Below are positions 1-64,000 of a stretch of 64,000 nt of DNA, piece after piece; within the stretch, counting starts at the first letter, position 1; each line of letters opens with the position of its first letter. Under the pieces are notes generated by a model, which did not search any database, was not told the origin of the DNA, and was given only the letters and a program-made list of their open reading frames with translations. Where the stretch lies: positions 62,001-126,000 of the forward strand of contig JAKMXF010000233.1 of the NCBI GenBank assembly GCA_024704765.1, written 5' to 3'. The position numbers and the translations under genes are program-made. The DNA comes from Oopsacas minuta. Taxonomy: Eukaryota; Animalia; Porifera.

Positions 1-91
1 CTACACCAATACAGCTAGCATTTTCACTGTCAAAGAATTTCTGAGCAAATGGTCCAGTCGATAATCATTTCTTGTTCCTGTTAAAATATAG

Positions 92-151
92 AGTGGAGTC
101 TCCCAAAACGGATACTCCGAGAGGCGGACAATCCCTCTACAACAGACAAAC
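92..151. mobile_element. Terminal fragment of a pogo/Tigger-type MITE
   Basis: agtggagtctcccaaaacggatactccgag... is the near-exact reverse complement of 51321-51381. Confidence 0.65.
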
Positions 152-186
152 AGAATGATTAATTTTAGAATTCTATTCTATTTTAG

Positions 187-3100
187 CTGAAAGAGCTGGA
201 GAAAGAATTGGAGAAGAGAAGAGATTTCCTTGGCATCTCATGCAGACAATCTAGATTCTATTCACAAGTAGCAGATAAAGATGATTACAACTGGGAAGTA
301 ATTGCTTCAAAAAGTTTTACAATGCCACTTAAATATAACCCTAACGGTAATTTGCTAATACGTATAGTCGTATACGGGGTTTCTGAAATTCCAGTAAAAC
401 TCTGAATCAGAATTTATCTGAGTAGGTGAATTTCAGGAAAATACACTAAGCCAAGCGTGAATATTCGGTCAAGACGGCCCGAACTTCAAATCATAATGCT
501 ATATGCATAGTCTACGTCTAGCCGTTTGGCGTATAGCCCTGTTATTTACCAAAATTAACTATGACGTATTGTATTAGTAACCTCTCTCATTCCTCTAGTA
601 AAGCTATCAGCTGTGGATGAGAACAGAGTTACACAGCACAGCTCAGTTATGCGACCAGCTAGACACTCCTCAGCTGTTCCAATCAGGATAGATCCTACCA
701 TGATGCAAATAAGACAAAATAAACACAGCGCTAGTACAACCTATAACAAGGTTAATTGGTAATAATGTATTGCTATTATCGTTTCGTTTTATCGTGTTAT
801 TTCAGTTATTAATGCACTGGTGTGTTTTTGAATGGCTTATGTCCCGCATATTCAAAATATATTGTCGAACTTCTAAACTCTCTTACGCACGCTTTTAGAC
901 TATTCTTGCACTGCTACGAATCATGAATAATCTTATTTTCTACAGAATAAATTATTCATTACCTGGGATTTCGAATATTACTGATTCCGCATTCCATACC
1001 AATCTCTCTCCTATTTATAGAAAAGCAATGCATCAGATTCCTACTCTACAGCCAGTCCTATGGAAGGGAATTCCTTCCTTTCTCTCTACTCCCGAGGCTC
1101 CAGTTCTCATATCAGCTCTACATCAGTTAGTTCTGATGAAGATAGATGTCTGTCTTGTCCTGTTACCGAAATGATCCTCCGCAAACATAACGAGAAAATG
1201 AGAAACGAAGTTATAAAGAAACGAGCCTCACAACACCTAGACCTAGCTTTCCCCGAGAAAGCAATCGTTCAGAAAAAGAAAGAAACAATCGACAATTTGA
1301 ATTTAGATATAACTAATCATGTTATTTTCAAACCTCCCACACGCTATCCAGATCCTACAAACTCTAAAATATCATTCTCTGCTCCAAAACAATCTGCCAA
1401 AGAATTCTATGCAAAATCTTTACCATTGGATGACAGGGAAGAACGAGAAGAGCGAAATCTCACACATTCAGCTAATTTTGTGAAACATCAGTATAGTTCT
1501 GATCAGATATCTAAACAATACGAACACAAGCTAGCCTACACCCAACAAAATAGCAGTACACGCTTTCATAGGACGCCTAGTCCACGGACAGTTCTCTCTA
1601 ATAACACAAAATATCCACTACCTTATACGCGGGTGAGTTGTGTTGAGGTATTGTAAGGATAATACTTTGCTAAGGAATATCTACCTGGGATATTATATTT
1701 TTATAAATACTGTACATTTCTACAATTTTTATGTGAACTCAGCCAATATATGATAATTAGAATGTTTATACTGCACTTCCAATACCTTTACTTTTTGAAT
1801 ATAAATACGTTAAATTGTATATAAAGCAACAAAAATGCAATTAACCAAACGGTTCCCAACCTGGGATTCACGGATGACAGGAGGATCTCTAAAAATTTGC
1901 ATTGCAGTCTATGGGAGGGGTCAACAAAAAGTGTTGAAATTGGTAGGGGGTGTATGGGTGGAAAAGGTTGGGAACCGCTGGTGCATGGATTAAGCTGGAG
2001 ATAAATGCTACATGAAAAATTCAGCTAACAACATTGTGATATACGATTATACGTTCATGACAAATGCAAACGAAGGAATGGGTATCCTGCCAAAACGGAT
2101 AGTAGGAAAGTATAGGTAATATAATTATCATGGTCGACAGGTCGAACCATTGCCCTACTGAAAGTTTCAGAATCTAATGATTAAATTTTCAAAATTATTC
2201 ATGTCAGATCAATATTACCTCTGTATTTGCTAATACTCTATGATCTTGCGATACGACTGTTCTTTCGTATTATTTCAACTCATAAAATATAGCAATAGTC
2301 TAAATATAATTCCTTTCTCGAAAGTTATTTTTATAATTTTCTTATTTTTTCCATCAAAGTCACCTCAGCAATTTCTGAGTATTTTATTAATTAACCGCCC
2401 ACTCACATATCACTATGTAAGAATGTAAAAGAATGTACCAGCAATGTTGATAATATTTAGCGTACTTGGAATCCTGGATTATCATGTAAAGTTGTATTTA
2501 TTTCAGAGAATATTGCCCAAAAGTTCATAGATGATAACCTAATGATATTTCAATTACATCAGAAATTAATCCTTACTTCCTGTTGTGTATTGAAATACAA
2601 TACTTTCCAATAATTATTAGGTTATTTTAGTTTATTAAATAATGTTTAAATTAGCATAAAGTGATTTCTCAACCTGTAAGCTTGTAAGTATATCACTGTT
2701 GTCATTTTGAAGAGTTATACCCAATAATAATTTGAATTTAAACTCACAGCTAATTCATGTCTGAAATAGAAAGTACTCTTAATGAAGGAAGTTGATGGAA
2801 TTTCAATTTAGTCATACTTTGGAGGTCAGGCATGCAAGAATTTGTTTATACTTAGATGATGTAATACTTTAGACATTTGTAATAATTCTACTTATATAAT
2901 GGTTGCATACAGTTGAACCTGCATAAACCGACACCTGTATAAGCCGGAAGACCTCTATAATCCATCTCTGAAATAGCTTCCGATGATACAAGTGCACCTG
3001 CATAATCCGATAATTTACTAAATCGACAAAATCTGAGCAAGTTATAGATTTTGCTTGAGCATGAACTTTTGACGTATGGCATGAACAATAAGTGTTATCT

Positions 3101-4959
3101 GTGGCATGAATCTTTTGGCAAATCATCTGACAACACTGAATTTGCACAGGTTTTATTGTAGCACACTCACACTGAATTTATATAACTCTTTTCTTACTAG
3201 GTCAATTCAGTTCCGTACGGATTATTTTCAAGCAAATCTCCTTCACACGAAAAGATTAACAACACTGAACTAAGGAATGACGTAATTAGTCATAGTCAAA
3301 CACATCTGACTCCTAATCACTCTTACACTACAAATACAGTGGATAGGTTAGCTTATAGCTATGGAGGGAATTACACACAATCTAATGGTACTACTAAATC
3401 AGCTGTTCCTATCACAAGAATACACACCAGTCCTTCTAATGTTACTGCACTGGAATATTCTAAGGTGATAAACTACATACAATAAAATTTGTTAATAATT
3501 TGAAAAATATAAGTTGGAGAGACACTTAATTAATTTTGTTCAATATGAAGTATAGTTAATAGCGAATGATGGGTTAATTTTACCTGAACACGGGTTTTTA
3601 TTAATCTGCATTGCTTACTTAATTTTTAGTTCGGATACGTCTGGTAACCATGGCGTAGCCAGGCCCTGGGTAACCCAATTCTTGGTCTGGAATTATTATG
3701 TTATCTATGTAATAGAGGTTGTAATAATATACAGAAGCCTAGCTAGACTCACGGCTACCGACACCTCTGTTGATAAATATTATCTGCCTCCTTCCTATTT
3801 AGCCTACTCACTACCCTCAGTCTACAAGTCCTAAACTTAACCACAAGAACATGCAAGCTCGCCTCTCTCCCAAACCTGACCCCCGTGTTGTTATCCCACC
3901 AAATGTTCCTAATCAATATCAACCTTACCTCCGTACACAGAATCCTGCAACCAACAAATATATAAACCCTCCCTTGTGTAGGATACAGGTAACATCGCCT
4001 GATTCTCGGCAATACTCTCCTATTGAACCTACTAGGTAGGTACAACTCTTATGTATTTATAAGGGAACTTCGTTAACACGAACAAAGTTATTACGAATTC
4101 CGGATAAGGCCGACTAATATTTGCACATAATCAGGGATCTGACGGTGGATCTTTAAAACAAGCTATTTTTGTTCTTTTCTAAAGACATAATGTAACCCCT
4201 AGTATAACCATCAATTAGCTACTATATTAATGATTTTGATAAAATATTTAAAACCTTGTTGATTACCATTACCTCCACTTACATATACCTCTGCTTGTAT
4301 ATATTACAGTTTACGTCGTTAGCTCAGCCTCCTTAGATTGAAATAGTATCCTTGGGGGAATTCGAATTCACACAGTTGACTATAAATTCAACCTAGACTG
4401 ATAGACCTTAGTATATAATGATGTTCAGTTAGGGCTTACTCTTTAATATCTTTTCTTTTTGATCGAAAACTATATTTCTTATAGATACAAAAGTCCATAC
4501 AACCATCAATACCATACCCAATCTATTTCTGAAGAGAGATATAGACCTACAACCCTAAGCAATCCCTCACAAACTAACACACAATACCATCCTACAAATC
4601 TCACAGCTATCTCACTACATGATCCTCTCAGCTACTCTGCATCTGTCCCTGTGCCATCACCTTTGTCACAACAACCCTCACCAGGAGTTAAATGCAAAAT
4701 AGATTACTGGGAAAATCAAACTGCAGCTAATATGAGACCCACAATACATAACAGTAAGTCTCTTGATAAAATTGCTAGGAAAAGTTATCCGGACTATATA
4801 CCTGTTCAGGAGAAAAACAGACAGTCAATGAATATCTCTAATGTTACTTCTAGAAGTTTTAGAAGCTCATACAATTCAGATAGTAACGCTGCTGCATTCC
4901 AACAACGTGATTACACCAAAGGAATGCCATCAAATTCTGATGAAGGAACTCCTGTTTAA
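187..4959 (+). CDS. 5'-incomplete multi-exon gene, about 631 aa visible. N-terminal coiled-coil segment, then S/T/P/Q/N-rich low-complexity region, ending in ...DEGTPV*. Function unknown.
   Basis: Exons 187-346, 599-750, 1021-1632, 3201-3464, 3803-4035 and 4485-4959 join by hand into one open frame with AG/GT boundaries and compatible phases (1,0,0,0,2). Includes ORF-track segments 1060-1656, 3851-4039 and 4459-4959. AATAAA near 5090. Confidence 0.7.
1847..1980. mobile_element. Short non-autonomous hAT-type MITE
   Basis: Ends aaacggttcccaacct ... aggttgggaaccgctg (14/16 inverted match), the CAGNGGTTCCCAACC-type hAT terminus. Confidence 0.65.
2910..3158. mobile_element. pogo/Tigger-type MITE with TA target duplication
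   Basis: TA-cagttgaacctgcataaaccg ... gcacaggttttattg-TA; related copy at 13816-13972. Confidence 0.65.
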
Positions 4960-7191
4960 ATTGTCTCTCCTATTTTAATGTTTTATTCTTGTATGTAGCT
5001 GCCTATTTTACACGCTAGACTGGTCGTTTTATTTTGAATCATGGCAGATTTCTCTATTTTTGAATGTACACGGAATTAACTGATAAGAATAATAAACATG
5101 TAATATATTTTGTTAGAGATGTTCGGGTAGTTTTCTAGAAACTGATAGGGAAGCTGCTACAGTCAGCTCCCGTTATATCGAATACGGATATACCGAAGTC
5201 AGAAACTGTACAATTTTAGCCCCAAACTAAACCATCTAAGTTCACATAACTAGGAAGCACAATTTTTACTTCAATAATGAGATACTAGAATAGGTACATG
5301 AGGCGAAGGTAGTTATGCTCCATCATAGGGTAGTTAATAAATTACAAGTTTGAAGTTTCTAATTACCAGGGTCCTGTAACGCTATAAATGGTCAGAATGG
5401 CATAACTGGTTCGGGGTGGAACAACTATGGCCGACATCAATTATAAGCAATATTCTTAACAAATGGAGGTAGTTAGGCATCCAGCAGGCCTGAAATTCAT
5501 CCATAGTAAATTTCATCTATACAACTCAATAGAGAACTGAACACAACAAACGAATATCATAAACTGATTCGATAAGCGACTAGATATTGCTACCAGATAC
5601 AAGCAAGAGACACTACGACAAGATAGAGTCAACTTGTTTAAGGGACCAGTTATGGCATGACAGACCTTATGATATTATATCTTCATGTGTTGCTCTCTAT
5701 TAGGAAGTTTTGAATTTCTACATTTGGCTAGAGGGACGAAGTACAAATATTTGAAACGGTTGTAAAACCTGTCCGTAAAATTTGTTTAAGATCAGTTGAA
5801 TTTAGCTTGTTTTTGGCATGAAATGGGTGACTAATAAAATATTTACCCACCAGAGGGCAAAATTATGTTCATTTCGTTATGAATCACTGATATAACTTCT
5901 ATTGCACCAGGAAATTAAAGTGATAAGGTTATTAAATACTACACACCAATTGGATTGCCAAATGCTGGTCAGACCAGCGTTTAACACAAAAATATGTATT
6001 TTCTCAATTATATTCGTAACGATTAATAATTCTAACAACGAGGGCGCTTCCCTTGCGAGCATTGTGTCCGCATGTAACTCAGCAGGTCATGCCTTGAATT
6101 CTTTATACGAACACAAATATTTACATATAAGTACAGTGGATCTCATTTATTATCATAAAAAGTTAAAATCTAAAACCATTTTCGTTACTTCTTGTACTTA
6201 AACACTTGGTTAAAGTCATATTGCGTAATGTCATATCCCGGATATTGTCATCAAAATGTGGTCAGATTTGGTATCCTTTCCGAATAATATGATATAATTG
6301 AACTTGAATCCAGTTTGAAGATTAATAGTATTAGTCTATTAGAAGGAAACACTTGAAGATATATTGAGTATAATTGAACAGTGTGAACAAACTCTTTTGC
6401 ATATAGTTGTGTCTACATGTATTGCAATTTAGTACTGAACACGTACACACATACTCCGTACACTACGTATACGAATTGGATTCCCATATTATCCCTGATA
6501 ATGTCACATTCGCATGAGAAGTATGAAATAATCCGGGAAACTTATTTCCCGGATTATGTCATAAAACACTCATGCACGAGAAATGTGATTTTAAGCGGGA
6601 TCCAATGTAACCTGAAAGGGCGAAATTTGAAATCAGCGTACCTCAATACCCCAGGATATTCATTGAAACCAAGTTTCTGAGACTTCTTTAGCAAATTGTT
6701 TACTTTTTATTCATAAAAACAAATTAATATTACTCCAGTTAATACGAAAGTGTGATTGAAACATGTTTCAATGATGATTTTAATGCAATTCTGGAATTAA
6801 ATAAAATATTTCAAAAATTAATGGCCTGTTTATTCGGACCCCTAAACTATAGGCCGGTCCGAACAGACCTCGAACCTGGGCCAGGATTGCGACCTCTAGC
6901 TGGACCCCCAGAATGGGTACGTTTACGCCTATGCGTTTAATGCCTTTTCAATGAATATAAATTTGATTAATGCCAATTTCGACGCTCCTTTTGTGCCCAT
7001 CTTAACGTGTCAATTGTTTGTGCATAGGCTACCAACGAATTGAGATTTGGACTGATCAAAATATCAAATTGTATGCGTGTAAGATGTAATATACTACTGT
7101 AATATATGGAATATATTCACCATTCTTTCAACTGGGTCAATGCTTTTCTGATTAGCTAGCTTGTAAAATTATCAAAATTTGTGCCTGGTGA

Positions 7192-8396
7192 ATGGCTACT
7201 GCAGAAATTGGTTTGAACATTGAAGGTTTAGACAGATACGATGCTCTGTCTCAACAGATACAAGAGACTTTCTTAGAGTTCCACTCTCTATTGGATAGGA
7301 AACGGATCCTACTTCTAGAGAGGGTTAAATATATGAAAGACCTTAATTTTAAGTATTTAGACCTGAGTAAGGCACTAAAACAGCTGGAAGACATTAAGAG
7401 TGCTACAAATGAAATATTGACAGAGAACTTAATAGCAGAGAAGAAAGGACAAGTTGTCAGTTTATTGGATGATAATATTGCAAATTTAGAGAGAGAGAAA
7501 GCCGATTTATTTCCCTATTATTCGATTTTCAATTCATGTCTAATTCTGTAGAACTAATAAATAGTATTAACAAGATTCACTTGGGAAATTGTGGAGTGAA
7601 TGAATTTAGCCATAGAAGAGAGCCAATTCTTATGAAAGGAAAAAGAGGAGTTGTAGAAGGAGAAATTGCAAGTCCTCGTGGAGTAGCTGTTGATAAAGGA
7701 TATGGTCTCATTTATATTGTAGATTTTTTCACCAAAATAGTTTCCATCTACACTCTTGAAGGAGATTTTCTGAAAAGCTTTGGTCGAGGGATATTACATG
7801 ATCCTCATGGTATCTGTCTATCTGAAGAGTTTGTGTTTGTTACTAATAGAGGCACTAATTCTATTACCAAATTCCTAAAATCTGGACATTTGGTTCACGA
7901 TTCGAAATACGCAAACCCAGGATTACAACTATCTCTTCTGAGCAGTTTATGTACTCACAATAAGTATGTATATGTTTGTAATAGAGCAAAACATAGAATT
8001 GAATTATTCAATTGTGATCTTTTATTTATAAAAAGCTTCGGTCAAAGAAGGTTTCATTGTCCTGAAGATATTAAAATCAATAACGATGTGATTTTTGTAG
8101 TAACTCAATCCGAACAGACAATCTATGCATTCAGCACAGATCTTGAATTTATCTCTACTATTTCCTTAACTGGACAGAATATTTCTATAGCGTTCTTCTT
8201 CACTATTGACTTGAATAGTAACTTTATATTCAGTGATTTTCATGCAGGCAGATTAGAGGTATTCTCTTCATCAGGTGAACACATTGATTCACTCGGAGAT
8301 AATTATTTGTCATTTCCAGGGGGAATTTCCATGGATGGTAACAACAGAATTGTAACAGTTTCGCAGTCTGATATCAATTCCATACAAATATACTAA
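7192..8396 (+). CDS. Coiled-coil + NHL-repeat (TRIM-NHL-like) protein split by a 2-bp frameshift; pseudogene or assembly error
   Basis: ORF 7536-8396 has NHL beta-propeller repeats (SPRGVAVD, DPHGICL, FPGGISMD). ORF 7192-7551 is helical. Removing one GA from (GA)5 at 7489-7498 gives a single frame ...NLERESRFISLLFDFQFMSNSVE... Confidence 0.8.
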
Positions 8397-8937
8397 CTAT
8401 TTTTAATAAGTGAATTTTTGAACTCATTTTCTTATCTAATTACGCTGATTAACATGGAATGCGTGAATAATTTTAGTTACCCCATAATATTACTTACTGA
8501 TTATGTATAAATCGCTTCATGTTATTACACATTTTTTTGCCCAACCCATAAAGATTGGGGCAACTATTATAGAATTTTATGTTGATGTAATTACAGGTAA
8601 ACCTCCGAAATGCGACACCTTTGGGAGCAGCGCTTGTGGCGGATCTTCCGAGTGGAGGTTGCTCAAATACGTATAGCAATAAAGTATCATAGATTATCAA
8701 TAATTATCGATATTGAATTTTTAACTACGCAGGCAGTAAAATGTGGATTACGCAATCTGTGAGCAAAGAATTATGCATATATTTGGAAAAAATGCAAATA
8801 AATTCTTTCCTGACGGGGTACAAATTTTGGGGATAAACTGCTGTCTTCCATAAATCTAAAACACAAATACTTATTAAGTTAATAGCAAACATACTTATAC
8901 AGCAATGAGAATTACAAATTCTGGAATTAAACAGTTG

Positions 8938-10146
8938 CTATTTAGCCGTTTTCTCCTCACAAGCATAGTCTTGACTATCTCCGTTGTAGCTATAGCTGAA
9001 AACAATGAAATCATTACGAAATATTTCATACAGTTTCTCACGGAGATTCTGTGGAATTTTACTGAAGTACTCATTACACTTAGCACGTGTAGCTATTCTT
9101 GTATATTTTTCAAATTCGATAGGGAGATTCGATTTTTTGTTCTTCTGGAGATAATCAACTAATATTTGTGATTCTTCAACGACGAAATCATGGTCTATAA
9201 TAATGTCATAATTTGCAACACAAGGATTACAGAGATGAGTGATTGGAGTCCAATGCATATCCAATTCATACAAAATATTCTTATCCAGGAAGATAGCGAC
9301 CCATGTAACAAACTCTAAAAATGTAATGTTCAACTGTTTTCCTGGCAATTCCATACGTTGTTGCTGTTTCTTAATTTCTTGCTTATCTTCTAATGAAAGC
9401 TTAAAATAGTTTTTATTAACCAGATAATTAACTGAAATAATCTGCTTTGCGTAATTAGCAGCTAAAATAAAATTATTCGCATTAACTCCAAATTTATTAC
9501 CATAAGCTGAAACAAGCCGTTCGAATGGGTGTCTGTAGATGAAGAATTTAGTGTATGTTTGTACGCGACGTGCTGTATCAGTAATCTGACTTAGGTATGT
9601 TAATAAACTGTATTTTTGCCTAGCTGAATACGTCAATTTTCCATCAATACCAATCATTCTAGAGAATTTTTTGGCCAAAGTGCTGGCTGTTGCTTTCGGT
9701 ACCACACAATTTAAAACCTCGTAATCATCATTAAATCGCATGGAACAAACTCCATATCCATTATTGAGTTCATAACTCAATTCGCCTTGTATTTTCCCAC
9801 AGTTTTCTTTAACTGAGTTTCTACGCTCCGAAAACTTGGGATAAATTTGTGTGAGAGGATGTTGACCTTTACTTTCCATTGCTTGGATATATTCATCAGT
9901 AAGGAGTATCTGTTTACCTTTAATATTTATCAAAATTTCTCCATTCCAGTTATTTCTGTAATCAATCCATGAAGAATTGAAGGAGCTAATCTCAACTTCC
10001 ACAGGTTCTGATTCTTCTTCTTTGACATTTCTAAAGCTCAGAATGGGGATGTTATGTGATGGTATAGTCGAGAGTTTGTATATTATTCCACTGAAGACTG
10101 TGAGTGATATGATTAATATTATTAGTTGACTCTTCTTCGATGACAT
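8938..10146 (-). CDS. Carbohydrate sulfotransferase, Sulfotransfer_2 family (CHST11/HNK-1ST-like), type II membrane protein, single exon
   Basis: N-terminal TM anchor after MSSKKSQ (ATG 10146), PAPS-binding motifs VPKATAST and FFIYRHPFERLVSAY, downstream HWTP and LCNPC motifs. Confidence 0.9.
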   Translation of the reverse strand: MSSKKSQLIILIISLTVFSGIIYKLSTIPSHNIPILSFRNVKEEESEPVEVEISSFNSSWIDYRNNWNGEILINIKGKQILLTDEYIQAMESKGQHPLTQIYPKFSERRNSVKENCGKIQGELSYELNNGYGVCSMRFNDDYEVLNCVVPKATASTLAKKFSRMIGIDGKLTYSARQKYSLLTYLSQITDTARRVQTYTKFFIYRHPFERLVSAYGNKFGVNANNFILAANYAKQIISVNYLVNKNYFKLSLEDKQEIKKQQQRMELPGKQLNITFLEFVTWVAIFLDKNILYELDMHWTPITHLCNPCVANYDIIIDHDFVVEESQILVDYLQKNKKSNLPIEFEKYTRIATRAKCNEYFSKIPQNLREKLYEIFRNDFIVFSYSYNGDSQDYACEEKTAK

Positions 10147-12423
10147 TATTGTGATTAGAATACAATTTCTAAACAAGGGATCACGATATTTACAAATTGC
10201 ATCTGTCCATATGCCTCGAGTGTATTTGTCCCTAAATCAATCCAGGGACGTAGCAAACATTTCAATTGGTCTAGTTGACCTTGACCTATAAGCCATCATA
10301 GTTGGTCCAGTTGAAACCTGACCTAAGGCTATGAAATCAATTTACTGTCTCCGTAGGCATTATGAATAAATACAAACCACAAGTAGCTTGTATATTCAAT
10401 CCAACTTAAGGTATAACTAAGTTGACTAATTCATGAATTAATTAAATCAGTATTCTTGAAGTCTAAAAGGAATTATTCAAAGATTTTCTGGATTTTAGAA
10501 TATATTTGGATAGAACTTTTATCGGTTTTAAATCCCTGAAAAATTGATCAATACAGATCTAGTAACTGATATTTAGATTTCTCTTGTGTTGTATTCGAAT
10601 AGTTTCGTTTTGTTATACTTGGGTTCTTATTCGAGTACCGTATTTCCCTGAATAAGCGCAGGGGGCGAGAAAAAGTCTTCAAAACATATTTATCACCATC
10701 CTATGAAAGAATTTTTTGATGAAAAATTATTCAGTGAAATACAGCAATTCTTTGAATAATTCATAATTCATCGCCATTTTCCAAGAATTAGTCAACTCAG
10801 GGGTAATTACGTAAACACTAAATCTGATAAGTCAGGGCATTTGTTACCTATCAGAGAGTTGTTGTGCTTAGATATCATACAGTGATCTCTCTCTCACTTG
10901 CTGAAAGACTTCATAAGTTCATGTACACATGCTCTTAACAGTTTCTCAATCTATTGTGTACTAAAATATCAATTGAGAAATACTGTAGAATTGTAGTTAA
11001 CTTTTATACAAGGAATCCTATTACAATGGAACCCGACACAGAGTGGCCTTATGACATATTTTTTGGATTCTCCATAATTGTTGAATTAGGAAAAAGGCAT
11101 TTCCAGAATCTAGTGGGTAGAGGAATCCTATTTTAATTAATTTAAAATTCTATCCCTTTGTGTGTTCATATTCTGTTTTAGTACAATATTTAATTTATAA
11201 GCATTATTAATAGATTTATCTTGGAGTTGTATTTCCCCATTTTTCGTTCTTATGATTTCTCCTCCCGAAATTCATTTATTTGTTACTACCGCGCTTCATT
11301 GTCCAGACCGATGAAAATGGAAAAAATTTTAAGACAATGTTATGAGAAATATCGGCCAGTTCATATTATTATGAGCAGTGTCTCCAACGCTTGGCCTTTT
11401 ATCTCACGCGTAGGGGACGAACCCCAAAACTTGGGATATTTTTCTTAGGTTTTTTGGATAAATAGACACGTTCTATGAATATTCTCTCACTCTTTAGACA
11501 ATATTCGATCTTTATTGCACACAAACTTCTTGCATATACATTATATAGTTTGTTAATTACGACTATTTGCCTAGATAATGAAATGGTTATGCTTCAGTTT
11601 GGATGTTTCAAATTTCTGTTGGCAACACTGATTGTGAGTACCTGACTATAGTTATGTTTGAAATGGTGAAGTAAATATATTCAATAAAGAACATAGGGTA
11701 TCACCAGACATTAGAAAGAGGTCCTCTGCCTATATTCATTGCTGAATATTAATTTACAGCTTATGTTGAACTAACTTGTCATTGAAAAAACACAACTACT
11801 TTCGTAGTAGCTTCTTTCTGAAATCAGTGCGTTTGATAAGCTAACTTTATCTAAACATGTCTAATTTTAGTCTTGTTCTATCTATTATTATTGTGGTAGC
11901 TTAATATTTTAGGACAGTTGGCAAATATGATCACCCCATTCATAGCCTTGCACCATCATAGCTGCATTTATATAATATATAAATAGCTGTGGCCAAATTC
12001 CTATAATCCCTATCGAAAGATATTACTAATTTATTACATTTGCATTTACCCGTATTTCATTGCCCTTAAAATGCCCGAGATTAAATAAGATAATCATAAT
12101 ACACCAGATATTGCATGGGGTAATATTTTTGCTGATGAATACTTTGTCTTACATTATCGATTTTTCACTACATCCCCATGCATCTCCACAGTATGCAAAA
12201 TGATAAATATTCAAATAATTTCTGCTAATTCTAATAACTGAAATGATCATATAGCTCTAAATTTAACAGGGTGACCTATTATAGGGATATTATTTCATTT
12301 TTTATACTTGTTACAACTAATATTAGACAGAAAATATGTACTTTAGTAATCAATATTGTGTAAGTCATGTAGTATAAAAGAAAATAGCTGGCGAATTCAT
12401 CAAATAGATAATCGAGCAATAGC

Positions 12424-13452
12424 ATGAATTCTTCAAATATATCTGTGTTTAAGATATGGGAACCACTCTTAGATTTGTTAGATCAAATAATTGATGCATA
12501 CGCTGGACTAGTGATAGGGATAAGCATATTGGTTTCTGGATTTTGGGTTATTTACCTATTTCATGAATTGGTTATTATTAAGAGGAGATATAAAAGGGCA
12601 TTGAATGATGTCAGAGACTTTGAAACAGAAGCAATTCTTAAAGATCTGAAATCTCGATTTGTAAAACATGTGATTCTCATATTGATCTGCTTTTTCGAGA
12701 TAAATGCAGCTATTTTTGCATTTGTTAGCATCTTACCACCGATTGAATACGCTTTCCTACTTTTCTACTTTTGTGTAACTTCTTCGTACTTTACTTTCTG
12801 CCTCTTGAATATCCTAACAACATATCTTATACGTGTATACTTAGATGAATCAGATCCCGGCAAAGATAAAGTCTCACTTATCTTGTTCATTTCGAAACTT
12901 TTGTCCTCCGTTTGTCTACCCATCGTATATTACTTTATTATACTGTCTATACTGCTAATTGAGATTCTATTCATTTGGGAATTCGTTAGGTTTATCCAAA
13001 ATGGCAAAATGTTAGACAGAGTTATCAGTTGGATTCAGCAAGACTTGTCTCTGGAGTTTGGTAGTGAAAGACGCGTGTTGGCGATAAAAAGAATGCGAAG
13101 ACGATTTAGATTCTTTAAATGTGTATTCATTACTTGCTACAGTTTCTTAATCCTCGCATTTCCTAGTGGGCTTTTGCAATACTATTTGGAGTATTTGCAA
13201 AAAATCAAACATGGCAACGATAGTATGATTTTAGCAATCCAGTTTGAAATGCCTGAAATTCTTTATATCGTACTTGCCTTCATAAACGATCTCCTTAAAT
13301 TCTCGGTGACAATCCTCGCTCCCTTCTATTTAATCTTCACAATACAGTATTTGTGTCCTTTTACATGCGGGAACATTTATCAGAGCCTACGACGTAGTAT
13401 GATAAGAAAATCTCAACACTCAGCCAATAAGCCTTTGCTCCCATCTCAGTGA
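12424..13452 (+). CDS. Orphan multi-pass membrane protein (about 5-6 hydrophobic segments), single exon
   Basis: 342-aa ORF with alternating hydrophobic stretches and basic loops, ending NKPLLPSQ*. No family motif recognised. Confidence 0.75.
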   Translation: MNSSNISVFKIWEPLLDLLDQIIDAYAGLVIGISILVSGFWVIYLFHELVIIKRRYKRALNDVRDFETEAILKDLKSRFVKHVILILICFFEINAAIFAFVSILPPIEYAFLLFYFCVTSSYFTFCLLNILTTYLIRVYLDESDPGKDKVSLILFISKLLSSVCLPIVYYFIILSILLIEILFIWEFVRFIQNGKMLDRVISWIQQDLSLEFGSERRVLAIKRMRRRFRFFKCVFITCYSFLILAFPSGLLQYYLEYLQKIKHGNDSMILAIQFEMPEILYIVLAFINDLLKFSVTILAPFYLIFTIQYLCPFTCGNIYQSLRRSMIRKSQHSANKPLLPSQ

Positions 13453-13815
13453 AAAGGTTTAGCTTCACCAAGATTTCATTAAGCAGCACTCAGTGTTACA
13501 TATTACAAAAATTACCGATATTATACAAGTAATTATCATTGATTGTATTATATAAAACAACTATCAGTTAGGGTCCCTTATTGTGAACCCTCACGGTACA
13601 AAAATATTATTCATAAAATAAGGACTTCATTTAAGCTAACTCGATTTAAGTTGTATTTGGGTCATTAAATTGTATGACCTTAGTACCAAGGCTGGGACCG
13701 ATTATTTCCAGGGAATCACGATTATGATTACAGTAAAATGTGTAATCGTAATCGGCCCCAGCACTGCTTAGCACATGCTTATCAATTTTTCAATTTTTGA
13801 TGATTATTCTTTAGA

Positions 13816-13972
13816 CAGTAGAACCTGAATAAACCTACACCTGTATACTTCTACAGTGTTTCTGATCTGAAATAGTTTCCTACAATACAAATTAACCTTT
13901 ATAATCCGCTATTTGTAAAACCGAAACGATTGTCAAGTCCCAACGGGTGTCGGTTTTATGCGGGTTACACTG
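13816..13972. mobile_element. pogo/Tigger-type MITE, same family as 2910-3158
   Basis: cagtagaacctgaataaacctacacctgtata ... cgggttacactg-TA; shares the internal tctgaaatag...tacaa...ataatccg blocks. Confidence 0.6.
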
Positions 13973-14297
13973 TACCAAAAATAGTCAAAATACGAGAATA
14001 TTCTTAGAATGTGTCCATTTATCTTAATCATTGTTGCTCTATATACAACTATGTACGTAGAGTATCTTTAATTACAAAGACAATTCTATGTTTGTTATTC
14101 AAACTGAAGTACATATGTAATTTGAATCAAAATTTTAACGAAAACCCAAATGACGGAAAAATATTTTATTACTATGCACACCTTAATAGGAAACAAACAA
14201 CGCATAGACGTACTCAGTATACGATTTTACAAATACTCAGTCCTACATATGTCTAAAATATAAACTATCTACAAAGTATATTTGAAATGGCACAAAC

Positions 14298-14546
14298 ATG
14301 AGCGAGGTAACACATTTAACTAATGACGAGTTTTTGGAAGTAAATTCTTCTTTATAAATTAACCACCTCGATGAAATGGAAGCTATGATATCTCCAAATG
14401 ATGTAGATGTGAAAGACTAATTGTTGAACGAGCTAGCACCTTTATGCCATGAATTTCAAACTTTAATCTCTAGTGAAACACTACCTGACCCTCTCAAGAG
14501 TCATTCACAGAGCGATACGACCAGCATATATAGAAACATGTCCTAG
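14298..14546 (+). pseudogene. Decayed 83-codon reading frame of unknown origin
   Basis: MSEVTHLTNDEFLEVNSSL*INHLDEMEAMISPNDVDVKD*LLNELAPLCHEFQTLISSETLPDPLKSHSQSDTTSIYRNMS*: protein-like composition, two internal TAA in one frame. Confidence 0.3.
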
Positions 14547-15280
14547 ATTAGTGAAAGATCACTTTATACTCTTAGGGTTTCTTATTATAAAAATTATCGC
14601 CGACTTATAAGTATACTGATACACTAACATATAAACATTAGGGTTAACACTCTTTTTGCAAAATTTATGCATTTCATAAGTTCATAAGCTTAAGGATATT
14701 ACCATATATGGAAAGGTGTGTATAACACATAACTTACATTCCAAAATAATGTAGCTAAACCTATGTGTTATCTACGGAGTCCCTAAATATGACTAATACC
14801 TTCCAGTTCGCGAATAATAAATTTCATGTTTTTATGCTATGGATATTTTAACAGGATTACTATTTATGGGAAGGTGTGAATATCATAAATCTTACATCCC
14901 ATAAATATTTCCGTATAACAACATGACCGTTTGACTGACTTTTTTACGACAATAACACATTTCCTGTGGCTAGCATTAACGGATTACGAGATATCAATAA
15001 GTATATAAGCTAACACAATACTGGGCTAACCTAAGTTCAAGTTGAAAGTCCGTATTTTAGAAGTTTGTGATTATAATAATATCTAATTAATGAAATATGA
15101 AATATAGCACCAATTCAATGCTGGCAGATAACGATAAACTACAAATTTTCTCAGAAAAAGAAAGTATTCATTCCAAATAAATAAAATACTATCGAACTAA
15201 TCAGCAAATTAGGAAAAGATAAGAAAGATTATAAACTTAAGTAAAACTAAATATAAAAGTTCAACACACAATTTCTAAAA

Positions 15281-17716
15281 TCAGTTTGATACATAAAAGT
15301 CCCCAATAGGCGAGATTTCATCTTTCTGTATCCAATCCTCGGACTGATAGAGCACCATTAGGGAGTCAATCTGACTCAAACTCCTCTTACCAACATATAT
15401 CATTTCATCTGTCCCAACATCTTCATCAAATTTATATTTTTTCATCATCTTCTTGCTTATGCTAACAATAACGGTATATGAGTCGCCTAGTGTAGTTGAG
15501 AGCTTTTTATAGAGTTCAAGTACAAAAGCTGCTGCAACATTTGTGACAATTAAGACCACAAACAAATAGTAGAATATGAAGAACAAGTAAGAATATACGC
15601 TAGTAACTGCAACAAAACCGTCTGCAATAGTACTCCAGCTTTTGCCGGTCATCAGAATAAATAGAGTTATGAATGAATAGAAGATATCGTCAAAATTAAT
15701 CAAATAGTACAATCCTTGTGGTTCGGATTGAAGATCGTACATCTTCCCACATTTGCTGTTTAACTGAGGTATTCCTCTTGAATTAAAACTACACGACTTC
15801 AACTTACCCGCGTATAAAAACATGCCAATGATAGCATACACATAGAAAGCAAGGAAGAGTGACAGAAAGAACCGCATGAGGTCAGGAATACTCAAGACAA
15901 TAATCGAGAATAAACGCCGGAAACTCTTTCTTGCATTCAATATTCTCAATAGATGGAGTGTTCTGATTACGATGAGAAATGTAACAAATTGTACTTCATA
16001 AGGTGTGGGAAACAAAGACAGAAACGAGAGTAGAATAGTACACACTAAAATAACAAAATCCCAAAAATACCATTTCTCTGTGAAATAGTAAAATGGACCA
16101 AATCCCAATATCTGAGAAGAAAACTCAAATATGTAGAAAGGCAGAAACACAATAGCCCAGTATACAATTTTATGATCATTAATCAGATCAGTGGGATTAT
16201 GATAGATTATGGTACCGCAAAATATCCCGATAAAGTTGATGAAAATCACTGAGTTCATGAAAAATTGAAAAAGTTCAGAAGAAACTAGCAAGAAAGCATA
16301 TGTCGATAATCTTCTTAATCGCAAGATTTGGATCATATTGTGCCATACTTTGCTGAGATTTGTAAGGTCAGATCTTCGCCATTTCATTGACAGGACATTT
16401 GACAGCTGTTTAAATTCTTTCCAACTTAAATTTTGATTGTTATGACGGTCCAAGACTTTGAACATGAGTAGACACTGTTTCTCAGATATTGTCTTTGTCA
16501 AAGATACCATTACACGTCTAAACAGTGAATAATCCCATCCGGATGGAGAGAACTGAGTGCCTAAATTGTAAGCGCGTTGCAAGCACGTTCTACGATACTC
16601 AAGCAATATTTTCAACCTCTCCTTTTCAAGTTTGTTAAAATGATCTTTGACAACTGCAAGCAAAATATTAGTTAGAACATAGACTCCGAATGTTAGAAAA
16701 GGAATAAATGCGAGTGAAACTAGAATATTTTGCTCTAAAGAAGGCAACATGATACCAGGGAAATTAACTTTAGTAGAAAGTTCGAATATTGTGATGAATG
16801 TGTCACTGAAGGAACTAAAATCATCACTATCATAACCCCACATGAGATGATAAGTCAGGAATGAGAAAATACTTACGTAAAATATGTACAGAATATAGAG
16901 ATCTAGAATACTGCGGATGGAGTTAAATAATTGTTTCATAACACTGCGGATATTTCTATTGCGGTGAGAAGTGAGGAATATAATTGGTCGAAAAACTCTC
17001 AACAAACGGTTATCACAGTAACTAGGTATTGTCAGAGCGAGAATGAAATCGATAGTCACAAAGATAACACCAATCAAACGCAAAAATGTTGTTTGATGTC
17101 GCAAAAATCGTTTAGCCCCCAACCAGGAATATCTTAGCACAAGATCAATCACGAAATATACAATAAGTATGGATTCTAGTATCGATGTAATGATAAAAAA
17201 CTCTGACTCATGAGGGAGGAATAACTCGGTCAAAGGCGGTTCGAAACAGGTCAACAACAAGAGTAGTACACACATTAGCAAATCAAAATAATACACGATT
17301 GGATGGTATATTATGTCATATGCTCGTTTGCCATTTTTACTCCATGGCTGGTACTTTGGATTAAAATAATTCTGACTTTGATGAACGTATAATGCAATAT
17401 TCTCTATTCTAGAGTTCTGATGCTTTTCTGTTTTTGGGAATATACTCTTTCCTTTTACCTCATAGTTATCCACATAAAGATACTCATCTTCAATGCTATT
17501 TACACGCACCCTATCAACTCTCATACCGACTGGAATACCGCAACTTTCCTCAGAATCAAACCTCAAGGAAGGCAGGTCTAGGGAATTTGCCAAAACATCA
17601 TCCTCCTGATTAATGGGGCTAGGGGCTACGTCATCATTAAAATTTGATGATAAAGGCACAGGTTGGTTCAGGCTCCACTCATTTATCCGGTAAGACTTAT
17701 CAAGTCGAAAAGTCAT
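15281..17716 (-). CDS. Two-pore channel (TPC family), single exon, divergent selectivity filters
   Basis: Two 6-TM repeats; S4-I RLLRVFRP; pore I FELSTKVNFPGIMLP; linker EF-hand-like FKVLDRHNNQNLSWKEF; S4-II IRTLHLLRIL; pore II LINFDDIFYSFITLFILMTGKSW; S6-II NVAAAFVLE. First ATG at 17716. Confidence 0.9.
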   Translation of the reverse strand: MTFRLDKSYRINEWSLNQPVPLSSNFNDDVAPSPINQEDDVLANSLDLPSLRFDSEESCGIPVGMRVDRVRVNSIEDEYLYVDNYEVKGKSIFPKTEKHQNSRIENIALYVHQSQNYFNPKYQPWSKNGKRAYDIIYHPIVYYFDLLMCVLLLLLTCFEPPLTELFLPHESEFFIITSILESILIVYFVIDLVLRYSWLGAKRFLRHQTTFLRLIGVIFVTIDFILALTIPSYCDNRLLRVFRPIIFLTSHRNRNIRSVMKQLFNSIRSILDLYILYIFYVSIFSFLTYHLMWGYDSDDFSSFSDTFITIFELSTKVNFPGIMLPSLEQNILVSLAFIPFLTFGVYVLTNILLAVVKDHFNKLEKERLKILLEYRRTCLQRAYNLGTQFSPSGWDYSLFRRVMVSLTKTISEKQCLLMFKVLDRHNNQNLSWKEFKQLSNVLSMKWRRSDLTNLSKVWHNMIQILRLRRLSTYAFLLVSSELFQFFMNSVIFINFIGIFCGTIIYHNPTDLINDHKIVYWAIVFLPFYIFEFSSQILGFGPFYYFTEKWYFWDFVILVCTILLSFLSLFPTPYEVQFVTFLIVIRTLHLLRILNARKSFRRLFSIIVLSIPDLMRFFLSLFLAFYVYAIIGMFLYAGKLKSCSFNSRGIPQLNSKCGKMYDLQSEPQGLYYLINFDDIFYSFITLFILMTGKSWSTIADGFVAVTSVYSYLFFIFYYLFVVLIVTNVAAAFVLELYKKLSTTLGDSYTVIVSISKKMMKKYKFDEDVGTDEMIYVGKRSLSQIDSLMVLYQSEDWIQKDEISPIGDFYVSN

Positions 17717-18294
17717 ATGTTGCAAAGTGAGAATTAGTCCAATTGAGTTCCAATATACACACACACACAAACACGTTAATATTATGGCTATTTCAATAAA
17801 TGCCTAACAATATGATCTTACGTATATACACTCAGAGTAACACTATCTATCTTGAAAGTGTTACCTGATACAAGAATAGACGAGCATGCTAAGATTAGAC
17901 AACTCGAATAACTTTATTTTTCCTATTCTAGTGTAAACCTAAGATAATAGCGCCTGCAGATTACTCCCTTTATGAGTTTGCGTAAATAGCGACAAAAACA
18001 GAACCATATCAAATTTCTGATATTCTGGCCAACACCTTTATGAATGTTAAAACGACGATAGCATTTTGAGGGCGGATTGTGAAGTGTGAAATATAATGCG
18101 TCCTCACAATCAGCATTATACGTATATTGAACAATTTATTCACCATCAAGGAATATCAGATTAACATGAAAATTAGTTACAAGTATATTTTGGGTCGGAG
18201 ATTTGTACCTCTGGTATGAAAGTTTTCTAAAGTGAAATTTTCACACCTTTTTGGTGATTAATCATATTTTCATACCTTTCTATGTAACATTCAT

Positions 18295-18897
18295 ACATTT
18301 GTCGGTGGGTATTTCAATCTATCATCTTGGTAATATGTATCATACCAAAGATTCAACTCCTTTTCTTTCCCATCATGACAGTTTCTACTCGATTAATTGG
18401 ATTTATGTTGTTTGGTGTAGCAGAAAGGTAGAATTAGCAATTAAATCTAGAATGAATGAAATTCGTTACTTTGAATGGAATGCAGCTCATATAGGTTATT
18501 TCAGAAAGTACTCCACGAATTTCACATTCAACTTGCTTTGAGATTAATAGCCTGCTCATTTTTAATGTTAATTGTGAAAAGTATTTTGGCAGTGATACTC
18601 TCTTACTTGGAATTAATTCTTTTGGGAAATTATTTCTTCAATAAAGTACATAATCAAGTCCATTTTTTTATTAATTCTATTTCCGAGCAGATGCAACTAC
18701 GTACAACAATTCATAGATTATGTTCATGGCTTAGGTTGAGTCTCTTTATGGTATTTGGTATTCTCTTTACCTTTCCTTCTCTGGTTTTATTTGTATGGTA
18801 TCTGTTGAATTCACTGTATTCTCTATGCACCTGGAGATCTAGGATGCACAAATTGAATAACGCTTTATTTGAACCTCTCATAAGCTCTAGTAACTGA
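18295..18897 (+). pseudogene. 5'-truncated, frameshifted paralog of the orphan multi-TM family
   Basis: Three frames join as ICRWVFQSIILVICIIPKIQLLFF / YSINWIYVVWCSRKVELAIKSRMNEIRYFE / ...NALFEPLISSSN*. Same layout and C-terminal PL(L/I) ending as 12424-13452. 5' side abuts a dispersed repeat (tttcacaccttttt...gattaatcatat). Confidence 0.55.
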
Positions 18898-19587
18898 TGT
18901 ATATGTCCTGCCAATTTGATATGTATTTATATACTTTTTACTAGTTGTTGCCTTTTGTTTGTGCCATTCTGATATACCTACATTATCAGATGTATACAGT
19001 AATATGAAGTTGTACTTACTTACTTGTCAGATCTACCTTTAATATGTAAAGAAGTTGAAGATTTACAGAATCTAGTGTTTCGAGTTAGAATCACACTGTA
19101 TTATTAAGTAAGTTCTAGATTTACTGAATTATCTTGGTACTAGTTATAATCACGAAAAAAGATCATGCTTGGCAGTGATTTTATGACCCAACCTGAATTC
19201 CTAAATAGAGTGCCATTAATATAGATAATTATATTAGAATATATTACACATGAATAAACAAACAGAAGACGGACGAACAGAATAATTCAAATAACAATAT
19301 ATTTTGCATCTGGGGTTGATTACTACTTAATGATTATGAATACCATTATGATTACAGGAAATGTTGTAATCATAATCAACCCCAAGCCGGGATGTAAGTT
19401 GAATCATCTGAAGTATGATTTGAAGAAGTATCTGGAATAATTTGTTTTTGATATAATTAGTAAAATACATCAATTGGCAATAAGATAGCAAGCAAGTGAA
19501 GGAAGACAATTAAATAATAGCTTAAGGGAAGAGGCACGTTATTAGTCATGTAATAGACTAGCTAACAGACGAAAGTAATATTCCCAA

Positions 19588-22260
19588 CTAAAGACGAACA
19601 TCACTAAGCCGTATATCATGAACTTGGAGAAGTCGAGAATCTGAACAGAGCTGAGTTAACAGTTCAAATAATTTCTCTATGCGTAAATCAAATCTCTCCG
19701 CTAAATGATTCATCCGCTCATCCATGGAATCTAGCCTTTGATCCACATTGGTATAGTCTTCATCAAAAGGAAAATCATCAAAAGCGTGGTTAAGCTTTTC
19801 ATTTACAAATTGCTGTGATTGCATGGTGCACAACATCCCCTTTACATCAACCTTTTCATTGAAACTTTTCAAATTTAATTGTTTTATATCTTTTACGCCG
19901 AAATACTCATTCAATTCGTCCTTCCCAATAACGATAGATTCCACGATGTACCATTTTCTTATTCTCTTGAATATGGATATAATAGAGGTTCTCTGTATTT
20001 GAATAATGAAATTGAGTCTATGCCAGGCAAAACTATAATCTGCTCGTTCTTCAAATTTGGAATAGGTATCGGAAAGTTGGGCAATGAATACATTGACGAA
20101 CACGATGACAATTAAGAATAGGAAGGTTAGGTAGATTGTTGTAGACATCCAATTGAGCAAATTGTAAAGATAATTACCGTCCAAGATATTTCCCTGTACC
20201 AGAATCCTAAGCCCCGACAAGAATACCCAGTATACTTGATCAGTAATTCCATATAGGTGTCTAGTTTCCTCAAATAGTGACAAATTTCGGAATCCTTCAG
20301 GTGTTGTTGGCACAAACAATGATATGTGAAATGTGCCAGTAAAGATGCATAGTGTTATTAGGAATAGGATAGCGAATTTGGGTAAATCATCTTTGAGTAC
20401 ATTGTAAAAAATATTTGAATACGGCCCCAAAACAGGTATGAGGACAATCAGTTTAAAGAGACGCATCGCATTAATGAAAAATGCAATGGAAGCAAAGATC
20501 CATTGAATTGGTGATCGAGCAGCACGAAAAATTATTAGAATGAAGAGGGATAGAAGGCCTAATACGTCCCAATAGTTTGAATTGTTTTTGAAATAGTCGA
20601 GGAGAACTCTTATGATGAATATTTTCTTCACTTTCAAAGCTGATCTTTTCAATGTTTCCAAACGGCTCCTTCTATGTACCATTTCAGATTGTCTTTGCCT
20701 TTCCTCTTCTTCTGCATTTCTTACTCTTATCATGCTATGATATGTAAGAATAGATACTCTAAAGAATTCAATGCCCTCGGTAAAGAGGTTTCCTACAAAA
20801 TAGAAAAGCGTGAATAATTCCGCTATGAGCCGTGGGTAATCATGGAGTGATGAAAACATGAGAAAGTGTTCGGAGTCTGGTTCATATGTAGCTAATATTA
20901 GAGAGCTTCCAAGTGTGAATAAGAATAAGGTATATAATGCTAATCTCACACCTAGGATTGCATATCCGTAATTAGACATCTTTCTATCAACTAGGATTCT
21001 AATGGTGCCATGGTATGCAAGCTCGGAACTCCCAGACAGGCTTATGTGTTGCAATAAATCAGTATCGTTGTAGTTAAATCTATCTTCTTTTGGCAATAGA
21101 TTTCCACTGTCTATCTCCAAGTATTTGGTGAGTATCTTCCCTTTTGCATGCTTACCATCTATTTCTTCCGATGGTTCCACCAACATTCGATCAAGCAAGG
21201 CTTTCACCGTTTCAATCAATTTGAATTTCACCAAGTCCACAAATGGGATCTTGAACTTCATCCTGCATTCCTTTATATAGTTTTCACTCGGATAGAGACG
21301 GATACACATAGCAACTGCCTCATCTCTCCTGTTTTCAATCGCTCGTTCCATACAGCTGTACCAATCGTCATTAGTTACCCGAAATGATGCACCATTGGTG
21401 ATTAACTCTTTTATTACGTTTGTATGACCATTTTCACAAGCAATACGAAGTGGAAAGTTACCGTTATGATCTCTCTGATCCAAATTGGCTCTTTGACTCG
21501 CGAGGATTAGTATGTGACTTTCTTTACCGATTCTAGCTGCAATGAGTACAGGTGTTTCTCCGTAGTTGTTGGTTGCATTAATATTAGCTCCCTTCTTGAG
21601 TAGTAAATGTACTATCTCTTCATCAGCATCCTGACAGGCGATGTGAAGGGCAGAATCCCCCATTGAGTTAAAGAAGTTCACTTCTGCTCCATGACACAGT
21701 AACCAGTTTATCGTGTGAATGTAGCCATTCCTAGTCGCGTAGTATAGTGGTGTGTTGTTATCAGCATCTATCCTGTTCAGATCCAAACCGGGTCTATTCT
21801 TCTTCAACTCTTTCAGCACTCTCCATGCTCCAGATTCAGCTGCAGTGTGTGGATGGTAGTTTTCTATTATCTCAGCTCCTGCTTCCAATAGGATACTCAC
21901 TAGTTCTGAGTTATTGTTATTACACGCTATCCACAATGCATTTGTACATTGTCTTTGGAACTGTTCTGAAAATTCTCCCTTTTCTTTCTGCTTTCTGATG
22001 ATCAATCGGACGAGGTTATTCTTATGATAATATACACCTTCTCCTAGTGCATTGATTCTCTCTTTAGAATCGATAGCACGTAAATAATCTGCTCCTGACT
22101 CAATCAATTCAACTAACCTATCCCAGTCTTTGTTTATCATAGCTTTATCATATTCGGAATTACTCCTTGATGAGTTACTAACATCTACAGCATCGTTCTC
22201 AAAATTTACTAACTTGGAACATTCCTCATCGTTTCGCAAATTTGACATATTTAGAGCCAT
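19588..22260 (-). CDS. Ankyrin-repeat TRP channel (TRPV/TRPA-like), single exon
   Basis: About 7 ankyrin repeats (TPLYYA, SALHIAC, TPVLIAA, FPLRIAC), six TM segments, S6 VNVFIAQLSDTY, TRP-helix-like FAWHRLNFII, C-terminal coiled coil. Start could be 22299, 22260 or 22248. Confidence 0.9.
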   Translation of the reverse strand: MALNMSNLRNDEECSKLVNFENDAVDVSNSSRSNSEYDKAMINKDWDRLVELIESGADYLRAIDSKERINALGEGVYYHKNNLVRLIIRKQKEKGEFSEQFQRQCTNALWIACNNNNSELVSILLEAGAEIIENYHPHTAAESGAWRVLKELKKNRPGLDLNRIDADNNTPLYYATRNGYIHTINWLLCHGAEVNFFNSMGDSALHIACQDADEEIVHLLLKKGANINATNNYGETPVLIAARIGKESHILILASQRANLDQRDHNGNFPLRIACENGHTNVIKELITNGASFRVTNDDWYSCMERAIENRRDEAVAMCIRLYPSENYIKECRMKFKIPFVDLVKFKLIETVKALLDRMLVEPSEEIDGKHAKGKILTKYLEIDSGNLLPKEDRFNYNDTDLLQHISLSGSSELAYHGTIRILVDRKMSNYGYAILGVRLALYTLFLFTLGSSLILATYEPDSEHFLMFSSLHDYPRLIAELFTLFYFVGNLFTEGIEFFRVSILTYHSMIRVRNAEEEERQRQSEMVHRRSRLETLKRSALKVKKIFIIRVLLDYFKNNSNYWDVLGLLSLFILIIFRAARSPIQWIFASIAFFINAMRLFKLIVLIPVLGPYSNIFYNVLKDDLPKFAILFLITLCIFTGTFHISLFVPTTPEGFRNLSLFEETRHLYGITDQVYWVFLSGLRILVQGNILDGNYLYNLLNWMSTTIYLTFLFLIVIVFVNVFIAQLSDTYSKFEERADYSFAWHRLNFIIQIQRTSIISIFKRIRKWYIVESIVIGKDELNEYFGVKDIKQLNLKSFNEKVDVKGMLCTMQSQQFVNEKLNHAFDDFPFDEDYTNVDQRLDSMDERMNHLAERFDLRIEKLFELLTQLCSDSRLLQVHDIRLSDVRL

Positions 22261-22889
22261 AATATCTAATTTACAAGGTAAATGCAATAAATCATACACC
22301 TATGCTTTCGACTCAGGTATACTGATCGAATAATTGTTCGGTTCCAGCCAACTGCTTAATTTGACCAAATTGTGCTCACTAATTACATGATTAAGCTGAA
22401 TCAACTGTAATTTTGTTTGCGATAAACATTTAGAAGTATTATGTGAAGTTCAAATCGGAGTTCTATATAGTTTTACTTGTAAAAATTCTGTGAATTTTGA
22501 CTAGAATATACAATGGAACTATGAACTAATTAGATCTGTAGATAGTACTATATATATATTGTTATTTAGAAATGCTTTTTCAAATTATTCATTGTGTTGA
22601 TTTCAATTAGACATTTTTTACGTACAGTATTAGAAACTTGGCTATTAGCTACTGAATTCGTGCAAAATGCGAGTTGTAAATACACTAATTCCACTATACT
22701 AGACAATCCTCTGATTCGAAGAACTTATATTCTCCATGATTTGATGAATTCTCATGGAATCGTAAACTTCATCCCGAATGTTCCATATAGTTTTCACTCG
22801 GATATAGACGTATATACGATAGAATACTTTCACATGCGAATTAAAACATTTGCCAACGATAGAAGTATTATATATGCCATTGAATGTAA

Positions 22890-23165
22890 TATTATCTAGC
22901 CAACTGAATTCAATTATTTTGGCAACCGAACTGAAAATTCAATTATAGCTGAGAAGGCGCAACGCCTGAGGACGGATATGTGGATGTAGTGAAGTACCTG
23001 ATGTGTCTGAGTATATGAATCCACACTCTATAAAGGGAAATGTTGAAATGATACCAACATATAGGGCATACAATTTTAATCATTTGCCAAATTAATTGCT
23101 TCGTTTGCCAGAATAATTGAATTTTCAGTTCAGTTGCCAAAATAATTGAATTCATTTGCCAACTT
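22890..23165. repeat. Small inverted-repeat element with tandem subterminal units (ttgccaaaataattgaatt)
   Basis: ttggcaaccgaactgaaaattcaattat (~22920-22947) is mirrored by ataattgaattttcagttcagttgccaa (~23113-23140), with further degenerate units on both sides. Confidence 0.6.
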
Positions 23166-24018
23166 AATGGCGCATCCATATGCCATTAATAGTATTACGC
23201 CTATTTGATGATGATGATGACTACTGTCCAAGGTTCAGTGAACACTGACATCTCGTAGTACAATAGAATAATTACCCTTCATCTCGTAAGATTATTCAAC
23301 AGCTTTATACATTTATAATTGGTGACCAAATCTTCTGTTTTCCTAGAACCTGAAAGATTCCATTAGGAACGCTCATAATTACCTTGTAAAATTGATGAGC
23401 TAAATCTTTTGAATATTTTGAATAGATGTGTATTAAAACGGTTAATTAAATAGACTCAAAAACTTCAACAGAATTCAATAATTAAAATAATTTATTTCAT
23501 GATGAACGAATGTTGTTGTTTGCATGTATCATACAGTAGCCGCTTTGCTTGCTCCCGCTACGCTGCTTGTGAACACACTTCGTGTCTTGAATTTTCAAAA
23601 GAACATCTATTATTTGTAAACGCATGAGTACCCTGAAAGGTGGGAGGTTCGGAATCAGCCTACTCGATTACTTCGGTATAATCGTTGAAACTAATTTTCC
23701 AAGACTATTTAGAATTTTCTTTTCTTTATACACCTTAACAACAACAATAAATTTACATATGGGAAACTAAAATGAGAAATTCAGATTCAGCATGCTTAAA
23801 TACCTATGTATTGCCGTTGGCAGCAAGTGAATGGCGAAGTTGAGACCAGTGCAGTATATGCTCATGTATAAAATTCTTCAAAACTAAGAATTTATGGAGA
23901 TCACTTAAAGAAATGCAACTTAAAATCCAACCAGATTAGATATATATTACAATTACATCCACTAAATTCGGGATTCCTTTATTGCTTCACTTTTCAAAAT
24001 ATCAAGCGTTAGTTAGAA

Positions 24019-25928
24019 ATGAGGGAAATGGTACAAATTCAAGTTGGACATCATGGAAACCAAATAGGATACAAGGTGAGCTTATTAATATTAGAACTAC
24101 AGTCAAACCTGCCTAACGGGCACCTCTGTATAACGGTCACCTGCACATAGCGGCCACCTAAAAACACTCCTTCCGATTCCAATTATAATGACCTCTCTAT
24201 AGCGGCCACCATTTTTGTCCCTTACTGCCGCTAAAACTGTCTGTGACGGCCACTACCTCTATATAACAGCCAGTTTCTTTATCTAACGACCACTTTATAT
24301 AGTGGTCGCCTCCCACCATAAGGTCTACCTTTGACAAGTCCCTGGGTGACCATCATTAACTGTATTATCTTAAATATCGGTCACTTGTCCTAAAGGCCAA
24401 CTTCTGTATATCACCACCAACAATTTAAAATTACTACCACACTCGTTATAACGGTCAAGCTCTCTATGGCGGCTACTTTTGGCCAGTCTCTTCAGTGGCC
24501 GTTATAGACAAGTTTGACTATATATCAAAATAATCATTAGTATTTATTACATATATAAACTATTGGATACTTTTTGGACACTTTTGCAAACATTAAAAAC
24601 CAAGTTTACCAACAATAACTTCGTGGTACATAAAACTTATAATAATACATAGGTGACCCCCAATGGTAAGTAACCGAATATAATTACTTGTTTATCCCCA
24701 CTAGTTCTGGGAGTTTATTGGAAGTGAACACAACATAGACATAAATGGCATTCCATTACCAAATGATGATCCTTTCGACTCAAAGGTAAGACAAGAACGT
24801 GCCAATATCTACTATAACGAGACAAAAGCTGGAGTATACATACCAAGAACAGTTCTTGTAGATTTAGATCCTAAGTTCTTAATTGCTGGTCCTCTGTCCA
24901 ATCTGATCCCTAAATGCAACATTATTTATGGATATGGTGGGTGTAATAATAATTGGGCGAAAGGTCATTACACAGATGGTGCTGAAATGATAGATACAAT
25001 ACTAGAGGGTATCCGTAGAGAGGTAGAGTGCTGTGATGCTTTACAGGGATTTCAAATCCCTCATTCACTGGGTGGAGGCACAGGTGCAGGCTTAGGTACA
25101 CTTATTATCTCAAAGTTAAGAGAGGAGTATCCTGATCGGTCCATAATATCATTCAGCGTTACACCTTACTCGAATGCAGGCGATTCAGTGGTAGCTCCTT
25201 ACAATGCAATACTAGCACTTCATCAACTTATGGAAAACACTGATCAAACGTTGCTAATTGACAATGAGGCTTTACTTAAACATTCTTACGGACTTGAGAA
25301 AGGTAATTTCAATAATATGAATTCTTTAGTAGCAAGTATGATGTCTGGACTAACCTCTTGCTTTCGCTTCTCCTCTCCTCTCAACTTGAATTTACAAAAA
25401 ATAGGTGTAAAAATGATCCCATTCCCACGCTTGCACTTCTTCATTTCAGCAGTTGCTCCTAACGCATATGAATCAAAAGTAAGCCACAAGCAAACTTCTG
25501 TTGCAGACCTGACTCAACAAATGTTTGTTCCTAATTATTCCCTAACATCATGTGATCCTTGTAAGGGCAAACACCTTGCTACCACTACTCTATATCAAGG
25601 ATTGATTTCAATTAAAGAAATTGAGGATCAATTACGCATCATACAACCCACTGTAAAGTTTGCAAGAGGATGTTCTGAAAATATTACGACAGCCCTGTGC
25701 AGCATTCCCCAAAAGGATCAAGCAATCAGTTCGACATATGTTATTAACTCTACTGCTATAAAGTGTAGTATACTCCGATTATGTGAGGATTTTAAGAAAC
25801 TTTATGAAAGCTCAGCATTTTTACATTCTTACATTGGGGAGGGCATGGATAATATGGAATTTCTCGAAGCTCTTTCAAACTGTGAGGATCTTGTTACTGA
25901 GTACAAACAATATGAACGTTATTTGTAA
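24019..25928 (+). CDS. Highly divergent beta-tubulin-like protein, 426 aa, two exons (24019-24075, 24705-25928)
   Basis: MREMVQIQVGHHGNQIGYK | FWE..., with the intron after codon 19 as in animal beta-tubulins. NNWAKGHYT, HSLGGGTGAGLG, IDNEAL, PFPRLHFF and GEGMDNMEF motifs. No acidic C-terminal tail. Confidence 0.9.
24100..24520. mobile_element. pogo/Tigger-type MITE inside the tubulin intron
   Basis: TA-cagtcaaacct ... aagtttgacta-TA, with internal repeats of the acctct(a/g)ta(a/g)cggccacc type. Confidence 0.7.
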
Positions 25929-26337
25929 GTTTGTTTCATAATTACGTATATTTAGGGAACTTTGCAAATATACTCTTGTAAGTAGTATCTGAGAGTTTGT
26001 TTATTTTGTATGTTGTATGTCTGAGTTTGTACATAAGACTAGATGACTAGATATTTCATAACATACATATGTTTGCTGTTATGATGGTCACAATGGCTGA
26101 GGAAGGTGCTAAATATCGGTCAGGCTATTGGGTTGATCTAATCTAAAATGGTCAGGCACAGCCATACAATAGGACAGGTTATCGAAAAAGTAGCTATGTC
26201 ATAGCCTGATTGCCCTGAGTCCTCATTTCACTCTTCATGTAACCTCAAATTCCTCATTCTTGTAAGTATGTATGTATTATTAATAATTTATTTATATTTT
26301 TATCACATTACTGCCATTTAAAGACAATATTAGTCAA

Positions 26338-27004
26338 ATGAAAGATTTCCTCTACATATCATATATTATTTGTTTCATATCTGCTTCAACATTAATTGGA
26401 CCAGTATTTCTTCTGGATGAATGCAATTCAAATGTATTAGGGAAGAATTTTGTTTTGGGATTCCCTGATAATTACGAGCTACAGGAACCCAATATTCAGT
26501 TACATATCCTGTTAGTATCATTCAATACAGAAATGACTCAAGTGAAGTTGACAGGCAAGTTTCCCCTCTCAAATGGTTCCACTTTCGGTAAAATAGTATC
26601 TCTACATCCTGGTGAGTATGAACGTGTGATAGTGCCTTCAGAGTATGAAATTATAGGAACTGAGAAAAGTTTAAAAACTATTGAAATAGAATCTGATTAC
26701 AAGATATCAGTATACGCTATTCACTTAGAAGCTTTCACAACTGATGGGTACTTAGCTATCCCCTGTTGAAAATCTTGGTACTCAGTATGTTATAGCTACA
26801 TATCAGAGTACGAGGACCGCCTTTAATACATTATTTGCGATACTATCTACAACAGATAATACAGTAGTGACAGTACTGCTAAGTAATGAAGTCATTTATA
26901 ATGGCACAACCTACTCACAAGGAGATACACTGACTCTAGAGCTGAAGAGATATGAGGCTGTTCAAATTCAAAGTGCTACATCTTCTTTAGACAATGATTT
27001 AACT
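26338..27004 (+). pseudogene. Truncated IgGFc-binding-domain gene copy (signal peptide + start of domain), cut by a hAT element
   Basis: 26419-27004 is nearly identical to the reverse complement of 34386-34969. Extra C in C4 at 26760-26763 shifts the frame. Similarity stops exactly at the hAT TIR. Confidence 0.85.
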
Positions 27005-29405
27005 CAGGGGTGCCCAACTCGATTTAATTGCGGCCCACATTGGCTTCCTCAATAGTTTGGTGGGCCACATGGACCAATTTATAATTTTCAGATTTATTTA
27101 GAGAAAATTTGTTGGAATATCCAAGTGGAAATGCTACAGAAAGGGAACACACATATGAAATATTGGCAGACTACAGAAAATGATCAAAAATACTAACTAA
27201 TAAGAAACCCGAATACTCATTTTACCACCGCTAATACGAGTACAGACAATGATTTACTACTTTGACATGGATGACGATTGATGACGCATAGGTCTGACTA
27301 TATGGTCGATGTTTTGTTCCATATCCGTAGTAGCTATTCTTAATGTATCTTCGAGATGTCTATCAGTTAAAACAGTTCTGCATTTGCTTTTTACTAGCTT
27401 CATTTGGGAGAACAGTTGTTCACATATGTATGTGCTCCCAAATAAACAAGCCATCATCTTACAATGCTTGATAAGATTGGGGTAATCTGATGATGATAAA
27501 TACTTTTGATAAAAGTCCATCAGTGTGACATCATTGAATTTTGCTTTCAAGTCCTGGTTACATTACATGTCAACCAATTCTAGCTGGAGATGCTCGGGGA
27601 GTTCAATAGGTTCTAAAGGGAAATGATTTGAGAATATAGCGAAGTTTACAATATTGCTACGAAGATCTTTAAATCTATTCTCGAATTCTTTGCGCAGGGA
27701 ATTGATTTCGATTGCGTATACACCTGTATCTGGAGGGGAATGTTTTGATAAGGTTTCAAAGTGATAAAGATTTCCTTCTATTAATTGTTTTTCCCATATC
27801 TCGAGCTTTCTTCCAAAAGCGCAAATGAAGTCAAACAAATTGTGAATAAGCAGATTTTTCCTTGTAATTTTGAGTTGAGGTTATTCAAATATTGAGTGAT
27901 ATCGACCAAAAATGCCAAGTCACACAACCATAATGGATCATTGAGATGAAAAACTGGTTTCCCCTTCTCCTCCATAAAATGAAATACTTCTTCTTTGAGT
28001 TCATAAAAGCGTCGAAGCATCGCACCCCTACTTAACCATCGTACTTCCGTATAGTAAAGAAGGTCTCCATATTGAGAATCCATTTCGTCTAAAAGTTTTC
28101 GAAATTGTCGATGATTGAGTCCTCGAGCACGAATGAAGTTGACAGTTTTCACTGCTATTTCCATTACACCCTGCATTCTTAATGACTTTGAACAGAGATT
28201 TTCCTGGTGAATTATACAATGCACTTTGACTAATTTCATAGTACTACTTCCTGAATTGATCCTTTCTTTCTCCAGAAGAGCAACGAAGCCCCTTTCCTTC
28301 CCAATCATTGATGGTGCGCCATCTGTCGTTACCCCACATAAATTATTCAACTTAAGTCCGATAGCATCAATTCCATTCATCACCGCTTTATAAATATCAA
28401 CTCCAGTTGTTTTATCGTGAAGGCTGTGTAAGTTCGCCAATTCTTCTGTAAGATTAAACTTTGAATCGATTCCTCTTACAAAAACAGCAAGTTGGGCAGT
28501 ATCAGTGGCATCTGTGCTCTCATCAAGGGCCAGAGAATAGTACTGGAACTCACTCGCACGTTTTTCTAAAGTAAGTTTTAAGTCTGTTGATAAGTTTTCT
28601 ATCCTACGGCTAATTGTCATTCTTGAAAGGCTAATGTTTTCAAATAACTTCTGTTTCTCTGGGCACATAATTTGCGCCAAAGTAATAACACACTCCTTGA
28701 TAAATTCACCATCAGTAAATGGCTTATATTTCTTTGCAATAAGTTTGGAAATGGCAAAGCTTGCACGAACAGCTTTTTCTGACTCAGAATTAGTATTTGT
28801 AAAAGTATTTTGCTGGACCGAAAGTTCCCTTATTAATGATTGTACTCTATCCTTCCGTATCTGCCCTGAGCATGCTTTGTAATCTTGATGTTTAGCACTA
28901 TAGTGTCTTTGGATGTTGTACTCTTTCATCACTGCGATGACCTGCTTGCATATTAAGCAAGTTGGTTTGTTTTTGAAGTTGGTGAAAAAGTATTTCTCGG
29001 TCCAGCTGTCGTTGAAAGTTCTACTCTCGATATCAACTTTCCTTTTCTTAGAACAAGGCTCCATTAATATAAATGATATATATATTCTACAGGTAATTTA
29101 GGAGATGAGTAAACGCAGTATCTGAATTTCAATTATAAGCTTAGAATTATACTAGTTTATATTTATACACCGCTAAGGATTATTATTACTAAACACATGC
29201 ACCTGTCGTGTATTGAAAATGAATAAGAATCCTCAAAATGTCAAATACATTGAAATTCGACACCCAGTATGAATGCTATCGAAATGTGGCTTAGGAATTG
29301 TTCATGAAGAAATAGTATATATTACAAAGTGCAAATTTGCGCGGGCCGGATAAAATTATTACGCGGGCCAGATTTGGCCCGCGGGCCGTATGTTGGGCAC
29401 CCCTG
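27005..29405 (-). mobile_element. Full-length hAT DNA transposon (SPIN/Charlie/GTF2IRD2-like)
   Basis: Perfect 14-bp TIR CAGGGGTGCCCAAC / GTTGGGCACCCCTG, gcggccc/gggccgc subterminal motifs, internal transposase. Flanking 8-mers atttaact and gtgtataa do not match. Confidence 0.95.
27257..29064 (-). pseudogene. hAT transposase with one frameshift and one nonsense codon
   Basis: BED-like N-terminus (CLICK...RHY..KH), LALDESTD, TTDGAPSM, HCIIHQE, RWLS and YICEQLFS motifs. One A missing at 27855-27859 (LQGK|NLLIHN); in-frame TAA at 27563-27565 (DM*CNQDL). Confidence 0.9.
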
Positions 29406-29745
29406 GTGTATAACGTACTATCATCCAGAAAGACAATTCGAATTTCTCCATAAACTCTCTTAGCAATAGTATATTCCTTATTTCCTTATTTCTTCATTTT
29501 ATTTGTTTCTCTTACTTTCTTAATTATATTTCTAAATATTTTTACGGTTATTACCACGTTTGTTCGTCTTTAGTTGGGAATATTACTTTCATGTATTAGC
29601 TAGTTTATTACATGACTAATAAACGTGCTCTTCCCCTAAACTATTATTTAATTGTCATTCTTCCTTCACTTGCTTGTTATCATAATAGCTAATTGATGTA
29701 TTTATTTTCTATAATTATATTTGCTCAGAATACAAATTTCAAACA

Positions 29746-30304
29746 CAGGGTGTTTCACCATTTCTATCACAAAAATATCATTTTTTGCTAAAAAGTATAG
29801 AACCACCTGGTTCATTATTTTTTAATTTATTCAGGAGTTTAAGACATTTTTATATCGCAAAGATGGAGTAGTTGAGTGATACCCAAAGTAAATACAGATG
29901 GTGGAATTCTATCCTTGAAATAGGTCAATTTTAGGAGTCACCGCAAAGTAAGTCATTATGATGTCATCCTCGGAATGTTCCATTAAAGTCTATAAAACCA
30001 ATCGCCCAATTCTTGAAGAACCCAGAACTAAAGTTTAATACATTATCTCACAAATAACGCCACTTACTTGTATAATAAACCAGATAAATATTTTGGTATC
30101 AGCTTAAACATGTTATGGCAGAAAAGGATCTAACTTTGAACTTACTATTTATGAACAAATTTCGTTTGGTTGTAACCGTTTGTTTCTTTGTTTTCATAAA
30201 TGTCAATACATTATCTATCATATGAGACCAAGTTTATTTATTTATCTTGGTCATGAGTTTAATTCAAGCAATTTCTTATTGTGAATCGATCGGTGAAACA
30301 CCTG
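29746..30304. mobile_element. Tc1/mariner-type non-autonomous element
   Basis: cagggtgtttcacc ... ggtgaaacacctg-TA termini. Confidence 0.6.
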
Positions 30305-31516
30305 TACTTCTCCAAATCATTTTTCAGGCGATTCTAACTTTAATCGCAAAATTCTAAACATGAACATATTTTCGTAATCAATACACTATTTTCTTATAGC
30401 TCTGCAATGAATCACCTCTACTTCACTTATTTTCAAATATTATAGACTGAAATTGTATAGTACTTGCGATCCAAAGTATTTATGAGATTTAGCACATTTT
30501 ACATTTAGTAGAACTGTAATTCTATAACTGGTCTTATGTCTCTGTACCTCCTGGGTGTATCTGGAGCGATATCTAGTTTTTGTTCGAACGAAATAATGAA
30601 TAATGAACAATGAACCACCCGCCCCAATGAGAAATTCGAATAGCCTTATGTGTAAGTATAACCATTATAATTTAGGGCTGGATTACTATACTCCATATTA
30701 GATGTTGTTGTATTCCTGAAGGAGAGATTTAATCCCAATTATATATAATTACGTTCCCAACTTTCAACCACAATACAATAGAGATATACTACCATATAAG
30801 GAATTAAAGGTAGGGATGATACATCTGTTGATGAGTCATATAATTCAAATACTGGGTACAATGTGATATTGAGTTATGAAATTTAATCCAGTTTGATACA
30901 AAAATATTGTCTTACAAACCATCAACAAAGCGTAAAGGCGGTATTCAATTTTAAATATTGATTTGGACAGCGAATTTAAGAGAATCTAAAAATCTAAAAT
31001 TACAATATGCTCCGACATCAATTTATACCCAGGGGATTAATCTATGCTAGCCCAGTTTAACCTCCGCGGTATATTCAGTCCTAGTCTAGTTTATACTCGG
31101 GGTTAAACGGGGTGGGAATTAATCTGGGCTGCTACACTGGAAATTAGGCATGCCCCATAAATCGCAGGATACCATTACAATCCTGCAAACGAATAACTGT
31201 TCCAATTAACAAGAAACAAAACTAGGGAGCACTTACTCCTGCCCTTCTCCCAGAGTTAGCGCTAATAGCACACTTTTTGTGGAATTTCTGCCCAAGATTG
31301 CAATAGGGCATCTCCCTGTCCCCGTGACTACTACAAATACCAAGGCAAGAATCTAGAATATATGATTGATAAAATTAACAATGAATTGAATAAAATGAAA
31401 AAATAGGAAAAGAAAGTAGATAAAAAGATAGAATGTGTGATAATAAATTCGCAAAAAAAGGAAATTACTTAGTTAGCCTACATAGTAAGAAGAAAAAGAA
31501 GTAAAGGGTATATACT

Positions 31517-34500
31517 TCATCTTCTGGACGATCTCAAGTATTGAATGATGGATAGTATGATTCCAATAACAGAAATCATGAGAAGAATAAGTAGTATAGC
31601 TACGATGATAGCGACAGTAATGAATACGCTATTACTTATTGAATTACAAGATGGGAAAGAATCGGACCAGATGCCATCTCCACTACAGCTGATTATCTCA
31701 GGGCCTTCAAGGGCAAAACCATCATAACATTGTATTCTGATAACATTACCAGCGAAATAAACAGATCCATTGAAATACCCATTCTCAACCAAACCTGGAA
31801 ACCCACAACTGATAGTTTTGACAGAATTGTTCATGATTTCTTCTACAATATTTGTAAATATCAGAGTCTCATTAGCGAATGATAACACCCCAGTAGTTAC
31901 AGCATCAAACAGACAAGGGAAAGAGTCCCCACAGAGTTCTTTAACTTCAGAACTCACTTGTTCTAGATCTGGTGAAATGAATGATGGTAGAAAAGAGGGG
32001 GATAGAATAGGTATTGTAATCGAATGGTGTTTGATAACTGAATATTGAATCAGATTCACTTATCATCCATTCTAAGCCAAATTCATAATGTATTTGTGAG
32101 AGAGTTGAATTAGTCAGAATGCTACTACCATCAGGTGACGTCAGATCATCACTAGTGTCCCCGTTAAAGTTACCAAGGAGACCTTCCATGTTCCCTTTGA
32201 ATATATCAATCAATTGAAGGAGAAATGACATAAATTCAGAGAAAAGATAGATTCTCAAAGATACTCCACTGTTGAATTGGACATTAACTTGTGAGAAATC
32301 CTCCGTAATTCTAAGAGTTACTCCATTTGCTATTCTCTTCAATAGGATACCATCTTTGAGTTGGAAGGATTCATTATCAATGAAAATGAGAGTTTGATTA
32401 AGAATATTTCTCTGTAACTGAATCTTGCTAGAATTGTGTGTTTGAATAGCAAATGCTGTGTAAACTGAAGCGCCGGTATTCAGATATATTTCCATACGAG
32501 CTTGAAATGTAAAGTTGTAGAGTGGAGATATAGCTAATGTGAATTCTCCTGCTCCATTAAAAGTGTATTGTAGTCCATCCAATGTTGTAAAATGAGGATC
32601 CCCTTGTGTATTAGCAACAAACGGGGACTCATAAGCTGAACAGTCATCAGCTGGTCTGGCTGAGGAATAATATCCACAATTATTTGTCAGGTAACAACAG
32701 GCAAACCATGGTAATACATCGTATGTGAAATGCAATGCTATATTAAAATTAGGGCTGTAGGTATCAGCTGTACCCGCTCCTATTTCAAGGTTAATAATTC
32801 CATCTGTATAACAACACTGTTGACCTGAATTAGTACTGGAGGGTGTTGCTGATCGGAAACAAATTGAAGATCCTTCATGGAAGAAGTCAATAAATTCTGA
32901 AGATTCCTGAAAATTTGTATCAGCAAGGGCTCCCATTTCAGTACAAGGACAGGGATCTAACCCGCTGGGCATTTCTTCCAGAATGTCTTCGAATGCTGCA
33001 CAAATTGATGGATCAAGTTCAGTGGAAAAAGATACTATAGTTAAGCGAGCAGTAATATATATGTGGCTTGATTGTCGTAGTACAATTACTCCAATTGTCA
33101 AATTATCATCAACAATTAATCGTCTTCTGCGAATTGGCAAAAGGGATTCTATGGTCAAAGACAGAGTACCAGAATTCACTACTGGCATCAGAGGAGACAA
33201 AAACTCCCAAACAGGGACAGCAAATGATGGAGACAATATGAGAAAGTCTAACATTAAATCATCCCTTGATTCTACAAATAACACAGGGTCCCAAGTTAAA
33301 GATATTTCTAATCCTTCAGTATAATCGATTATAGGGATATTGTCTGAGTGTTGAATTGTTATTTGTGGCAATAAGGTTTATTCATCAGCAATGTATATTA
33401 GCCCAGTGAAAGGGAAATTATCCCCAGCATCAAGAGATACATATAATGTAATGAAACCAACCTGAAAGGTTGGCAGTGTGAAACAATTTACCACATTATA
33501 TAAATCAGTAAATTCTCCTTCTAATAACTCTTCATCATTTATTCCAACTCTACACTTAACACTACTCACATCAGAGAAGATAACTCCAGATTCACAAGGT
33601 AAACTAATGGCCAGTCTCTCTCCTCCTAACTGTCGTACATTAAACGGGTTAATTGTTACAAATCGCTCACTGCTGGGTAGGGAGAGTCCAGCTGCATAGC
33701 CATATGTTTCATCACGTTCGTATCCATATACAATAGCTGACATTGGAGATGACTCATCTACAACTTGTGTGATAAAATACAATGCTTCCATTCGAGGTAA
33801 TTCTACTATTAACAACGTATAATCAGAATCACTAATAGTAGTCTCTTTCACTAGAGAGGGTAATGAATTGTTAGCAGTAACTATTGATTGATTATTCAAT
33901 CGGATTGTAGGCCTTTCATCTGTTTTGACAATTATATTCACAAAATTAATAAACCCATTAATATTGCCTCCAGCATGTGTGGGAGTAGTGAATCCTAGAA
34001 AAGGAGTGAATTGATTCTCAGAAGGAACCTGTATTAGAGAAGGATCAACAACTGAACCATTGATACGTATTAATATTTGAACGAGCAATGCTGGTTGAGT
34101 TGTTGTAATAATTCCATTTCCATACAAATCATCTTCCCATACTTCTCCTGGTCCTAATGTTATTCCCGTACCATTATATGTAAATACAGTATTACTGAAA
34201 TATGCAATCATTCGAAATCGCGAAAAGTCACCATCATCTGGTGGGTTAGAATAGAAGTGTTTAGTTCCCCAACTATTCACTGGAATACTCTGTTCTAGAA
34301 TTACATCACAAAATGAACCTACAGAATTAGCACATTGATGACCACTAATGACAGCTATAGGGTTGTTACTATCTACAATAGATCCAGTTAAATCATTGTC
34401 TAAAGAAGATGTAGCACTTTGAATTTGAACAGCCTCATATCTCTTCAGCTCTAGAGTCAATGTATCTCCTTGTGAGTAGGTTGTGCCATTATAAATGATT

Positions 34501-35050
34501 TCATTACTTAGCAGTACTGTCACTACTGTATTATCTGTTGTAGCTAGTATCGCAAATAATGTATTATCTCCGTTTCTCGTACTCTGATATGTAGCTATAA
34601 CATACTGAGTACCAAGGTTTTCAACAGGAATAGCTAAGTACCATCAGTTGTGAAAGCTTCTAAGTGAATAGCGTATACTGATATCTTGTAATCAGATTCT
34701 ATTTCAATAGTTTTTAAACTTTTCTCAGTTCCTATAATTTCATACTCTGAAGGCACTATCACACGTTCATACTCACCAGGATGTAGAGATACTATTTTAC
34801 CGAAAGTGGAACCATTTGAGAAGGGAAACTTGCCTGTCAACTTCACTTGAGTCATTTCTGTATTGAATGATACTAACAGGATATGTAACTGAATATTGGG
34901 GTTTTGTAGCGCGTAATTATCAGGGAATCCCAAAACAAAATTCTTCCCTAATACATTTGAATTGCACTCACTTCGTGCACCTACTGGTTCCAGCAATATC
35001 CCCATAGAAAAGAGAATGAATAGAAATGAGTTGCTGATATTAGCCAACAT
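31517..35050 (-). CDS. Type I membrane protein: signal peptide, IgGFc-binding domain, Ig/IPT-like domain, AMOP, VWD, Sushi, TM (SUSD2/Mesh/MUC4-like), about 1177 codons, intronless, three lesions
   Basis: ORFs 34634-35050, 33378-34523, 31947-33371 and 31517-32059 are colinear parts of one protein. AMOP CPCT...CFRS...GQQCCY; VWD GDPHFTTLDG; Sushi CGFPG...C...W..P.C; TM before YLRSSRR*. Lesions: missing base at 34641-34642, in-frame TAA 33378-33380, extra base in G5 at 31997-32001. Confidence 0.85.
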
Positions 35051-36928
35051 TGTTCTTTATTGTTGATACTTTGTAGCTAACAATATATTCTAGGAGGAAA
35101 TAATGCTTAAAACTCTCAGGCTGGTGATAATTGTTTGGACCAAGAACAATTATGGTCAGCCATCGAATTAGAACAATGTCTAACTAATTCAATTATAACG
35201 TGTTCAGCAACTAGACATCGCTTCCAGATACGTCAACCAACAACCAGGAGGTACGGAAACATTAGGACCAGGTAGTGTCGACCATAAGTGATTCAGGAAG
35301 GGGACGAGTTATGGCATAGCAAGTTAATATTTGTAGCAAAATGTGAAGCTACATAATACATTATAGCAACATATGCTCTTTGAAAATGTTGTAATTACCC
35401 CCCTTCGTGACTACGTAATTCATAGAGTTTTGGTGCGAATAGCAATATACTTCTACGATTTCCTCGAAAAATTTCAGTTCATCAAAAATTCTTAGGATAT
35501 AGAATTTTCCAAGAATATGCAACAATGTTGCATTAATATTTACTTTTTCAGGTAACATTTTTGCAAAAAATGAACATGTTCTTATTTCCATGCAACAAAT
35601 ATATTACAGCATTACCTCTTTCATTCACGCTACAACATTGTTGCATGCAACAGAATTGCCTCAAAATTCTGAAACAAATTTTCATACAAGAATTTTGTAT
35701 CGTCTATTGCTATATAGTGGGCTAGATACTTTGATCCTGTCATCAAGGGATTTAAATATTATTGTATGTTTAAGTTGAATATAATAAAATGGGATGAATT
35801 CTCTTTGTAACCAAGGCGTCGGACACACTTCGATTTCCAGAGCATTAAAGGTTCGCGTTCCTTCTATGATTCAGGAGCGGAAGGTGGAGCGGCGCTCATA
35901 TTTAATTGCAAAGAATTATAAATTTATCAATAATCTGCATGAATTCAGTGTTGTTGCTATAAAATTGGTTCAATGGATACTTTTTCTGAATTAACAATAA
36001 CGTAAGTATGTGTTGAACTGACGTTGCACATTTAGCTATTTCCCGAATGTAAATAGTTAAATTCAATCCTGATTATTTGTAAATAAGTTGTAATACAAAT
36101 ATTGTGTAAACCTGAAAGAATGAAAAGGAGCGCAATTGGAGTGGCTCCTTTTTCAAGAATGGAACCGAGGTGGTCTCCTTTTCTGTGTAAGGAGCAGAAC
36201 CTGGAGCACTACACCTTTTCAGGGTAGGAGCGCTCAAGACTCTGTATCATGCTATCTCAGGCCTGTAGTCGTGATTATAAATTGGAAGCCAATTGACATC
36301 TCAAATATTGCTGTTCAAAGGGAACTCAATGACAGATGTCAAATTTAAGGAATTTGCTTCAATAACGTTGAACGGCACTATATCTTACCTTGAAAATACA
36401 TAAAATTATAACTGATGGCAAACGTTACCTCCTTTAGAGATGAAATCTTTCAAAATTAGACATTTATAAATAATATATATAATGTATATGTATATCCCTA
36501 TATATAATTTATATATTTAGCAAGTATGCATTTGTTAATGGCAACCTCACAAGTATAGTTCTATTTTGTCTGAAAAGTTTCTTTTTGGTTACCAATTTTC
36601 TCAATTGGTTCTAGTTACGTAAATCGTGAACAATTAAATCATAAAATGAGAAATTTGTTGAATTACAATACACTACCTTACAGGCTCTATTTTTAAGCAG
36701 TATGCATGAGCGTAAATTCCCACTTTTGAAGAATTTAGGATATATTACGGAATGTAAGCGCTGATTTTCGTATCTAATGATCAAATTTTAAGATCCCATA
36801 CTTTTTATGGATATACACTATTGGTGTATGCTATCAATTAACAAGCTTAGTCACGCGAACCTTCGTTAATATGCTATTGTACTATACTTACATTTGTATG
36901 TTATGTAAGATATTATAGTTTCATATTA

Positions 36929-37331
36929 CAGTGGCACCTCTATAAGTGGCACCTCTATAAGTGGGCACCTCTATAAGTGGGGCAATTTTGATCTACCTTC
37001 ATTCATTTTCATAGAAACGAACCTCTATAAACGGGAAATGGGGCATACTTTAGAGATAATTATGCAGCACAGCATTGAAATTTACCTCTATTAGTGGGGA
37101 TTTCTTGAATAATCAATTTTTGGCTAAATTTGGAAAACAAACGTATCTATCGCTATGATGAATTGAACTTTTTGGGATTCTCATTGAAATAACTGTCTAT
37201 GGAGGAAGTAGCTACAATATTCATTCAAAAATCTCTGTTTATAGGACATTTGGGGGTGATATTACAATTGGGGAATGGGGATTATCAGGAGATTGCCGTC
37301 CCGAACTCCCCCACCTACAGAGATTCTATTG
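36929..37331. mobile_element. pogo/Tigger-type MITE with triplicated terminal unit
   Basis: TA-cagtggcacctctataa gtggcacctctataa gtgggcacctctataa ... cacctacagagattctattg-TA. Confidence 0.6.
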
Positions 37332-37501
37332 TATATATATTTATCCGAAAGTTATGAAATCTTTTTGATATACAATTAAACCATTTTTATGATTTTGTTC
37401 AAACTTAAAACTAATATACCATAATCACTATTCACATTCAAATTCCATGATTATAATACTCAAATTATAGTGCTGCTGAGGGTACAACTTTATACAAAGT
37501 T

Positions 37502-38206
37502 ATGTTACCATTCAAACCTACTTCATCTCATTGTCTACCTCCTTTGGACATAACTATGCCATATTTACCTACACACGGACACGATGAAAACACTATCAAT
37601 TTGATTCGGAATTGGATTCGCAGTCGACCTAATTTGTCACAAAAGAAACAGTTTACTCCTAGATTTGCGTCAGAAATTACAATTCCAGTTTATAAACAAT
37701 TGAAGAGACATTGTCATGCTAAAATTGAAGAAACAAATATACAAATAATTGCACTCAAAAGGGATATGCATACAATCTCTAGAGAATTATGGTGCTTGAA
37801 GAAAGAAGAAATAGATTGCAATCTAGCAAAGATAAATGAAATAACAAGTGCTATTTCTCATCCAAAGATCATCAAGGGTATAAGGCAGAGAATTCATAAG
37901 TCTAACAGCAAACGAGCAAAATTTGGAAGATTACATCCTCAAAATGTTGGAATAATTGGGAATGAACGCACTATTGAGGCAGAATCAAAACTACATGAAT
38001 CGCATGACAAGAGCTTATCAGATGAAGAAAGAAAGATTGAAGAAATACATAATCTGCTATCAGGAATGGTTAAACTGAGAAACATGAGAAATATAAAAAG
38101 TGTTGAAACTGAATCATATGACTCTTCAACGTTTGATGAGAAGGTAAAGGAGTTTAAAGTTAAGTTAGCTGCACAGAAAGAATTATTTCGACCTGACATG
38201 ACCTAA
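37502..38206 (+). CDS. 234-aa coiled-coil protein; weak resemblance to PDCD7 (U11/U12 snRNP 59K)
   Basis: Uninterrupted ATG-TAA ORF with Pro-rich N-terminus and helical basic segments. LSDEERK...MVKLRNMR recalls, from memory, the PDCD7 LSEVRKK...EKLRKLR segment. Not verified. Confidence 0.55.
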   Translation: MLPFKPTSSHCLPPLDITMPYLPTHGHDENTINLIRNWIRSRPNLSQKKQFTPRFASEITIPVYKQLKRHCHAKIEETNIQIIALKRDMHTISRELWCLKKEEIDCNLAKINEITSAISHPKIIKGIRQRIHKSNSKRAKFGRLHPQNVGIIGNERTIEAESKLHESHDKSLSDEERKIEEIHNLLSGMVKLRNMRNIKSVETESYDSSTFDEKVKEFKVKLAAQKELFRPDMT

Positions 38207-38563
38207 TACCAAAAGATCTGTCAGATACTCAACAACGATGCCTTTTTTCCAAACCAAATATTCGTGTTTTTGCATTAAAATGAATACCATTTGTACCCTA
38301 GCTAATAAACATATATGCAAATATTTTCACATTGCGGATAAACTGTTAATTCCTTCGTTCCTTGATCCCGAAAGGAGAGTTATGTATTTATTTGTTTCTA
38401 ATTCAAATTTTGTTGGTAAGCCTGTTAGCAGTAATTATTGGTTGACTAAATCATATTAATAGAAAGGAATACTTGAGATGTGACCCGGAGAAATTCGGAA
38501 TCAGCGTCTTGAATTACCCCCTTTTGCTAGAACAATCTTCCACGATTATTCAAAGGATAATTA

Positions 38564-39874
38564 CAGGGTGTCTAATAAGTTCTGTTATACATTTTCGCGC
38601 CTTAGACAGTAGCTATTAATATACTTATGAAGTAATCTTCTAGAATTTCTTGTAGCATTTTTGGCGCTCTTTCAAATTATACCAAGTATATATCATTCAA
38701 GTTGATGATTTCCCAGAAAATCATGTTAGAAGAAATTCGTTCAAAAATTGTCACTTTTCACGAATCTGGATTTAGCAATAGTGAAATTCTAAAAAGGCTA
38801 AAAAATGATAAAGTGAGTCCCATGTTGATCTATCGCACAATAAAACGATATATAGAGACTGGCAGCGTGTCCGACAGGAAACGAATTGGTCGTCCAAGAT
38901 CCGCCCGCACACCAGCCCTGAAGAATAGTGTTAGATGTCGAATCCTAAGAAATCCCCGGCGTTCAATGCAAAAATGTCTCGTGAATTCTGTGTCAATCAC
39001 GAAACGATGCGGAAATTGGTTGTAGAGGACCTAGGAATGAAGTCCTATAAGCGGAATAACGTACACCATCTTAACGACTCCATACGTCGTAAGCGACTCG
39101 AAAGATGCATACAACTAAAAGCCCGATTCGCTCCTGGGACTGAAGATCAGATTCTCTTCTCAGATGAGAAGCTGTTCACCGTTGAGGAGGCAAGCATTCG
39201 TCAAAACGACCGTATACTTGCTTCTCGAAGTCAAGATATCCCAGATAGCATCAAGTACATTGATAGAGTCCAGAAGCCTCTTTCTCTGATGATATGGGCG
39301 GGAGTGTCGGCAGACTCACGGACAAACCTGATTTTTGTCCCCCAAGGAGTGAAAATAAACTCCCAGACGTACAGAGAACTGGTCTTGGAGCCTGAAATTG
39401 CGTCTGCGGGTGAGAAGCTCTTTCAAAACCATCCTTGGACTTACCAACAAGACTCTGCGCCTGCACATGCTTCAAAAGTATCCCAGAGTTGGTTCCGTGA
39501 GCAAAATATCGATTTCATAAGTAAGGATGAATGGCCACCATCAAGCCTAGATTTAAACCCACTCGACTATTCTGTTTGGGCAAACTTGGAGAGCAGAGCC
39601 TGTGCGAAATCTCACAAGAGTTTGGAGTCCCTCAAAGTTAGTTTGTTGAGTGAATGGCAGAAAATCCCACAGGAGGAGCTGCGAAAAGCTGTCCATCAGT
39701 TTCGGAGCAGACTAACTTCCGTAATTCATAAAAAGGGAGGCTATATTGAATGATATTTGTAATTTGTAATTAGGAACATAAGTCCTAAGAAAATGGAAAG
39801 TTTCATGGCTTTACAATGGATAAATTTGAAATTATTGGGGAATTGATATATAACAGAACTTATTAGACACCCTG
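38564..39874 (+). mobile_element. Full-length DD37D (maT/Bmmar1-type) Tc1/mariner transposon
   Basis: Perfect 26-bp TIR CAGGGTGTCTAATAAGTTCTGTTATA with TA on both sides. Transposase 38705-39753 has FSDEKLF, QQDSAPAH and, 37 residues later, LNPLDYSVW. One missing A at 38970-38974 is the only frameshift seen. Confidence 0.95.
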
Positions 39875-39960
39875 TATATAATTGGGGAAATACATATTTA
39901 TTAAATGATCCATTGTTAATTGGAAATATATTTGCTACATTTACCAATTTTCACCTCGAG

Positions 39961-40259
39961 CGGGGGTCGGCAGCCTGCGGCTCTCTGGATCCTTTCCACT
40001 GGCTTCGACAAAATATTTTATATGGAAATGAATTTGTTGTTTGTTAAGTGAGTTCTTCTTTCTTAGTCAAATGGATTCCAAACCCAAAAAAAGAAGAGTA
40101 TCGGGAGAATAATGGCTAATAATGAGATAATAAATAGGCTGTGTTACCTTCATTATATATATATATATATATACCTCAAATATGTAATGCAGCTCTTGGG
40201 CCGTTTTGTCCTTTTTTAGTGCCAAAAATGTCTGATTTATAAAGGTTGCCGATCCCTAA
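39961..40259. mobile_element. hAT-type MITE
   Basis: cgggggtcggcagcct ... aggttgccgatcccta termini; flanks acctcgag / acctagag (7/8 match, probable TSD); internal (AT)n. Confidence 0.7.
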
Positions 40260-40342
40260 ACCTAGAGGGACTTGTATTCAATAATTATTTGCTAGGACAA
40301 CTTATTAGCTTCCCACTGCAACAATTGTTAGAGAAGTGCAAT

Positions 40343-41663
40343 AAGGCTAATTCTAAATAGTGTGAGGAAGACAAACAAGATCTCATTTTATAATAATATA
40401 AGGGTGTCGGAAGACTCCCAAAGCATAAAGCTCAACTTACCTGTAATTTGTTTTATGAAAGTTTTATTAATGTTTTATAAAGCAAATAGAAATCCCATCT
40501 CAAGGCGATATAATTCTGATTTCTATAACTATGTTATGGGTTACTTTTAATAATTCTATCCCTCAATACATATAATTTCTACATTTCTTTGCTTGAATAG
40601 TATTCTATTCCTAATACTATTCTCTGAAATAAGATAATTATCAACAATGATTTACACGTATGTGTTGATTTGTATAATAAGGCAAACAACTGGCGGGACA
40701 TTTGCTTTTTAACTGGCCTAACCAATAGTGGGACAGTTTCACTTTTGCACAAGCGTTCGATGATTATGTTATAAGATAGATTCACACATAACAAACAATT
40801 ATCAAATATTCGTGACTAATATTTACATCACTTCAATATTCATGCTTCCCCCCCAGTGACCAGCTATATGTTCAACCAAATTTGTAGCCATAACTTGTAT
40901 TACAAAATTAAAAGGTTCGAACTCTTCTTGTAAGTTATGCAACTTATCCAAGAAGGGACTGTGATTGATAAAGCTTTTTCTATTACGGATCAAGTCCTAT
41001 AGGGGGATCATATTACCCCCAAGTGGTTAGATTTAGATGAAATTGCAATTTCCACATTTTAGATGGCGCTACTGATTCAGTCAAGTTTTTTGATCGTAAA
41101 TGACATTGGGTACTTTCCATTGATAACGCTGGCTAGTTTATGAAATGTGTGAGTGTTGATAAGACAACTGGAAATGTGTATATACTCTCACGCCAAGGTG
41201 TAAACGCGGTAAGATGTGAATATTCGTGGACACTCATATGTGTTACCTATTTGTTGTGTGTGATTCTCATAAGTTATAACATATTTAATATCGAACTGTC
41301 CCACTTTTGGTTAGGCCAGGACAGAAGCAAATGTCGCGACAGTTTGTCTGCTAATTATTATAGTAAACAAATCAACACTTAATATATTTTGAAATCGAAT
41401 ACGTACTACTCAAAGTTCAAACAAAGAAATGTAGAAATTGGGTGTATTGAGAATAGAATTATTAAAAGTAACCCATAATATTGTTGTAGAAATCAGAATT
41501 ATATCGCTTGAGTTGAGGTTTCTATTTGCTTTATAAAACTTAATTAAAACTTTCATAAAATAAACTACAGGTAAGTTGAGCTTTTTGCTTTGGGAGTCTT
41601 CCGACGCCCTTTTATTATAAAAATGATCTTGTTTTTCTTCTCTATAGTATATAAAACTAGCTT
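40343..41663. repeat. Long foldback inverted repeat (arms about 450 bp, diverged; spacer about 400 bp)
   Basis: 40343-40810 matches the reverse complement of about 41225-41663, e.g. gtcggaagactcccaaagcataaagctcaacttacctgta versus tacaggtaagttgagctttttgctttgggagtcttccgac. Confidence 0.85.
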
Positions 41664-42330
41664 TTTTTTTTTTCATTTCTAAACCACTGTTATAGTGGAA
41701 GCCGCTTAAACGGGACAGTTCGGTTGTGAATGAATGTGAATGTGTTGTCCAGATTAACCGAATACGATTTATTTAAGTATTCAGAACTAGTTTTTCTTGG
41801 TCTCAGATAATAACCAGAAATATCGTATTACAAAACTACTACTAAATCCTGATTATTTAGGGTCTATGAGAGATAACTCGTATTAATGTTGGTAACATGT
41901 TATCCAGAGAAATATTGGATATTTCTCGCAATTTTCTGAGGGGTTTCCCCGCTTGAGCGAAACCATATGACAATGTGTAAAGTTATCAAAATGAGACTCG
42001 AATAAAAGGGTGCTTTTTGGTGTTAACTTGGGACAGAAGAGTGCTGATGAATATTTAACCGGAATTGCTCATAATATTGCACAACCAACAAATATTTCTC
42101 TATGATTAATACTCTTAAATTTCATTTATGTACTTGTTTTGAATTTTATTAAAATAATTCATTTATTAAACCGTCAAATAATTGGCTTAATGGATTTCGC
42201 TCAAGTGGGGACAAATCTTTTCTGACACAAGCAAAATAGCGAAAATTCATTTATTTGCAAATAAAATTCGAAATCCTTGGAAAGAGTTAGAAAGGGTTGA
42301 TAAGTTTGACTGCCTCGCCTTACAGTTCCC

Positions 42331-43053
42331 ATGGCAAAAGCAAAATACCATGGAAAGTTAACGTTCGAAGAAAGAGAAACGGAATTCATCGAATATATCC
42401 GCAGCAGAGATGAGAATTCAGCTGAAAGAAAGGATGGTCGAGAAGTGCAGGAATTCTATGATCATAATGCCCAGGATTATGAAAAATTTCTCCAAAATGT
42501 AGGTTCAGTTTCTTACATTTATGGTGCTCGTGAATTCGCCAAACGGTTAAAGGGGAAGAGACTTCCTACAGACGTGAAGATAGCAGATTTTGGTGCTGGC
42601 ACAGGAAGGGTAGGACAGGAGTTGAAGGAACAACATGGGTATACTAATATTGTTGCTATGGATATTAGTCCTGGAATGTTGGATGAAGCGAAGAAGAAGG
42701 ATGCTTACAATGATTTCATAGTTAGCGATTTGAATGAAGATAACATGGAGAAATACTACAAACAATTTGACCATGCAATCAGTATTGCTTGTTTCGTATT
42801 GGGTAATTTATTACCTGATACTCTGGATAAAATAGCTAGAATCGTGAAATCAGGAGGCCTTGTATGCATTTCATTCAGAAAGCAAACTATTGAATCTGAA
42901 GAAATCGGATACAAACAGAAATTGGAGGAAATGGAAACAAAAGGAGTATGGAAAGAAATCAGTCGTGCATTAGATTATTATCAACAATTTGTACCTACTA
43001 GAGAAGGGACTAAAACTGTTAGAGCATACTACATAGTGTTCCAAGTATGTTGA
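42331..43053 (+). CDS. Class I SAM-dependent methyltransferase, METTL27/WBSCR27-like, single exon
   Basis: FYDHNAQDYE N-terminal motif, motif I IADFGAGTGRVG, acidic IVAMDISPGML, later KSGGLVCIS. Confidence 0.85.
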   Translation: MAKAKYHGKLTFEERETEFIEYIRSRDENSAERKDGREVQEFYDHNAQDYEKFLQNVGSVSYIYGAREFAKRLKGKRLPTDVKIADFGAGTGRVGQELKEQHGYTNIVAMDISPGMLDEAKKKDAYNDFIVSDLNEDNMEKYYKQFDHAISIACFVLGNLLPDTLDKIARIVKSGGLVCISFRKQTIESEEIGYKQKLEEMETKGVWKEISRALDYYQQFVPTREGTKTVRAYYIVFQVC

Positions 43054-43339
43054 AACACTCCATTATTATTATTTTTCTTCTTAATTTTGTATCAAATAAC
43101 TTATCTAGAGCTCAGCTATACTATAGTACAGTTTCTGTGTATTAGTTTTTTCTCTTCGAGGAAAGGTCATTTTTTCGGATTAATGAAAGTTAAAGCCTCC
43201 TAGTGAGTACTCCTGGCAAGCAAGCTATAACTACTAGCAAATTATTTACTTTTATAAGTTCTATATTTTCACGTAACTACGAATATTGAAATTATTCTTA
43301 ACTGCATAAAACAAATTCGCCCCCAGTGGCGATGTCGAT

Positions 43340-43550
43340 ATGTCCCTGTGCAATGTACATGCTACAATCCAATCTTCTTCAGAAACTCCTTGCCCTGAAT
43401 TCATAACTTGTGCATCATACTTATATCTTGATTTTTCGGACAGATGTTGTGGCCAATGCCCAACAAAAACTTGCCAAAAACATTGATTGTCCCGCTTTTT
43501 GTATTCCAGTCTAATGCAAATATGCTAACTACTGTAATGCCCCACTAAAC
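43340..43550 (+). pseudogene. Cys-rich coding relic (VWC/antistasin-like spacing)
   Basis: Reads ...CPEFITCASYLYLDFSDRCCGQCPTKTCQK, then after a frameshift IDCPAFCIPV*CKYANYCNAP. Confidence 0.3.
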
Positions 43551-43954
43551 TCCTACCTTCCGGCTTCCGTCCCGCTTGTTCCTTACTCAGGTTGGCGGGT
43601 TTAAGTCATATTATGATCATAAATCTATCTTATTATCTCTCATTTTTCTCAATTTTTGTTTGTATGTTCGTCCGTCGCGGCTCTTAATGTAAAATCTTAC
43701 GACTTTTTCCTTCTTTTTTTTCATGCAGAGATGCCAATTCCACGCCTTTTGAGAAGAAATTGGCATCTATGGTTGAAGTGTATAAGTTAATTTATTCACT
43801 GATCTTTGTTACTTTTATTAAATTCGCAAAAGTTTAGCTACTCGTAAGGTAAAAATTGTGTCAGTTTGAACTTTGAGCCTTACCAACCAGAAACTTGGGA
43901 TAGCAGGTTTCAGACATTCTAGAGAAGATATAACCCTGTTAATAATAAAAAGCA

Positions 43955-46900
43955 ATGGATTTACAAGAATTACTGAATTTCCAACCCTCACGTGCCACTA
44001 AACGGCCCATAGAAGTTTTAACTCCTTCCCCATCTCCCTCCCCCTCACATAAACTACAGAAACGTTCTTACAAGTACCCTCCAACTCCAGCACATTCCCT
44101 AGGTAAACCTATAAAACTATCCCATATATCATCACCAGCTGTTCTGCTTTCTCCAGTTTCTGATAAGGAACCTCCTGTTGAGGAGAATAAAGGTATTCTA
44201 TTATTATTATTATTATTATTATTATTCCCTAATCGACTAACAGGAGATTATACCAATTCTGGTTACATTACAGAGGTTATCGCTTTAAGATCACCCTTAA
44301 GAGTAGCAAAATATTTTCTTATTATATAACCGATATACTCTTATAACGGTGTATATTATATAAGAGTATATGAGAACTGTTTTCCAGAGGATGGTTCTTA
44401 TATACGATATGTTCTTATAACAAGTGTTCTTGTGAGCGATGCCCACTATACTTACATAGTATGGCCTGTATGGGCGTAGTTCTGGCTGGCCTTCACAAAT
44501 TCGTCAGTATGCTTGTTAGGGAAATTTGGTCCTTGTGAAAATTGGAATTGATCCCTTTATAGGACCAATATATTCCATGAGATATCGCCCCCAAATATGC
44601 AAAACTACAACCAGGAGGAAGTAAAACATCTGAGCAACATCCGGAAACAATCCTGACACTAATCCATATAGTAAAATCCTTAACTACAGTCCAAATGATT
44701 CATTAATCCACAATTTCAGACTAGGACCATTTTTCCACGAACATTTTGGTCCTACGACCTTTTTCACGGGACCAAATTTCAAGTGTACCAAAAATTTATA
44801 AAACTGCCTGTAAAATTTCAAAAGAGTTTCTATAGTTCTATGTACCCTAAAACTATCTCTGCTATGCACTTATTAAAGAGTATTGTCATTGTCATCTGAA
44901 GGGTGTTCGGTTGACCCATAATCCCAGATAATCAAATCCGTGAAAATTATATTCTATACGTAATAGGATGTGGCGATTCGAGCATCTGGCATGCCCGTTT
45001 GCCCCAGCCTAGGTCCGCCACTGGGTCAGATGTGTTTCAACCTACCCCCATGGGTTTCTTGCCTTTCTCATACAGGGAAAGTATAGGCGCTATGAGTTTT
45101 TTTTTACCCTCTTTGAAACTTCCTTTAGCTCATACGAATTTCATTAAGTACAACTTTCTACTTCCAATGATATTCAATTAATACTACTATAATGACATTT
45201 ACAATATATCACCCTCTTCTAGCGAAAAGTCGCAAGATAGAGGAAGAGCGTATACTTAAGCTGTTAGCTGCCGCGGAAGAGGATGACCAACTCCCTGCCC
45301 CACACGAAGAAGTGACCTTATCCTCTCTTAAGAAGTTGTTACTGAGTCTAAATAAGAAATGTACACTCAATCAACAGCTTAGAGTAAAGTACTGTGATGA
45401 AGCTACTAGGTTTATGGATTCGGAATTAGAATTGTATGAGGAGATACAACAGCTTAGAATTGTCTGTGAGTAATCCTAGTACAATATTTTAGGGCTGGGA
45501 GTATTTACTATAATATATTCTTTGTAAAGAGTAGTATCAGTGTTTGGCTACAGTAGACCTCTAGGATAATTCTTCTTTCAAATCAAATGGTATCTCTAAC
45601 GGTCAGGGAAAATCCTAATCTTTTCGAGATACTCGGTATACGAAAATGCAGATGTTGACTGTGCTTAGATATAGTATGTAAAAATTATGACGAATATAAA
45701 TATATGTGTAATTCTAAGATATATTTCATATACTTTATCAGTAGAACTTGCATAATCCGACACTCTTTGTCCTAGTGAGATTATCGAGGTGTGTGTGTGT
45801 ATTTCGATCTGCTGTCAATACATGTATGATACAGTGGAACTCGGATATGACGTAACTCGTACTACTATGAATTCTAAAATTATGGTAATTATCTATACTA
45901 TATCATGTAGCCACATGTCCAGAGCTATATCCCCAGCTGATAGAACTAGACTTCCATAACACACTACTACAACTCTTGGGACATGAAAATGCTGATATAG
46001 CTATGTGTGTGGCAGATCTGCTCAGAGAGATGTTAGATGTAGACCCATTGCATGAGGGTGTAGAAGGAGCTGAATTGTTGTCTCAACAGCTGTTAGAAGG
46101 ACAGGTTATGTCACTATTGGTTGCTCTGCTGGTTAAGCTAGATGAGAAGAATACAGAGGAATCACAGGGAGTACATAATATCCTTGGTGAGTGTTACTAT
46201 CGAATCTAGACTAGAACAGCAATATCACTTTTTTTCACATTTTAACCAGCTTTACTTTGGGAAATATTTATGTGATGCTTTGGTCCATGGTTGTATGGGC
46301 GTCTTAACTTTTGTCCTGCTCTTTGGGCTGCCAGAACACTATAAGTCAGGGCCGTTAAACCATGACCTGATACCAAAAACATTAATTCGAGCGGTTGAGA
46401 GCATGAAGTTGAGACTCAAAACACAATTTTTATTGATTTGATGAAATGTACTAGATAAATATTACAAAATATTCATAGTATGAGTCGCTAGAATGTGTTC
46501 CAGTTACGACTCCTATGACAATTATATACTTGTATCGTACGGGCCACACCGGTACAGAACTACTGCCATAGAGATTACGTAACAATAAATAGAAGTAATA
46601 GGGGTAGAGAATAGACTCCAACTACTTGATTGTTTCACATGTGTCAACTGATATTTTTATACAAAATTTTTACCCCGGATCGCCAATACGTAGTCAATAG
46701 TCTATATCGTAATGAGATATGTAACTTAAAGTGGTATGTCTGAATGCTCCTTGAATATTCGCCCTGAATTTATTGGGTAAACCTATTTTATCACTGTACT
46801 GTGTATATACAGTGTATCAATAGCATCGGTTCACAACCAAGTATTTTCTTGCACTATGTACTGCATTCCTTGCAGGGTTGTTAAAAGGTCCTACATAATC

Positions 46901-47579
46901 AGGTCAAATATTTCAAGATTTTACGCGAACTTTCAAAATCCTGTTTGGAGATTTCTCATTAGTTTACAATGAAAACACCACGGATTGATATAATCAGCGG
47001 TTCCCAGACAGCAGGAGTGTATAGGATCTATTACAATATATGGGAGAGTGTTCACAAAATGTGTAAATAATCCGCTGGATTAAATAGCGAATACAGAGAG
47101 ATTAGTGACGAGGATATTTTATAGACGTCTTAAGGTTGCTATTAACAACCTTTATCAGTAATTATCTCTATGTAATATTATTTATAAATTCGTATCATAG
47201 GTTTAGTTGAGAATATGGCAGAATTCCAGCAACAAGAAGTTCTCAACTCTTCTGGGGAACAAGGTATCCTCTTGTGGTTATTGAAGCGGATAAGATTACG
47301 TCAATTTGATGCTAACAAACTATATTCAACAGAGATACTATCTATACTACTTCAAAATAATACCGGAAACCAACAACTATTGGGTGTTAAAAATGGAATA
47401 GATTGTTTGTTAGAAGCTGTGTCTCTGTATAAGCGCAAAGAACCTGCGACTAGTGATGAGACTGAGATGGTAGAGAATCTATTTGATTGTCTTTGTATGA
47501 GTTTAACTCATCCTCCAAATAGAATTAAGTTTTTAGAAGGCGAAGGATTACAATTGATGATTTTGTTACTCAAAGATAG
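43955..47579 (+). CDS. CTNNBL1: Beta-catenin-like protein 1 (spliceosomal Prp19 complex); first four exons only
   Basis: Exons 43955-44192, 45223-45465, 45911-46186 and 47201-47579 splice in phase: MDLQELLNFQP..., RFMDSELEL, LLGHENADIA, FDANKLYSTEILSILLQ, EMVENLFDCLC, FLEGEGLQLM. No C-terminal exons recognised in the window. Confidence 0.92.
44198..44224. repeat. (TAT)n microsatellite just after the CTNNBL1 exon 1 donor
   Basis: Run of tandem TAT units; it produces the poly-Leu in the ORF track. Confidence 0.9.
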
Positions 47580-47623
47580 GTTTGTTGTTAGTATTTCTAA
47601 TGTATTTACTATTTTATACATTA

Positions 47624-47981
47624 GGCCACTGTTAGTTGGAAACATGTTTCAGCTCCACCGCCCGCATCTGATTTGGCTACCGCACTAATATGTCATTATT
47701 GTCATTATTTTTATTATTTCACAATTTACTCAATGTATTTAAACTACAAGGTGTATAACCTGGGTAATAACACAATAGAAATATCTTTTTCATAGTCTAG
47801 CCTATTCTCATATGAAATTTGACTTTAGCAATTATAATGTTTTTATGATTGAAGTCAATGAACAAATTTTCCAGCTGATATCTCACAAAATAATGAGATA
47901 ATGATAATGAACCGCCCGCCCGCATGCATGTTCAGGTGTATCTAATGTGGAGCTGAAACAAGTTTCTCATTAACAGTGACC
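47624..47981. mobile_element. PIF/Harbinger-type MITE
   Basis: TIR ggccactgttagttggaaacatgtttcagctccac / gtggagctgaaacaagtttctcattaacagtgacc, flanked by TTA on both sides. Confidence 0.75.
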
Positions 47982-48049
47982 TTATGTGTGATAACTAGCA
48001 TTAGATTGCTAGAAGCTTGCTTAAATATAGGATGTGGGACTTTAGCTAT

Positions 48050-48298
48050 AGTGCCGGCAACGGCAAAGTATCACTCCTACCTACTATTTGAGACGTGAGT
48101 CCAGGAACGCATCCATGGTTGCACAAGGCACTTCAAGCCGGTCCTGTGCCAGGAATAAAATGTGTGGGTCGCACTCCGAGTGCCTGAGTGAGGAAGTGGT
48201 CCATCACCTCACCTCTAGACCTACGGCGCCTCTGTCTGGCTCAAAATGACTTAGAAACACATCTAACTCTTGGGAGTTGGGAACCTGTTGCCGGCACT
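48050..48298. repeat. GC-richer element bounded by a perfect 12-bp inverted repeat; class unknown
   Basis: agtgccggcaac (48050-48061) / gttgccggcact (48287-48298). Confidence 0.5.
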
Positions 48299-48474
48299 TG
48301 AAAGGTAACTTTTGGGTGTCATTCCTTAAATGCAAATTTATTCAAATTTTTATATAATATATGTATATTATAAACAAAGCGATGTCAAATTAAAATTACT
48401 TGTTCGGTTATTCCTCGTCCAAGATTTTATAGGAAACTCTGTTAGGACACAGCATTTACTTATTTCTATAGTTA

Positions 48475-48522
48475 CAATATTTCCCTGAATAAGCGTCCCT
48501 GCGCTTATTTAGGGAAATACGG
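48475..48522. mobile_element. Minimal 48-bp element made of two fused pogo-type TIRs
   Basis: TA-caatatttccctgaataagcg tccctg cgcttatttagggaaatacgg-TA; the same terminus (taccgtatttccctgaataagcgc) occurs near 10637. Confidence 0.6.
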
Positions 48523-49273
48523 TATATGTAATAGAGATATTTAGTAATGCCAGTTTGTAGGTACATAAGATATTAGTAATCCACCGATACATTTTGTACT
48601 AGTTTGTTATCCAAAGCCTCGAGTAATTTCTAGAACTGTACCGGATTAGAGGATCTCTGTTCCGGTCGGATCTGATATGCGGTCACCAATTATCCGGTTT
48701 AATAGTCCTATATAAGTAGTTCATTTCTTCTACTACCGTTAATTATTCATAGTAAATAACTATGTATATTGGTATATATCAGAATCCTATATAATTGCTT
48801 GAACGCAAAACTTAGAAAATATTCATTTTCGGGATAGGCACCTCAATTATAAAATCCACCTTTGGGGTACTAGGGTATGTTCCTATTAGGGTTTGTCAGA
48901 TTCCACGTAATTCAAAATTTTGCCGGTGAAAAAATGATTTTCGGTCAAAAAAAAAATTTGTTTGAAGGGCAAAAATATTTACGTCGCTTTTGTGGGATCG
49001 TGAATGGGAACACACCCTTGTACGATATGTTACTAAAAATTTTTCTAATTGGAATTGATCTCGATTTTGAAATTTTTTGTCAAAACCCTTTCAAGCATAT
49101 TTACTAAAATATTTTTCGAAAATTTGACTTTGTGATATTTCAAAGGCCTATAATTGTCATCGATTATTATTGGTTCGCGGTCCTAAAAATGTTTTCGTTA
49201 TGTTTATTGGGGTCCGCGGACCCCATAAAATGGGCCAAAGACGTCCGCGGAAGAAATAGGTTGAGAACCAATG

Positions 49274-50141
49274 GCATATGTCATGTAAATATGCTATGAC
49301 TTTCATATACCCTGCTAGATGAATGAGAAACAGATTGAAATTTCTGCCATTTATTGATCACCAGTATAATACAATAATGTTGGTAAATCTGATTACAGAG
49401 ATAATACAATATATAAACAATTAGACAAGTATGGATGAATTCCTTGCGCCGATCAGAATGATATTGAATCACTCACGAATCATTTTATACTGAGAACTAG
49501 CGCGCTTCACTTGTTCGCGCTGCCGCGGCTTGAGAACAATTTCTGTTCGCATGGGGCTCGGCACTTCGTGCCTCGAATTGATCAAAGTATATAATTAGCA
49601 ACATGTTCACAATATGTATTTGAAAATATCTTATTCGGATTCAGTGTACTTGATTACCCCCTATATATCTATTGAGAGCAAGTCTCAAAGTATATTTCGA
49701 GATTTCAACTATTTGTTTACTTTATTGTTTACATTCATAAAAACAACAATAAATTTACATATAATTAATCCAAAAGTGTGAAAATCGAATTCAGTATGTT
49801 CGGTATATTTGAGTGAAGTTATATTGAATTCTATTTACTTCAATATGTTGCTACTTTTATACTTTGATCAATTCGAGGCACGAAGTGCCGAGCCCCATGC
49901 AAACAGAAATTGTTCTCAAACCGCGGCAGCGCGAACAAGCGAAGCGCGCTAGTTCTCATTATATAATGATTTGTGAGTGATTCAATGTCATTCTGATCGG
50001 CGCAAGGAATTCATCCATACTTGTCTAATTGTTTATATATTGTATTCTACTGATGATCAATAAATGTCAAAAATTTCAATCTGTTTCTCATTCATCTAAC
50101 AGGGTATATGAATAGTCATAGCATATTTACATGATATATGC
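49274..50141. repeat. Long foldback inverted repeat (arms about 330 bp, high identity; spacer about 250 bp)
   Basis: 49274-49600 mirrors about 49845-50141, including the GC-rich cgcgcttcacttgttcgcgctgccgcgg...ggggctcggcacttcgtgcctcg block. The spacer shares motifs with 23640-23810. Confidence 0.9.
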
Positions 50142-51199
50142 AATAATGATTAGAATCAAAATTAGTTAGTTGAAAGTTAGTTGAAAGGCTTACTTGCAAC
50201 CCTTCCTGAATTTTTTAAAAATTTTCTGGAGGGTAGCAAGTATCTTGACTGACATCAACCAACAAATTTTGATTCTAATCATCGTTATTTGAAAGTATTT
50301 TCTAACACATTTCTTGAACTTATAGTATCTAAGATACTTGCAGTCTATTGTCCAAATTTATATACATATTTTTATCAATATTTTCGTAACCATGTTACAT
50401 TGTTTGCACAACTCTTCTACGAAATATACTATCTATATATTATTAATTACTAATATTTGTTAGTGTTATTGAATCAAGCTGACTAAACTCTCAATTCTTT
50501 ATTACTTTGTATAGTCATTTTCTTAATCAAATACGATAAATTTTATCATACAAATCTGCTTTCAAATCACATGATTATTATCTGTATTAATATCCAGCCG
50601 GAACCGGATATCCGGTACAGATTTCAAATTTCTTGCATTTTATTTAATTATTAGTTGTTTGTAAATACCTTTCACCCTTGCTAAATTCCAAACTGACCCT
50701 ATGGTTAAACAACCTTTGGAAAATGTACAAAAAATGTTCCAAAAGGTCTAATTGTATCAAATTATACTTCGGACAAATTTCTAATACTATACTATACAAG
50801 TTGGCAGTCTCTTCATCTTATCTACAACTTTGTTCAATATATCCTCTTAGATCCTATAGTATTGTTTTAATGCTTCGCTAATCCGAAAAATCATTTTGCA
50901 ATTGGAACAGTTCTATTCAGATTAGCGAGGATGTACTGTACCCATCTACGAATATTCATTTATAACATGATATATGTAAATACAACAGACTCCGCTCAAT
51001 AGAGCCACCTGTTAATCGGGTCATTTAGCCAGAAACAGTACCATACAAACAGTGTTAATTACTCCGGTTAATCGGACCAGCACCTTTATTCCGCTTAATC
51101 TCATGAAAATAATTTTGTCCCGATGTTACCCTATTAAGCGAAGTCTACTGTGAATATAATTTGGACGGGCGAGGATGAGTAACAAGCTTATTAGTTATC

Positions 51200-51381
51200 T
51201 AGTAGAGTCTCCGAATAATAGACACATTGGGGACATCGCTGCTGTCCGTTTTAGGGAGTGTCCGCTTCTCGGAGACTTCTAAAGTTTTACATATATGATC
51301 GCTAATTCATTCCGTTAAAGGTTTGTCCGTTGTAGAGGGATTATCTGCTTCTCGGAGTATCCGTTTTGGGAGACTCCACTA
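51200..51381. mobile_element. pogo/Tigger-type MITE
   Basis: agtagagtctccgaat ... gttttgggagactccact-TA; partial copy at 92-151. Confidence 0.65.
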
Positions 51382-51569
51382 TATGTCGTTGTCTATATAT
51401 TGTTAATTTTCTAATTTACATATAAAAATAGCTACACAAATATACTAAAGCCTTGATTAACAATACTAAATCAAAATATATTTGTTGTTACTAGACTTTC
51501 TATACATACTCAATGAATGAAGGCTGAAAAATTAGGGGGGCTAAATGTAGAGTTAGTTAAAGAGTGTAG

Positions 51570-53438
51570 CTACACTAGGAATAGTATAGTTAACATCAAC
51601 ATGAGAGTAGAAATAGCTAGAGAGAGCACAGTTGCAGAATCTGTGGGTGTATTAGTAGGTTGTTGTGTAGTACTTCCTGTAGCAGTTGTTATAACAATTC
51701 TATCCGAAGAAACACATCTACCTACCCCGGCACCTGCATGCTGTTGGATTTCACCACCTATCACACGACCCCAAGCTAGAAGCACGTAGTATCCGTCAGG
51801 ATTATTCAAATCAGGGGTACCTAAGACATTAGTAGTGAAGGTACAGTTTATTATAGTTTGATCGTTGATGGAGTTTATTAGAGTGAGATCAGATGTGACT
51901 ATGGGAGGTCTAGCTCTAGCAGAGGCAAATCTTTCTTGAACTGCTACACCCTCATCAGAACGTACACACATGAATATGAATGAATCTGGCATACTTCGGG
52001 TAGTTGAAAGTCCCATGGCGATCCAATCTGCTGCAGCATTGTCATACTGTAACTGGAATTGTACAGTGTTATCCTCTATTGTGTAGATGGTACCGATATT
52101 AAGGGTAGTTGGGTCGGTGGTTTCAGCACAATTCGAAAACTGAATGCATCTAGCGATAGTATCACATCCTTCACCGATGAGAAGATTAGACGGTTGAGTA
52201 GGCGCTTGAGTAGTTGGATCCATTCCTGTAGCAGTTGTGATAACAATCTCACTCAAAGAAACACATCTACCAGCACTTCCATGTTGTTGGATTAATCCAC
52301 CAGATACAGTACCCCAAGCTAGAAGCACGTAGTATCCTCCACCTCTATTCAGATTGGGGCTACCTAAGACATTTGTATTGAAGGTACAGTTTATGATAGA
52401 AGCATCGTTGATGGAGTTTATTAGGGTTAGATCAGATGTGACTTCTGGAGGTCTAGCTCTAGCAGAGGCAAATCTTTCTTGGACTACGACATCCACACCA
52501 GAACGTACACACATGAATATGAATGAATCTGGCATACTTCGGGTAGTTGAAAGTCCCATGGCGATCCAATCTGCTGCAGCATTGTCATACTGTAACTGGA
52601 ATTGTACAGTGGTATCGTCTATTGTATTGATGGTACCGATATTAAGGGTAGTTGGATTGGTGGTTTCAGCACAATTCGAAAACTGAATGCATGTAGCAAT
52701 AGTATCACATCCTTGACCGATGAGAAGATTAGACGGTTGGGTAGCTGGTGGGGTGGTAGCTGGTGGGGTAGTAGCTGGTAGGGTGGTGGTAGTTGGTGGG
52801 ATAGTAGCTGATGGGGTGGTAGCTGGTGGGGTAGTAGCTGATGGGGTGGTAGCTGGTGGGGTAGTTGGATCCATTCCTGTAGCAGTTGTGATAACAATCT
52901 CACTCGAAGAAAAACATCTACCAGCACTTCCATGTTGTTGGATTAATCCACCTGTCACACGACCCCAAGCTAGAAGCACGTAGTATCCGTTAGGATTATT
53001 CAGATTAGGGGTACCTAAGACATTTGTATTGAAGGTACAGTTTATGATAGAAGCATCGTTGATGGAGTTTATTAGGGTTAGATCAGATGTGACTTCTGGA
53101 GGTCTAGCTCTAGCAGAGGCAAATCTTTCTTGAAGATTGACATTGGCACCAGAACGTACACACATGAATATGTTTGAATTTGGCATACTTTGGGTAGTTG
53201 AAAGTCCCATGGCGATCCAATCTGCTGCAGCATTGTCATACTGTAACTGGAATTGTACAGTGGTATCGTCTATGGTTGTGAAAGTACCGATACTTGGGGT
53301 TGTAGGAGCTGTGGTTGTAGCACAATTAGAAAACTGAATGCATGTTGTATCACCATCACATCCTTCACCGATAAGGTCATTTGCATGGATAACTCCGAGA
53401 CAACTTAATAGTAAACACGAAATGAGTATTTTAGACAT
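51570..53438 (-). CDS. Secreted, probably GPI-anchored protein with three tandem DOMON domains and a Thr/Pro-rich linker
   Basis: Signal peptide; three repeats of GxGC..C..F..C / WIAMGLSTT.SMP.S.IFMC / YYVLLAWG....I.QH; uncharged hydrophobic C-terminus after DSA. Confidence 0.9.
   Translation of the reverse strand: MSKILISCLLLSCLGVIHANDLIGEGCDGDTTCIQFSNCATTTAPTTPSIGTFTTIDDTTVQFQLQYDNAAADWIAMGLSTTQSMPNSNIFMCVRSGANVNLQERFASARARPPEVTSDLTLINSINDASIINCTFNTNVLGTPNLNNPNGYYVLLAWGRVTGGLIQQHGSAGRCFSSSEIVITTATGMDPTTPPATTPSATTPPATTPSATIPPTTTTLPATTPPATTPPATQPSNLLIGQGCDTIATCIQFSNCAETTNPTTLNIGTINTIDDTTVQFQLQYDNAAADWIAMGLSTTRSMPDSFIFMCVRSGVDVVVQERFASARARPPEVTSDLTLINSINDASIINCTFNTNVLGSPNLNRGGGYYVLLAWGTVSGGLIQQHGSAGRCVSLSEIVITTATGMDPTTQAPTQPSNLLIGEGCDTIARCIQFSNCAETTDPTTLNIGTIYTIEDNTVQFQLQYDNAAADWIAMGLSTTRSMPDSFIFMCVRSDEGVAVQERFASARARPPIVTSDLTLINSINDQTIINCTFTTNVLGTPDLNNPDGYYVLLAWGRVIGGEIQQHAGAGVGRCVSSDRIVITTATGSTTQQPTNTPTDSATVLSLAISTLMLMLTILFLV
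52738..52865 (-). repeat. Coding 15-bp minisatellite (TTPPA/TTPSA units)
   Basis: About 8 units of gtagctg(g/a)tggggtg on the + strand, between DOMON domains 1 and 2. Confidence 0.9.
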
Positions 53439-54431
53439 TTTCAGTTCACCTCTGTTATGTATATAGTTGAAAACAAAAATATTTAAATTATTCTTGTATT
53501 TATAGTAGTATTAGATCACCCACTCAGCGTCTGTTAACTTATCAAATATCAATCAAGAAGAGTCTTAACAATTTCTGTTATCATATTAAATATCTACCAG
53601 TTTAATTTATGAGAAGCAATTATTTGTTAGGGTGTGCTTATTTCGGACGTTTATCTGTATTAACTAAATAGAACGTGTTTATGAGATTTGTGACTTGTTT
53701 GTGAACTTGTAATTATTTAGTGCAGCTCATATTGGGACATCCTCTAATGACTTGGACGATGTGCGACGTTTGTACGTCCTTCCGCGCGGCCGCCCAAAAT
53801 CTATCAGTCAGATTATCGCGAAATTAGTATACATTTAAACATTTTGGGATAGAGATTTTACCTAATGTATGAGATTTCCTAATTGAATTTTCACACCTTT
53901 TTCTGTACGTGGAGTTGATTTTGGGATATCAGAGCATGAAATTTATAATTATACAGATTTATCATATGATTAATCATATTTTGGCGCACCTTTTCTCCTA
54001 AATTTCCAAAGCAAGATATGTATGTGACCCTCGTTTTAATACTCATACCAATGTTCCCCAACCTGGAGCCACGGTGAAAAGTTTGGAAGACAGACTCAGA
54101 CAGGAACGATATTATTAATAATTGATATTAGCCGAGTATTGCAATTACAAATTATTAATTACATTTTCCAAGTAAATTTGGATTTCATTACAATTCTGTT
54201 GAAATTAATTACTCATTTGTACTACTCCATATATGGGTTGTAGAAACTATCTAATGACACTAATCGTATTATGAACATTGATAAAATATATTTGACTAAA
54301 TTGTATACTTATTCATGCACAAAGATAGATATAACACTAAGAACAATAAAATCCTGGTTTTCGAATACACAGTCAATGAAAGGGGTGGATAAAGTAGGGA
54401 GGCTAATCCTATTGTTAGTTAAATAACGTAA

Positions 54432-55055
54432 CTACACTAAGAATAGGATAGTTAACATCAACACGAGAGTAGAAATAGAGAGAGAGAACACAGGTGCACC
54501 TCCTGTGATAACAATCTCACTCGAAGAAAAACATCTACCAGCACTTCCATGCTGTTGGATTTCACCACCTGTCACACGACCCCAAGCTAGAAGCACGTAG
54601 TATCCGTTAGGATTATTCAGATTAGGGCTACCTAAGACATTTGTAGTGAAGGTACAGTTTATGATAGAAGCATCGTTGATGGAGTTTATTAGGGTTAGAT
54701 CAGATGTGACTTCGGGAGGTCTAGCTCTAGCAGAGGCAAATCTTTCTTGGACCACGACATCCACACCAGAACGTACACACATGAATATGAATGAATTTGG
54801 CATACTTGGGGTAGTTGAAAGTCCCATGGCGATCCAATCTGCTACGGGATTATCATACTGTAACTGGAATTGTACAGTGTTATCGTCTATTGTATAGATG
54901 GTGCCGATATTAGGGGTTGTTGGAGCTGTGTTTACAGCACAATTCGAAAACTGGATGCATGTAGCCATAGTATCACATCCTTCACCGATTAGGAGATTTG
55001 CTTGGATAATTCCGAGGAAACTTAATAGTATAATTGGAACAATAAATTTCGACAT
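54432..55055 (-). CDS. Single-DOMON secreted, probably GPI-anchored protein
   Basis: Signal peptide, WIAMGLSTTPSMPNS, IQQH, tail GGAPVFSLSISTLVLMLTILFLV*. Confidence 0.9.
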   Translation of the reverse strand: MSKFIVPIILLSFLGIIQANLLIGEGCDTMATCIQFSNCAVNTAPTTPNIGTIYTIDDNTVQFQLQYDNPVADWIAMGLSTTPSMPNSFIFMCVRSGVDVVVQERFASARARPPEVTSDLTLINSINDASIINCTFTTNVLGSPNLNNPNGYYVLLAWGRVTGGEIQQHGSAGRCFSSSEIVITGGAPVFSLSISTLVLMLTILFLV

Positions 55056-56205
55056 TTTTATAGTCTACCTTTGTTAAGTAAATAGTTGAAATCAAATTTA
55101 TATTTTATTTCTGTATTATATAGGAACTTCAGTACATATTTCCGGATCCTTTGAAAATATCAAATTCCGAATAGGAAACTTAATAATATCAGTTACCATA
55201 GTTTAACGAGTTAAATTATTGCAACGTACATCTACGATAGAGATATCACATCATAGTACCACTGAATTCAAAGCTTTGCTCATTTCCAAATTCTTACTTA
55301 TTCAGCGCAGCCACAATGGCATGGATGTTTAATGACGTAGTACATCCGTCTGTCCGTCTGCGTGACCTGGAAAATTTGGAAATTGAGCGGAACAAGTTAC
55401 AAAAAGTATACTTATTAAACTAGTAATACAACAATATTTGGACAATTTGTAGATTTTAGCTGTAGTTTTTGTTGTTTTGTCTGTTATTCCATATATTAAC
55501 TTAATAAGTAAGTAAGCTAACAATAAATAATTACATTCGCAGAACTAACTATGACAAAGTTGTAAAATTGAGAGAGATTAACAGATGTGTCTCTTATGGC
55601 TATGCTCTGTGAATATTAATATCCTACAAAAATGATTGCCATATTTCCCTTGATTAGTAACACCCTCGAATATTCGCATTCAAGGAGTAATTATTCCCTG
55701 TAATTGGTTTATTTACTGTTAGTTATGATAGTAACACATGACATTTACCAATAGGTATGATTATTCAAAGACAAACGTGTTTACAAAGATCTTAACTTCC
55801 CTCTTAAGGACGCTTGTTAATAGTCAAGTTAATAATCGCCCCGGCTACAATTCAAAGATATATACAGTATGTTTTCAACGACTAATCAGCATTCCTATAC
55901 TGTGGAACTTCGTTAATACAAACAGCAACGGAGGTCCAAAATCTGTTCGCCTCATCCGGAGTAATATTAATTAAATAACCAATTAACAGCGTGTGTAGGA
56001 ACTTGATTTTGTGGCATTTTTTGTTCGAATTAACCCTATTCGTATTAACGAGGGTCTACCGTAGTTAAATCCATAAATGTTGAAAGAGGATATTTATCAA
56101 AATATCAAACAATTAACAAAAATATCGAAATTATCCATAAGTATACGATTAGCTAGAAATGCAGAAAATTTCCTTAACAAATATCAACCTAATATACATA
56201 TACAA

Positions 56206-56844
56206 CTATACGTAGTAAGAAGTGATTAATAGTGCGGCCATCGCGTAGATAAACTGTACAGCAGGTGCGGTTATAGTACCAGCCCCTAATGCATCGGTAA
56301 TTACCCTCCTCTGTGTGCTGTAGCATCTACCGCTTGATGTATGGTACTCTATATCAGTGTCGTAAGCGCCCCAGGCTAGTAGCACATAATAACCTGCACC
56401 GTAGTTTAACTCAGGTGTACGTGTGACAGGTGTAGTGAAGGTGCAGTTCAGCGTAGAAGCATAGTTAACGTAGTTTAATTCCGTGAGATAGGATGTAGTT
56501 ATAGAAGGTCGAGATCGACCAGTGGCATATCTTTCTTGGATTGTTACGCCTGAAACACCTGAGCGGTGACATAGGAATATGTAGGAGTCTGCCATTGATG
56601 CGGTGGTTGATAAGCCAATACCAATCCAGCCTGCTGCACTATTGTCATACTGCAGTTGGAATCGTACGGTGTTATTGTCTACCGTATATATAGTAGCGAG
56701 ATTAAGTGTAGCTGGGGAAGTGGTTAGCGAACAATCCGAAAACTGTAGACAGGTTACAGCACCGTTACATCCAGTACCGATGAGATTCCCGTGGATAATC
56801 CCAATACAACTTATCAGTAAATATGAGATGAGTAAATTATACAT
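56206..56844 (-). CDS. Single-DOMON secreted, probably GPI-anchored protein (divergent paralog)
   Basis: Signal peptide, WIGIGLSTTASMADS, YYVLLAWG, IEYH, hydrophobic tail. Confidence 0.9.
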   Translation of the reverse strand: MYNLLISYLLISCIGIIHGNLIGTGCNGAVTCLQFSDCSLTTSPATLNLATIYTVDNNTVRFQLQYDNSAAGWIGIGLSTTASMADSYIFLCHRSGVSGVTIQERYATGRSRPSITTSYLTELNYVNYASTLNCTFTTPVTRTPELNYGAGYYVLLAWGAYDTDIEYHTSSGRCYSTQRRVITDALGAGTITAPAVQFIYAMAALLITSYYV

Positions 56845-57446
56845 ATCACAGGAATATTTGAAATTTCACAAGGTATAATGAATTAACGAGAATATATGAC
56901 ATATATAACTTTTTAATATTAATGCATAATCAATAGTTGAAATTACATTCTTTAGCAATAGTTGACAATCACTGGCTGTCTAGAAATTATAATCTGTCTG
57001 ATTAGAATATCAAATTCAAGTAGTAACGGGCGGGCGAAATAGTTGGTAATAGAGATATCATAACTAAGACAGTAATGAGTTGATTAGCAATTTAATCCAT
57101 TACAATGTAAAATGAACTTATGAGATCACTCTATTACAATTTGTTGGCGCTGGTCTAAGCTATACACTATGTATGACCAAAATATATTAATGTGGCTGAT
57201 ATTACTATATTTAGTATTAATATAGATATCAAGTGTGAATAGATTATTCTATAGTTTGAAACTTAGCTTTGGATAATCCAACCATATATTATATTTGATT
57301 AATTATGAATAAGGCAGTAATTATACTATTAACACCAAATACATCATATTTAGTAAATTATTTGGCATAATTAGCAAGTTTACATGGGATTGTATATACG
57401 GCCTACAAATACGATAGCTCTCATAAAAACTATTTATTATTATACA

Positions 57447-59246
57447 AATCTCAAATCACCTTCTTTGCCGACTTAATTTTACCAAATTAATTTTAGTGGA
57501 TTATTGAAACTATTTTTTCTATTAAATTCCATTTTAGTAAAGTAAGATAAATTTAACTTTAAGAATCATGTTAGACATTTACAAATGGCAAAATCGAATT
57601 CTACGTCCCTGATTACCCCTATTGAACTTGTGAAGGTAATTTCTAGGATAATTTTGAAATGTTCACCAAAAGTTGTGAAAATATGATTAATCATATGATA
57701 AATCAGTGTGTATATATTTAATAGAATGACTTGACCAATATAATTGCAGTCAACATCAATACAAATACATCACAGTGTTAATTAACTTCCATACACTCCA
57801 CCAGAACTAATTTTATGCATTTATGCCTGATTGTAAAACCCTGGCTACATTTGGCTATAGTTCTTTAAGATAGGTCATTGAGTTCAATTTCAAACCTGAT
57901 CAACGTTAAGATGTACGTAGCACATATAACTACATACTTATCACTTGACAAAATGACATTTCAATATTTTTTCAGACGAAAATCAATTACATATATCAAT
58001 ATAATATTGCTAAGTAACAGTAACAGTATGAATTTCTTGAATTGGGATAAACAAAACGAAAGCTACACAACTCTCATTTCCTTGTAAATTATAGTGCAAT
58101 AGACTAAACTATAGATTACATGAACACGTGCAATCATAATTTATTGATAGAATTGTTTATCAACCACTTCCAAAGATTAATCCCACCTAAATGCAATTAA
58201 GACTTGTTTCTTCATTAGATTAAAATGTAATTTGTGCACACGTGTGTGTTCTTCAGCTTTCTTGGTAGTCAGTTTTCAGAGAACTGATGTTAATATTGAT
58301 AAGATTATGTATGTAGTTTTAGCATATAGAGTAGTTGCATTTAGCAATATTATGCAACTAGACGGTAACAAATGAGTGGTAGGTGCAAAAGTCGTGGATA
58401 TCTGGAATTCGTAGATTCCACACTATGAGATACTGTATCAGATTATCTTTTGAGGATGTTTGCTTATAAGTTATAATCATTAAACTGGGTCATCCTTTTT
58501 GCGAAAGGTTTGAAAATTATTGACCTTTTTCAGCTATATCTCCTTATACAACAACAGTAAAACCTTCAGTAAGTGAACACCCTGGGGACCAGCCAAAATG
58601 TTCACATACGAGAGGTGTTCACTTTTCATGACATTGTGCGTAGCAATGGAAAACATTTCTGACCGAGACAAGGTGTTCATTTTGGAGATGTACACTTTTA
58701 GAGGTTTACTCTATTAAAGTTGTCTTTAGTTATACTTCATGTCTAACATGTTTTTTGTTACTACAATCCGATACTTAATAATTTATGTACAATTTGGCTC
58801 CCACAGAAGTTATATGTAATCTGGGACTACAGTAACATTTAGCCGAGCATTGCTTATTAGGCATAAATGCATAAATTAGTTCTGGTGGAGTGTATGGAAG
58901 TTAATGTATTGTATTGATGTAGGCTGCAATTCTATTGTTCAAGACATTCTATTAAATATATTTACACTGATTTATCATATGATTAATCAATTTTCACACC
59001 TAATCTCTAGGATAATTTCGAAATGGTGAACATTTCAAAATTATCCTAGAAATTAGCTTCCACTAGTTCAATAGGGGTAATCAGGGACGTAGAATTCGAT
59101 TTTGCCATTTGTAAATGTCTAACATGATTCTTCAAATTAAATTTATCTTACTTTGCTAAAATGGAATTTAATAGAAAAAATAGTTTCAATAATCCACTAA
59201 AATTAATTTGGTAAAATTAAGTCGGCACAGAAGGTGGTTTGAGATT
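57447..59246. repeat. Long inverted repeat (arms 57447-57828 and 58859-59246, spacer about 1 kb)
   Basis: For example gaattctacgtccctgattacccctattgaact versus agttcaataggggtaatcagggacgtagaattc, and gtcggcacagaaggtggtttgagatt versus aatctcaaatcaccttctttgccgac. Confidence 0.9.
58555..58711. mobile_element. pogo/Tigger-type MITE nested in the inverted-repeat spacer
   Basis: cagtaaaaccttcagtaagtgaacac ... gtacacttttagaggtttact termini with internal gtgttcac repeats. Confidence 0.55.
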
Positions 59247-59362
59247 ATTTTGTTTGAAATACAGTCCTTAATTTAAGCCCAATCAAGGTTGTTTGCTGCT
59301 TCCCGCGCCAGCTAACTTTGTACCTTCTGTCTCGCTTTTTTCTTCACTCAGGTTAGAAAGTA

Positions 59363-60658
59363 CAGAGTGGCTCCAAAGTTCTTATACAAACCATTTTGTC
59401 TATAATATTTTTTCAGCATGATCTACATCATTGATTTTCTATATATAATTAATACATACTATCAGGAAGAGATTGCATAGTTATTTATTCAATATAACCA
59501 CCCTTTTTGGAAATGACAGCCCTGAGTCTGTTCGGGAATCCTTCTACTGCGGCATGCAGAGTTCTTGGGGTATCTTCTCCCATTCTCGACACAAGGAAAT
59601 CTTTAGAGAGCTAACTGTGTTGTGTGACACAGAACAAGCCTTGTTTTCCAAGATAGACCATACAGAATAGCCCATGGGATTTAAATCGGGACTGTATGGT
59701 GGCCATTCATCCTTGTGTATAAAATTGGGAATATTGTGCTTCAGCCAATCTTGGGTCGTATTGGCGGGAGCACCATCTTGTTGGAAGACAAAATGAAAAC
59801 ATGGTCTGGCTCAGACCTTTACCACAGGCTCTAATACAAGCTCTTGGTATGTTTTGGTATTGATTTTCACTCCTGGGGGGATGAAAATCAGTGGTGTCCG
59901 GCCAACAGCAGAGACCCCAGCCCAAACCATCACCGACAGCGGTTTTTTCATCCGACATATATCTGAACTTATCAGGGATCGCTGAAACTGAGGTCGAGAT
60001 GACTCTGTAGTTTTGGCTATTTGTAGCCTCTTCTATGGTGAAAATATTCTCATTTGAGAAAAAGGTATTTTCGAGAACCCCAATAGCGTGTAGAGCAAGT
60101 AGGCTCTTACTCCGGGACACTCTCTTTTCTTTCACCGACCCAGATAGGAATTGTACCTTTTTGCGTTTAAAAGAGCGCATTCATAAGTCCCTTTTGACAA
60201 CCTTTTGTATTGCTCGGCGAGTTGTATTGAGCTCCAAGGCCATTTTCCTCATCGAACGGTGTGGGTTCCGCAGAATCCGTTCTCGCACCACTTTCTTGAG
60301 AGCTGGGGTCGTTACAGAGCATGGACGACCAGATCTTGGCTTGTTTACAGTGTCTCCAGTTTCTTTATATCGATTTATCGTCCTGTAGATAAATGACCTA
60401 CGTCCTTTTGCAATATTCAGCAGTTTCAAAATTTCTGAGGGACTTTTCCCCGCCACATGCAACTCAATAATTGCTGACCTCTCAGATTCCATGGTGGTCA
60501 ATCGCAATTTTTTTTCGAAATAGTATACACTAAATTGAAATAATATTCGTTAGGAAGCGTATGAGGTATGTCATGGAAGAGTAAACTATTGAGAATACTT
60601 CCTGATAATGGTTGTATATTAATTGTGATTTTGTATCAGAACTTTGGAGCCACCTTTG
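59363..60658 (-). mobile_element. Full-length but degenerate maT-type Tc1/mariner element
   Basis: TA-cagagtggctccaaagttcttataca ... tgtatcagaactttggagccacctttg-TA. Transposase remnants 60492 to 59485 (RSGRP, RNPHRSMRKMA, ...KKGGYIE*) with several frameshifts and stops. Confidence 0.9.
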
Positions 60659-60662
60659 TATA

Positions 60663-61510
60663 CAGGGTGACACATAAATACTGTTACAACTTTTAAAACT
60701 ACCATATTGTAGATGAATATAATTCAATAGCGTTGACACTTATCCAATATATTGTCTACATATCTATTTTATCTCAATAAATCACACCAGCTACATCTCG
60801 CTTAGAAGTTTTATAATTCAACATTTTGTAATGGAGACTCGTCGTTCAGCTGTTATTGAGTTATTCAAGGCCGGAAAATGCAGAAGTGAAATTGCCTCTT
60901 TGCTCAGTTACAATAGGATGTTTATTTCGCGAACTTTGTCACGGTTTGCTGATACAGGGGACGTGTTAGACCGACCACGACCTGGCCGTCCACGTACTGC
61001 ACGGACAATTTCTTTGACCAAGAGGGTGCTACAACGGATTAAACGAAATCCCGCCCGAAGCATCCGAAAAATGGCCATTGAAACAAATTCAAACAGGGAA
61101 TCGATGCGGAGGCTTGTTTGTAACGATTTGGGTATGAAAGCGTACAAAATGAAAAAAAGACAACTCCTCACAGCCAAAAATAAAAGTATGAGGTTGGAAA
61201 GATGCAAGGCCATGCTTTCACGTTTCACCAATGGTCGACACAAGCAGATCCTTTTCTCTGATGAGAAATTATTTACTGTTCAGCAGGTCCTAAACAAGCA
61301 AAATCATAGGATTTTAGCCACCGATAAGAGTACTTTGCCTGAATCTACTTTCCGGGTCTCTAGAACGCAGAAACCAGCTTCAGTGATGGTATGGGCCGGG
61401 GTTACTGCAACTAGTCGGACACCTTTGATATTTATCCCCCAAGGTGTGAAAATCAACCAATCGGTTTATCAGGAATCAATTCTTGAGAATGTTTTGAAGC
61501 CTTAGGCACA
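60663..61510 (+). mobile_element. 3'-truncated maT-type Tc1/mariner element
   Basis: TA-cagggtgacacataaatactgttaca left TIR, related to that of 38564. ORF 60831-61505 has the HTH region and FSDEKLF and stops at ENVLKP* before the second catalytic Asp. No right TIR. Confidence 0.9.
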
Positions 61511-61621
61511 CTGGTATGATAAGCATGCACGTGTATCTTAGTTGTGTATGAGCGACTATAAGTAAGAGAATATAAATATATGATCGTGCTCTCGATAAAT
61601 TAATTAAGGAAGCTATCTGAA

Positions 61622-62269
61622 ATGTCCAGATTAATTTTTTCAATTTTACTATTAAGTTGTCTCGGAATTATCCAAGCAAATCTCCCAATCGGTGAAGGAT
61701 GTGATACTATCGCTACATGCATTGAGTTTTCTGATTGTGCTGTAAACAGAGCTCCAACAACCCCTAATATCGGCACCATCTATACAATAGATAATACTAC
61801 TGTACAATTCCAGTTACAGTATGATAACGCTGCAGCAGATTGGATCGCCATGGGACTTTCAACTACCCCAAGTATGCCAGATTCATTCATATTCATGTGT
61901 GTACGTTCTGGTGTGGATGTCGTAGTCCAAGAAAGATTTGCATCTGCTAATGCTCGACCTCCCGAAGTTACATCTGATCTCACTCTAATAAACTCTGCTA
62001 ACGATGCTTCTATCATAAACTGTACCTTCACTTTACCTGTATTAGGTAATCCTGATTTGAATAATCCTGAGGGATACTATGTGCTTCTTGCTTGGGGTGG
62101 TGTGTCTGGTGGATTAATCCTTCAGCATTTAGGTCCAGGACATGGTAGATGTGTTTCTTCGACCAGAATGATAATCACAACTGCTACAGGAGGTCCATCT
62201 TCTGCATCTATGCTCTCTTTATCTGTTTCTACTCTCGTGTTGATGTTAACTATACTCTTCTTAGTGTAG
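61622..62269 (+). CDS. Single-DOMON secreted, probably GPI-anchored protein
   Basis: Signal peptide, WIAMGLSTTPSMPDS, ILQH, tail SSASMLSLSVSTLVLMLTILFLV*. Confidence 0.9.
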   Translation: MSRLIFSILLLSCLGIIQANLPIGEGCDTIATCIEFSDCAVNRAPTTPNIGTIYTIDNTTVQFQLQYDNAAADWIAMGLSTTPSMPDSFIFMCVRSGVDVVVQERFASANARPPEVTSDLTLINSANDASIINCTFTLPVLGNPDLNNPEGYYVLLAWGGVSGGLILQHLGPGHGRCVSSTRMIITTATGGPSSASMLSLSVSTLVLMLTILFLV

Positions 62270-62746
62270 TTACATTATTTTACCCATTGTATAATTAGCT
62301 CACCTACTTTATCGTCTTTAACTGCCCCATTGACTGTGTAATTGTACAGCTAGACTTGTCGTATCTATTTCTTTTTTGTTTCTGAGAATTCAATACTGTT
62401 ACTCAATACTCATGGTTATGAAAAGTGTTCTTCTAATTTTGGATCATTTTTATGATAAAAATTTGTATCATTATTCGTCTGAAAGATAGGGAAGGTTTCA
62501 GTTGCAGTTGCCCTAAGCCTTTACTATTTTTAGGATGTCTAAAGTTTCTATTGCTCATATATGGATCAATATATGAGTAATTATTTCAACCGGATTGCAA
62601 TTGCATTCCCAATTTACTTGTATACGATATACTAGAGGATGCTATGGATATACTTTATTGCACCTAATATGCGCAAGGTATTCTCCAGCACGACAAAACC
62701 TTGGGAACTCCATAATTTGGCATCCTTTTGGACTTAGGTGAATGCC

Positions 62747-62883
62747 CAGTGGCGGCGCTAACCAGCCGATACTGGTAGTGCACGCTTACGTCACAGGTTG
62801 GACACAGGTTATTAAACTGGGGGAATACTTACATTAATGACGTGGGGTACAAGACCCACCTGGCCCCCCTCGCGCCGCTTCTG
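62747..62883. mobile_element. Short GC-rich MITE-like element
   Basis: cagtggcggcgc ... gcgccgcttctg (10/12 inverted match); no clear TSD. Confidence 0.4.
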
Positions 62884-63882
62884 GGTGAAGGTGTTAAAAT
62901 GTGATTAATCATATGATAAACCTGTGTTTTTATTTCATGCTCTGTAGTCTCTACTCACAACATTACGCTAACACCAAGTTGAAACTTAAGCATCCTTTAA
63001 AACAACTTCAAATACAAAGGTGTGAATATATGAATGATCACCGAAAACCGCCGCAGGGTTGGAAAATACTCACGATTTATTTGATTTAAATCAGATTTTT
63101 ATATATAAACTTGCTTAATTCAATATTTTATCTTCTGATAATCACGTAGAATTCTAGAATAAATTTCACAATATACGTATAATAGAATGTTTGTCAATGA
63201 AGATAACGAAAAATTTATTAATGAAGAAAGCGAAAATATCGAACACATTATTAAGTATCATTAACGATACATCTATTGTTCTCTGAAGCAATCACACTTT
63301 TATCAAATAAGAAACATTGAAGAAATGTACTAAAGGTGATATATTTCCAACAATCAAATAATAGGATTTTGATTTTTTTGAGTGATTTAAATCAAAACAA
63401 CCCTGCTGAAAAGGTGTGAAAATTCTCTTTAGAAAATTCATACCCTAGGTACAAAACTCCACTCCTAAATATGTATATGTACTAATTTTCGCGTTAATCG
63501 TGCCAATAGATTTCGGATGACCGCGCGGACAGACATACAGACATCGCACATTGTTCATTTGAGCATCTCTCAATAGAAGTTGCACTAGAACATTTCAAGT
63601 TCATAAGTTAGTTCCAAATCTCATAAACATATGAATTTTGTTAATAAGGTGAACCGCCGAAATGTGGTAGAAGCATTCATGTAGGGTACAATTGATTGCC
63701 TAAATTAAACTCGAATATATTGCAACATAATTGTTGAGACTACGAAATTGATATTTAATATATTTATAAATACTGAGATATGTTACAAGTATGCACTATG
63801 CTCCTCTGAATACCCCCAAGAACATAAATAGATTCGCATTTTCAACTATTTACATAAGTAACATAACCTGGGGAACTGAAAA

Positions 63883-64000
63883 TGTTTAAAATACTCATTT
63901 CAATTTTACTATTAAATTGTCTCGGAATTATCCAAGCAAATCTCCCAATCGGTGAAGGATGTGGTACTATCGCTACATGCATCCAGTTTTCGAATTGTGC
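63883..64000 (+). CDS. Fifth DOMON-family gene, 5' end only (runs off the window)
   Basis: Hand translation MFKILISILLLNCLGIIQANLPIGEGCGTIATCIQFSNC, nearly identical to the N-terminus of 61622-62269. Not in the ORF track. Confidence 0.85.

Follow-up and report, generated by a model that had tools for sequence, protein, structure and literature searches.

A divergent two-pore channel paralog of the glass sponge Oopsacas minuta with a lysine in both selectivity filters

What kind of ion pathway, if any, is formed by a two-pore channel (TPC) that carries a lysine in both of its selectivity filters? The question is raised by a gene on contig JAKMXF010000233.1 of the glass sponge Oopsacas minuta, within the 64,000-nucleotide stretch of DNA analysed here (the window), where a first-pass annotation had described an intact reading frame of 811 codons with the filters L-S-T-K-V-N-F-P-G and L-M-T-G-K-S-W. 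Both motifs were found as described, with coordinates off by only 1–3 bases, and the frame indeed runs from ATG to TGA without interruption (Table 1), identical to the gene call in GCA_024704765.1. Two Ion_trans stretches (Pfam, E 2.8e-49) correspond to two tandem six-transmembrane (6-TM) domains in one polypeptide, and the best solved relative in HMMER searches was mouse TPC1 (6c96, E 1.5e-74), ahead of TPC3 (7e-40) and Cav channels (2e-30). The AlphaFold model, which covers the secondary structure and fold of a monomer, reached a pLDDT of 82.7 with both S1–S6 sets visible and a target-normalised TM-score of 0.82 against 6c96_A, and Foldseek ranks 1–19 were TPCs throughout, with no four-domain Cav or Nav channel among them. 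By domains, sequence and fold, the protein, termed here the K-type paralog, belongs to the TPC family. It retains 38 of the 43 pan-TPC conserved positions, the altered five being T316K, D321G, F552W, R588H and N692K.

Table 1. Position of the K-type paralog and its features in the window.
Feature	Position	Strand	Remarks
Divergent TPC1-type two-pore channel (K-type paralog)	15281..17716	(-)	Complete intronless CDS, 811 codons + TGA
Pore helix 1 end and selectivity filter I, E312-L-S-T-K316-V-N-F-P-G321	16754..16783	(-)	
Filter I proper, L313-S-T-K316-V-N-F-P-G321	16754-16780	(-)	
E312 codon	16781-16783	(-)	In place of hydrophobic residue
K316 codon	16769-16771	(-)	AAA; replaces second Thr of TTxN
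G321 codon	16754-16756	(-)	In place of luminal Asp
Cytosolic EF-hand-like linker joining the two 6-TM domains	16400..16522	(-)	Sub-threshold Pfam EF-hand_8, residues 399-439
IIS4 voltage-sensor helix, R585, H588, R591, N594, R596, K597	15926..15964	(-)	
Selectivity filter II and pore helix 2 start, L688-M-T690-G691-K692-S693-W694 ... D699	15620..15655	(-)	
Filter II proper, L688-M-T-G-K692-S-W694	15635-15655	(-)	
K692 codon	15641-15643	(-)	AAA; replaces Asn equivalent to hTPC2 N653

Whether the lysines lie in the pore was addressed by alignment and by the model. The first-pass annotation had envisaged a homodimer with four lysines at the filter and had proposed alignment with TPC relatives as a test of that placement, and in this alignment the lysines were not displaced from the pore. 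The gap-free HMMER alignment to mouse TPC1 sets T-T-A-N against T-K-V-N and V-N-N-W against G-K-S-W, so that in mouse TPC1/human TPC2 (hTPC2) numbering K316 occupies the T271 position and K692 the N653 position, with S693 replacing the equivalent of hTPC2 N654. In the model, a helix (residues 303–315) leads into a loop (316–319) at filter I, and at filter II a helix (678–690), a loop (691–693) and a further helix (694–704) follow one another. Alignment and model together place both lysines at predicted pore-lining filter positions, in the loops between pore helices. K692 also falls opposite the acidic residue (E or D) of the Cav EEEE/EEDD rings in the alignment, a position long established as the locus of the Nav DEKA lysine as well. 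The placement of the DEKA lysine rests on Cav alignments, established knowledge and PMC6259924. In human TPC2, whose filters read 270-TTANN-274 and 651-VVNNW-655, T270/T271, N653/N654 and D276 have pore roles, the side chain of N653 points into the pore as the main Na+ site and the luminal Asp of filter I attracts cations (PMC11844439); V651, V652 and N653 set selectivity (PMC11844439 and work cited therein).

Comparison across the family revealed how rare these residues are. The K316 site is occupied by T in 43 of 45 other TPCs, the K692 site by N in 44 of 45 and the G321 site by the luminal D in 40 of 45, and a K at either filter site was absent from the other TPC-length representatives (about 55 examined); the conservation of the two lysine sites and the lack of any such K in other representatives argue against chance. 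The K-type sequences T-K-V-N-F-P-G and G-K-S-W do not match the canonical animal TPC1 filters, T-T-(A/V/S)-N-x-P-D and V-N-(N/Q)-W, and nine canonical glass-sponge copies all retain TTVN and (V/I)NNW. The canonical set was drawn from seven glass-sponge homologues found by protein search, two copies on an irregular contig and the O. minuta tandem pair, two of these being the same gene. On these alignments, a lysine in both filters is new among the two-pore channels sampled, and the K-type filters are unique there. An origin of the lysines in sequencing errors was rejected, as K316 is common to an independent assembly and K692 stands amid three further altered filter residues.

The canonical TPC1 genes of O. 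minuta form a tandem pair (L002:2696-5143 and 6001-8448) of 98% identity on a contig other than that of the K-type gene; they are LOD99_1634/1635-type genes and lie in the ELP3-TPC-NDUS4 synteny common to other glass sponges. The K-type paralog is 51–56% identical to canonical sponge copies, and an ortholog, L005 (ERZ25072730 contig ctg54057), shares 69% protein and 77% DNA identity with it over the whole gene. L005 lies on a contig of 2x coverage and contains two frame breaks, which may be sequencing errors or the mark of a real pseudogene. In the tree, L005 and the window gene group together at 99–100% support and fall inside the glass-sponge TPC clade at 100% support; their placement relative to the canonical sponge copies varies, the best tree setting them close to the base of the glass-sponge TPC clade and a grouping with the canonical genes of O. 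minuta itself not being rejected by an AU test (p 0.21). Judged from these sequences, the K-type lineage is of TPC1 descent and is common to at least one related glass sponge. Orthology is backed by the tree and the DNA identity, and synteny speaks neither for nor against it: the gene upstream of the L005 TPC differs from the TRP-like neighbour in the window, and its sole relative there is 43–46% identical, about 7 kb off and on the other strand. Full-length and two piece-wise word searches, an exhaustive representative search and a JGI metagenome scan returned no K-type relative beyond L005, and protein searches returned no transcript-derived K-type copy. Two candidate relatives, P0158 and P0159, were set aside as copies of canonical type, on a contig (L006) that is palindromic and probably misassembled. 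A retrogene origin argued from the absence of introns was likewise dropped, because all glass-sponge TPC genes examined are intronless.

The ortholog allowed the filter changes to be ordered. Filter I of L005 reads F-E-L-T-T-K-V-N-F-P-H and retains both K316 and the paired pore-helix glutamate, and its filter II reads L-M-I-G-G-T-W-D, with G at the K692 position. Because L005 retains K316, the filter I lysine is a lineage trait, and K692 is specific to O. minuta. The changes assigned to the stem of the K-type lineage are K316, E312, G321, one V to G within filter II and two in IIS4, R to H and K to N. For the two asparagines of filter II, codon parsimony points to later and separate replacement in each descendant, by K-S in O. 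minuta and by G-T in L005. K316 arose together with the pore-helix glutamate four residues earlier, E312, which probably pairs with it and partly neutralises its charge. Near filter II, L005 carries the opposite charge, a D at W+1.

The first-pass annotation had also held that the S4 arginines and the EF-hand-like linker are kept, which proved true in part. IS4 retains R237, R240 and R243, and IIS4 retains R585, R591, R596 and K597; however, the second IIS4 charge is H588, where 41 of 45 other TPCs have R, and the fourth is N594, where canonical sponge copies and mouse have K, both replacements being present in both K-type sequences. The linker aligns without gaps to that of mouse TPC1, although its EF-hand_8 match lies under the Pfam cut-off (E 0.005, 17 bits vs 28).

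Between the K-type gene and L005, dN was 0.19–0.21 and dS 0.53–0.65, giving an omega of 0.30 (bootstrap interval 0.24–0.37), well away from the value near 1 that the annotation had named, together with absent expression, as a refuting outcome, and the upper bound of omega was at most 0.80 in each region. Canonical pairs gave 0.065–0.10, so that the K-type value is three to five times the canonical one. These rates argue for relaxed but real purifying selection on the K-type lineage.

The explanation that we consider probable is that of a functional, lineage-restricted glass-sponge TPC1 paralog in which the ion pathway has been remodelled and the remainder of the channel retained. Such a subunit would fold and dimerise as a TPC without the Asn-based Na+ site, so its permeation should depart from that of canonical TPC1, its cation selectivity or conductance being lower or altered. 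It would most likely work by pairing with itself or with canonical TPC1; the tandem canonical genes of the same genome make heteromers possible, and human TPC heteromers are known (PMC3199452). The ring that corresponds to the high-field-strength locus of Cav/Nav channels would be V-K-V-K for a homodimer and an asymmetric V-N-V-K for a heterodimer with canonical TPC1, where one lysine alone would occupy that locus, as in Nav1/NALCN. Because Na+-selective Nav1 and NALCN pores are characterised by a lysine at the high-field-strength locus, K692 by this analogy is alone no argument for a non-cationic pore. Against the preferred explanation, K692 is not conserved, L005 has its opposite charge near filter II and contains frame breaks, and an omega several-fold above that of canonical TPC1 and highest in pore II and the second voltage-sensor domain (VSD2), together with the long O. 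minuta branch, fits relaxed constraint on the conducting and voltage-sensing parts.

The same regional rates bear on a different, and in our view unlikely, reading, in which the K-type protein is a non-conducting or dominant-negative regulatory subunit, kept for voltage-sensor, linker or scaffold roles or for silencing or modulating canonical TPC1, while its filter drifts and its lysines plug the pore or repel cations. Pore II (omega 0.47) and VSD2 (0.39) are indeed the least constrained regions, compared with 0.18–0.21 in pore I, the linker and the C-terminus; such a subunit could also account for filter II asparagines that were replaced differently in the two orthologs, with opposite local charge, and for the loss of the cation-attracting luminal Asp (PMC11844439); TPC heteromers, moreover, exist (PMC3199452). 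However, the two orthologs share filter I with its E312–K316 pair, N318 and P320, as well as the S6 helices, and pore I is, together with the linker (residues 388–480, omega 0.18), among the most constrained parts of the gene; one would not expect a pore that drifts freely to retain a coupled charge pair.

We regard as distinctly improbable that the gene is a decaying redundant duplicate heading towards a pseudogene, with the lysines as incidental damage. It has evolved faster than the canonical genes, the O. minuta branch being about twice as long as that of L005 and bearing more altered canonical-invariant sites (39 vs 19, p 0.012), and this reading would also accommodate the frame breaks of L005 and the failure to find the K-type gene in six further glass-sponge assemblies in which the canonical gene is present. 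Yet omega is 0.30 with an upper bootstrap bound of 0.37, and the 84 substitutions assigned to the branch of O. minuta are strongly conservative, with a mean BLOSUM62 score of +0.70 against a null of -0.25 that reached this value in 0 of 2000 simulations. As 4.8% of single-base changes give a stop, roughly 35 stops would be expected neutrally (0.048 x 2433 x 0.3, with dS assumed to be evenly split between the branches), whereas the 2433 bases contain no stop or frameshift; the conserved pan-TPC residues and the confident AlphaFold fold likewise speak against decay.

A new selectivity, whether an anion-conducting homodimer or a heterodimer with canonical TPC1 whose single lysine at the high-field-strength locus is Nav1-like, is very improbable, for although K692 occupies the Cav EEEE/EEDD position and T690-G-K-S-W resembles the T-x-K-x-W of Nav domain III, its ring lacks acidic partners, unlike DEKA, K692 is missing from L005, and animal TPCs are usually endolysosomal. 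In its favour, the O. minuta genome paper gives two-pore, CatSper and Hv channels as the voltage-gated calcium-channel matches and found no Nav or Kv genes, yet glass sponges are a group with action potentials (PMC10280926). A shade more remote is that the heterodimer with its lone lysine, as an independent two-domain route to Nav1/NALCN-like lysine selectivity, or the anion-conducting homodimer, perhaps takes part in shaping or resetting the syncytial action potential.

Since the genome lists no Nav or Kv genes, TPC paralogs belong to a small set of candidate sources of the currents that underlie the glass-sponge syncytial action potential. Few features of the TPC family vary as little as its filters, and the K-type gene alters each residue known to set TPC selectivity. 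It offers a natural variant under selection, for which the canonical paralog of the same genome is a built-in control in ion-discrimination experiments.

Compared with animal TPC1 (6c96) and canonical glass-sponge TPC1, the K-type paralog has the same two 6-TM domains, conserved C-terminal domain and putative EF-hand-like linker, is intronless like the sponge paralogs, and keeps T315, N318 and P320 of filter I, W694 of filter II and most voltage-sensor charges; it differs in TKVN vs TT(A/V)N, GKS vs VNN, G321, the glutamate of pore helix 1, H588, N594 and its higher omega. The pore scaffold is homologous to that of human TPC2, but all four filter II positions differ (T-G-K-S vs V-V-N-N), and no lysine variant of hTPC2 was found in the literature searched. 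Plant TPC1 (AtTPC1) is a non-selective cation channel with the filter II M-G-N-W (PMC11844439). Both lack the Asn at the N653 position, L005 having the same G there as AtTPC1 (PMC11844439) and O. minuta a K, although the K-type lineage is not of plant-clade descent and nests within glass-sponge TPC1. As in Nav1 and NALCN (DEKA, DKEA, EEKE, EKEE), where the role of the lysine in the Nav domain III filter has been described, the K-type lysine precedes the conserved pore Trp by two residues, within a T-x-K-x-W sequence (PMC6259924). Those channels, however, have four domains and one lysine that faces two or three carboxylates, whereas the K-type protein would form a two-domain dimer with a ring of V317 and K692 without carboxylate and with a second lysine in filter I. 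The likeness is one of lysine position only, an analogy and not family membership.

The window gene forms a single unbroken frame of 811 codons followed by TGA on contig JAKMXF010000233.1 of the Oopsacas minuta (Hexactinellida) assembly GCA_024704765.1. Pfam detected a pair of Ion_trans domains (E 2.8e-49) and, in the linker, an EF-hand match below threshold, and the closest solved relative in HMMER searches was mouse TPC1 (6c96, E 1.5e-74), with TPC3, plant TPC1, TPC2, and the four-domain Cav/Nav channels ranking lower. The AlphaFold2 monomer model, computed from a 49-sequence alignment, was confident (mean pLDDT 82.7, pTM 0.82), with disorder confined to the N-terminal 92 residues; its top structural match was 6c96_A (TM 0.82, target-normalised), and Foldseek ranks 1-19 were occupied by TPCs only. 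A TRP-like channel gene lies directly upstream, placing two cation-channel genes side by side, and a tubulin-family gene is also found in the window.

Coordinates of the two-pore channel gene, its filters, and related or neighboring features
Feature	Location	Strand	Description
Window gene	window 17716 -> 15281	-	TPC1-type two-pore channel
Filter I	window 16754-16780	-	L313-S-T-K316-V-N-F-P-G321; K316 codon AAA
Filter II	window 15635-15655	-	L688-M-T-G-K692-S-W694; K692 codon AAA
TRP-like channel gene	window 19588-22260	-	intact, 890 residues; ankyrin repeats and Ion_trans
Tubulin-family gene	window 24019-25928	+	426 residues; Pfam Tubulin and Tubulin_C
Relative of the L005:87-1319 protein	window 7219-8393	+	43-46%; called product with a faint NHL Pfam match only
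Canonical TPC1 tandem pair	L002:2696-5143 and 6001-8448		98% identical, dS about 0.01; between ELP3 and NDUS4
Gene upstream of the K-type ortholog	L005:87-1319		410-residue protein

The first-pass annotation had proposed a lysine in both selectivity filters of this channel, and our analysis bears this out. In the gap-free HMMER alignment to mouse TPC1, T-K-V-N-F-P-G stands opposite T-T-A-N-F-P-D and T-G-K-S-W opposite V-V-N-N-W. Nor do the lysines lie away from the pore, the placement that the first-pass annotation had named as refuting: the model has K316 in the loop 316-319 between pore helices 303-315 and 320-329, and K692 in the loop 691-693 between pore helices 678-690 and 694-704. Relative to the human TPC2 filters (270-TTANN-274 and 651-VVNNW-655; PMC11844439), K316 corresponds to T271, T690 to V651, G691 to V652, K692 to N653, and S693 to N654, while D276 is replaced by G321. 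In TPC2, N653/N654 form the main Na+ site with side chains directed into the pore entrance, V651/V652 together with T270/T271 border the transition into the cavity, and D276 is part of a chain of luminal acidic residues drawing in cations (PMC11844439). When the filter II segment was aligned alone, K692 fell opposite the E/D of the Cav3 EEDD and Cav2.3 EEEE rings, that is, at the high-field-strength locus, where the selectivity lysine of Nav1 and NALCN resides (PMC6259924).

A word search retrieved seven glass-sponge homologs (51-56% identity to the window gene), all with the filters L-S-T-T-V-N-Y-P-D and L-M-I-(V/I)-N-N-W. In an exhaustive profile search (10,927 matches at E <= 0.001), 72 TPC-length sequences were aligned; filter I read T-T-(A/S/C/V)-N-x-P-D nearly everywhere, and lysine occurred at either filter position in none of them besides the window gene. 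Of 43 columns conserved in at least 85% of 45 other TPCs, 38 are retained. The five changes are T316K, D321G, F552W, R588H, and N692K, three of which affect a filter or the pore mouth and another a gating-charge position of IIS4, the S4 helix of the second domain.

One of the seven homologs, P0002, is O. minuta's own canonical TPC1, of which the window gene is a paralog; it lies in a tandem pair on contig JAKMXF010000166.1. The ELP3-TPC-NDUS4 synteny is common to O. minuta and two other glass-sponge assemblies, both of which (2/2) carry a single copy at this site. Within the tandem pair, the few differences are concentrated in two places, the IIS1-S2 loop and the IIS3-S4 region. Canonical glass-sponge TPC genes examined are intronless, as is the window gene, and its lack of introns is therefore uninformative on a retrogene origin. 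A further contig, L006 (ENA ERZ26869290 ctg355902, 7830 bp), carries several canonical-type fragments in alternating orientation and has the appearance of a palindromic assembly artefact, not of a gene cluster. As a group, the glass-sponge TPCs are set apart from other animal TPC1s by a very long stem (about 2.3 substitutions/site), and even the canonical ones have diverged strongly outside the filters. Five positions past the filter II tryptophan, for example, they carry Q/K in place of the usual acidic residue, which the K-type copies have (D699). The published genome of O. minuta names LOD99_1634/1635 'Two-pore channel 1' and also lists LOD99_2879 and LOD99_13596, with no mention of selectivity filters; the paper further reports no Nav genes and no obvious Kv genes, and describes calcium-dependent action potentials traveling through syncytia in the animal's relatives (PMC10280926).

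The exhaustive search further revealed three short proteins (P0019, P0011, and P0009) encoded head to tail on a 4.7-kb ENA contig (L005; ERZ25072730 ctg54057), which together span the gene from end to end, with an identity to the window gene of 69% for protein and 77% for DNA. Our K-type comparison rests on this single ortholog from a low-quality contig at 2x coverage, versus about 326x for the main sponge of the same sample. Its two frame changes occur at single-base indels outside long homopolymers and may be low-coverage errors or real breaks; the pieces were handled separately or X-joined. Protein searches recovered no K-type gene for the other glass-sponge assemblies, and JGI metagenomes yielded none either. 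In trees, the two K-type genes paired with 99-100% support within a fully supported glass-sponge TPC clade, with about a twofold difference in branch length (0.34 for the window gene versus 0.18). An AU test did not reject a clade of this pair with the canonical O. minuta genes (p 0.21), and the duplication may be old or specific to this lineage.

Filter I of the ortholog reads F-E-L-T-T-K-V-N-F-P-H. Both K-type genes have the lysine, lack the luminal Asp, and carry a glutamate where pore helix 1 ends, four residues before the lysine; these features therefore predate the split of the two genes, making the filter I lysine a lineage trait. No other TPC sampled has this glutamate; its i/i+4 spacing from K316 at the helix end makes a salt bridge between them plausible, and the two would then be a compensated pair, not damage. 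Filter II of the ortholog reads L-M-I-G-G-T-W-D. The V -> G change is found in both genes, while the asparagine pair has given way to K-S in O. minuta and to G-T in the ortholog. Canonical copies encode this pair as AAT/AAC, where O. minuta has AAA/AGC and the ortholog GGT/ACC; independent replacement in both lines from an N-N ancestor is the simplest account of these codons. Local charge is also opposite, with K692 in O. minuta and D at W+1 in the ortholog. Lysine in filter II is specific to O. minuta, and filter II in its entirety has left the canonical constraint behind.

On the best-supported reading, the window gene is probably a functional paralog with the TPC scaffold retained, a predicted remodeled ion pathway, and a modified second voltage sensor. 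A non-conducting or modulatory subunit is an unlikely alternative.

Less likely still is a decaying duplicate, on which the substitution patterns bear. Between the K-type genes, dN was 0.19-0.21 at unsaturated dS (0.53-0.65). The dN/dS near 1 that the first-pass annotation had named, together with a lack of expression, as counter-evidence was absent, omega being 0.30 (NG86; bootstrap interval 0.24-0.37); canonical pairs gave 0.065-0.10, at saturated dS. By region, omega was 0.18 in the linker, 0.21 in pore I and the C-terminus, 0.33 in the first voltage-sensor domain, 0.39 in the second, and 0.47 in pore II, with every upper bound below 1. Polarized by the canonical copies as outgroup, 84 substitutions were assigned to the branch leading to O. 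minuta and 38 to that of the ortholog; where all seven canonical copies agree, the numbers were 39 and 19 (p 0.012). The O. minuta substitutions were strongly conservative: their mean BLOSUM62 of +0.70, compared with -0.25 when the same sites received random single-base replacements, was matched by 0 of 2000 simulations. A stop would arise from about 4.8% of single-base changes in the gene, and at roughly 0.3 substitutions/site on its branch (assuming an even dS split) some 35 stops would be expected under neutrality; none was observed. Purifying selection therefore acts on the gene, with a three- to five-fold relaxation that is strongest in domain II.

A K-type homodimer would form a high-field-strength ring of V-K-V-K with two further lysines one layer deeper, while a heterodimer with canonical TPC1 would place a single lysine there; human TPCs are documented to form heteromers (PMC3199452). 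Truly new selectivity, whether of a homodimer that passes anions or of a heteromer with a Nav-like single lysine, is the least probable reading of all. In hTPC2 mutants and simulations, Na+ selectivity is abolished once the Asn site and the hydrophobic V-V transition zone are lost (PMC11844439), so that, by analogy, altered selectivity or conductance would be expected in the K-type channel; the non-selective configuration of plant TPCs has G at the N653 position (PMC11844439).

Follow-up and report, generated by a model that had tools for sequence, protein, structure and literature searches.

An array of intronless FRRS1/SDR2-type DOMON genes in the glass sponge Oopsacas minuta: candidate GPI-anchored extracellular b-heme proteins

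Described DOMON proteins and the sponge locus

Animal DOMON domains of the FRRS1 type have been predicted to be cytochromes since 2007; to our knowledge, plant AIR12 and fungal domains of the CDH (cellobiose dehydrogenase) type are so far the only DOMONs for which this nature has been demonstrated, and we know of no heme or redox measurement for any animal stand-alone DOMON protein. AIR12 is a single DOMON carried on a GPI anchor.

Among animal proteins, FRRS1L of mouse was found by mass spectrometry to be GPI-attached at S317, and its known role is a non-redox one, in the assembly of AMPA receptors (PMC5500892). Published HHpred alignments equate the Met and His of the FRRS1-type family with the heme ligands of CDH, and for CG8399/SDR2, iron has been proposed to bind at an acidic SxDxxMGxD loop (PMC10691727). 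Variants M90L and H174L of plant HYP1 were made to probe these two positions (PMC10784544), and the DOMON of DBH has neither heme axial ligands nor an open pocket (PMC4846438).

The locus considered here lies at the end of a 64,000-nt stretch of O. minuta (Hexactinellida) DNA, contig JAKMXF010000233.1, analyzed as a whole and called the window below. The ORF listing and tblastn identify four complete intronless DOMON genes and one gene cut by the window edge, rather than the five complete genes and a partial one counted in the first-pass annotation; its count of six complete DOMON domains is borne out by both, with three domains in g1 and one each in g2, g3, and g4. No further DOMON fragments were found in the window by tblastn at E<1e-3. 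The features are as follows.

51570..53438, minus strand: g1, 622 aa; three DOMON domains joined by Thr/Pro-rich linkers, with a signal peptide in front and a hydrophobic, uncharged tail at the C-terminus (ORF, Pfam, tblastn)
52734..52886, minus strand: mucin-like linker, rich in Thr and Pro, joining g1 domains 1 and 2 (gap between tblastn domain matches, translation)
54432..55055, minus strand: g2, 207 aa; signal peptide, one DOMON, hydrophobic tail; the protein used for modelling (ORF, Pfam)
56206..56844, minus strand: g3, 212 aa; one DOMON (ORF, Pfam)
59707..61505, no strand assigned: two decayed Tc1/mariner-type transposase remnants in mutually opposite orientation (ORFs; HTH_32, HTH_29, and HTH_Tnp_Tc3_2 matches)
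61622..62269, plus strand: g4, 215 aa; one DOMON, on the strand opposite to g1–g3 (ORF, Pfam, tblastn)
63882..64000, plus strand: g5, initial 39 codons only, with the signal peptide and the beginning of the Cys motif, cut by the window end (sequence)

Domains 2 and 3 of g1 are separated by a shorter linker than domains 1 and 2, and the g5 fragment shows 72% identity over 39 aa in tblastn. The transposase remnants, which are outside the DOMON family, are located between g3 and g4, at the strand switch of the cluster.

Family placement and comparison with known designs

All four complete proteins score above the Pfam DOMON (PF03351) cutoff of 32.7 bits (33.7, 34.9, 45.6, and 98.4 bits, the last value being that of g1, in three stretches), and these matches are not due to chance. 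With Pfam CDH-cyt (PF16010, cutoff 27), g1 scores 59.9 bits, summed over its three domains, g2 scores 23.6 and g4, 21.3, and g3 has no match; the cytochrome b561 profile PF03188 has no match in any of the four. The whole-library profile search yielded 330 relatives, the nearest named ones being animal ferric-chelate reductase 1-like DOMON+b561 proteins with E 1e-33 and weaker (for the Dendronephthya FRRS1-like protein, E 1.6e-33). We assign the sponge domains to the FRRS1/SDR2-type DOMON family, in agreement with the initial annotation. By a hydropathy count, 64 out of 168 retrieved relatives have at least four TM segments after the DOMON. When a 60-sequence profile or the FRRS1L-like protein of Glandiceps was used in word-index searches, the only matches were members of the sponge clade or the query.

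In the phylogenetic tree, constructed without vertebrate FRRS1L, AIR12, and DBH sequences, FRRS1-like proteins of cnidarians and a multi-DOMON protein from Sycon share a branch with the sponge clade, which stands apart from hemichordate FRRS1L-like proteins, the deep forks being weak. As regards orthology to FRRS1L, the clusters nearest by features in the ESM Atlas are those of FRRS1L (0.96 and 0.94); the tree keeps the sponge proteins apart from the hemichordate FRRS1L-like ones, with vertebrate FRRS1L outside its sampling. Among the copies dN/dS is 0.3–0.7 (0.4–0.7 for the young ones), and Met, His, and Cys are kept in all of them. The g3 gene is the older paralog; its dS to the other copies is about 1.0–1.2, and it falls outside the species-specific clade. 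Judging from the sequences, FRRS1/SDR2-type DOMON genes coding for the extracellular module only have expanded here in tandem, in a lineage-specific manner.

The animal CYBDOM ferric reductases FRRS1, SDR2, and Drosophila CG8399 have in common with the sponge genes the DOMON subfamily, the N-terminal GC..C..C cysteines, and the aligned Met and His; unlike them, the sponge proteins contain no reeler domain, no cytochrome b561, and no SxDxxMGxD loop. With AIR12 the sponge proteins share the design, that is, one heme-type DOMON on an outward GPI anchor, both heme and anchor being predicted for the sponge; AIR12 serves as the model for the function proposed below. The DOMON family is a different one: DUF568 (PF04526), which the ESM Atlas lists for plant DOMON clusters and which we take to be the family of AIR12, has no match in the four proteins at E up to 1. 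Hence, of the suggested animal analogue of AIR12 the likeness in design stands, due to convergence or domain shuffling, and membership in the same family does not; moreover, the design is already known in animals from FRRS1L.

FRRS1L resembles the sponge genes in its layout, with a single FRRS1-type DOMON between a signal peptide and a hydrophobic signal at the C-terminus (both signals being predicted for the sponge), g1 departing from this scheme with its three domains. Compared to vertebrate FRRS1L, the sponge genes are tandemly expanded, include forms with two to three domains, and lack the N-terminal extension. In hemichordates and molluscs, proteins named FRRS1L-like, or short ones named ferric-chelate reductase 1, keep Met and His, as the sponge proteins do. 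Saccoglossus, Glandiceps, Argopecten, and Rhopilema have stand-alone DOMON proteins with a similar tail, one of them with two domains (483 aa) and the others 214–232 aa long; short DOMON proteins of the tail-anchored type span hemichordates, a scallop, and a jellyfish. The premise of the first-pass annotation, that animals lack free GPI-anchored DOMON proteins and that FRRS1L is held by a TM anchor, is countered by these proteins and by the attachment of FRRS1L at S317 (PMC5500892), and the claim of novelty fails for the same reason. The sponge cluster is an expansion of a known architecture, the FRRS1L and AIR12 design, and not a new system.

Fold, candidate heme ligands, and anchoring

For g2, the AF2 model (pLDDT 89.1) predicts the beta-sandwich DOMON fold. 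It matches heme-b cytochrome domains (1d7b, 4qi3, 6jt6) with Z 11.9–13.4 over approximately 147 residues at 13–15% identity, the best PDB matches being 6jt6 (Z 13.4) and 1d7b (Z 12.6), and CBM9 sugar binders with Z 7.5 only. An equally good match is the DOMON of human DBH (4zel; Z 12.8), a domain lacking heme ligands, so that the heme question is not decided by the fold alone; PF03351 and the fold are common to DBH and the sponge domains, and the latter keep both ligand residues, DBH neither. Cytochrome domains of cellobiose and pyranose dehydrogenases agree with the sponge ones in fold and in the chain positions of the Met and His ligands; unlike these, they are fungal, have a flavin or PQQ dehydrogenase as their fusion or coupling partner, and show no match at the sequence level. 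Since PDB sequence searches with a single protein, an 11-sequence profile, and a 60-sequence profile gave no relevant match, the link to CDH relies on the fold and on the published HHpred alignment.

All six domains carry the motifs W[IM][AG][IM]GLSTT.SM and I..H...GRC, and Met, His, and six Cys are kept in 6/6, so the conservation of Met and His noticed initially is confirmed. In 60 diverse family members the invariant columns are only C27, C33, C39, M85, G159, and H169 (g2 numbering); in ungapped domain hits of the profile search, M occupies the Met column in 341 of 352 cases, and H, the His column in 264 of 298. The M90/H174 spacing in HYP1 is 84 residues, equal to that of M85/H169 in g2. 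In the aligned ranges of the g2 model and CDH, M85 is near residue 66 (Met65), and H169, near residue 159 (His163). Together with the published HHpred alignment of family members, this places the sponge M85 and H169 at what appear to be the counterparts of the heme-ligand positions of CDH. The SxDxxMGxD loop is absent from the sponge clade, its counterpart being S-T-[TS]-x-S-M-P-[DN]-[ST] (T or S at position +2 in 27/27 domains; S, T, or N at +8), which makes direct iron reduction less favoured.

With moderate confidence, we consider the sponge proteins to be GPI-anchored extracellular b-heme electron carriers that constitute a tandem FRRS1/SDR2-type expansion; here we infer heme binding, GPI attachment, and both the electron donor and the electron acceptor. 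The product would enter the secretory pathway, gain three disulfides, and bear a conserved N-glycan sequon. Most likely, cleavage at a small residue that precedes the hydrophobic tail would then transfer it to a GPI anchor (cf. mammalian FRRS1L and plant AIR12), which would keep it at the outside of the syncytial membrane. Between its Met85 and His169 (g2 numbering), each domain would most likely hold one b-type heme, and it would serve as an extracellular one-electron carrier, with electrons coming from a membrane cytochrome b561-type reductase encoded elsewhere. Iron at a site of the SDR2/CG8399 type would be a less likely acceptor, because the acidic pocket is missing.

The absence of this pocket is also consistent with non-redox surface or ER proteins, in which the DOMON would be a binding or chaperone module (cf. 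FRRS1L) or an adhesion or matrix module (cf. Knickkopf/Skeletor), and heme would be structural or absent. FRRS1L, with its equal architecture, works in receptor assembly and is the nearest by ESM Atlas features, dN/dS among the young copies is relaxed, and a surface coat would agree well with the mucin-like linkers and multi-domain forms. Still, every copy, and the FRRS1-type family as a whole, strictly retains Met and His, whereas heme-less DOMON domains lack them, and in the tree the sponge clade does not join the FRRS1L-like proteins of hemichordates; we regard a non-redox role as somewhat unlikely.

For the anchoring, hydropathy and residue-size heuristics, applied at the sequence level, were used to call both signal peptides and GPI tails. 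Each N-terminus contains a hydrophobic h-region, and A or G precedes a conserved [LP]IG.GC motif by two residues. The proteins end in 22–33 uncharged residues preceded by G, A, or S, with a mean Kyte-Doolittle value of 1.6–2.8 over the last 14. The signal-peptide-like start and the uncharged hydrophobic tail, already described in the first-pass annotation, are seen in every complete gene, and the tails look like GPI signals. Independently of the function, the tail might instead be a true single-pass membrane anchor: it contains 12–18 strongly hydrophobic residues, FRRS1L also occurs full-length and uncut, and the g3-type tail is common to other species, with its sequence conserved. However, nothing follows the hydrophobic stretch, which is short for spanning a bilayer, charged flanking residues are absent, and small G/A/S residues are present 8–12 positions upstream, so that such an anchor seems unlikely.

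Transcription, gene boundaries, and implications

In the public run X2, taken as RNA from its depth pattern and not from its record, read mapping over 5,901 nt shows ORF depth 100–1000 times the spacer depth. The values are 5e3–4.5e4 over the g1 ORF versus 40–55 in the spacer, 2e4–7e4 over the g2 ORF, and 1.0–1.3e5 for g3 versus 10–34 in its flanks. The genes are strongly transcribed as unspliced single-exon units consisting of the ORF and short UTRs, as observed from depth in this run, RNA-like by pattern, and the initial description of the paralogs as intronless agrees with it. Past each stop, depth takes no more than about 200 nt to reach background. No AATAAA or ATTAAA was found within about 390 nt of any stop, and therefore only the drop in depth defines the transcript ends. 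Introns were considered as an explanation of the joints 54278>54332 and 55923>56038, and rejected: these joints have non-canonical ends and occur in all four runs, including flat DNA-like ones, and we interpret them as indel alleles.

The very high coverage in X2 would also suit proteins that capture or transport heme, collected at the feeding surface from digested bacteria, and do not transfer electrons. The evidence from the ligands is the same for this function as for an electron carrier, many domains per protein would raise the capacity, and the iron pocket is absent; but the six-coordinate Met/His heme known from CDH and AIR12 is typical of electron-transfer sites and is bound tightly rather than exchanged. 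We know of no heme-uptake DOMON, and consider this role quite improbable.

The possibility that larger DOMON-b561 genes include the ORFs as exons, suggested by the b561 fusion in most relatives, is very remote and largely refuted, as an in-frame stop directly follows each tail, the 1–1.6 kb spacers contain no ORF of at least 100 aa (downstream of g4, only ORFs of 40–62 aa), X2 depth is at background about 200 nt past the stops, the only joints are the non-canonical indels present in all four runs, and the same stand-alone genes are present in two other assemblies. The first-pass annotation had allowed for C-termini spliced into further TM or b561 exons; in the four read runs no splice joint leaves any C-terminus, and hence the genes are not exons of a b561 gene. 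It had also seen no b561 in the window, and the Pfam check agrees, the sole unexplained multi-TM ORF (12424–13452) having no Pfam match.

The sponge DOMON family is not mentioned in either glass-sponge genome paper, and this, along with the high RNA-like coverage and the expansion in this sponge lineage, points to an unstudied surface function. Tentatively, the proteins might be abundant b-type cytochromes, held by GPI anchors at the outside of the glass-sponge syncytium, and might form with a separate b561 reductase a trans-membrane electron path like that of plant AIR12/CYBDOM. If they are cytochromes, animals would have their first demonstrated free extracellular DOMON cytochrome, with the implication that FRRS1L-type proteins generally, the human disease gene included, bind heme; the heme question thus bears on the cargo of the epilepsy gene FRRS1L. 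If the heme prediction is true, these small intronless single-domain proteins would be handy material for showing that animal FRRS1-type DOMON domains are cytochromes.

Composition of the DOMON gene cluster

The ORF listing and a tblastn scan yield four complete intronless DOMON genes in the window, which comes from the glass sponge Oopsacas minuta (g1 to g4), which together with one partial gene (g5) form the cluster:

51570-53438 (-), g1, 622 aa, three DOMON domains with Thr/Pro-rich linkers between them
54432-55055 (-), g2, 207 aa
56206-56844 (-), g3, 212 aa
59707-61505, two decayed Tc1/mariner remnants at the strand switch of the cluster
61622-62269 (+), g4, 215 aa
from 63882 (+), g5, partial, first 39 codons only

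The six complete domains and the partial gene at the edge agree with the first-pass annotation, which had, however, counted five complete genes. One cluster member corresponds to NCBI record LOD99_2896 (O. minuta), on the same 676-kb contig. As a two-domain paralog with 82% identity to g1 (P0013, LOD99_2873, annotated at a distance of 23 locus tags from LOD99_2896) lies on this contig outside the window, the DOMON family in the O. minuta genome exceeds what the window shows.

All four complete proteins score over the Pfam DOMON cutoff, and every domain has the motifs W.[AG].GLSTT.SM and I..H...GRC, six cysteines and an N-C-T sequon. Each gene starts with a signal-like hydrophobic segment, with A or G two residues ahead of a conserved [LP]IG.GC. 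Each complete gene ends in 22–33 uncharged residues, the last 12–18 of them strongly hydrophobic and terminating the protein, with G/A/S residues a few positions upstream of the terminal hydrophobic stretch. Such tails look like typical GPI signals, and an anchor is predicted on this basis.

Elsewhere in the window, a 272-aa mariner/Tc1-type transposase ORF, 38935-39753(+), is apparently much better preserved than the two cluster remnants. ORFs of 143 and 138 aa, 26338-26769(+) and 34634-35050(-), share about 110 nearly identical residues in inverted orientation. The interval separating them holds a zinc-finger/transposase-like ORF (27781-29064) and, at 31517-34523, a large gene of the IgGFc-binding/AMOP/VWD/sushi type, whose first exon the 34634 copy appears to be; the 26338 copy resembles a duplicated exon.

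Read coverage of the cluster genes

Reads of four public runs from one study (X1 to X4) were placed on positions 51300-57200. X1, X3 and X4 are flat, with a depth of 201.7 across g3 in X1 and mostly about 60–700 in X3 and X4, save two repeat bins near 1,500–2,300. In X2, the depth is 5,000–130,000 on ORFs versus 10–80 on spacers, and the background is reached within about 200 nt past each stop. X2 has no RNA label on its record; we infer from the depth pattern that it is an RNA-like run, since, according to the O. minuta genome paper, this project also produced RNA-seq, and copy number cannot yield a 1000-fold contrast.

The only joints in the reads are two non-canonical skips, 54278-54332 (53 nt) and 55923-56038 (114 nt); every one of the four runs has contigs with both skips, and also with one extra base inserted after 53855. 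Introns at these positions are ruled out, as the skips are non-canonical and common to all runs, and they represent indel alleles or assembly differences. The spacers of this region contain no ORF of at least 100 aa in the ORF listing. Given the depth drop after the stops, the joints limited to indel alleles and the lack of long spacer ORFs, a splice from any C-terminus to additional TM or b561 exons, named in the first-pass annotation as the outcome that would speak against stand-alone genes, is not seen in the four runs, whose contigs can miss rare forms. A 342-aa ORF with several hydrophobic segments at 12424-13452(+) is not a b561, and Pfam yields no match to it at E<=1e-4.

Heme ligands and predicted function

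The Met and His proposed as heme ligands are kept in all six window domains. Among 360 domain hits, M occupies the Met column in 341 and H the His column in 264, and across 60 aligned diverse members no column is invariant except those of three cysteines, Met85, Gly159 and His169 (g2 numbering). The proposal agrees with a published HHpred alignment equating the FRRS1-type Met and His with the heme ligands of cellobiose dehydrogenase, CDH (PMC10691727); these ligands are missing from sugar-binding DOMONs and DBH (PMC10691727; PMC4846438). M90 and H174 of plant HYP1, the counterparts of these two residues, were picked by modelling and then mutated (PMC10784544), and their spacing, 84 residues, is that of M85 and H169 in g2.

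The AF2 model of g2, built with the 60-sequence alignment (pLDDT 89.1), is matched best in the PDB by pyranose dehydrogenase (Z 13.4) and CDH (Z 11.9–12.7), through their heme-b domains, and by the DBH DOMON (Z 12.8); sugar-binding CBM9 attains only Z 7.5. In the aligned ranges, a range-level placement rather than coordinates, M85 falls close to residue 66 of CDH, where the ligand is Met65, and H169 close to residue 159, where it is His163. The heme-type assignment is reasonable but unproven.

We lean slightly towards predicting that the cluster encodes extracellular b-type cytochromes with a GPI anchor. The main rival, which we consider rather unlikely, has the proteins act in binding or as chaperones, like FRRS1L, and without a redox role. 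The residues around the Met speak against direct reduction of iron of the kind proposed for SDR2/CG8399, as all clade domains have S-T-[TS]-x-S-M-P-[DN]-[ST] in place of the acidic SxDxxMGxD loop of those reductases. The putative GPI-anchored cytochromes would take up electrons singly from a b561-type reductase of the membrane and hand them to an acceptor outside, in the manner of AIR12.

Relatives and history of the cluster

A word-index search retrieves close relatives only, in a few ENA assemblies and again as tandem arrays. One of these arrays adjoins a CTNNBL (catenin-beta-like) gene (locus L002, 1548-2186 and 17214-19446), as does the cluster in the window (47215-47688(+)), and the cluster neighbourhood is conserved between species. 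In ENA ERZ781357, locus L004 3001-7731 encodes an intronless 1576-aa protein (P0020) that carries 8–9 DOMON repeats and, at its terminus, a hydrophobic segment; a second DOMON gene adjoins it, and the P0020 domains form a very long branch of the tree.

Profile searching across 1.84 billion representatives retrieved 330 hits. The nearest named matches are animal ferric-chelate reductase 1-like proteins of cnidarians, echinoderms, molluscs and fish, in which DOMON is fused to cytochrome b561, sometimes also to a reeler domain, and this bears out the assignment to the FRRS1-type family.

The domain tree recovers the sponge clade as monophyletic (SH-aLRT 98). Next to it stand a multi-DOMON protein of Sycon and one mislabelled stand-alone protein, followed by cnidarian FRRS1-like proteins. 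The mislabelled protein (P0034/P0165, WP_411022951.1, 'Salmonella sp. s51228', contigs of 644 and 1008 nt) is a eukaryote-style stand-alone DOMON with a signal peptide, Thr-rich stalk and hydrophobic tail; its position beside the sponge clade in the tree (SH-aLRT 96) makes contamination of a bacterial record by an invertebrate the probable explanation. Hemichordate stand-alone proteins are placed elsewhere, which would fit a repeated origin of the stand-alone form, the deep forks being weakly settled. The three g1 domains group with g2 and g4 in a clade specific to the species (SH-aLRT 100), within which dS is 0.14–0.37 and dN/dS 0.4–0.7; g3 is older (dS about 1 versus other copies). Another species has its own three-domain protein of near-identical repeats (P0012).

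The first-pass annotation put the array forward as a possible animal analogue of AIR12 and took FRRS1L to be TM-anchored; the latter is contradicted by GPI attachment at S317, identified by mass spectrometry (PMC5500892). Met and His, a signal peptide and a terminal hydrophobic tail of similar kind also occur together in profile-search hits from Saccoglossus (230 aa), Argopecten (214 aa), Glandiceps (232 aa, under the name FRRS1L-like) and Rhopilema (two domains in 483 aa). When 168 retrieved proteins were sorted by a simple count of hydropathic segments, such a tail was assigned to 32 and a b561-like multi-TM block to 64. The free lipid-anchored FRRS1-type DOMON is thus an existing animal design, and the claim of novelty fails. 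The likeness to AIR12 holds in design and does not extend to family membership, as DUF568, the Pfam family listed by Atlas for plant clusters and here taken as that of AIR12, has no match in the cluster proteins. The observation itself is sound, and the cluster represents a known architecture that has expanded within one lineage.
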